Part shown: piece by piece, positions 1 to 32,000 of the stretch
Layout: each line of letters begins with the position of its first letter
Position numbering within the stretch: position 1 is the first letter of the stretch
NCBI RefSeq assembly: GCF_000092105.1
Contig: NC_014148.1
Coordinates: 4,140,001 to 4,172,000, forward strand
Direction of reading: 5' to 3'
Length of the DNA stretch: 32,000 nt
Source of the DNA: Planctopirus limnophila DSM 3776
GTDB lineage: Bacteria; Planctomycetota; Planctomycetia; Planctomycetales; Planctomycetaceae
Notes under the pieces: model-generated
Seen by the model: the letters and a program-made list of their open reading frames with translations, nothing else
The model's database searches: none
Told to the model about the DNA's origin: nothing
Translations under genes and position numbers: made by a program

Positions 1-770
1 GGCGACTTCCACGAAGCCCAGGTCCCCACGGGAGCATGACAACCCGCTTCCAATGTACGCAAGACGGCACGTTCGGCATCAACAGCCAGTCGTGTCTGGC
101 GATCTTCCAATTGGCTGACCCAGCGGATCGTCGCTTCATCCCCGTGGCGGCATTCTAATCCCAGGGCACCTTGACCAGCCGCTGGAAACATCGTGGGGGG
201 GGCAAGAATCAGCGAGATGCGATCACTCCAGCCCAGGCGGGATAATCCAGCCACTGCCAGAATCAGTCCTTCGTACTCACCGGCATCGAGCTTTCTGATG
301 CGCGTGTCGAGGTTGCCGCGAACTTCGGAGCAAACAAGATCGGGGCGAATTCTCAAGAGCTGTGCCTGCCGGCGCGGGCTGCCGGTCCCGATCCGTGCGC
401 CACGAGGCAACATGGCGAGTGAAGCGGGGCCGGAATGACCTGTGGGTAACAGCAGCGCATCGGCCACCGGTGCTCGCGCGGGGACAGCGGCGAGTTCCAG
501 CCCGGCTGTGGGGACAGTCGGCAGATCTTTCAGGCTGTGAACAGCAATATCCGCTCGGCCTTCGAGTAATGCCGCCTGAACTTCGCGAGTAAAGACGCCC
601 TGCCCGCCAAACTGACGCAAAGGCTCCCCCTGAACTCGATCACCCGTCGTGGTGACATGCACGAGTTCGACTGTGAGTTCAGGATCCAGCGATCGTAACG
701 AATCCGCAACAAAGTTGGCCTGCCAGAGTGCAAGCTGACTCGCACGCGTGGCAATTCGAAGTACAGGCAT
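1..770 (-). CDS. hemC: Hydroxymethylbilane synthase (porphobilinogen deaminase), N-terminal ~256 aa; the C-terminus lies beyond the window start
   Basis: Not in the ORF track because it runs off the edge. Hand translation from ATG at 770-768 gives [85 protein letters not shown]...[12 protein letters not shown]...[30 protein letters not shown]...[14 protein letters not shown]. These are the classic HemC motifs. The track ORF 530..790 is an out-of-frame shadow. Confidence 0.9.
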
Positions 771-896
771 GGGAAGGTCATTCTCAGCAAATTAAGACCG
801 TGTGACCGGTGGAATACTGGAAACAGTGTAATCGAGTTCGGCAGGATTGTCCGTTGTCGCTGAAATGATCACAGGGAAAAGGGGGTTCGAATCGAC

Positions 897-1721
897 TCAG
901 ATGGGCGGGATCGATGAGGCCTCATCTTGAGGATGTGGGGTATGCTGTTGTCCGATTCCGCGACCCCAGACAGCCACCGCCACCGGGCCTGAGCCGCTGG
1001 CTTGCAAGGCGCGAATGCAATCGTTGGCTGTACTGCCTGTCGTGAGGACATCGTCGACCAGCAGGACTCTCTGGCTGGTGAAGCGTGTTCGCCAGCCAGC
1101 CCGGTGAGCCAGACGAATGTTTTTCCGCCGCTCTTTCCCGGAAAGCTGATGCTGCGGGATGGTGCGTCGTGGCTTTCGCAAAGCCCTCAATAGGAGCCTC
1201 GCTCGCAGCCGCTGGCTGATCAGCAGAGCCAGTTCATCGGTGGGAATGCGACTTCTCGTCAGTCGATCAATCCACTGCACGGGAACAGGGATCACCAGAT
1301 CGGGCTGCCACGCAATCATCGCAGGGCCGTGGATCTCCCAGAGGAGTTCCGTCAATCCTTGAATCAAAGCGAGATCTCCCTGCTTGGCGCGAGAGATTGC
1401 GTGTGAGAGGGGTGGTTCGTAATTCCCGATCGACCAGACATGCTGCATGTCGAGCCGGTCGTGGCGGCAATGAATGCAGCCTTCGCTGGTGGCCGAATAA
1501 GGCCCGACAACAGCACCACATCGCGGGCAGTACCAAGCACTGGCGGCATGCAACTGCTGGCGACAGTCGTGGCAGAATGAACCGCCCGCATGACTCGTCG
1601 ATGGCTCGCTTTCCTGATGGCAAAGAGCACATGCCGGAGGAAAAAGCCAATCACGCAACGTGCGGCTCCAGCCGTGCAGTCGTGGGTTGGTGAGTTTCGG
1701 GTGCTGAGGGGTTTGATCCAT
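897..1721 (-). CDS. comF: ComF family protein (zinc-finger plus phosphoribosyltransferase-type domain)
   Basis: Track ORF 897..1757. N-terminal Cys clusters (CALCH...CHDC, CPRCG...CIHC) and the C-terminal PRTase signature VLLVDDVLTTGST. I prefer ATG at 1721 (MDQTPQ...) over the TTG at 1757, because 1757 would leave only 7 bp to the divergent neighbour. Confidence 0.8.
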   Translation of the reverse strand: MDQTPQHPKLTNPRLHGWSRTLRDWLFPPACALCHQESEPSTSHAGGSFCHDCRQQLHAASAWYCPRCGAVVGPYSATSEGCIHCRHDRLDMQHVWSIGNYEPPLSHAISRAKQGDLALIQGLTELLWEIHGPAMIAWQPDLVIPVPVQWIDRLTRSRIPTDELALLISQRLRARLLLRALRKPRRTIPQHQLSGKERRKNIRLAHRAGWRTRFTSQRVLLVDDVLTTGSTANDCIRALQASGSGPVAVAVWGRGIGQQHTPHPQDEASSIPPI

Positions 1722-1872
1722 ACACGGGATTCCACAATGCAGCGGTGGCTCTCGCAATCAAAATTTGCCGATGGCTGGCGGTTTCGCTCGCGATGGATCG
1801 GCACACGCTACAATTCACTGGGAACAAATCGGGGTTCAACACCAGGCGACTTCGCCGGGGAGAGCAATCACT

Positions 1873-3306
1873 GTGGAGCGAGTGACAATTGTGGGTGGCG
1901 GGCTGGCAGGCATGGCGGCTGCCGCTGCGCTGGTGCATCACCAGGTGCCCATCAGGCTCCTCGAATCCCGTCCACGACTGGGTGGCCGGGCAAGTTCTTT
2001 TCGCGATCAAGTCACGGGTGAAGCGATCGATAACTGCCAGCATGTCGCGATGGGCTGCTGCACGAACTTCATCCGCTTCTGCGAAATGACAGGGATTCGG
2101 CAGCACTTTGAACCTGCCCGGGAGCTTTACTTTTTTGGCCCTCAGGGAGAGATGACAAAGTTTGCCGCCAGTCGCCTGCCGGCACCACTGCATCTGGCGG
2201 GCGCATTTTTCCGGCTGAGTTATCTTTCACTGTCGGAAAAGCTGGCGCTGGGCCGTGCGTTGTCGCGATTGGCAGTTGCCACGGAAACATCGATCACGTT
2301 TGCCGACTGGCTCAAGAACCAACATCAGCCACCACGGGTGATTGATCACTTCTGGAATGTGGTGCTGGTGAGTGCCCTTTCGGAGTCACTGGATCGAATT
2401 GGTCTGCAACAGGCACGGAAGGTGTTTGTCGATGGTTTCTTGCGGAACCCTCAAGGCTGGGTGGTCGAGATTCCTCAGCAGCCGCTGGAAGAACTCTGGG
2501 CTGGGCCTGTCCGTCAATATCTCGAAGCCAACCACGGGCTGGTCGAAGTGGGGCAAGGTGTGGCAAAAGTCGAGCTTTGCCATGTGAATCATCCGCATTC
2601 ACAGGCCGATGGCTGGCGAGTCACCGGCCTGACTATGCGTGACTCGCGGATGATCCCCACCGGGGAAATGATTGTGGCGCTCCCGTGGTATCGACTGGGA
2701 GAAATCTTTCCCGAAGAGAGCCCGCTGGCGGAGATCATTGCCCAAGCCAGGCAGCTTGAGGCGGCACCCATTTCGAGTGTTCACTTATGGTATGACAGGC
2801 CGATCACAGATTTGCCGCATGCGACCTTTGTGAGTGGCTTATGCCAGTGGCTGTTCATCAAGCCCCGGGAAGCGGGTGCACCGGAGCAGGCCCAGGAGGC
2901 TGCCCACTATGGCTATCAGGTGGTCATCAGTGCGAGTCGAGTGCTGGCGGGGCAATCACAGGAGAAGATCATCGAGCAGGTGGAAAATGAGTTGAGGGGA
3001 TACTTTCCTGCTCTTGGTGATGCGCATAGAGTCCATGCCCGGGTGGTGACAGAGCATAAAGCGGTCTTTTCGCCATTGGTCGGAAGTGAAGCTTTGAGGC
3101 CCGCACAGCAGTCGCCAATTGCGAATCTGCAACTGGCTGGCGACTGGACCAAGACGGGCTGGCCTGCGACGATGGAAGGGGCTGTCAGAAGCGGTTTTCT
3201 CGCTGCAGAAAACGTCCTCCGCCGCCTGGATCAACCGGCAAAAGTGCTAGTTGAAGACCTCCCCACCAGCCGACTGCCAAGACTGGTCTGGGGAAGGTTG
3301 TCTTAA
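1873..3306 (+). CDS. FAD-dependent oxidoreductase of the amine-oxidase/phytoene-desaturase superfamily, HpnE-like (hydroxysqualene dehydroxylase-like)
   Basis: Track ORF 1765..3306. Rossmann dinucleotide motif VTIVGGGLAGMAAAAAL...LLESRPRLGGRA, DNCQHV motif, and C-terminal GDWTKTGWPATMEGAVRSG. An in-frame GTG at 1873 places the GxGxxG motif at the N-terminus as usual, but the start is uncertain. The HpnE assignment is from motif recollection, not a search. Confidence 0.7.
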   Translation: MERVTIVGGGLAGMAAAAALVHHQVPIRLLESRPRLGGRASSFRDQVTGEAIDNCQHVAMGCCTNFIRFCEMTGIRQHFEPARELYFFGPQGEMTKFAASRLPAPLHLAGAFFRLSYLSLSEKLALGRALSRLAVATETSITFADWLKNQHQPPRVIDHFWNVVLVSALSESLDRIGLQQARKVFVDGFLRNPQGWVVEIPQQPLEELWAGPVRQYLEANHGLVEVGQGVAKVELCHVNHPHSQADGWRVTGLTMRDSRMIPTGEMIVALPWYRLGEIFPEESPLAEIIAQARQLEAAPISSVHLWYDRPITDLPHATFVSGLCQWLFIKPREAGAPEQAQEAAHYGYQVVISASRVLAGQSQEKIIEQVENELRGYFPALGDAHRVHARVVTEHKAVFSPLVGSEALRPAQQSPIANLQLAGDWTKTGWPATMEGAVRSGFLAAENVLRRLDQPAKVLVEDLPTSRLPRLVWGRLS

Positions 3307-3525
3307 GGCGTTTCTCCTCGACATCCGCTGTTGATTTTGCGCAATTCCAAAATCAGATCCATCTCACTAAACCATCTCCTTCACAATCTTGCTTGCCACA
3401 ACAATTAGCATGGCTAGTGACTAAATTTTCATATTTGAATTTTTATTCACTATGTGTTTAGTTAAATCACCCTTAACATCCGGGAGGTGTTGAAGTTTGT
3501 GTTTTTTTGTTCAGAAGGTGTTTTC

Positions 3526-4035
3526 ATGTCAATTAAAATCGGCTTTCGAGTCACCGGAATGTTTTTTGGGTCGGCTAAACCTATCGTCGTGGAGATTGAT
3601 AATCCAAAATCATCAGTACGAGACGTGATGCTGAAGGTTTCCAAGCTCGTTGAGGAGGGAGGAGTTCCTGGAGTTGAATCATTTATTTTTAGTCCACGAA
3701 ATCCATCGGACGCTGAGACACTTAGTTCCATTACGATTAAGTACTCAGAAGGGCCAAATGGCGTTTATAGCCCAGGCACCTATCACCTGGAAGAAAATTT
3801 GATGGGGAATCCGATACTCGCATTTCAGTTCTATCATTTCCGTGCCAATATGCAGCAAGTTAACAATAATAACCGTACTAACACTTTTGGAGAGCCCATC
3901 GAAGACATTTTTAAAGATGGTGACATTATCATCTGGCGCCAAATTGCAATCCTGCAGGCTCCTAATGGACTCAGGCAGGTCGAATCCCTCGCCGTCAAGG
4001 AAATCGACTCACTTAAGAGAGCCAATCTGATCTAG
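3526..4035 (+). CDS. Hypothetical protein (orphan, in an AT-rich islet)
   Basis: Track ORF 3487..4035. ATG at 3526 is preceded by GAAGG 7 nt upstream. I recognise no motifs. Codon composition is visibly AT-rich compared with the flanks. Confidence 0.55.
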   Translation: MSIKIGFRVTGMFFGSAKPIVVEIDNPKSSVRDVMLKVSKLVEEGGVPGVESFIFSPRNPSDAETLSSITIKYSEGPNGVYSPGTYHLEENLMGNPILAFQFYHFRANMQQVNNNNRTNTFGEPIEDIFKDGDIIIWRQIAILQAPNGLRQVESLAVKEIDSLKRANLI

Positions 4036-4100
4036 CATGCGCAATGTATGCTGTATGGCGAGTTGGCTAATCAATAATAGTCATTGTGGAAGAATTGAGT

Positions 4101-4134
4101 GTTGGTGGGTTAAGGCTTACCGCAACCCTCCAAC
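4101..4134. repeat. REP-like hairpin element, copy 1 (GTTGGTGGGTTAAGGCTTACCGCAACCCTCCAAC)
   Basis: An 11-bp stem with one mismatch around the loop AAGGCTTACCGC. It shares GTGGGTTAAGGCT..CGCAACCC with the element at 10826-10856. Both lie just 3-prime of + strand genes. Confidence 0.6.
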
Positions 4135-4213
4135 ACCATTCAGTCTATGGACAAGTCATTTGTGAAATGCCGAGAGTGCGGTGCATGGCTTCTAGGTTCA
4201 TACGATGACCCCA

Positions 4214-5986
4214 TTACTGGGTTTTACGCGTTGAACCGCTGCCGACAAATTCTTCCTGGCTCAGGGTTCCGTCTTTATTGATATCGAATTTAATAAACCT
4301 TTGGGCGGCGGCGGGGCCGTCGGGTTGGTTGCTCATGAACTCTTCGTGGGTCAATTTGCCATCCGCGTTTTTGTCTTTCGTGGCGAAGAGTTTGTTGCGA
4401 TCGATTTTTGCTGTGGGTTTTTGTGGAGACGTGGCCTCAGCAGGTTTGGCTGGCGTGGCGTTGGCTTTAATCTGAGGTTTCGCCTCTGGATGGCGAGCCA
4501 GGAGTGATTTGAGCTGCTCGACAACCTGGGGCTGCTGGCTCGCCAGGTTTTCTCTCTCCAGTGGGTCGGCCTGATAATCATAGAGTTCATACTCTGCGGT
4601 CTCCGGCGAGGCACCATAGCCCTTCCACTCGACGAGGCGGTAACGCTCCGTCCGAATCGCCCGGCCCAGAATCGGCCCTTTTCCCTGAGGCGAACGGGGA
4701 TAGACATGAATCACGTGATCCTTCAAGTGAGACTGGGGATGGCTTAGAACCTGAATCTGGCTGCTTCCATCGATATCGGCAGGTGAGGGCAAGCCAGCGA
4801 GCTGGCAGAGTGTGGGATAGATATCGACGGTTTCAAGCAGAGCCTTGGTTTTGACATTTTTCTGACCGCCGGGAATGGAAAACAGGACAGGAATTCGAGT
4901 GGCCTGCTCATAGTTGGAATGTTTGCACCACATGCCGTGATCACCCAGATGCCAGCCATGATCGCCCCAGAGGACGACGATCGTGCGATCGGTCAATTGG
5001 AGGCGATCGAGTTCATCGAGGACACGACCGACTTGAGCATCCATGTAGCTGGTGGCGGCGTAGTAGCCATGGATCAACTCCTTCTGCAGGTCTGCGGAGA
5101 GTGGGCCTTCCTGTGGCACGCCTTGATATTGGCGGAGTTCGCCCCAGTTGGTGGGGGCATAAGCCGGTGCGCCGGCCGGGGCTTTAGTGATGCTGGGGAG
5201 GGAGAACTGATCTCTCTGGTAAAGATCCCAATACTTCTGGGGAGCGACAAAGGGGAGGTGCGGCTTCACAAAGCCGACGGCGAGAAAGAAGGGTTCATTG
5301 GGCTTTTGGCTGGCCTGCTGCAGACGGAGCATTGCCTCCTGAGCGATTTTTCCGTCGGCATAGGTTTCATCGGAAACGTTGGCAGCTTCGATCACTGCAC
5401 CGCGCGGGAGGCCGGCGGCTGATTTGTTATCAAATAGAGCTTCTTCGCGAGTCAAACCTTGTGGGGCTTTGCTTTCTGGCAAGGCATAACCGACGACGTT
5501 GGCTTTGAAGTGCGGGACACTCCAGGAGGCCTGGTCTTCGCCGTTGCCGTGACCGACATGAAAGATTTTTCCGAGTGCTGCGGTGTGATAGCCCTGCTGT
5601 TTGAAGAACTGGGGCATGGTGATGGCGTTGGGCCGGGATTTCCGGAAGTTGGTACCCAGATCGTAAATGCCCAGCGTCTGCGGGCGCAGGCCTGTGAGGA
5701 GTGCATTGCGTGAGGGCGAGCAGACGGCCTGATTGCAATAGGCACTTTCAAACAGGACGGCTCGGGAAGCCAGTCGATCAATATTCGGCGTTTTTGCCAG
5801 AGGATCGCCATAGCAACCCAGCGTGGGCTTGAGATCGTCGACGCAGATCAGCAGTACATTCGGCTTATCGCTTGCCGCGACGAGCTTGAGGCCCATCGAC
5901 GGACTGACGATGGCCAGCAGCAACAGGATCGATCGCAGCGCGAGAAGGTGGTCGAGCCAATGGTTGTGAATCATAGAGGTTCTCAA
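4214..5986 (-). CDS. Secreted sulfatase (formylglycine-dependent; iduronate/aryl-sulfatase-like) with a C-terminal EF-hand pair
   Basis: Signal/TM segment, LICVDDLKPTLGCYGD, the formylglycine site CSPSRNALLTG, and GDHGW. The C-terminus carries two canonical EF-hand loops, DKNADGKLTHEEF and DINKDGTLSQEEF. Confidence 0.9.
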   Translation of the reverse strand: MRTSMIHNHWLDHLLALRSILLLLAIVSPSMGLKLVAASDKPNVLLICVDDLKPTLGCYGDPLAKTPNIDRLASRAVLFESAYCNQAVCSPSRNALLTGLRPQTLGIYDLGTNFRKSRPNAITMPQFFKQQGYHTAALGKIFHVGHGNGEDQASWSVPHFKANVVGYALPESKAPQGLTREEALFDNKSAAGLPRGAVIEAANVSDETYADGKIAQEAMLRLQQASQKPNEPFFLAVGFVKPHLPFVAPQKYWDLYQRDQFSLPSITKAPAGAPAYAPTNWGELRQYQGVPQEGPLSADLQKELIHGYYAATSYMDAQVGRVLDELDRLQLTDRTIVVLWGDHGWHLGDHGMWCKHSNYEQATRIPVLFSIPGGQKNVKTKALLETVDIYPTLCQLAGLPSPADIDGSSQIQVLSHPQSHLKDHVIHVYPRSPQGKGPILGRAIRTERYRLVEWKGYGASPETAEYELYDYQADPLERENLASQQPQVVEQLKSLLARHPEAKPQIKANATPAKPAEATSPQKPTAKIDRNKLFATKDKNADGKLTHEEFMSNQPDGPAAAQRFIKFDINKDGTLSQEEFVGSGSTRKTQ

Positions 5987-6228
5987 TGCGTGATGAAGGG
6001 ACAGGGCCAGAAGTGGTGAATTGAGAGCACGGATGCCACGTTCACTGGGCCGACATCGAGAAGAGTCTGATTTGTCGCACGAGTCAAGAGCTTGACCTAC
6101 TGAGGGCAGGTGTATGGGGATATCACCTCATGAAAAACTGCGGAAGGCTGATTCTTGGATTGTGTGGCACAGGCAGGGCGAGATTCAGACACGGGAAAAT
6201 GAGTCACCCCCGTAGAAATTCTCTACTT

Positions 6229-6269
6229 AAAAAAAGATCGCTCTCAGTGCATGACGCGCTGAGAGCGAT
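6229..6269 (-). terminator. Rho-independent terminator for the 6474..7238 gene
   Basis: Perfect 11-bp stem (6237-6247 pairs with 6259-6269), extendable by 2-3 pairs. On the minus strand it is followed by a run of 7 U (plus-strand A run at 6229-6235). Confidence 0.7.
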
Positions 6270-6473
6270 GATCGATTCCACGGCTGATTACTAGGAAAGC
6301 TTATATCACTTTGAAAGCCTGACGATGAATGCTGACTTTCTCAATGAGCGACTGCACTTCAGTAAACTTAAAAAGCATATTCGGAATTCATGAAGGTATC
6401 GAGATCGAGACTCTGCAGTTGCGTTCATTTCGAGGCAAGTTAACGAGGTACTCATCAATGCTGATTATCCGCC

Positions 6474-7238
6474 TTAAAAGTCGAGATCCACAATGCGGCC
6501 CATGATCAGCCGTACCCATTTCACATCGACTGTTTTCTGGCCGTCGATCGTTTTCGTGACCTGGATGCCGTAGATGTGTGGAATTCCGGGGATGAGTGGT
6601 GTTTCAGATTCCAGTCGCCAGTGATCCTGATACCAGCGTGGTTTTAATCCACGGGCAGTAATATCTGCTGATTCAGGGACATTCCACAAATCGACAATCG
6701 CTGTTCGCGGATGCTTATCGTCGGGAACGAGTCGCGAACGTCTTTGATAGGTCGTTCCCAGAGTTCCTGGCGGTGGCGAAATTCCATCGCGATTGGTTGC
6801 TGGCGAGAGGATTCCCTGCCGAACCGTCAGACCGGCACCCGGCGGCACCTGTGGCTGCACTGGCAACATCTCGGTAGGGGTTGCCACTGGAGGCTGAAAC
6901 ACGCCCGTCGATCCCGGGACGCCTGCCGGCGCCATTGCAGGTGGTGGGACGACGCCGGGAGCCATCATTGACTGAGCGGGCATGGGTTGAGGAGGCACAG
7001 GTTGAGGGACTAAAGGCTGAGGGACGACAGGTCGCACCGCAGGAATTGGGTTGTACCCCGCATCCTGTGCAGGGACGTGCTCGACAATCACCAGCGTGAC
7101 CACTGGTAGAGCTGCTGCCAGGCAGGCCCGCTTCCAGTTCAGAAAATGTTCGGTTCGAAAGGATAACAAGCCAGTTCCTCCATCTTGAGAGGCGTTTTCA
7201 GGAAACTCAGGCTTCCTGGTGAAGTCGATGCAGCTCAT
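6474..7238 (-). CDS. Proline-rich membrane-anchored hypothetical protein with a TIGR03000-like C-terminal domain
   Basis: One TM segment (ACLAAALPVVTLVIV), then a long P/Q/V-rich low-complexity region. The C-terminal ~75 aa (TAIVDLWNVPESADITARG...YGIQVTKTIDGQKTVDVKWVRLIMGRIVDLDF) resembles the planctomycete TIGR03000 domain by recollection. Confidence 0.6.
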   Translation of the reverse strand: MSCIDFTRKPEFPENASQDGGTGLLSFRTEHFLNWKRACLAAALPVVTLVIVEHVPAQDAGYNPIPAVRPVVPQPLVPQPVPPQPMPAQSMMAPGVVPPPAMAPAGVPGSTGVFQPPVATPTEMLPVQPQVPPGAGLTVRQGILSPATNRDGISPPPGTLGTTYQRRSRLVPDDKHPRTAIVDLWNVPESADITARGLKPRWYQDHWRLESETPLIPGIPHIYGIQVTKTIDGQKTVDVKWVRLIMGRIVDLDF

Positions 7239-7489
7239 GGAAATTCATGGGCATTCAGGTGAAACGTACCACATGAGTTCCTGCTGGCCGATTCACGACA
7301 TTGCTAAAAGAAGATTTGTCGTTTTGAGTTCTCCAGAATGTCATGGGAAATCAGCCAGCGAAAGTTTTCCGTCTAAGTGGATTAAAGCGATCCCCGTCGA
7401 GCTTGGTTGCGAACGACTTCTCTATGTGGCAGAGTAACTTTACGCTCGCAGCAATGTTCCCTTTTTGAACTGATTCATGCGGAGTTGTT

Positions 7490-9223
7490 GTGAAATCCTT
7501 ACCGATCGTGGGCCGTTTCAAGCCTTTTGCTGCCGTTTGCCTCGCCATCCTGGCTGTGAGTTGTTCTGGTTCACTTTTCGCAGATGATGCCATTGCTGAT
7601 CGCTTTGCCGCCTCTTTCGAGCATGGGGCGGTCGCCGCTGATCATCCCTTAGCGAGTGAAGCGGGCGCTCAAATGCTGCGTCAGGGTGGCAATGCCGTCG
7701 ATGCTGCTGTCGCCACGTCGTTCGCGCTTTCGGTTGTGAGGCCTGCCAGTTGTGGTATTGGGGGCGGTGGATTTATGGTCATCTGGAAGGCGAAAGAGCA
7801 AAAAGTTTTCGCCCTCGATTACCGTGAGATCGCACCGGCAGCCGCCACGCCAGAGATGTTTATCGAGGCCCCGATGAGCAGTCGCCGCGGAGCGAAGGCT
7901 GTCGCCATTCCGGGTACAGTTGCCGGTCTTTGCCAGGCTCTCAAAGAACATGGCACGCTCGATCTGGCCACAGTTCTGGCACCTGCCATTCGGATGGCAC
8001 GCGAAGGCTACGCCATCGACGAGCACGATCTTGCAATTCAGGCCGAAACTCTCAAGACGTTAGGCCAGCGCGATGCAGAGTATGCCGGACTCTACAATCG
8101 CTATCTCAATGCCGGCAAAACATGGAAGCTCGGCGAGAAGTTTTACTCCCCCCAACTCCCCGCACTCGAAGCGATTGCCAAAGATGGCCCCCAGGCGTTC
8201 TATGAAGGCACCATTGCCCGCGAAATGGCCCAGTGGATGAAAGAGCATGGCGGCATTATCACGGCTCAAGATCTTGCCAATTACAAACCCCGGCCACGCA
8301 CTCCTCTGCAGCTCGATTGGCGGGGAGGCAAAGTCTATACCATGCCTCCTCCATCCAGTGGCGGGATCTGCCTGCTGCAAGTCCTGCAGATTCTCGATGC
8401 CTATGGTGAAAAGCACCCGGCACAATCACTCAAGGTACTGGGCCATAACACCCCGAAAGGCCTGCATCTACTGACAGAAGCGATGAAGCATGCCTATGCC
8501 GATCGCGCTGAGTTTTTGGGCGATACGGACTTTGTCCAAGTCCCTATGGAGAAACTTCTCTCGCGTGAGCATGCCCGCGATCTGGCCAGCCGCGTCGATC
8601 TGACGAAGACATTTCCACCCGAACATTACGGCAAGTTCGCCCCTCTGAATGATGCCGGCACCAGCCACCTTTCGGTGATTGATCGCGATGGGAATGCCGT
8701 CGCCTGCACCGAGACCATCAATCTCACCTATGGCAGCTATGTGGTTCTTCCCGAATCAGGCATTATCCTGAACAACGAAATGGACGACTTCGCCGCTGTC
8801 CCTGGCAAGCCCAATGCGTTTGGTCTTCTTCAAAGTGCCAGCAATGAAGTTCAGCCCGGCAAGAAACCACTTTCGAGCATGACACCCACACTCTTTATCA
8901 AAGATGGCCAGGTACAGGTGGCTGTTGGAGCTTCCGGTGGGCCCAGGATTATCTCCTCGACCATCCAGGTCTTTCTCAACAGCACTGAGCATCAACTGGA
9001 ACCTGCTGCGGCGGTGGCCAGCCCAAGAATCCATCACCAGTGGATGCCGAATACGCTGGTGATTGAGAACAAACTGGAAGATCTCGGCGAAGAACTGGCT
9101 GCCTTTGGCCACGAAATTTCGCAGCGATCATCTCTCGCCATTACCCAACTCGTGACGAGAAGAGATGGCAAGCTGTGGGCCGTCAGCGATCCCAGAAAGC
9201 ATGGCCAGCCTGCGGGGCATTAA
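7490..9223 (+). CDS. ggt: Gamma-glutamyltransferase (secreted)
   Basis: 577 aa with a GTG start and signal peptide. Autoprocessing nucleophile context NDAGTSHLSVIDRDGNAVACTETIN, plus GGPRIISS and MDDF motifs typical of GGT. Confidence 0.92.
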   Translation: MKSLPIVGRFKPFAAVCLAILAVSCSGSLFADDAIADRFAASFEHGAVAADHPLASEAGAQMLRQGGNAVDAAVATSFALSVVRPASCGIGGGGFMVIWKAKEQKVFALDYREIAPAAATPEMFIEAPMSSRRGAKAVAIPGTVAGLCQALKEHGTLDLATVLAPAIRMAREGYAIDEHDLAIQAETLKTLGQRDAEYAGLYNRYLNAGKTWKLGEKFYSPQLPALEAIAKDGPQAFYEGTIAREMAQWMKEHGGIITAQDLANYKPRPRTPLQLDWRGGKVYTMPPPSSGGICLLQVLQILDAYGEKHPAQSLKVLGHNTPKGLHLLTEAMKHAYADRAEFLGDTDFVQVPMEKLLSREHARDLASRVDLTKTFPPEHYGKFAPLNDAGTSHLSVIDRDGNAVACTETINLTYGSYVVLPESGIILNNEMDDFAAVPGKPNAFGLLQSASNEVQPGKKPLSSMTPTLFIKDGQVQVAVGASGGPRIISSTIQVFLNSTEHQLEPAAAVASPRIHHQWMPNTLVIENKLEDLGEELAAFGHEISQRSSLAITQLVTRRDGKLWAVSDPRKHGQPAGH

Positions 9224-9377
9224 TTCAATTTCCGCTCGATCATCGAGTGGCGGAAAATGCAAGCAGCGATTGTCACGCCCCAGGAACGCAAAAACCTCTG
9301 CTCGGGAAACATCTCAGACTCGGAAACATCTCTGAGCAGAGGTTGGGTATCGAATCCCCACAATTGAGGCGAAAAGG

Positions 9378-9806
9378 CTATGGTTTCGAGACCTTGCAGG
9401 TGAATGTGCAGGTCTTTTCACCAATGACCCATTGAGCCTTAGCCGTCTGGCCAGTGCTGAGTGTCATTCTTGGTGCCAGGAGCGTGTGGCCTTTGCTCTT
9501 CATCTGCAAACTGACTTGATGGGTCGTCTGGGGCTCGATTGTTCCCGTGGTGACAGCGATCTCGATGCTCTCGTTCGGATTCTCCATCAACAAATTCCCG
9601 GTACTCGCAGGTCTCATCAATATCTGCGGTGCGGCGAGAGTTTGCGTTTTTCCGTGAATGGTCTCTTCGAGCAGGCACTCGACCACAAATGCTGGCTGAG
9701 GCTCTTCGGCAGCCCCCGCCCGATTCTCATGAGTCATCATGGTCACGGAAACCACAGCGACGAGCGCCGCACATGCCGAGATCATTATCCGTAACATGTT
9801 CGTCAT
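9378..9806 (-). CDS. Secreted hypothetical protein
   Basis: 142 aa with an N-terminal signal peptide (MLRIMISACAALVAVVSV). No recognised motifs. Confidence 0.5.
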   Translation of the reverse strand: MTNMLRIMISACAALVAVVSVTMMTHENRAGAAEEPQPAFVVECLLEETIHGKTQTLAAPQILMRPASTGNLLMENPNESIEIAVTTGTIEPQTTHQVSLQMKSKGHTLLAPRMTLSTGQTAKAQWVIGEKTCTFTCKVSKP

Positions 9807-10015
9807 CTCCTTTTGGTCAAGGCAAAATCACCGAACTTCTGACGTGTCGAACAAGACGCAAAGATCCTTTCCTTCCCAGATTCCGTCAACATCAACTTCG
9901 GCTGACCCTCTCTTCATCAACCCACCGCGATCCACTGACATCCATTATCCTTCCACGATACAATCCAACGACTCAGACTCAGCCTTCACCTCAATACACG
10001 GAAGCAGCGTTCGGC

Positions 10016-10795
10016 ATGGAAACGATTCAGGGACACCTCTACGACTTTCCCAAGTACTACGACCTGATCTTCGGCTCCGACTGGAAAGCCGAGTTCGACT
10101 TTCTTCAGGCCGCTTTCGAGCGCTATTCCAAGAAACCGGTGACAAGATTGTACGAGCCAGCGTGCGGCACAGGCCGCCTGCTCATCAAGCTGGCCGAAGC
10201 CGGTTATGAAGTGGCCGGGAACGACCTCAATCCGCACGCCGTCAAATTCTGTAACAACCGGTTTGTGCGCAAGGGCTTTGAACCTGTGGCGACCGTGGGG
10301 GACATGGCCAACTTCAAGCTCCCCAAAAAGGTGGATGCCATGTTCAACATGATCAACACCTTCCGTCACCTGCCCGATGAGGCGGCTGCGGAAAGTCATC
10401 TGGAGTGTGTTGCCAATCACCTCGTTAAAGGGGGGCTCTACCTGCTGGGACTGCATCTGACACCTCTCACGCCGCAGGTTTGTACGGAAGAGTGCTGGTC
10501 GGCTACCAAGGGGAGCCTGACGGTTAACTCGCGGCTATGGTCAATTGATATCAATCCTAAAACGCGCATTGAGCGGATCGGGATGAACTATGATGTCTAT
10601 ACACCCACGAAGCAGTTTCGCATCGAGGACGAAACCACCTTCCGTACGTATACCGCCCAGCAGATGGCCATGCTGCTGCTGCAGGTTCCGCAGTTAGAGC
10701 TGATTGCCGTCCACGACTTCCGCTATGATATCGACGGCGAAATCACGATCTCCGGCGATACGGAAGACGTCGTCTACGTCTTCCGGAAAAGGTAA
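10016..10795 (+). CDS. Class I SAM-dependent methyltransferase
   Basis: Part of track ORF 9629..10795. ATG at 10016 (METIQGHLYDFPKYYD). SAM motif I is LYEPACGTGRLLIKLAEAGYEVAGNDLN. The upstream 129 codons are low complexity and overlap the opposite-strand gene. Confidence 0.85.
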   Translation: METIQGHLYDFPKYYDLIFGSDWKAEFDFLQAAFERYSKKPVTRLYEPACGTGRLLIKLAEAGYEVAGNDLNPHAVKFCNNRFVRKGFEPVATVGDMANFKLPKKVDAMFNMINTFRHLPDEAAAESHLECVANHLVKGGLYLLGLHLTPLTPQVCTEECWSATKGSLTVNSRLWSIDINPKTRIERIGMNYDVYTPTKQFRIEDETTFRTYTAQQMAMLLLQVPQLELIAVHDFRYDIDGEITISGDTEDVVYVFRKR

Positions 10796-10825
10796 ATACT
10801 ATTCTAGCATGAATATTATCTATGT

Positions 10826-10856
10826 AGGGTGGGTTAAGGCTCTGCGCAACCCACCT
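10826..10856. repeat. REP-like hairpin element, copy 2 (AGGGTGGGTTAAGGCTCTGCGCAACCCACCT)
   Basis: 8-bp stem GGTGGGTT/AACCCACC with the loop AAGGCTCTGCGC. It is homologous to the element at 4101-4134 and lies 3-prime of the methyltransferase gene. Confidence 0.6.
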
Positions 10857-10879
10857 TGAACTTCTCGGAATCATGACTC

Positions 10880-11308
10880 ATGCAAACCTTTGAGCAGATC
10901 TGGGAATTCTCCCGCACTAATTCCTGGTCATGGGGTTACCCCACAGTCGTCATCTGCGGTGTGCTGCTCCTCATGGCCCTTTCATGCATTCGTTCGCCTG
11001 CCTGGCGACGAAGCCTGAAAGTGATCACCGCGATTGTTTTGACGATCCTGGCGACGGAGTTTGCAGGCCTCGAGATTATTGAGAAGTGGCAACTGCGTCG
11101 AAATTGGGCTGCTGCCCATCGGGAACAGCTCACACCTCGTCAACAGGATGCGTTGATTACTGATGGGGCCAATCTCACCCTGGGGCCTATGTTTTCTGGA
11201 GCACAGGCCGCGTTCATATTTCTTGGCACAGGAGTGGTGTTATACATCCTGCGATTGATCGCATTACGAATCTCCGCCAGTGAAGCGGAAATCAGTGAGA
11301 TGCGCTAG
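10880..11308 (+). CDS. Hypothetical integral membrane protein
   Basis: 142 aa with 3-4 hydrophobic segments. No recognised motifs. Confidence 0.55.
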   Translation: MQTFEQIWEFSRTNSWSWGYPTVVICGVLLLMALSCIRSPAWRRSLKVITAIVLTILATEFAGLEIIEKWQLRRNWAAAHREQLTPRQQDALITDGANLTLGPMFSGAQAAFIFLGTGVVLYILRLIALRISASEAEISEMR

Positions 11309-11405
11309 AGTCCTTTCCCGTTTTTTAGTATGCATTTCATGAAGAAAAGACGAGGTGACACCAGTTTCACAAGGAGTTCAATGGTTTATTCCAAGGCAAA
11401 AAAGG

Positions 11406-11738
11406 TTATTGGATGAGTCGATTCAGATAATATATTGTTAACATCACGACAAAAAACAAGATTGGCGAAACTCCTTGATCAAACTGAATACTTACTTGCT
11501 GACCTCTCCTGAATCGAACCCAAAAGAAGACTATCAACAGTGATAATAACGTCACTGTGGCTACGGCGCTTCTTGCAAGAAAAGACCAGGGAGTCAACGT
11601 TCTTAACAGATCAGTAAGTACCGTAATTGGCATATACAGATAAACAAAGGCTTTGGATAGAATCGCTACTGCCACGAGGACGATTGCCGCGCGACTATCG
11701 AAGGGCTTGTCTGGCATATCGCTTTCTTCATCACTCAT
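11406..11738 (-). CDS. Small hypothetical membrane protein (third gene of a 3-gene operon)
   Basis: Track ORF 11406..11846. ATG at 11738 (MSDEESDMPDK...) overlaps the upstream stop as ATGAGTGA, which suggests translational coupling. Three hydrophobic segments; AT-rich. Confidence 0.5.
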   Translation of the reverse strand: MSDEESDMPDKPFDSRAAIVLVAVAILSKAFVYLYMPITVLTDLLRTLTPWSFLARSAVATVTLLSLLIVFFWVRFRRGQQVSIQFDQGVSPILFFVVMLTIYYLNRLIQ

Positions 11739-12012
11739 CTGTCGACACTTTCTGTTGACCTTCTTTTCTGTTTTGCATGCCATGCCGAAGCAGATCCCAC
11801 AGCCCCGCATAGCGGAAGCTCGGATCGACATAATGCTCCAGAACATAAAAGCAGAAGTAATAGGTTCTGCACGAAGCCCAGATGGTGATCAGCAATAAGA
11901 TCAGGGCCTGCAACGAGAACTGCGGTGCCAGCAGCAGACCTCCAGAGATGATTGCCAGCAAAGCAAACAATGCTCCTTTCATCTTGAGAAGTGCGGGAGA
12001 TTTTATGTCCAT
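11731..12012 (-). CDS. Small hypothetical membrane protein
   Basis: 93 aa with two TM segments followed by YYFCFYVLEHYVDPSFRYAGLWDLL. It is co-oriented with, and tightly packed between, its two neighbours. Confidence 0.55.
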   Translation of the reverse strand: MDIKSPALLKMKGALFALLAIISGGLLLAPQFSLQALILLLITIWASCRTYYFCFYVLEHYVDPSFRYAGLWDLLRHGMQNRKEGQQKVSTDE

Positions 12013-12041
12013 GGCCAGTATCCTTCATGAGCGGCAGTACG

Positions 12042-12506
12042 TCATGCCTGCGGTACCAGGCGGAAAGTCTGCCACACGATGCTCCGATCTTCCTCACTTT
12101 CGATGTTCTCAATGACCTGTCGTGCAGTGGCATAGGAGTTACGGTAGTCCTCCATCTCACCGGCCACATAAGCGGCGTGGGCGTGAATCGTGTGGACAAA
12201 GGCCATCTCCCAGTCGGGAGTCTCTGCCCGATTGACGAAAAAGTTCCGCATGGAATTTGCCAGCGATCGTGCGACGACTCCATGACCAAGTACAGCATGC
12301 ACTTCAGCCAGCAGCATCGTCGCCCGCTGCTGATTCAGTTCTGTACCGATCTGTGACCAGTGCCATGCCGATATGTGAGCGGCAGTCAGCATCTCCAGAT
12401 CTTCTGCGTGAGATCGCTCTCGATTCGTCAGTTCCCAGGCCCGGTTATTGGCCTCCACTGCGATACGTCGATGCCAAGTTTGCTGTGGAGCAATTGATTC
12501 CTCCAT
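12042..12506 (-). CDS. Hypothetical soluble helical protein (first gene of the operon)
   Basis: 154 aa. The start ATG at 12506 directly abuts a 2 x 15-bp tandem repeat. No diagnostic motif recognised. Confidence 0.6.
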   Translation of the reverse strand: MEESIAPQQTWHRRIAVEANNRAWELTNRERSHAEDLEMLTAAHISAWHWSQIGTELNQQRATMLLAEVHAVLGHGVVARSLANSMRNFFVNRAETPDWEMAFVHTIHAHAAYVAGEMEDYRNSYATARQVIENIESEEDRSIVWQTFRLVPQA

Positions 12507-12536
12507 ATTTTACCTTACGTCATTTTACCTTACGTC
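12507..12536 (-). repeat. Perfect tandem duplication, 2 x 15 bp (minus-strand reading GACGTAAGGTAAAAT x2), immediately 5-prime of the ATG
   Basis: Plus strand ATTTTACCTTACGTC at 12507-12521 and again at 12522-12536. Each unit carries an AAGG(T) Shine-Dalgarno-like core. Confidence 0.85.
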
Positions 12537-12710
12537 TGGCAGAGCAAAGATTCATTCAATGACATCCGCCGATTGAATCTCAACGACTCGCCAGGTGCGA
12601 GATTTTTTTGTGTGAATAACGAAAATCCGAGAAACTCCAGATTCAAAGCATCCTGATTGCTGTAACCTTTACAGGTTCACCGCCACGTTCTCAAAAAACA
12701 GGAAAACCTT

Positions 12711-13028
12711 TTGGAAGCTATGCCCATTGTCCTCATTGGTGGAGGAATTTTTGTTCTCGGTCTGATGGCTGTGATGGCCCTGTTTCTTCTCAGGCTTTTG
12801 AGCACACCTGCCGAGAGAGATCCGGTCGATCAGCACGAACTCCAGCAAAGGCGTGATGAACGAAAAGCCCGCTTTCAAAAACTGCTGACAGATCTCCCCA
12901 CATCGACCAGAGACGAGATCATCGACCTCATCGGTCAACGCCAGAAGATCGCAGCGATCAAACTCCTCCGCGATGCCACCGGCATGGGCCTCAGAGAGGC
13001 CAAAGAGGCCGTCGAGTTACTCGAATAA
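12711..13028 (+). CDS. Small membrane-anchored protein with a ribosomal L7/L12 C-terminal-domain-like tail
   Basis: N-terminal TM (IVLIGGGIFVLGLMAVMALFLL). The C-terminal KIAAIKLLRDATGMGLREAKEAVELLE closely mimics the L7/L12 CTD motif (KI..IK.vRe.TGlGLkEAKd.VE). The start may be ATG at 12720. Confidence 0.65.
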   Translation: MEAMPIVLIGGGIFVLGLMAVMALFLLRLLSTPAERDPVDQHELQQRRDERKARFQKLLTDLPTSTRDEIIDLIGQRQKIAAIKLLRDATGMGLREAKEAVELLE

Positions 13029-13130
13029 GTGGCAAGCCCCACACATCCCAGCACCACAAACACCGAATCCGTGGCATACTCTTCCTGACTGGCGAAACAC
13101 AGCTGCTGCAACAATTCACCGAAATCCGTC

Positions 13131-14861
13131 CTAACGGGTCAGCTTCAACATCAGCTTGCTGTTCGATTCGAGCTTAGGCAGCGGCAGGATTGTCTCCGAT
13201 TCCGACTGGGCCTTGAGCTTGAGTGGCAAGACAACGGTGAACACACTCCCTTTGCCAAACTCGCTCTGCAATCTGACTTCGCCACCCATGAGCCGGGAGA
13301 GTTCACGAACAATCGACAGGCCCAGCCCCGTCCCTTCATACTCGCGTGTCAGAAGATCTTTCTGACCAGGTGTTGATTGCCCCTGCCGGAACTTTTCAAA
13401 GACCCGCTCCTGTTCTTCGAGGGGAATACCAATCCCGGTGTCTTCGACTATCAATGCGAAATGATCCAGGACTGGAGGCGCATCACCTGCTTCGATGGTC
13501 TCCGTCTGTTCTTCAGGAGATCGTTCGGCCGGGCAAAGATCCACCTTCACCCGCACCTTGCCACCATCCGGCGTAAACTTAATGGCATTCGACAGCAGGT
13601 TTCCGAGGATCTGCTGCAGTTTGCCTGCATCCTGCCATAGCAAAGGGACCTCGGGAGAAACTTCGCTCGTCAACTCGAGATGCTTCTTTTCCGCCAGTGG
13701 CATCAATGAACCCACTTGCCGCTCGACCAGATCGTAAATCGAGAAGTCGCTCGGGTGCAGTTCCATCCGGCCACTTTCAATCTTCGCCAGATCGAGCACG
13801 TCATTAATCAGGTTCAATAAATTCTTACCAGCCGTCTGAATGTTGGAGACATATCGCCGCTGTTTATCCGGGAGTGTCGAGGTCGATAACAGAACTTCGC
13901 TGAAACCCAGAATCGAATTGAGCGGCGTTCTCAGTTCATGGCTCATCGTTGCCAGAAACTCGTTCTTGATCTTATTCAGTTCAAACAGTCGCAAGTTCAC
14001 CTGGGCGAGTTCATCCACTTTACCGTCAAGATCATGATTCACATGCTGCAACTCTTCCTGCACAGTCACCAGATGCCTGAGCATGCGGTTAAAAGCATGC
14101 GACAGTTCTTCAAACTCATCGCCCGTACGAATATCGGCCCGCATATCGAGACTTCCACGGGCAATCGCATCGCTCACATCTTTTAAGTGCAGTACGGGTT
14201 TAACAATTACATAGCGCACAATCGCATAAGCAGCGAGCATGGCCAGAAATGCCGTCACAATGGCCGTCGTCAGCAGAATGGCATTGTTCCATGCCAGCGA
14301 TCGCTGGGTCTTCTCCAAAGGGAACGAAATCTTCACCATGCCGATGAGATCACCCGCCCGCAGCCTCGGGTTTTTATTGTGCTGCCGATGGCAATCGAGA
14401 CAGGAATCTGTCGCATAGACACCGCCGTAGTAAATATATTGCTGCCTCGAACGATCTCGAATGACTTTAATGACTTCCGATTCACCGCCGCGAATCGCTT
14501 CGAGAGCAATATGCCCCTCACCATCGAGGGGCCTGGCCGAAGGATTCGAAAGCTCGGCGTTTAATAGCGTCCAGCTATAATCCTTGAGTTCTTCCGGTTT
14601 CAGTTCAGCTGCCATGCGCTCGACGTTATCGGTACCGATATTCCCGCTATCCGACCATTTCCAGTGCTTCTCCATGACGATCGGAGCCACGAGCAACCGG
14701 GCGGTGGTCTGATTCTGCCGGAACACGAGATCGGTGGTTTGCCTGGCATAAATATAGAAGCTGCCGGTAATCAATAGTAACAGACCGCTACCGAAGAGGA
14801 GTCGGCATTTGCGTTCGAGGCTGGTTTCTCCCAGCATGCGTTTAATCGAGCGATACGACAT
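13131..14861 (-). CDS. Sensor histidine kinase with a heme-c (CxxCH, DUF3365-like) extracytoplasmic domain, HAMP, HisKA and HATPase_c
   Basis: TM1, then a sensor domain containing CLDCH (nt 14388-14402), TM2 and HAMP. The H-box is FLATMSHELRTPLNSILGFSE, and N/G boxes (LLSNAIKFTP, GTGLGLSIV) are present. There is no receiver domain. Confidence 0.88.
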   Translation of the reverse strand: MSYRSIKRMLGETSLERKCRLLFGSGLLLLITGSFYIYARQTTDLVFRQNQTTARLLVAPIVMEKHWKWSDSGNIGTDNVERMAAELKPEELKDYSWTLLNAELSNPSARPLDGEGHIALEAIRGGESEVIKVIRDRSRQQYIYYGGVYATDSCLDCHRQHNKNPRLRAGDLIGMVKISFPLEKTQRSLAWNNAILLTTAIVTAFLAMLAAYAIVRYVIVKPVLHLKDVSDAIARGSLDMRADIRTGDEFEELSHAFNRMLRHLVTVQEELQHVNHDLDGKVDELAQVNLRLFELNKIKNEFLATMSHELRTPLNSILGFSEVLLSTSTLPDKQRRYVSNIQTAGKNLLNLINDVLDLAKIESGRMELHPSDFSIYDLVERQVGSLMPLAEKKHLELTSEVSPEVPLLWQDAGKLQQILGNLLSNAIKFTPDGGKVRVKVDLCPAERSPEEQTETIEAGDAPPVLDHFALIVEDTGIGIPLEEQERVFEKFRQGQSTPGQKDLLTREYEGTGLGLSIVRELSRLMGGEVRLQSEFGKGSVFTVVLPLKLKAQSESETILPLPKLESNSKLMLKLTR

Positions 14862-14868
14862 GACAGCA

Positions 14869-16791
14869 TCAAACTCCTGTATCCGTCATCTCAGGAGCAT
14901 ACTGCATGGCGACGATGCACAGATCATCGCGTTGCGATCGATCATCGGCGAAGGCCTCAATCCTTTCGACCAGATTGGCTACAAACTCTTCGGCTTTCCA
15001 TTCCTGCTCTTTGAGCATGGCCACAATGCGATCGCGACCGAACATCTCTTCTTCGGCATTCATAGCTTCGGTCACGCCATCGGTATAGATCACGATCATT
15101 TCGCCGGGTTCTAGGTGGAACTCGAGTTCGTTATAAATCGTTTCGAGAGGTGCTAACCCCAAAGGCATTCCCGAAGCCTTCAGTCCCAATAGTTCGACCT
15201 CGCCCGACTTCCGACGAATCAGCGGTAGTAAATGACCGGCATTCACCACCTTTCCCGTACCGCTTTCAGGGCGGATAATCACCATCAGCATCGTCACAAA
15301 GCGATGCCCCAGGCCACCGGCACTCATTTCTCCATTGAGTGCCCGCATCACATCCGGCCAGTTCGCTTCTGCGATCACCCGGTAGCGGGTCGCTGCATAA
15401 AGTCTTGCCATGAGTAATGCAGCGGGTACTCCTTTCCCCGCGACATCCGCAATCGCAACAGCGAGTTCATCACAACCCGACTTTGGTGGCTGTGGTATAT
15501 AGTCAAAGTAATCGCCCCCGACTTTACGGGCTGCTTCATAAAAATCGGCGAATCTCCAGCCACGCAGGGTGGGCTTCGATGAGGGCAGAAATCCGAGTTG
15601 TACCTGTGCCGCAAACTGCAGCTCGCGATCCATCTCCCGCTGGCGCACCACGGCCTCATGCATCGCGGCATTTTCCAGCGCTAGCGTGACGGGCTTACTG
15701 ACGCTCACCAGCAATTCCAGATCTTCATCGCCAAATGGCTGCATGAGATCCAGCGTGCTTAATTGAATCACGCCTAAAGTCTGAGTGTTACTTCGCATCA
15801 ATGGCACGCACATCACGGAGCGAATTTTCATCGAGGCCAGCGATTCACTCCGCTGAAATCTTCCATCTTCCGAAGCATCAGCCGAAAGTATGGCCTGCCC
15901 GGTTTCCAGGGCCTTGTTGATGATGGTCATGCTCACTGGCACGAATTCCTGCTGATCTCCCATTCGCGACCACGTTGCGCGGATGGCCAGCCGCTCTGCA
16001 GGATTGTGATCCCATGCAGGACTCCCCTCGGCTTCGTCGTCACTTCGCAAGAGGAAGAAGCCATACTCGGCTTGCGGGAAAATGCGAAATAACGCTCTCA
16101 GTACAGCCGGCAGAACATCCTCGATATCGAGCATGCCGCCCAATGCCGATGCAATTTCCAGAATCGACTTGAGCTTCACTTCCGGTCGGACGTTAATTCG
16201 AATGCCATGCCCTGTGGCTGCATCTAACGTCGAAATAATCGACGAACTGCCATCTTCGCCGCCCATGCCTGCGAAAGGTTCATCGCTGGTCTCGGGAATC
16301 GTCTGCCGCCCGGCAGGCTTGGCGGAATTTTTGCCGCTTTCCGACCTGGCGATCTTCGAGCGACCAGATTCTGTCAGGTCGATCGATTCATTCGAAACAG
16401 AAGATAACCCGCCCTGCTCTCCATCAGCAGACCGGCTGCCCAAATCTCGCGGCCTCATCCGGCGTGTTAACGGGCCTGCCTGAAATTCGAAGACGAAGTC
16501 ACAGATGCGCAGAAGATCACCATCCCGTAACTCGCGCGGGCCGGGGATCAATTCATGATTGACGTGCGTTCCATTCAGACTACGAAGATCTTCAACCCGA
16601 TATTGGCCATGCTCTCGCAAGATCTGTGCGTGATGCCGGCTGACCGATTGGTGATCCAGCACGATCTGGCTTGTCGCGTGCCGACCCAGAATCATGCGAG
16701 GCTCACGCAACTCGACGATCTGACCAACAACCGGCCCTTTAATGACCTTCAGACTGGCCACTCTCCATTGCTCCCGGGAACAGTGCGACAA
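14869..16791 (-). CDS. FHA-GAF-PP2C (SpoIIE/RsbU-type) serine phosphatase
   Basis: N-terminal FHA (ILGRH...SVSRHHAQI...DLRSLNGTHVN), a central GAF, and C-terminal PP2C motifs (GGDYFDY, IADVAGKGVPAALLMA, YTDGVTEA). The track start is TTG at 16791; the GTG near 16761 is an alternative. The stop lies 7 nt upstream of the kinase start. Confidence 0.88.
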   Translation of the reverse strand: MSHCSREQWRVASLKVIKGPVVGQIVELREPRMILGRHATSQIVLDHQSVSRHHAQILREHGQYRVEDLRSLNGTHVNHELIPGPRELRDGDLLRICDFVFEFQAGPLTRRMRPRDLGSRSADGEQGGLSSVSNESIDLTESGRSKIARSESGKNSAKPAGRQTIPETSDEPFAGMGGEDGSSSIISTLDAATGHGIRINVRPEVKLKSILEIASALGGMLDIEDVLPAVLRALFRIFPQAEYGFFLLRSDDEAEGSPAWDHNPAERLAIRATWSRMGDQQEFVPVSMTIINKALETGQAILSADASEDGRFQRSESLASMKIRSVMCVPLMRSNTQTLGVIQLSTLDLMQPFGDEDLELLVSVSKPVTLALENAAMHEAVVRQREMDRELQFAAQVQLGFLPSSKPTLRGWRFADFYEAARKVGGDYFDYIPQPPKSGCDELAVAIADVAGKGVPAALLMARLYAATRYRVIAEANWPDVMRALNGEMSAGGLGHRFVTMLMVIIRPESGTGKVVNAGHLLPLIRRKSGEVELLGLKASGMPLGLAPLETIYNELEFHLEPGEMIVIYTDGVTEAMNAEEEMFGRDRIVAMLKEQEWKAEEFVANLVERIEAFADDRSQRDDLCIVAMQYAPEMTDTGV

Positions 16792-16913
16792 CTCGACGGG
16801 TTCTGCCCATTTTGACTGCCTGCCACCTGACAGACTTCCGCCTGTGGCGAAACGACTTGAATTAGATTAACCCAAAATGCCACTCAGAGGCAGTCCAACT
16901 CTTGCCGCGACAT

Positions 16914-17606
16914 TCAATAAGCGTCTTTCAACTTCCAGTCGGCAATCAGCCAGCCCACTAAAAGACCGATGGCCGCCCCGGCCAGCACATCACTGGGAAA
17001 GTGAGAAAGCGATTGCACTCGCTGCACTCCCACGAGGCATGCCAGAATTACAAACCAGGTTTTTCCTCGACGATACAACGTCGAAAGTGCGACAGTCAGC
17101 CCGAAAGCTGTCGCAGTATGTCCGGAAGGAAAGCTGTGGCTGGCCACTTTTCCCTCCAGAAATGGGAGTATCGAGGTGATGGTTGTCGTGATTTCGACGT
17201 TCGCCAAATCCAGCTCGCGCGGTCTTTGCCGTTCGATCAACTGCTTGGCGACATCAGCAGTCAGCCCCGCTCCCAGCGATGCAGCCAATAACCAGGGCAA
17301 CAGCCGCTTCTTCGCAGGATCCAGAACACCCACCGTCACAATAATCAGCAGCGTCCCAACCGCATGGCCATAATACTCGGCTGCTTCAAAAAACTCGCGG
17401 ACGATCCCCGGTGCCCGGTGCGCATGCACCCACCTCGCCACCGGCAAATCCCACTGAAAAGCGAGCATCGCACCCGCCACCAGGGCCGCCAGCAGTGCCA
17501 ATCGCTGCTGCCAGATTTTTTTGCCTGGCGATGATCCCCGTGGCCCTGACGCCGAGGCGAGAACTTCCCTGGCAACACTTTCACTCAATCCCGCGTCTCC
17601 CTCCAT
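16914..17606 (-). CDS. PAP2-family phosphatase (membrane)
   Basis: KxxxxxxRP-like region (KQLIERQRP) plus the acid-phosphatase motifs PSGH (SFPSGHTATAF) and SRxxxxxHxxxD-like (SHFPSDVLAGAAIG). Multiple TM segments. Confidence 0.85.
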   Translation of the reverse strand: MEGDAGLSESVAREVLASASGPRGSSPGKKIWQQRLALLAALVAGAMLAFQWDLPVARWVHAHRAPGIVREFFEAAEYYGHAVGTLLIIVTVGVLDPAKKRLLPWLLAASLGAGLTADVAKQLIERQRPRELDLANVEITTTITSILPFLEGKVASHSFPSGHTATAFGLTVALSTLYRRGKTWFVILACLVGVQRVQSLSHFPSDVLAGAAIGLLVGWLIADWKLKDAY

Positions 17607-17845
17607 CCTTGGTCAACCTGACAATGGGCCAGCCGTCAACCACCGGCGGTGCAGCGTAACTCTTTTCGCTGTAAGTCACTTCGTGGAAAAGAGCCTATCA
17701 GAAATCAGGCCCCGGCACGAATGATTCTCAGTGTTCCTCATCGAACAAGGGAGTATCAAGCCTGCCGGTTTTGCGGATTCTACCGCCAGCAGGGATTTCT
17801 GCCGACCGCAGCTTTCGAGAGGAAACCGGCCTCAGGTCCACTCTC

Positions 17846-17873
17846 TTGCCACGGAATCGGTTTTCGTTAGACT
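17846..17873 (+). promoter_or_regulatory. Sigma-70-like promoter candidate for tRNA-Ser
   Basis: TTGCCA (17846-17851), a 16-nt spacer, then TAGACT (17868-17873), about 38 nt upstream of the tRNA 5-prime end. Confidence 0.4.
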
Positions 17874-17910
17874 ATGCTGATCGGTGGGGCGACCACTTCC
17901 CGCCGATGCT

Positions 17911-17999
17911 GGAGAGGTGGCTGAGTGGTCGATAGCACCGCTTTGCTAAAGCGGCGTGGGAGTCAAATCCTACCGCGGGTTCGAATCCCGCCCTCTCCG
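17911..17999 (+). tRNA. tRNA-Ser (anticodon GCU), type II with a long variable arm; CCA is not encoded
   Basis: Hand fold: acceptor GGAGAGG/CCTCTCC, D arm GCT..AGC, anticodon stem CCGCT/AGCGG with loop TTGCTAA (anticodon GCT), a 21-nt variable arm, T arm GCGGG-TTCGAAT-CCCGC, and discriminator G. Confidence 0.93.
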
Positions 18000-18013
18000 C
18001 TTGCCGCAAAGCC

Positions 18014-18055
18014 AAAGCTCTTCGATATTTCCATCGAAGAGCTTTTTCGTTTTTC
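18014..18055 (+). terminator. Rho-independent terminator of tRNA-Ser
   Basis: Perfect 13-bp stem AAAGCTCTTCGAT/ATCGAAGAGCTTT with loop ATTTCC, followed by TTCGTTTTTC. Confidence 0.8.
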
Positions 18056-18260
18056 GGGTGATTGTTGGCTCTCGATACCAAGTTCACCCAGCCTGACCTT
18101 GGCAAATGGCGTCCAGAGGATCGTGCCCTCGTTCTCATCTCGATGTTGAAGAATGCGGTATAGCATGGCGGCCGGGTGCGATGTAGCGTGAGATGACAAA
18201 GGGCGATTCGTCACAACTCGTTTGAGATAACACGCATCGAGATTGATAAGTGCATGCCGC

Positions 18261-18300
18261 ACCGCCGAAGTGCGGTAATGTTTCACCGCACTTCGGCGGT
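18261..18300. repeat. Perfect 16-bp inverted repeat with an 8-nt spacer; each arm is itself a 5-bp mini-hairpin
   Basis: ACCGCCGAAGTGCGGT - AATGTTTC - ACCGCACTTCGGCGGT. Within each arm, ACCGC pairs with GCGGT. It ends 28 nt upstream of the first array ORF. Confidence 0.85.
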
Positions 18301-18328
18301 TGAATACCTGTTATCTGCCTAATGAAAG

Positions 18329-19525
18329 GTGGCCTTTGTGGTGCGACAAGAGCATGTATTGACTGTGTTCGTGGCTTCACCAGGTGACGTCGAGACTGAA
18401 CGCGGAAAGATTGAAGACGCAATTCGTGAATTAAATATTTCTTGGAGCCGTGAACTGGGTGTTCGTCTCGATCTCGTGCGATGGGAAACCCACGCATACC
18501 CAGGATTCGGCGTCGACGCTCAAGATGTAATTAACGAACAAATTCCTGAAGACTACGACCTCTTTGTTGGAATCATGTGGTGTCGATATGGAACCCCCAC
18601 TGGACGTGCGGGATCGGGGACGGTTGAAGAATTCGAGCGTGCTAAAGCCCGTTACGATGCGGACAAAAACTCCGTTCAGCTGATGGTCTACTTCAAAGAT
18701 GAACCTATACCTCCGAGCCAATTGGATCCCGCACAACTTGCGAAAGTCAATAGCTTCCGGAGTTCTCTGGGCAATGAAGGAGGGTTGTATTGGAAGTTTA
18801 CAGACATCGATCATTTTGAAAAACTGATTCGACTGCACCTAACCCGGCAGGTCCAAGCATGGAAATCTCGGCAGACTTCGCAAGACACGTCCATAAACTA
18901 TGGACACTCGCCAAACGAGGCCGACAAACCGTCTGACGAACATGACGACGATGGAATCCTCGACCTGATGGAGGTGTTTCAAGACAAGTTCGCGGAACTT
19001 CTTGAAATAATACAACGAATTACGACGGCAACGGAAGATGTCGGCACGAAAATGACGCAGCGAGCCGCTGAGATGAACTCGCTTCGTAGAGATCCCAAGG
19101 GCAATATAAACACAAGAGAAGCCAAGCGAATTATATCTAAGGCGGCAACGGACATGAACCAATTCACGGCTCGAATCGATGCTGAATTGCCTTTCTACAA
19201 CGATGCCATGAACACTGGAATGAATTCGTTTATCAAAGCCGCAACTATGTCTGTAGATTTGGAAAACGACACAGAGGAGTTACAACAGGGGTTGGATGCA
19301 GTGATATCCTTGCGAAGCAGTCTTGCGACATCAAGACAATCTACAGTTACGTTTCGCGAGTCTATTGCTTCACTGCCACGAATGACGACCACATTTAACA
19401 AGGCAAAACGTGGAGCTGTTGCAGCGATTGATAGGCTATTGGGCGAGTTCACTAATAGCGATCAGTTGTTAGTGGAATCCGAAGAGGTGATTCGAGAATT
19501 GCTCGATGAACCAGACGGCCCATAA
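18329..19525 (+). CDS. DUF4062/TIR-like N-terminal domain protein with a long C-terminal helical domain
   Basis: 398 aa. The N-terminus VFVASPGDVETERGKIEDAIRELN...DYDLFVGIMWCRYGTPTGRAGSGTVEEFERA matches the DUF4062 pattern (vFiSS..D...ER.....cDifvlilg.RYG) by recollection. An acidic linker follows, then ~200 aa predicted all-helical. GTG start at 18329; TTG (MTVFVAS...) is an alternative. Confidence 0.6.
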   Translation: MAFVVRQEHVLTVFVASPGDVETERGKIEDAIRELNISWSRELGVRLDLVRWETHAYPGFGVDAQDVINEQIPEDYDLFVGIMWCRYGTPTGRAGSGTVEEFERAKARYDADKNSVQLMVYFKDEPIPPSQLDPAQLAKVNSFRSSLGNEGGLYWKFTDIDHFEKLIRLHLTRQVQAWKSRQTSQDTSINYGHSPNEADKPSDEHDDDGILDLMEVFQDKFAELLEIIQRITTATEDVGTKMTQRAAEMNSLRRDPKGNINTREAKRIISKAATDMNQFTARIDAELPFYNDAMNTGMNSFIKAATMSVDLENDTEELQQGLDAVISLRSSLATSRQSTVTFRESIASLPRMTTTFNKAKRGAVAAIDRLLGEFTNSDQLLVESEEVIRELLDEPDGP

Positions 19526-19610
19526 CAAGACAATGCACCCGAGTTGCGGATCGGGCGTTACCTGAACTCAAAAGTCTCTTGGCGGCAACCGGGTGATTTT
19601 GGTCGTTATG
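19523..19610 (+). repeat. Junction repeat family T1, copy A (diverged)
   Basis: It starts at the stop codon of the upstream ORF. Hand alignment to copy B gives roughly 70 percent identity with 3 single-nt gaps. It contains the prefix AATGCACCCGAGTTGCGG. Confidence 0.55.
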
Positions 19611-19633
19611 TAGCTGAAGTCGAGGCATCCGGA

Positions 19634-20335
19634 TTGAAACGTCATCTCGCAATCGGCGACATTCATGGCTGCTATGACGCGTTGCGAAAACTCTGCGATT
19701 TCGTCGAGCTTGGACCTGAAGACACGATCATTACTCTTGGGGACTATCCAAATCCCGGCCCCGACACAAATGCCGTTCTGGATTGGCTTATCTATCTCCA
19801 GTCTGCTTACGATATTCGGCCACTGCGCGGCAACCATGACATCATGATGTTGAACGCTCGTGAAGACGATTCCAGCTACCGCAAATGGATTGATGTCGGC
19901 GGTGACAAAACTCTTCAATCGTACGCGCCTTTTGATGGCGACACCGGCTCACTCAGTGACATACCCGAGTCGCACTGGGACTTTCTCGAAAATAACCTGC
20001 TCTCCTACTTTGAAACAGAAACGCACTTTTTTGTTCATGCCAATGCGTACCCGGAGATATCGCTAGCCGATCAACCTGATTTTATGTTGTACTGGGAACC
20101 GTACGATAATCCACCGAAACACGAATCAGGCAAAATCATGGTCTGCGGTCACACGTCTCAGAAGTCTGGGTTACCGATAGCAAATTCAAATGCCGTTTGT
20201 ATTGACACATGGGCCCATGGCGGCGGATGGCTATCTTGTTTGCACGTGGAATCGGGTATGATCTGGCAATCCAATCAACACGGTGAGACACGTCGTCTCT
20301 GGCTGGATGAACTTCGCTGCGATGATGCAGAATAA
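19634..20335 (+). CDS. PPP-family metallophosphoesterase (PrpA/ApaH/lambda-phosphatase-like) with an atypical motif II
   Basis: Track ORF 19544..20335. GDIHGC (motif I), GDYPNPGPD in place of GDxxDRG (motif II), GNHD (motif III), and a later VCGHT. I prefer TTG at 19634 (MKRHLAIGDIHG, with GAGG 8 nt upstream) because 19544-19633 is homologous to the noncoding T1 repeat. Confidence 0.8.
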   Translation: MKRHLAIGDIHGCYDALRKLCDFVELGPEDTIITLGDYPNPGPDTNAVLDWLIYLQSAYDIRPLRGNHDIMMLNAREDDSSYRKWIDVGGDKTLQSYAPFDGDTGSLSDIPESHWDFLENNLLSYFETETHFFVHANAYPEISLADQPDFMLYWEPYDNPPKHESGKIMVCGHTSQKSGLPIANSNAVCIDTWAHGGGWLSCLHVESGMIWQSNQHGETRRLWLDELRCDDAE

Positions 20336-20420
20336 CATAAGAAATGCACGGGAGTTGCGGGTTGCGCGAATCCTGAGATCAATGTCGTTCGCCGCGGCCC
20401 GGTGATCTCGGTCGTTCTGC
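20333..20420 (+). repeat. Junction repeat family T1, copy B
   Basis: Starts at the stop codon TAA. Positions 20357-20405 match 23108-23156 at 47/49, including a 33-nt identical core GCGCGAATCCTGAGATCAATGTCGTTCGCCGCG. Confidence 0.85.
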
Positions 20421-20438
20421 CATCAGGCGAAACACGGA

Positions 20439-20966
20439 ATGACAACATCTGAACCAACTCTAGAAATGGTCGCCTTCTACGAGCGGCGAACCCAGGAGCA
20501 CATCGATCGTGTCCGTCGATGCCTGAATGTGATGGCATCTTTAACCGAATACGCCGCTGAACTCATTGAGCGTGCACGCATTCATGACGCGTCAAAATAC
20601 GGAACCGAAGAACGGATACCGTACATCTGGCTCACCGAATTCCATCGCTGCCGCCGCATTGGCGAACCATTCTCATACCCTGACGGAATGGAAGAACGTG
20701 TTCGATCGGCAATCCATCACCACGTGACGACGAACCGCCATCACCCCGATTTTCATACTGACCCGAACGACATGACCGATGTCGACCTGATCGAAATGGT
20801 CTGCGATTGGACAGCGATGTCGCTGGAGTTCGGGGAAGACAAAGGTAGTGCGCGCGGATGGGCGGACAAGACCATCGGTAATCATTTATACTTAAGCGAG
20901 TCCAAACGCCAGTTCGTCTACGCTATGATCGACCTACTGGACTCCAGCCTCGAATCGGATGCGTAG
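20439..20966 (+). CDS. HD-like helical protein (DUF5662-like)
   Basis: 175 aa. EHIDRV..., IHDASKY, and HHHVTTNRHHPDF resemble the His/Asp pattern of the DUF5662/HD-superfamily. The assignment is by recollection only. Confidence 0.5.
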   Translation: MTTSEPTLEMVAFYERRTQEHIDRVRRCLNVMASLTEYAAELIERARIHDASKYGTEERIPYIWLTEFHRCRRIGEPFSYPDGMEERVRSAIHHHVTTNRHHPDFHTDPNDMTDVDLIEMVCDWTAMSLEFGEDKGSARGWADKTIGNHLYLSESKRQFVYAMIDLLDSSLESDA

Positions 20967-21002
20967 CAGATGCAGAACCATCCAATGCACCCGAGCGTCA
21001 GG

Positions 21003-21197
21003 GTGGCCCCAGTTGAAATTCTGATTTCTACCGGCATGGCAAAGCCACGTAAGGTTTGATTGCCCGTCAGCGACGGCAGTTCGGATTTAGTCTCATTTCA
21101 AGCGACAAACGAGAGTCACTTGCTGGCTGATGCCTTAAACGTCTTCTGCCTGAGGCCCACAGATAGCTCGAAGACGAGCAACCTGTGCCACCCTGCG
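21003..21197 (+). repeat. Junction repeat family T2, copy 1 (195 bp)
   Basis: Aligns without gaps to 21738-21932. I count about 170/195 identical by hand. The ends are imperfectly inverted: GTGGCCCCAG ... CCTGTGCCAC. Confidence 0.85.
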
Positions 21198-21313
21198 ATT
21201 CGAGCGAATTCAGGGAAACAAGGTCTATGGTCGCCACCGGGTTACCTTTATTGTAGGGGAAGGCATGAAAGTCGAAGTTGTTCCTCCCTGTTCCGACTGG
21301 AGGACCTGGCAGG

Positions 21314-21673
21314 ATGGGACCAGAAATGTTGTCACCGATTCAGTCACTCAACCCGCGTACCGCGATCCGACTCGGTGCGGCGTATGGCGATGGAACAGTG
21401 TGGTTCTCGCTCGAAGATTCGGAAGGTCGTATCGCGCATATCTGTATTGACGGACGTGACGGAAGTCAAACACGTTATCGATTGTTCGATGGAGCACGGC
21501 ATCCAAACTCGCCTGATACAGTGCTCATTGAACTGGGGGCACCCGAAGAGGGAGTCATTGTATCATTAGCTTCTACATGGCTCGATTCGGGTACGCCGAA
21601 GGATCTTGGATTGACAGAATTTGGCTGGGATTTGATTTGTGACACGCTTCTTCGGATTGGCGAGTCGCACTGA
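21314..21673 (+). CDS. Hypothetical protein (array cassette 4)
   Basis: Track ORF 21278..21673. ATG at 21314 has GGAGGA about 10 nt upstream. No motif recognised. It is flanked on both sides by T2 copies. Confidence 0.5.
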   Translation: MGPEMLSPIQSLNPRTAIRLGAAYGDGTVWFSLEDSEGRIAHICIDGRDGSQTRYRLFDGARHPNSPDTVLIELGAPEEGVIVSLASTWLDSGTPKDLGLTEFGWDLICDTLLRIGESH

Positions 21674-21737
21674 AGGGCCGAAGAAGTTCCTGAGCCAAAG
21701 TGGCGGAACAGCATGGATTGACACGGAAACTCGCAGT

Positions 21738-21932
21738 GTGGCCCCGGTTGAAACTCTGATTTCTACCGGGGTGGCAAAGACACACAAGGTTTGATTCCCC
21801 GTCAACGAAGGCAGTTCTTATTCAGCCTCATTTCATGCGAGAAACGAGAGTCACTTGCTGGCTGATGCCTTCAACCTCTCCTGCCTGCGGCCCACAGGTA
21901 GCTCGAAGACGAACAACCTGTGCCACTCCGCC
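21738..21932 (+). repeat. Junction repeat family T2, copy 2 (195 bp)
   Basis: See copy 1. Flanked by AACTCGCAGT (21728-21737) and AACTCGCTGG (21935-21944). Confidence 0.85.
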
Positions 21933-22030
21933 GCAACTCGCTGGTAAAATTGAGATTGATAAGTGAAATGGGTCTGGTAGTCTCAGTGAAGTTTCTTTTG
22001 ACAAAGAGAGTTCGTCGATAAGAGAGCAGA

Positions 22031-22435
22031 ATGTTTGGCATTAGCTACCGATGCGATTCCTGCGACTTTACGTTCTGCTCGGGATGGTCGCATCACTCTG
22101 CTGGGCAACATGTGGTGTGCAGCAACTGCGCCGCTCACTTCATTCTTGGCGAAGGCCAATCAGAATGGGGCGCGAAAATTGGTGAGCAACTTCAATTGCT
22201 TACGGTTGATGGCGAACATGATGTGCCAACCGGCGTCTTTATTACAGTGCTGGAAAGGAATTCGGAGAACGCACACCTGCCGGAAAAGTATGGCGTTTCG
22301 CGATTGGCGTTTGATCCTGTTTCGTGTCCCCATTGTGAAAGTCTTGGCTCGCTGAGACAGTGGTTTGACGAGAATGCTTCATGCCCAAAATGCTACTCTG
22401 GGACAATACACCGCCATGGTTCATGTATATACTAA
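22031..22435 (+). CDS. Hypothetical double zinc-ribbon protein
   Basis: 134 aa. N-terminal CDSC...CSNC and C-terminal CPHC...CPKC cysteine pairs. Confidence 0.6.
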   Translation: MFGISYRCDSCDFTFCSGWSHHSAGQHVVCSNCAAHFILGEGQSEWGAKIGEQLQLLTVDGEHDVPTGVFITVLERNSENAHLPEKYGVSRLAFDPVSCPHCESLGSLRQWFDENASCPKCYSGTIHRHGSCIY

Positions 22436-22447
22436 GCGAAGGACCTG

Positions 22448-22497
22448 GCATTGCATTTGACCGAGGGTCGGAGAGTGAACTCAGACGTTCGTAAGGT
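22448..22497 (+). repeat. Possible degenerate T1-like junction element (copy E)
   Basis: CATTGCATTTGACCGAGGGTCGGAGAGTGAACTCAGACGTTCGTAAGG aligns loosely to the T1-A segments AATGCACCCGAGTTGCGGA...CCTGAACTCAAAAGTC. Weak. Confidence 0.3.
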
Positions 22498-22581
22498 CCA
22501 TTTTCCATCCTCAACGTAGTTTCTTTTGATAAACAATGTAAAGCTGCACCACCCGCCGCTGCCCAATCTCATACTAAAACC

Positions 22582-23019
22582 ATGCAAGACTCACGAACCC
22601 TTTCCACCGCACGAGTGCTGCCCTATTCACCGGAGGCGATCTTCTCGGCATTTGCATCGGCGCCGGTGCTGGCATCGTGGTGGGGGCCCGATGGATTTAC
22701 AAACACGTTCGACGCCTTTGACTTCACCGTGGGTGGCAAGTGGATCTTTACCATGCATGGGCCGGATGGTACCAACTACGCCAATACGAGCTACTTCGAG
22801 GCACTTGAGCCGGGCAAACTTGTTGTCATTCGGCATGACTGTCCGCCCTACTTCACACTCACAGTGCGCCTGTCGAAAGTCGATGGAGGCACGAACCTGA
22901 CATGGGATCAAACCTTTGATGACGCAGCGACAGCTCAAGCCGTCAAAGCCAGAGTGGGAACCGCGAACGAAGAGAACCTAAACCGACTCACTCTCGCACT
23001 TGGCCAGGGAACCCAATGA
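22582..23019 (+). CDS. SRPBCC-superfamily protein (AHSA1/START-like)
   Basis: 145 aa. The pattern RVLPYSPEAIFSAFASAPVLASWWGPDGFT...GGKWIFTMHGPDGTNYAN...EPGKLVV is typical of Activator-of-Hsp90-ATPase-homolog-like SRPBCC proteins. Confidence 0.8.
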   Translation: MQDSRTLSTARVLPYSPEAIFSAFASAPVLASWWGPDGFTNTFDAFDFTVGGKWIFTMHGPDGTNYANTSYFEALEPGKLVVIRHDCPPYFTLTVRLSKVDGGTNLTWDQTFDDAATAQAVKARVGTANEENLNRLTLALGQGTQ

Positions 23020-23095
23020 TTTGGAAATTGATCCCTGAAGTGCAATCCCCCGCACCGGCACTACCGATACTATAAACTCAACATAATGAACCGTT

Positions 23096-23172
23096 ACACA
23101 TGGAGCCGCGGGTCGCGCGAATCCTGAGATCAATGTCGTTCGCCGCGCCCCGGTGAACGGTGGGGTTCGAAT
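23096..23172 (+). repeat. Junction repeat family T1, copy D
   Basis: Positions 23108-23156 match 20357-20405 at 47/49. The identical 33-nt core is at 23115-23147. Confidence 0.85.
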
Positions 23173-23181
23173 ACCAATAGC

Positions 23182-23577
23182 ATGAGTATGCCTCAACCGA
23201 TCTTTGTCGCACTTATCGGCTCTACGGCTGAAAGAGTCTATCGCGCCAAGAAGTTTTTTCGTCTCAGCACACCCGGATTAGGGCCGTTCTACTTGGCTTC
23301 ACTGGAAAGTGAGCAATCTGGCAGTATCCAGCCACTCGTTCAACTTCCAAAAAATCAGATTACCATTTGGATCACACTGGATCCTGAATCATTTTTAGCA
23401 GCAAGCCTGCAACATCAAGTTGATTCGCTGAATCCACGATACACCCGTGGATTTTATGACGAACTTTTGCCGGAACCATGTGTCCTCGTCAACATCGATC
23501 AATCCCCAGAAGAATCAAAGGCGCTACTTGCAGATCTTGCCCAGAAAATCACTAGCGCATGGTATGCATCGTCGTGA
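23182..23577 (+). CDS. Hypothetical protein (array cassette 7)
   Basis: 131 aa ORF. No recognised motif. Confidence 0.5.
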   Translation: MSMPQPIFVALIGSTAERVYRAKKFFRLSTPGLGPFYLASLESEQSGSIQPLVQLPKNQITIWITLDPESFLAASLQHQVDSLNPRYTRGFYDELLPEPCVLVNIDQSPEESKALLADLAQKITSAWYASS

Positions 23578-23604
23578 CCCTACCTCTTAACACAAATGAG
23601 ATAT

Positions 23605-23735
23605 GTTTTCCGGTCAACGGCAATTGAGGAACCGGCGGATTTCATGTGATGAACGGTGATCGCTCGCTGTCTGGTCCTGGAAGTTTTTTTCTGCGGCACA
23701 GAGGCCGCTCGCCGATGAACAAGCTGTGCCGTCTT
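23605..23735 (+). repeat. Junction repeat family T2, diverged copy
   Basis: Positions 23610-23649 match 25071-25110 at 39/40 (CCGGTCAACGGCAATTGAGGAACCGGCGGATTTCRTGTGA). The 3-prime part, TTCTGC..CACAGA..GATGAACAAGCTGTGCC, aligns to the T2 segment TTCTGCCTGAGGCCCACAGATAGCTCGAAGACGAGCAACCTGTGCC. Confidence 0.6.
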
Positions 23736-23875
23736 GTGGTATCGTGAGTTGAGTGGGTTTGTCGTAGAAGTGCTGCCCAACAGGCCGCTGCAGCCGAAAA
23801 GCGGCGGGCACGCGCCGGGAGCGGATTCAGCATAGGGTCTCGCTGCTCGCATTTGAGCGGCAAGGCGTAAGGCCC

Positions 23876-24928
23876 ATGGGATTTAACCAAAGGGAGATTC
23901 GTGTGCTATTGAGACGACTCGTATGTTTCACTGTCCTGCCGTGCATGTGGTTATTCACCATCACCAACAGGGCCGTTGCGGCCGAGATTGAGCCCATTCC
24001 TGTCATTCTGGACACGGACATGGGCAACGATATTGATGATGTATTTGCGATGGGTATCCTGCACGCCCTCCACAGTCGCGGCGAATGCAAGATTGTCGCC
24101 ACTACCGTAAGCAAAAACCATCCCCTTTCAGGTCCCTTCTGCGACGTCTTGAATACGTTTTACGGACGAGCAGATATTCCTATCGGGGTGTTGCAAACCG
24201 GCACAACCAGTGGTGACGGCCCCTATCTCGCCCAAGTTATGAAACCACTTGCCAATGGTTCGCCCGCATTCGCACATCGCCTGCAAACGTCGAATGACGC
24301 GCCGAATGCTGTTGCTGTCCTGCGGAGAGGATTGGCAGGCCTACAAGATGCCTCTGCTGTCGTTGTTGCGATTGGCCCTTTGACGAACATTCGCGACCTG
24401 CTCGAATCGCGACCGGATGAACACAGTCCTCTTCATGGCCGGGAACTTGTGGCTGCAAAGGTTCGGTTGCTTGTCGTCATGGCTGGAGACTTCAGCAAGC
24501 CTAAAGCGGAATTCAATATTTTTAGCGATTCAATCGCTGCCGCGAAAGTCTTCAACGACTGGCCTGGCGACGTTGTGGCGTGCCCATTTGAAATGGGTGA
24601 ATGGATGCATTACCCGGAAATGAGCCTGGAAAAGGATTTTCGAGTTCCGGAGCGCCATCCCTTGCTTGTTGCCGACCTGGCAACCTTTGGTGGAAAGCGC
24701 AATGGTTTCATGGCTTGGGATCTCGTGGCTGTCCTGCACGCGGTCCGACCTGATCGCGACTACTTCAATATGTCCAAGCCGGGCAAGATTGATCTGGATT
24801 CGGAAAACGTCACACGCCTGAAGGAAGACAACGAAGGCAAGCATCGATATCTGATCCCTCGAGGCGGGCCCGAGCGTGTGCGTGAAGCAATCACAAGCCT
24901 GGCGAGTCAACCACCCTCAATTCCATGA
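23876..24928 (+). CDS. Secreted nucleoside hydrolase (IUNH family)
   Basis: Signal peptide, then the hallmark VILDTDMGNDIDDVFAM (DTDxGxDxDD). Its length is typical of the inosine-uridine-preferring nucleoside hydrolase family. Confidence 0.8.
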   Translation: MGFNQREIRVLLRRLVCFTVLPCMWLFTITNRAVAAEIEPIPVILDTDMGNDIDDVFAMGILHALHSRGECKIVATTVSKNHPLSGPFCDVLNTFYGRADIPIGVLQTGTTSGDGPYLAQVMKPLANGSPAFAHRLQTSNDAPNAVAVLRRGLAGLQDASAVVVAIGPLTNIRDLLESRPDEHSPLHGRELVAAKVRLLVVMAGDFSKPKAEFNIFSDSIAAAKVFNDWPGDVVACPFEMGEWMHYPEMSLEKDFRVPERHPLLVADLATFGGKRNGFMAWDLVAVLHAVRPDRDYFNMSKPGKIDLDSENVTRLKEDNEGKHRYLIPRGGPERVREAITSLASQPPSIP

Positions 24929-24970
24929 ACTCTTCACAGCAAAAAGATTGGCTCAAAAAGCCACTGAATT

Positions 24971-25130
24971 CGAGCGTCAGACATAGGGTTTTGATATGCA
25001 TGCTTGCAGAGAGGCCCGGATTGACTCTTTGATTTCTATCAGGATGGTGAAGCAACAAGAGGTTTGATTGCCGGTCAACGGCAATTGAGGAACCGGCGGA
25101 TTTCGTGTGACGAGCGGGGATTACTCGCCA
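24971..25130 (+). repeat. Junction repeat family T2, diverged and interrupted copy
   Basis: CGAGCGTCAG prefix as in copy 1, then ~32 nt of unrelated sequence. After that, GGCCCGGATTGACTCTTTGATTTCTATCAGGATGG..AAGAGGTTTGATTGCCGGTCAACGG aligns to the T2 5-prime half. Confidence 0.6.
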
Positions 25131-25716
25131 ACTCATACGTTTCCCAGAAAATGACTGCGCGTTATTGGTTGTGAGAACATGCTTGCCCAGAGCTGCTGTC
25201 TTTTACACACATCTCTGTATTCAAGTGTGGCTGGAGACTGCGTGGCTTAGTACGGGGTGGCTGGGGTCAAACGTCCTCGTTTGCCCCCAGGTCATGGGAC
25301 TTTGATTGTTCATGGCGAACCTGTAGAAAATCAGAAAAGCTTGTTTTGGGTGCATTTGTGCTAGTGAATTCGATTGACCAGGGGGCGGATGAAGACATCC
25401 GACCCCTGCCACCCGAATATGAAAACATGACGTAGAAAGGCGTGAAGACCACGCCCTTCCGCAAAGCCTTCAGGGTCGTGCCACCCAAGAGCGTACCACC
25501 TAAGGACGGGCCACCCTAAGGTGGGAGTTGTGTGTGATAGACAGCCCAGAGCTACAAGCAGGGCACACAAAGCGGTCTTTTTTCATGGAAAACGAATGAG
25601 TTGGAGTTCACCCTCATCCCGGCCTTCTCCCGTCAGAACGGGAGAAGGAGTTGGAGGTCGATTTGCTCTCGCTCAATGGAAGATTTTCACGGGCAATGAC
25701 GGTCAGGCGATGGCAG

Positions 25717-27246
25717 TCAGGCGAGGATGGGGTGGATGACTTCGCCATGGACATCGGTCAGGCGGTAATCACGACCCTGGAAGCGATGAACCAGTTTCGT
25801 ATGGTCAAAGCCGAGCAGGTGCATGATGGTTGCCTGCACGTCGTGAATGTGCATTTTGTTTTCCGCCACGCGGAAGCCCAGATCGTCGGAGGCTCCATAC
25901 GAGAAGCTGCGCTTTACGCCACCACCTGCCATCCACATGGTGAAGCAATCGGGATAATGATCGCGGCCCAGGATGCCACCGCCCGAAGTTCGTCCTTCGC
26001 GGAAAGGTGTTCGACCAAATTCGCCGCCGCAAATGACCAGTGTGTCATCCAGCATGCCCCGCTGACGAAGATCCTTCAGCAGAGCGGCTATCGGCTTATC
26101 CATCGAGCGGCATTTGTTGGTGAGCCCATCACGAATATCTTCGCCGGGGCCTGTGCCGTGGAAATCCCAACCCCAGTCGAAGAGCTGCACAAAACGGACT
26201 CCCTGCTCGACGAGGCGGCGGGCCAGCAGACAATTATTGGCCAGCGAGGATTCGCCGGGTTTGGCGCCATAGGCCTCAATGACATCGGCGGGTTCTTTAG
26301 AGATATCCATCACCTCGGGGACTGAGGCCTGCATGCGGAAGGCCAGTTCATACTGCGCAATGCGTGTTAATGTCTCGGGATGACCTCCTTCGAGGGCCTG
26401 CAACTGATTCAGATCGCGCAGCGTATCGAGTGTCTGCCGGCGAAGCTGGCGATCCATCCCTGCCGGATCGGAAACATAGAGGACAGGATCGCCTTTGGAC
26501 CGGCACTGCACTCCCTGAAAGACCGAAGGTAAAAACCCGCTGCCAAAACTGCTCTTGCCACCATTGGGCTGCACACCACTGGAAATCAGCACCACAAACC
26601 CAGGCAGATTTTCACTTTCCGATCCTAATCCGTAGGTGACCCAAGAACCGAGCGAAGGCCGGCCCGCACGCGGCGACCCGGTCAGCAACAAGAGTTCGGC
26701 TGGAGCATGATTGAACTGATCGGTCGTTACGGCTTTGAGCATGCACAGCTCATCGGCCACTGTCTGCAGGTGAGGCAACGCATCGGACAGCCAGACGCCT
26801 CCTTCGCCATACTGAGCAAACTGGCGTGGTGTCCCGAGGAGTTTGGGAGTGCCCGAGGTGAAGGCGAATGTCTTACCTTTCAGATATTCATCGGGACATT
26901 CCTGCCCCGTCCGTTTGACCAGCTCGGGCTTGTAGTCGTAGAGATCAAGATGAGGAGGTGAACCGGTCAGGTGAATGTAAATGACTCGCTGGGCACTGGC
27001 CTGATGATGCGGCTGTCTGGGTGACATCGGATTCACAACCATCCCGGCAGGGACTCCGCCAGCAGCATTGCTGGCATCCGCAGCGTACGCCGCCCGAGGA
27101 AAACCTCCCAGTTGTGTGGCCAACGCCATGCTTCCCAATGAAAGGCCCGTTTGCCCGAGAAAATACCGCCGGGTTTGATATGCCAGTTGTTGAGCGAGGA
27201 AAGTGGATTCGGTCATGATCAAACTCCGGGGCAGAACATCGAGCAA
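25717..27246 (-). CDS. DUF1501 domain protein (sulfatase-fold, Tat-signal)
   Basis: Twin-arginine leader (TRRYFLGQTGLSLGSMALA). Conserved DUF1501 blocks: VIYIHLTGSPPHLDLYDYKP, WDFHG, VICGGEFGRTP, GRDHYP. Partner of the upstream DUF1553 gene. Confidence 0.9.
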   Translation of the reverse strand: MLDVLPRSLIMTESTFLAQQLAYQTRRYFLGQTGLSLGSMALATQLGGFPRAAYAADASNAAGGVPAGMVVNPMSPRQPHHQASAQRVIYIHLTGSPPHLDLYDYKPELVKRTGQECPDEYLKGKTFAFTSGTPKLLGTPRQFAQYGEGGVWLSDALPHLQTVADELCMLKAVTTDQFNHAPAELLLLTGSPRAGRPSLGSWVTYGLGSESENLPGFVVLISSGVQPNGGKSSFGSGFLPSVFQGVQCRSKGDPVLYVSDPAGMDRQLRRQTLDTLRDLNQLQALEGGHPETLTRIAQYELAFRMQASVPEVMDISKEPADVIEAYGAKPGESSLANNCLLARRLVEQGVRFVQLFDWGWDFHGTGPGEDIRDGLTNKCRSMDKPIAALLKDLRQRGMLDDTLVICGGEFGRTPFREGRTSGGGILGRDHYPDCFTMWMAGGGVKRSFSYGASDDLGFRVAENKMHIHDVQATIMHLLGFDHTKLVHRFQGRDYRLTDVHGEVIHPILA

Positions 27247-27297
27247 TAGAGGCCAGGGTATTCGAGCGAATTTGGGAGTCGATTCTCAGATGGATGA

Positions 27298-30200
27298 TCA
27301 CCGTTTCATTAACGCTTCATCCAGATTGAGAATCACATTGGCAATTGTCGTCCAGGCCGCTCGTTGTGCGACCTGGCTTTCTTCGATCTGTGAATCTCCG
27401 GCCAGTTGGCGGGCCTGCTTGAGATCCTGCTGGAATGTCTGCAGTGTCGATTCGTAGAGCTGTTTGACTTTGTTCGACTCCTCCGGTGTGGGCTGTCGAC
27501 AGAGAACTGTCGACCAGATCCACGCAATCTGTCCCTCAAGATCGGCGGGAGCTTCCTTCAGCATGCGTTGCGCCAGATGCTGTGACGCTTCGATGATCAC
27601 CGGATCGTTGAGTGTCACCAGAGCCTGCAGCGGTGTATTGGTTCGCACCCGCCGGAGATTGCAGACTTCCCGCGTGGGAGCATCGAAGGTAATCATCGAC
27701 GGATAAGGATTTGACCGCCGCCATTGCGTGTAAATCGCCCGGCGGTACTGGTCTTCACCCTGACTGGTCTCCCAATCGGTATTGCCACCGAAAGCGGCAT
27801 TCAGACCCAGCTTCGGCTGTGGAGGACGAACAGGTGGCCCGCCCATCTTGCGCGAGAGTAAGCCACTGACGAACAACGCCTGATCCCGCACCATTTCGGC
27901 ACTGAGCCGTAATCTGGGCCCGCGGGCGAGCCAGCGATTCTCGGGATCTGCCAGATAGGCTTCCTGAGTTGTGCGGGATGATTGCCGATACGTCTGGCTC
28001 ATCACGATGGTCTTGATAAACGCCTTCAGATCCCACTTCACACGATGCAATTCTGTGGCGAGCCAGTCGAGAAGTTCGGGGTGGCTGGGAAGCTCGCCTT
28101 GTGAGCCGAACTCTTCACTGGTTGAGACTAGACCCACGCCAAACAGATCTTCCCAGTATCGATTGGCAATCACACGGGCCGTGAGAGGATTGTCTGCACT
28201 CACGAGCCAGCGGGCCATTTCCAGGCGGTTATTGATCTGCTGATGACTTTGCGACATAAAGACTGCCGGTATGCCTGGCGAAACAGGTTCACCCAGATCC
28301 AGGTAATTGCCACGGAGCTGGACTCGGGTTTCTCGCGTTTGGCCCTGGGGAAGTTCGCTGTAGACCGGGACTGTGATCTGGCGGATGTTGGCCAGAGCTT
28401 TTTCGTCGTCGGCTTTTTGTTTGCGAACTGGTTCCAACGCAGGGTGCGCTTCGAGGAACGTTTTGACGAGCAGTTGATGATCGTCATCGGTGCGTTGATC
28501 GGCAGCTTTCGAGAGAGTTTCGCGGGCCGCAGCGGGATATTTCATCCAGGCGGTGACCTGAGGATCGGAGGTGGCCATGATCTGGAATGACCCCAGGAGA
28601 TGTTTGGCCTGACTGGATTGCTGACGGATCGTGATGACCCATGAGCCATCTCCCGGTGCCTGCCACGGTTCTGGAGGCAAGAGCATTAACTGATGACGTT
28701 TCTTATGTTGCCCGCCGACTGCCCAGCCTTGTTTGGGATCAATTTGCCCCGTAGAGAGCAGGCTTTCGGCAGAGAACCCCTTTTGTGAGTAATCGGCGAC
28801 CGCAATGGAAATCGGTAGACTGGTTTTCCCTCGCGGAGAAATCGAAATCTGTGGCGAGGGGACTGTCGCGGGAGCTTGAGAATAAACGACTTCTCGATTC
28901 TCACCCAGTAACTCGACGATGTACCCGGCGAGTCGCTGTTCGAGAGAGCCGTCGGTGCGGTTCCAGAGAACGATTTCATCGATCTCGGAGACTTGCTGCA
29001 GGTCAACCTCCCACCACGGATCTTGTGAAACAGCCGTGTGAGTGACGGAATTCTGATAGAAATCTCCCCCGGTGTTTCCATCCACGGCCCTTTCGGCAGC
29101 ACCTCCAAAATCGGTGGAACTTTGCCGGGCGGGTTTGTGGAGAGCCAGATTACTGGTATCGGGAACAGAAGCGTTGCGGCCCTTAACTTCGACTTCGGCC
29201 AGGTGAATCATCTTTCCTGCGCCCGGCAAACGAATACGCACAAAACGGGCCTGTGGAGCCTGCGTGCGGTCGGCTGGTTCAAACTGAGCTTCAATGCGGG
29301 AGATCACAAAGTTCCCGCCTCCATGCCCGGCACCACCACCGGGCAAAGCGGGATCGGGAATGGTTTCCAATCGCAAGCCGCCGATCGACTGGCCCGCTTT
29401 GGCTGGGATCGACAATGTATAGACATCCTGCGGGGCCGCTTCACGGGCTTCGATTCGCCCATCAGCCTGTACCGCCAGTTCCAAGCCACTTTCCCGTGAA
29501 AGCTTCTCGGGAATCAGAGCATGCCACTGGAGTGTTCGAGGAAAAGCGGTGTCCCAGGCCTGAAACTCGGCCACAAGATTTTCTGGCAGTGTCGAGAGAG
29601 TCTGTTCGTGCCGGGCAATCAGATCCTTCAAGCGCTGGCGCTCCGATTCCTGCTCGGGCGTGTACCAGCTTTCCAGCGGAGATTCATCCCGGCGATCGGC
29701 ATCGGCTGTATTGTTGAGCAGTGCGTAAAACTCGAAGTATTCCTTCTGCGAAAGTGGATCGTATTTGTGAGTGTGGCATTGAGCACACGCCATCGTCGTC
29801 CCCATCCACACGGCAAAGGTGGTATTCACACGGTCAACCACCGCCACAGTGCGGAACTCTTCGTCGTTGGTGCCCCCTTCGTTGTTGGTCAGAGTATTAC
29901 GATGAAATGCCGTCGCAATCCGCTGCTCCCGGGTGGCATTGGGAAGCAGATCGCCCGCCAGTTGCTCAATGGTGAATTGATCGAACGGTTTATTGCGATT
30001 CAATGATTCGATCACATAATCGCGATAGGCCCAGATGGTTCGTGGTGGATCATCGGCATAGCCGGCGGAATCGGCGTATCGCGCCAGATCGAGCCAGCGA
30101 TGAGCCCAGTGTTCCCCGTAAGCGGAACTGGCCAGCAATCGATCGACGACCTTTTCGTAGGCGTTGGAAGAGGTATCTTCAAGAAACGCCTGCAGCTCTT

Positions 30201-30885
30201 CACGCGTCGGCGGCAGGCCCGTTAAATCGAGGCTCACCCGTCGAATCAAGGCTTCGCGATCAGCTTCCGCAGCAGGTTTGAGATTCAACTCTTTGAGCTT
30301 TCGCTGAACCAGTTCATCAATTGCGCCGGCCATCACCGCTGGCGATTGATCCGGTTGATGCTGCGTGGCCACGATGACCGGACGCACGGGTTTGACATAG
30401 CTCCAGTGCGGCTCGTACTTCGCCCCTTCAGAAATCCACTTCTTGAGCAGATCCACTTCGCGGGGACTGAGTTTTCGCCCCACGGAAGGTGGCGGCATTA
30501 CCAGATCTGCGTCTGTCGAAAGGATGCGCTCGATCATCCCACTGGCTTCCGGGTGGCCCGCCTTGATGGCCTGAGCACCCCCACCCAGATCCGCAGTGGC
30601 TCCTTCGAATGTATCTAACCTCAATCCATCGGTGCCTCCCTTGCGGTCGGCTTCATCCGGGCCGTGGCAATGAAAGCAGGCATTGGAAAGGATCGGCTTG
30701 ATATCGCGCACAAAGCTGACAGATTCGGCCTGGGCGGATGGCACGAACGTTAGAAACGCGATTCCACAGCCGATGAATGATCCCAACCAGTGACTGGTGC
30801 TGTAACGAGCCATAGAAATTCTCAAAAAATGATTCGTCGTGGGTGCGAGGTCAAGAGGAACACCGTGGTTCGGAAGCAAGCTCAT
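27298..30885 (-). CDS. PSD1/PSCyt (planctomycete cytochrome c) - DUF1549 - F5/8 type C (discoidin) - DUF1553 protein
   Basis: Heme motif CFHCHGPDEADRKGG near the N-terminus, DUF1549 and DUF1553 blocks (CAQCHTHKYDP), and a central discoidin-like segment (ALHKPARQSSTDFGGAAERAVDGNTGG...WWEVDL). The likely true start is ATG at 30813 (MARYSTSHW..., signal peptide). Confidence 0.9.
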   Translation of the reverse strand: MSLLPNHGVPLDLAPTTNHFLRISMARYSTSHWLGSFIGCGIAFLTFVPSAQAESVSFVRDIKPILSNACFHCHGPDEADRKGGTDGLRLDTFEGATADLGGGAQAIKAGHPEASGMIERILSTDADLVMPPPSVGRKLSPREVDLLKKWISEGAKYEPHWSYVKPVRPVIVATQHQPDQSPAVMAGAIDELVQRKLKELNLKPAAEADREALIRRVSLDLTGLPPTREELQAFLEDTSSNAYEKVVDRLLASSAYGEHWAHRWLDLARYADSAGYADDPPRTIWAYRDYVIESLNRNKPFDQFTIEQLAGDLLPNATREQRIATAFHRNTLTNNEGGTNDEEFRTVAVVDRVNTTFAVWMGTTMACAQCHTHKYDPLSQKEYFEFYALLNNTADADRRDESPLESWYTPEQESERQRLKDLIARHEQTLSTLPENLVAEFQAWDTAFPRTLQWHALIPEKLSRESGLELAVQADGRIEAREAAPQDVYTLSIPAKAGQSIGGLRLETIPDPALPGGGAGHGGGNFVISRIEAQFEPADRTQAPQARFVRIRLPGAGKMIHLAEVEVKGRNASVPDTSNLALHKPARQSSTDFGGAAERAVDGNTGGDFYQNSVTHTAVSQDPWWEVDLQQVSEIDEIVLWNRTDGSLEQRLAGYIVELLGENREVVYSQAPATVPSPQISISPRGKTSLPISIAVADYSQKGFSAESLLSTGQIDPKQGWAVGGQHKKRHQLMLLPPEPWQAPGDGSWVITIRQQSSQAKHLLGSFQIMATSDPQVTAWMKYPAAARETLSKAADQRTDDDHQLLVKTFLEAHPALEPVRKQKADDEKALANIRQITVPVYSELPQGQTRETRVQLRGNYLDLGEPVSPGIPAVFMSQSHQQINNRLEMARWLVSADNPLTARVIANRYWEDLFGVGLVSTSEEFGSQGELPSHPELLDWLATELHRVKWDLKAFIKTIVMSQTYRQSSRTTQEAYLADPENRWLARGPRLRLSAEMVRDQALFVSGLLSRKMGGPPVRPPQPKLGLNAAFGGNTDWETSQGEDQYRRAIYTQWRRSNPYPSMITFDAPTREVCNLRRVRTNTPLQALVTLNDPVIIEASQHLAQRMLKEAPADLEGQIAWIWSTVLCRQPTPEESNKVKQLYESTLQTFQQDLKQARQLAGDSQIEESQVAQRAAWTTIANVILNLDEALMKR

Positions 30886-31449
30886 ATGGAGCCAGTACCG
30901 ATCATTACGTTCTTCGCAAGAGAATCGTCAGATCATCTTGCGGCGGTGGGAGATTCGCTGATCGCTCGGCGGAAAGCAGTCGGTTCACCGGCTCGCATTA
31001 CCACCACCTCTCAATTTGGCAGAAATCTCGCCAGAAGCTGCCGGAGAGGACAATCAGGTCATGTCAGAATATCACAAAGTTTCAGGGATTGAAAACAGGA
31101 AAAAGATCAAGCTGCCTGATCAATTCCCAAGAAGCACCTATGGGCAGGAAGGTGTGCTACAGAACTCTCCAGAGAATTTCTCCCTTTTGATGGGCCCGCC
31201 TCTGCCTTCAATCTCAAGCCATGCCCCCAAACATCTGTTCACGTTACATCCTATTGACCTCTTGAGAAGAGGGGCGTGCTTTCCCGGTGCGAAACCTCGA
31301 TTGTAAAACTCAAGTCACGAACGAATTTCTACGGAGAAATCCCTAACTGTCATGTTAGACTATCAATATGCCTTCTCTGGGCCAGTCGAATCTCCGTTAA
31401 GTGCTTCAAGCGTAACACCCTTCTGCCAGTGCTGATTGAGGCTCCCCTC

Positions 31450-32000
31450 ATGGCGACAATTGTCGATCGTTCGGATCCTTTGTCCTCTGCTGAGTTTGTG
31501 ACAGTTGACCCTGCGATGGCAGCACTGGTCGACAGGCGTCATCGCAAAATTGCCGACTGGCTCAAATCTCATCAGTTCGACGCTGCGTTGCTGACGGATC
31601 CCGCCAATCAGTCGTGGCTTTCGGCGGGTGCCGATTTTTCTGGTGCCGAGATGTCCGGCCCATCGACGGCGATGTTCGTGACTCCCGAATCGCGTGTGAT
31701 TGTCTGCCATAACGTGGCCTCTTCTCGAGTGTTCGAAACCTGTATTGGTGGCATGGGATTCCAGATCAAAGAGCGTCCGTGGTACGAACCACTTGAAGTC
31801 TTATTGGCGGATTTGTGCCGTAGCCGGAAGGTGGTGCTGGATCGCTTTGGCCCATTGGGCGAAGCCCGCACAGAGGCATTTCGTAATTTTCGCTGGCCAC
31901 TCGATGACCACGATGTGGAACAGCTCAAAATGGGTTCAAAAATCATAACTCATGCCGTTGAAGCGACTTGCCGCGGCTGGTATCCGGGAAAACGGGAATG
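31450..32000 (+). CDS. Partial ORF running off the window end; aminopeptidase P / M24 family N-terminal (creatinase_N-like) domain
   Basis: Hand translation: MATIVDRSDPLSSAEFVTVDPAMAALVDRRHRKIADWLKSHQFDAALLTDPANQSWLSAGADFSG...AMFVTPESRVIVCHN...ERPWYEPLEVLLADLCRSRKVVLD. The layout resembles the non-catalytic N-domain of the Xaa-Pro peptidase family, but the catalytic domain is not in the window. GTG at 31429 is an alternative start. Confidence 0.5.
   Translation, partial: MATIVDRSDPLSSAEFVTVDPAMAALVDRRHRKIADWLKSHQFDAALLTDPANQSWLSAGADFSGAEMSGPSTAMFVTPESRVIVCHNVASSRVFETCIGGMGFQIKERPWYEPLEVLLADLCRSRKVVLDRFGPLGEARTEAFRNFRWPLDDHDVEQLKMGSKIITHAVEATCRGWYPGKRE

Follow-up and report, generated by a model that had tools for sequence, protein, structure and literature searches.

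The locus bounded by tRNA-Ser(GCU) on one side and a DUF1501 gene on the other in the Planctopirus limnophila DSM 3776 chromosome is probably an integron-type cassette array without a nearby integrase, which makes it a CALIN as Cury et al. 2016 used the term, and this array is partly decayed. No ORF with a recombinase domain was found in the window, i.e., the whole analyzed stretch of 32 kb, as an earlier note on this DNA had stated; the array is therefore of the CALIN type. An integron integrase was not located, and in the search with IntI1 class 1 relatives filled the matches listed. The interpretation given in the earlier note is partly supported overall. Its integron array or CALIN reading agrees with the attC architecture of the T1 repeats and their profile matches on the gene strand, the variable cassettes, the common GTTA breakpoint and the lack of a recombinase. 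Integrons and CALINs were previously reported in Planctomycetes (PMC4889954, PMC2426708). Integrase-less cassette arrays are already a known kind, and T2 is an undescribed non-coding repeat seen only within such arrays.

Organization of the Locus

The tRNA-Ser(GCU) gene (17911..18000, + strand; ARAGORN; Rfam tRNA, 61 bits) is the left anchor of the locus, is kept in loci L003, L007 and L008, and is followed by a terminator hairpin (18014-18045). The eight co-oriented + strand ORFs described earlier were confirmed at 18329-24928, with mutually unrelated Pfam assignments. ORF1 (18329-19525) has a DUF4062/TIR-like N-terminus (Pfam DUF4062) and matches PDC-S60, a candidate defence family in PADLOC (E 8.6e-51). 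ORF2 is a metallophosphoesterase gene (Pfam Metallophos, 1.3e-11) with an ortholog in the P. hydrillae array; its longest form runs from 19544, and its start is likely the TTG at 19634 (19634-20335). ORF3 (20439-20966) carries DUF5662 (Pfam, 5.2e-40). Only the 5' part of a GrpB-like gene (MKVEVVPPCSDW) is present at 21265..21303 (+ strand); the Planctomyces MAG (L002) has the full-length 180-aa gene, which begins with the identical sequence. ORF4 (21314-21673) has no Pfam family and has a homolog in the MAG at another array position. The Cys-rich ORF5 (22031-22435; weak Zn-ribbon match in Pfam) was also found in L003 and the L007 region, and ORF6 (22582-23019; AHSA1/SRPBCC, Pfam 1e-17) is kept in all four other arrays extending that far. 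ORF7 (23182-23577, Plim_3226) has no Pfam family and no recognizable recombination site of its own, and is also found in P. hydrillae. ORF8 (23876-24928) encodes a nucleoside hydrolase with a signal-like N-terminus (Pfam IU_nuc_hydro).

All eight ORFs have the 3' repeat that had been claimed for them (junctions J1 to J8), and a ninth element, J0 (18225-18316), lies 5' of ORF1. The repeats are far above chance, and their reported order T1, T1, T2, T2, T1 (degenerate), T1, T2, T2 is correct. The two families exist, but they appear related only because a T1-type 5' half precedes T2 copies. A dispersed repeat distinct from T1 and T2 occupies 25219-25453, where the locus ends on the right, and has a copy elsewhere in L003.

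attC-Type Sites at the Junctions

The T1 unit is about 90 nt long, and the copies at 20351-20405 and 23102-23156 share 93% identity across 55 nt. Core sites of the attC type, which the earlier note had not seen, occur as AGATAAC/GTTATCT in J0, CCATAAC/GTTATGT in J1 and GAATAAC/GTTCTGC in J2, with R'' GCAGAAC in J3. The recurrent prefix noticed at several stop codons (AATGCACC / AATGCACCCGAG) corresponds to the L'' box, including the extrahelical G; it is exact at 19532 and 20984, has two mismatches at 20343 and is loose at 24964.

J1 (19520..19611, + strand) is an intact attC of the T1 family according to the published and T1 profiles and box pairing. Its boxes read CCATAAC-AAGAC-AAT-G-CACC...GGTGATT-TTGGTC-GTTATGT, with L' at 19592-19598 and R' at 19605-19611. 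The L box pairs at 7/7 positions with an extrahelical G and the R box at three of four informative positions, an arrangement unique in the window, and both boxes are paired in the bottom-strand fold. J2 (20330..20420, + strand; T1 profile, 72 bits) is a slightly decayed attC of the same family with R'' GAATAAC, L'' AATGCACG (20343-20350), L' GGTGATC (20401-20407) and R' GTTCTGC (20414-20420). J6 (23081..23171, + strand; T1 profile, 62 bits), also identified by its fold, has a mutated R'' ACATAAT, L'' GTT-A-CACA, L' GGTGAAC (23152-23158) and R' GTTCGAA (23165-23171). The published Planctomycetes attC profile matches the 3' halves of both J2 and J6. J5 (22438..22493, + strand), with R'' GAAGGAC, spacer CTGGC, L'' ATTGCATT, L' AGTGAAC (22474-22480), spacer TCAGAC and R' GTTCGTA (22487-22493), is probably a short degenerate attC; its box spacing, 7+5+8...7+6+7, agrees with the published model, and its profile match is weak. 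As single-stranded DNA, J2 and J5 folded no better than shuffled sequences.

The remaining sites are partial. The 5' half of J3 (20972..20998, + strand) consists of R'' GCAGAAC, spacer CATCC and L'' AATGCACC, followed by CGAGCGT, and is matched by the published and T1 profiles. The 3' half (21194..21259, + strand; T1 profile positions 25-78) has L' GGTTACC (21240-21246), spacer TTTATT and a decayed R' GTAGGGG (21253-21259; GTTGGGT in the MAG), and the MAG carries an uninterrupted homologous site. J4 begins with a segment resembling an attC 5' half (21703..21733, + strand; R'' GCGGAAC ... ATTGACAC GGAAACTCG), and homology with the MAG stops at 21733. In J8 (24961..25195, + strand), the L''-like ACTGAATT and CGAG (24961-24974) precede the terminal T2 copy. 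T1 profile matches in the window were at 19521-19610, 20331-20419 and 23082-23169, and the 5' half alone was matched at 20974-21020. The first bases of cassette 3 read G|TTCTGC and are complementary at 7/7 positions to the R'' GCAGAAC of this cassette, a circular-cassette signature.

Upstream of ORF1, the T0/J0 module (18137..18316, + strand) ends in the array-proximal recombination site. J0 has R'' AGATAAC (18225-18231), R' GTTATCT (18310-18316) and a perfect 16 bp hairpin with arms 18261-18276 and 18285-18300; its ssDNA fold has z = -6.0. The L'' box of J0 is atypical. T0-like copies occur within the arrays of L002 and L007.

For the published attC profile, the filter HMM belonging to the Planctomycetes covariance model for attC (Ghaly 2021; PMC8352920, Supplementary Data 1) was rebuilt. 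Its best match in the window was J1, at full length with 15.5 bits (E 8e-4), this being a sequence-only profile whose scores here lie far below 60 bits, the published taxon cut-off for the full covariance model. J1 was the only significant match in the window; J2, J3, J5 and J6 gave weak or half matches, and all remaining matches in the 32 kb (E<100) fell at junctions and on the + (gene) strand. In relatives, the profile matched directly 3' of cassette stop codons (L008, L007), and its top match overall was the J2 ortholog in P. hydrillae (L008; 23.1 bits, E 5.7e-6). Across 26 junction snippets, 13 matches were obtained on the gene strand and none on the opposite strand.

Pairing was also conserved. 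Across nine T1 copies, 74% of cells in the R and L helices were paired, compared to 28-54% with the partners slid, compensatory CG/GC changes were seen, and the covariation score was equalled in just 2 of 500 shuffles. On this anatomy, T1 can be assigned to the attC-type integron recombination sites. The earlier suggestion of a locus-specific terminator or processing element is not supported, because no T-runs follow the hairpins and the inverted repeats covary as in attC.

Comparison with Related Loci

The orthologous locus was compared among P. limnophila, P. ephydatiae, P. hydrillae, the Planctomyces MAG and a metagenome contig. Both content and order vary: gene content between tRNA-Ser and the DUF1501 gene differs in every genome, and the cassettes in common (ORF2, 4, 5, 6, 7 and 8) are arranged in differing orders. 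In four genomes the J0 module is conserved up to ..TGTTA and then continues into four unrelated first cassettes. In P. ephydatiae, R' of J0 is the consensus GTTAGGC, and the first cassette is a textbook one, its site reading ACCTAAC-AAGAA-AATGCACC...GGTGACT-ACTGAC-GTTAGGC. The 236-aa cassette of the same species has GTTATCC against GGATAAC, complementary at 7/7 positions, again the circular-cassette signature. J0 aside, most of the points at which homology between genomes stops do not coincide with G|TT and lie after L''-CGAG or near L'.

These patterns suggest the following scheme. T1 and J0 are attC-type sites, imperfect palindromes ordered R''-L''...L'-R', whose folded bottom strands would serve as substrates for an integron integrase, either supplied in trans or active only in the past. 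This enzyme would move cassettes of one gene each in and out of the array at G|TT of R', and several sites would have decayed later. T2 copies may provide portable homology, with recombination among them and among conserved attC halves shuffling modules; several breakpoints would lie away from G|TT because of such recombination.

The T2 Element

T2 is about 195-200 nt long and is not an attC. Copies in the window lie in J3 (20999..21193, + strand; T2 profile 200 bits, match 20998-21198), J4 (21734..21929, + strand; 206 bits, match 21732-21933), J7 (23586..23740, + strand; 5'-truncated, 135 bits, model positions 31-201) and J8 (25005-25147, + strand; 129 bits). The J3 and J4 copies are 87% identical over 198 nt (20999-21196 vs. 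21734-21931), and segments 23598-23667 and 25059-25128 share 86% identity across 70 nt. The J4 copy, orthologous in L003 and L007 (93-95% identity), is followed by a T0 fragment (TTGAGATTGATAAGTG, 21950-21965), and the J7 copy directly adjoins ORF7. The terminal copy closes the array in every genome, with orthologs in L002, L007 and L008. The J7 and J8 copies flank ORF8; P. hydrillae, which lacks ORF8, has a single T2 there, linking ORF7 to the right flank. The T2 profile search found 12 copies, all inside arrays and all in gene orientation. T2 has no open frame, no codon periodicity and no Rfam match, and no fold is conserved across the 12 copies.

The J3 copy is an insertion within an attC. 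With T2 removed, T1 profile positions 3-78 match as one nearly complete site (14.9 bits) in place of two separate half-matches. The two 9-nt termini of T2, CAGGGTGGC and GCCACCCTG, are base-paired with each other in the centroid fold. The notion of a site-specific MITE holds to this extent, for T2 only and not for the rest of the array. It is doubtful whether T2 has a target-site duplication. Elsewhere T2 is located downstream of a site and ahead of the following ORF, and since the copy in L003 comes after an apparently complete short attC, T2 is not always an attC interruption.

Alternative Explanations

It is possible, though unlikely, that T2 copies are ORF-less integron cassettes captured like the others and supplying a promoter or small RNA to downstream cassettes. 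Such cassettes are documented (PMC8876359), the array lacks the Pc promoter of an adjacent intI, and each T2 lies upstream of a cassette ORF in sense orientation. The complete short attC before T2 in L003 and the conservation of T2 in linear sequence blocks, expected of protein-binding DNA, fit as well. However, no sigma-70-like promoter was found in T2, neither profile recognizes an attC belonging to it, and the J3 copy sits within one attC instead of being flanked by two complete sites. Conservation with T2 also extends to the left of the putative G|TTGAAA boundary, which would not be predicted for a cassette boundary.

Non-canonical capture is less probable still. Here T2, with or without T0, would be the true module of a recombinase encoded elsewhere, for instance a DEDD enzyme of the IS1111/IS110 type together with its guide RNA, and the attC-like sites would be targets, not the engine. 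The restriction of T2 to arrays, its fixed orientation and terminal position, the T2-T0 composites within the L007 and L002 arrays and the coincidence of T2 ends with several module boundaries are consistent with capture. So is the J3 copy, which is cleanly inserted, has short inverted repeats at its ends and lacks an evident duplication, and T2 shares insertion traits with IS1111 elements that target attC (PMC11187229). Nevertheless, none of the loci contains a transposase, and the T2 inverted repeat is only 5-9 nt, compared to 11-13 nt in the IS1111 family (PMC11187229). The 12 T2 copies have neither a conserved RNA fold nor an Rfam match. Paralogous T2 copies are old, at 87% identity compared to 95% among orthologs, and thus give no hint of recent T2 movement. 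The J0 breakpoint requires no T2.

A tRNA-linked hypervariable island or defence hotspot is about as improbable. Its turnover would proceed by homologous recombination at the flanks and through other mobile elements, with T1 and T2 as locus-specific hairpin or spacer repeats, acting as transcript ends or RNA stabilizers, whose likeness to attC is convergent. The cargo is rich in defence- or toxin-like genes: the PDC-S60/TIR-like ORF1 here, CAP12-TIR and an SLFN_AlbA_2 ATPase in relatives, and Fic+HTH in L002. Numerous breakpoints are not at G|TT, and in P. hydrillae the 3' end of the tRNA adjoins a 1-kb insert bordered by a second copy of this end; the 32-kb window, however, contains no such repeat. 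Convergence is also at odds with single-strand matches to the published profile, canonical box spacing including the extrahelical base, covarying R and L helices and 7/7 complementarity of R'' to the preceding R'. An identical GTTA breakpoint at the first site with four unrelated continuations further argues for the CALIN reading, and transcript ends would not fit hairpins lacking a T-run.

Generic genome-wide REP/MITE repeats on an ordinary conserved gene block, the outcome that the earlier note had named as refuting, are hardly credible: the repeat at 25219-25453 shows that another dispersed family exists, but no T1 or T2 copy was found outside the arrays within about 75 kb of flanks on either strand, synteny is variable, with a gene block that differs in every genome, and every copy is oriented as the genes.

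Organization of the array

Exact protein look-ups identified ORF6, ORF7 and ORF8 of the array as ADG69039, Plim_3226 and ADG69041 on the Planctopirus limnophila DSM 3776 chromosome. The array is flanked by typical planctomycete genes (PSCyt/PSD1, DUF1501, sulfatase, and histidine kinase with SpoIIE phosphatase). tRNA-Ser(GCU) (17911–18000) is followed by a terminator hairpin and by a further junction element, J0 (18225–18316), located 5′ of ORF1. ORF calls and a domain search bore out the earlier description of eight + strand ORFs with unrelated domains 3′ of the tRNA, and profile searches with the two junction repeat families, T1 (~90 nt) and T2 (~195 nt), recovered the repeat order given in the earlier note (T1, T1, T2, T2, degenerate T1, T1, T2, T2). 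T1 copies were placed at 19521–19610, 20331–20419 and 23082–23169, with a half copy at 20974–21020, and T2 copies at 20998–21198, 21732–21933, 23586–23740 and 25005–25147. The similarity among the junction repeats was far beyond chance, with matches of 198 nt at 87%, 70 nt at 86% and 55 nt at 93% identity.

All eight ORFs were co-oriented on the + strand, with the sites at or just past the stop codons, in the manner of gene cassettes. ORF1 and ORF2 each terminate within the R″ box of the adjoining site (CCATAAC and GAATAAC, respectively), and the R″ box of the ORF3 cassette lies 6 nt past the ORF3 stop. A scan of the array for sigma-70 promoters and terminators gave nothing above shuffled sequences except the tRNA terminator.

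No ORF with a recombinase domain was found in the 17.9 kb upstream or the 6.9 kb downstream, as had been noted previously for the window, and the called genes of the orthologous P. ephydatiae and P. hydrillae loci also contained no recombinase domain. An IntI1 protein query matched only class-1-like proteins, which saturated the search. Material supplementing the IntegronFinder papers contained no entry for the P. limnophila genome. A complete integron was ruled out: J0 is preceded by only ~300 nt, beyond which come the terminator and tRNA-Ser, and no intI, attI or Pc lies adjacent. The locus is not a classical tRNA-bounded island either, because a single copy of the 19-nt tRNA 3′ end was found in the window (≤3 mismatches allowed); no integrase was present.

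In P. hydrillae only, an insert of ~0.8–1 kb carrying a DUF6881 gene lies between tRNA-Ser and J0 (L008 oriented H, 496–1290). The insert, which is absent from the window, has direct repeats of the tRNA 3′ end (CCTCTCCGCT..) at its borders and resembles what is left of an integrative element that targets tRNA genes.

T1 as an attC-type site

T1 was compared with the Planctomycetes attC covariance model (Ghaly et al. 2021, PMC8352920, Supplementary Data 1), whose consensus is GCCUAAC-AAuGC-GUU-G-CAgC...GCUGAaC-UucGuC-GUUAGGC. The query, run with nhmmer against the window and the related loci, was the filter HMM of this model, a sequence-only proxy of one taxon's covariance model transcribed by hand. 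The best match in the window was the junction J1, found at full length on the + strand (15.5 bits, E = 8e-4). The 3′ half of J2, the 5′ half of J3 and the 3′ half of J6 ranked next, with window-scale E-values of 0.4–7 under this proxy, by which J1 was the only individually significant window site. Nothing besides the junctions matched at E < 100 in the 32 kb on either strand. Among 26 junction snippets from five arrays, 13 matched the profile on the gene strand and 0 on the opposite strand.

The earlier note had seen no attC core sites; they are present in J1, as CCATAAC and GTTATGT. According to the profile alignment, the prefix recorded there, AATGCACC, is the L″ box of J1 (AAT-G-CACC) with its extrahelical G, the L′ box is GGTGATT, and the spacers are 5 and 6 nt long. 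The attC architecture (R″-L″...L′-R′ with an extrahelical base) is full in J1 and partial in J2, J5 and J6; the R boxes of J0 are canonical and its L″ is atypical.

Nine T1 copies from four genomes aligned end to end and kept the R and L helices, with 74% of cells paired versus 28–54% when the partners were slid. The helices show compensatory CG/GC exchanges, and their covariation score was reached by 2 of 500 shuffles. Single-stranded DNA folds of J2 and J5 were no better than those of shuffled sequences. A home-made geometric attC scan performed no better than background at a loose threshold; at a strict threshold it returned few sites, each of them on the gene strand, and gave no hit across 48 kb of background. 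When the T1 and T2 repeats were compared with Rfam, only the tRNA matched at E < 1 within 17500–26000.

Cassette content across the genus

Scanning the collection with a T2 core pattern yielded two contigs of one Planctomyces MAG and one metagenome contig, and the orthologous P. ephydatiae and P. hydrillae loci were then reached through cluster members. The core pattern misses the T2 copies of the latter two species and is thus too strict, so that the collection scans say little about distribution. A plasmid search with J3–J4 gave no match.

Between tRNA-Ser/PAP2 and DUF1501, the five genomes compared hold five different arrays. P. limnophila carries ORF1 to ORF8. The P. hydrillae array consists of DUF6881, CAP12-TIR, Metallophos (=ORF2), RNase_T, AHSA1 (=ORF6) and ORF7, and that of P. 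ephydatiae of a 77-aa protein, an SLFN_AlbA_2 ATPase, ORF5, ORF6, proteins of 150 aa and 236 aa, ORF8 and a reversed 515-aa gene. The MAG array reads ..ORF8, the reversed 515-aa gene, 107 aa, 236 aa, ORF4, GrpB, 163 aa and Fic+HTH, and that of the metagenome contig 116 aa, ORF5, ORF6... The invariant syntenic block that the earlier note had named as evidence against a cassette array was not found, as gene content differs between all five loci. An integron-type array outside Proteobacteria is documented here across a genus, in five versions of one Planctopirus locus. Part of the cargo is phage-defence- or toxin-like, in line with the idea that chromosomal cassette arrays store genes of this type.

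Several individual cassettes deserve mention. ORF1 (DUF4062/TIR-like, PADLOC PDC-S60, E = 8.6e-51) is followed by a metallophosphatase gene. This pair (window 18329–20335) has a counterpart in P. hydrillae (L008 6285–8389), where the orthologous metallophosphatase comes after a CAP12-PCTIR TIR protein. The TIR-type gene and the metallophosphatase may form a two-gene defence module spread across two cassettes. At the distal end of the MAG array, HTH antitoxin-like and Fic/DOC genes are reversed (L002 618–1603); toxin–antitoxin cassettes are often reverse-oriented in chromosomal integrons. An orphan fragment comprising the first 13 codons of a GrpB-like gene (MKVEVVPPCSDW) lies upstream of ORF4 (window 21265–21303). 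In the MAG (L002 2593–3135, − strand) ORF4 has this fragment in front of it and the full gene behind it, and is thus flanked by a 65-nt direct duplication. Finally, TokyoGC21.1 (396-nt ORF), an integron gene cassette from Tokyo Bay sediment, has a Planctomyces limnophilus hypothetical protein as its best database match (PMC3146285); that paper does not name which P. limnophilus protein is matched.

Exchange points

J0 is conserved up to ..TGTTA in four genomes, after which four unrelated continuations follow (TCTGCC, GGCTGA, GGGCGC and TGCCTC). An array with no integrase nearby has thus kept turning over, four species having different first cassettes at the same nucleotide. The R′ box of P. 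ephydatiae J0 is GTTAGGC, the consensus R′, and the first cassette of this species ends in a textbook site, ACCTAAC-AAGAA-AATGCACC...GGTGACT-ACTGAC-GTTAGGC. Two cassettes carry an R″ box that matches the preceding R′ at 7/7 positions: window cassette 3, which opens with G|TTCTGC and has the R″ box GCAGAAC, and the P. ephydatiae 236-aa cassette (GTTATCC and GGATAAC). Such matches are expected if each cassette was once closed into a circle. G|TT boundaries were seen at J0 in the four genomes and in these two cassettes, with other boundaries elsewhere.

Apart from J0, many homology breaks lie just past L″-CGAG, near L′, or at the ends of T2. ORF8 is located between the T2 copies of J7 and J8 (86% identical) and is absent in P. 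hydrillae, where a single T2 is found. The attC 3′ halves upstream of ORF4 and of the 236-aa gene each travel with the gene that they precede. The simplest account would be homologous recombination or slippage between T2 copies, and between conserved attC halves, superimposed on integrase-type exchange that is older or rarer. Several sites have decayed (R″ is mutated in J6 and R′ decayed in J3, as is J1 in P. hydrillae), which fits an array no longer under steady integrase use.

Relation to known integron systems

In its behaviour the array resembles a CALIN (a cluster of attC sites lacking an integron-integrase) or a sedentary integron array, and for the most part it qualifies as one. The main idea of the earlier note, an integron cassette array or CALIN, is supported by attC-type T1 sites, varying cassettes and no nearby recombinase. 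Integrons and CALINs have been reported in Planctomycetes (PMC4889954, PMC2426708); our literature search found no paper naming an integron in Planctopirus.

As in CALINs (Cury et al. 2016, PMC4889954), several probable attC-type sites lie <4 kb apart, with one co-oriented ORF per site and no intI within 10 kb or more; the array is chromosomal, and the window cargo is unrelated to clinical resistance cassettes. Unlike in CALINs, many window sites are decayed or split, the conserved proximal site of the array, J0, behaves like an insertion point, and T2 bounds and interleaves the array. Membership was assessed with a sequence-only copy of one taxon's model. The locus resembles sedentary chromosomal integrons (e.g., Vibrio VCRs) in its homogeneous attC family, with J2 and J6 cores 93% identical, in its fixed chromosomal position across the genus with strain-specific cassette content, and in its toxin- and defence-like cargo. 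It differs from them in having no adjacent intI/attI/Pc module, in its small size (8 cassettes), and in mixing several attC subtypes with non-attC modules. The window sites share with the Planctomycetes attC family (PMC8352920) the box order and spacing, the L″ TGCA core with extrahelical G, TGA in L′, and AAC/GTT in the R boxes. They depart from its consensus in the R and L boxes, for example in L″ (AATGCACC versus GUUGCAgC) and L′ (GGTGATT versus GCUGAaC), and score low with the filter HMM, which reads sequence only.

T2, a repeat found inside the arrays

The array is of an already known kind, and T2 is the only part with some novelty. Profile searches found 12 T2 copies at six loci, all inside arrays and all in gene orientation; the 12 T1 hits were likewise all inside arrays and on the gene strand. 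No copy of either repeat was found in the ~75 kb of flanks covered; dispersal through unrelated intergenic regions in both orientations would mark a genome-wide REP/MITE. The DUF1501-side end of every array is a T2 copy, and the P. ephydatiae and MAG arrays additionally contain internal T2 copies followed by a copy of T0, the module that ends in J0. T2 is conserved in linear blocks (TGATTTCTACC, GGTTTGATT, CCGGTCA..ACGGCAATTG and GGATTTCATGTGA).

At J3, the T1 profile matches two separate halves, one on each side of T2. Removing T2, by joining 20960–20998 to 21197–21275, restores profile positions 3–78 (14.9 bits), and in the MAG the site in front of ORF4 shares this 3′ half and is uninterrupted. 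The T2 of J3 is therefore an insertion inside an attC site. Its 9-nt ends pair in the centroid fold. The candidate target-site duplications (CGAGCG, AACTCG) were unconvincing, since these repeats do not abut the T2 ends, and CGAG itself is among the conserved residues of the attC 5′ half. In the metagenome contig, T2 follows an apparently complete short attC, so its target is not always the attC loop.

Like IS1111-attC elements and group IIC-attC introns, the J3 copy of T2 sits inside an attC in a fixed orientation, with short terminal inverted repeats and no obvious target duplication. Unlike them, T2 is only ~195 nt long and encodes nothing, no autonomous partner was seen, some copies lie outside any recognisable attC, and Rfam gave no group II intron signature. 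T2 itself does not qualify as an IS1111-attC-type element, having no ORF (versus a DEDD transposase), an inverted repeat of 5–9 nt (versus 11–13 bp subterminal repeats) and no conserved RNA fold (versus an NCR-encoded guide RNA); of the defining features it shares only the insertion in an attC in one orientation. It could still be a non-autonomous derivative of such an element.

T2 also resembles ORF-less cassettes supplying a promoter or sRNA (PMC8876359) in being non-coding, in sense orientation among cassettes and upstream of promoterless ORFs; it differs in having no recognisable attC of its own, and no promoter or RNA structure was detected. Reading T2 as a canonical ORF-less cassette with a 'mini-attC' ending in GTTGAAA was dropped: the L′-R′ spacer would be 3 nt, the L″/L′ covariation between J3 and J4 rests on one substitution, and T2 conservation extends to the left of that GTT. 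A structured RNA or long attC hairpin was rejected, as RNAalifold on 7 and on 12 copies returned almost no consensus pairs; single-copy folds had z-scores of about −1.6 on both strands. A small gene was dismissed on account of stops in every frame of every copy and no 3-nt periodicity of substitutions.

It is unlikely that T2, alone or with T0, constitutes a new class of integron-associated non-coding element that rearranges the array or supplies a promoter or regulatory RNA. Such an element would be non-autonomous and orientation-specific, would colonise attC sites and cassette junctions, cap the array and drive module shuffling; if so, T2 would be a second way for an integrase-less array to rearrange. 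In the alternative form of this unlikely reading, T2 would supply promoters or regulatory RNA needed by a Pc-less array. T2 could show how non-attC repeats within attC sites reshape arrays, or cassette expression far from Pc.

A short hairpin module (GGGTGGCCCAGACGTGGCTTTGAACGTCTGGGTGAC) with the same first 11 nt as T2 lies directly upstream of some T2 copies (L001 3110–3185; L003, the metagenome contig, 11876–11950; L007, P. ephydatiae, oriented E 2750–2825), and may be a nested or truncated T2-like end.

Other repeats and composition near the locus

G+C dips to 0.47 at window 3000–4500 and 10500–12000, versus 0.52–0.60 elsewhere; these stretches hold ORFs without a Pfam match (3487–4035, 10880–11308 and 11406–11846). 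A 28-nt palindromic, REP-like element (GGTGGGTTAAGGCT..GCAACCC(A/T)CC), unrelated to the array, has two intergenic copies at 4104–4131 and 10828–10855. Just to the right of the array lies a ~235-nt repeat (25219–25453), with an 86% identical copy in the metagenome contig (L003 5765–6002). The position of that copy corresponds to the intergenic gap at window 13031–13149, and the repeat is thus dispersed and unrelated to T1 and T2.
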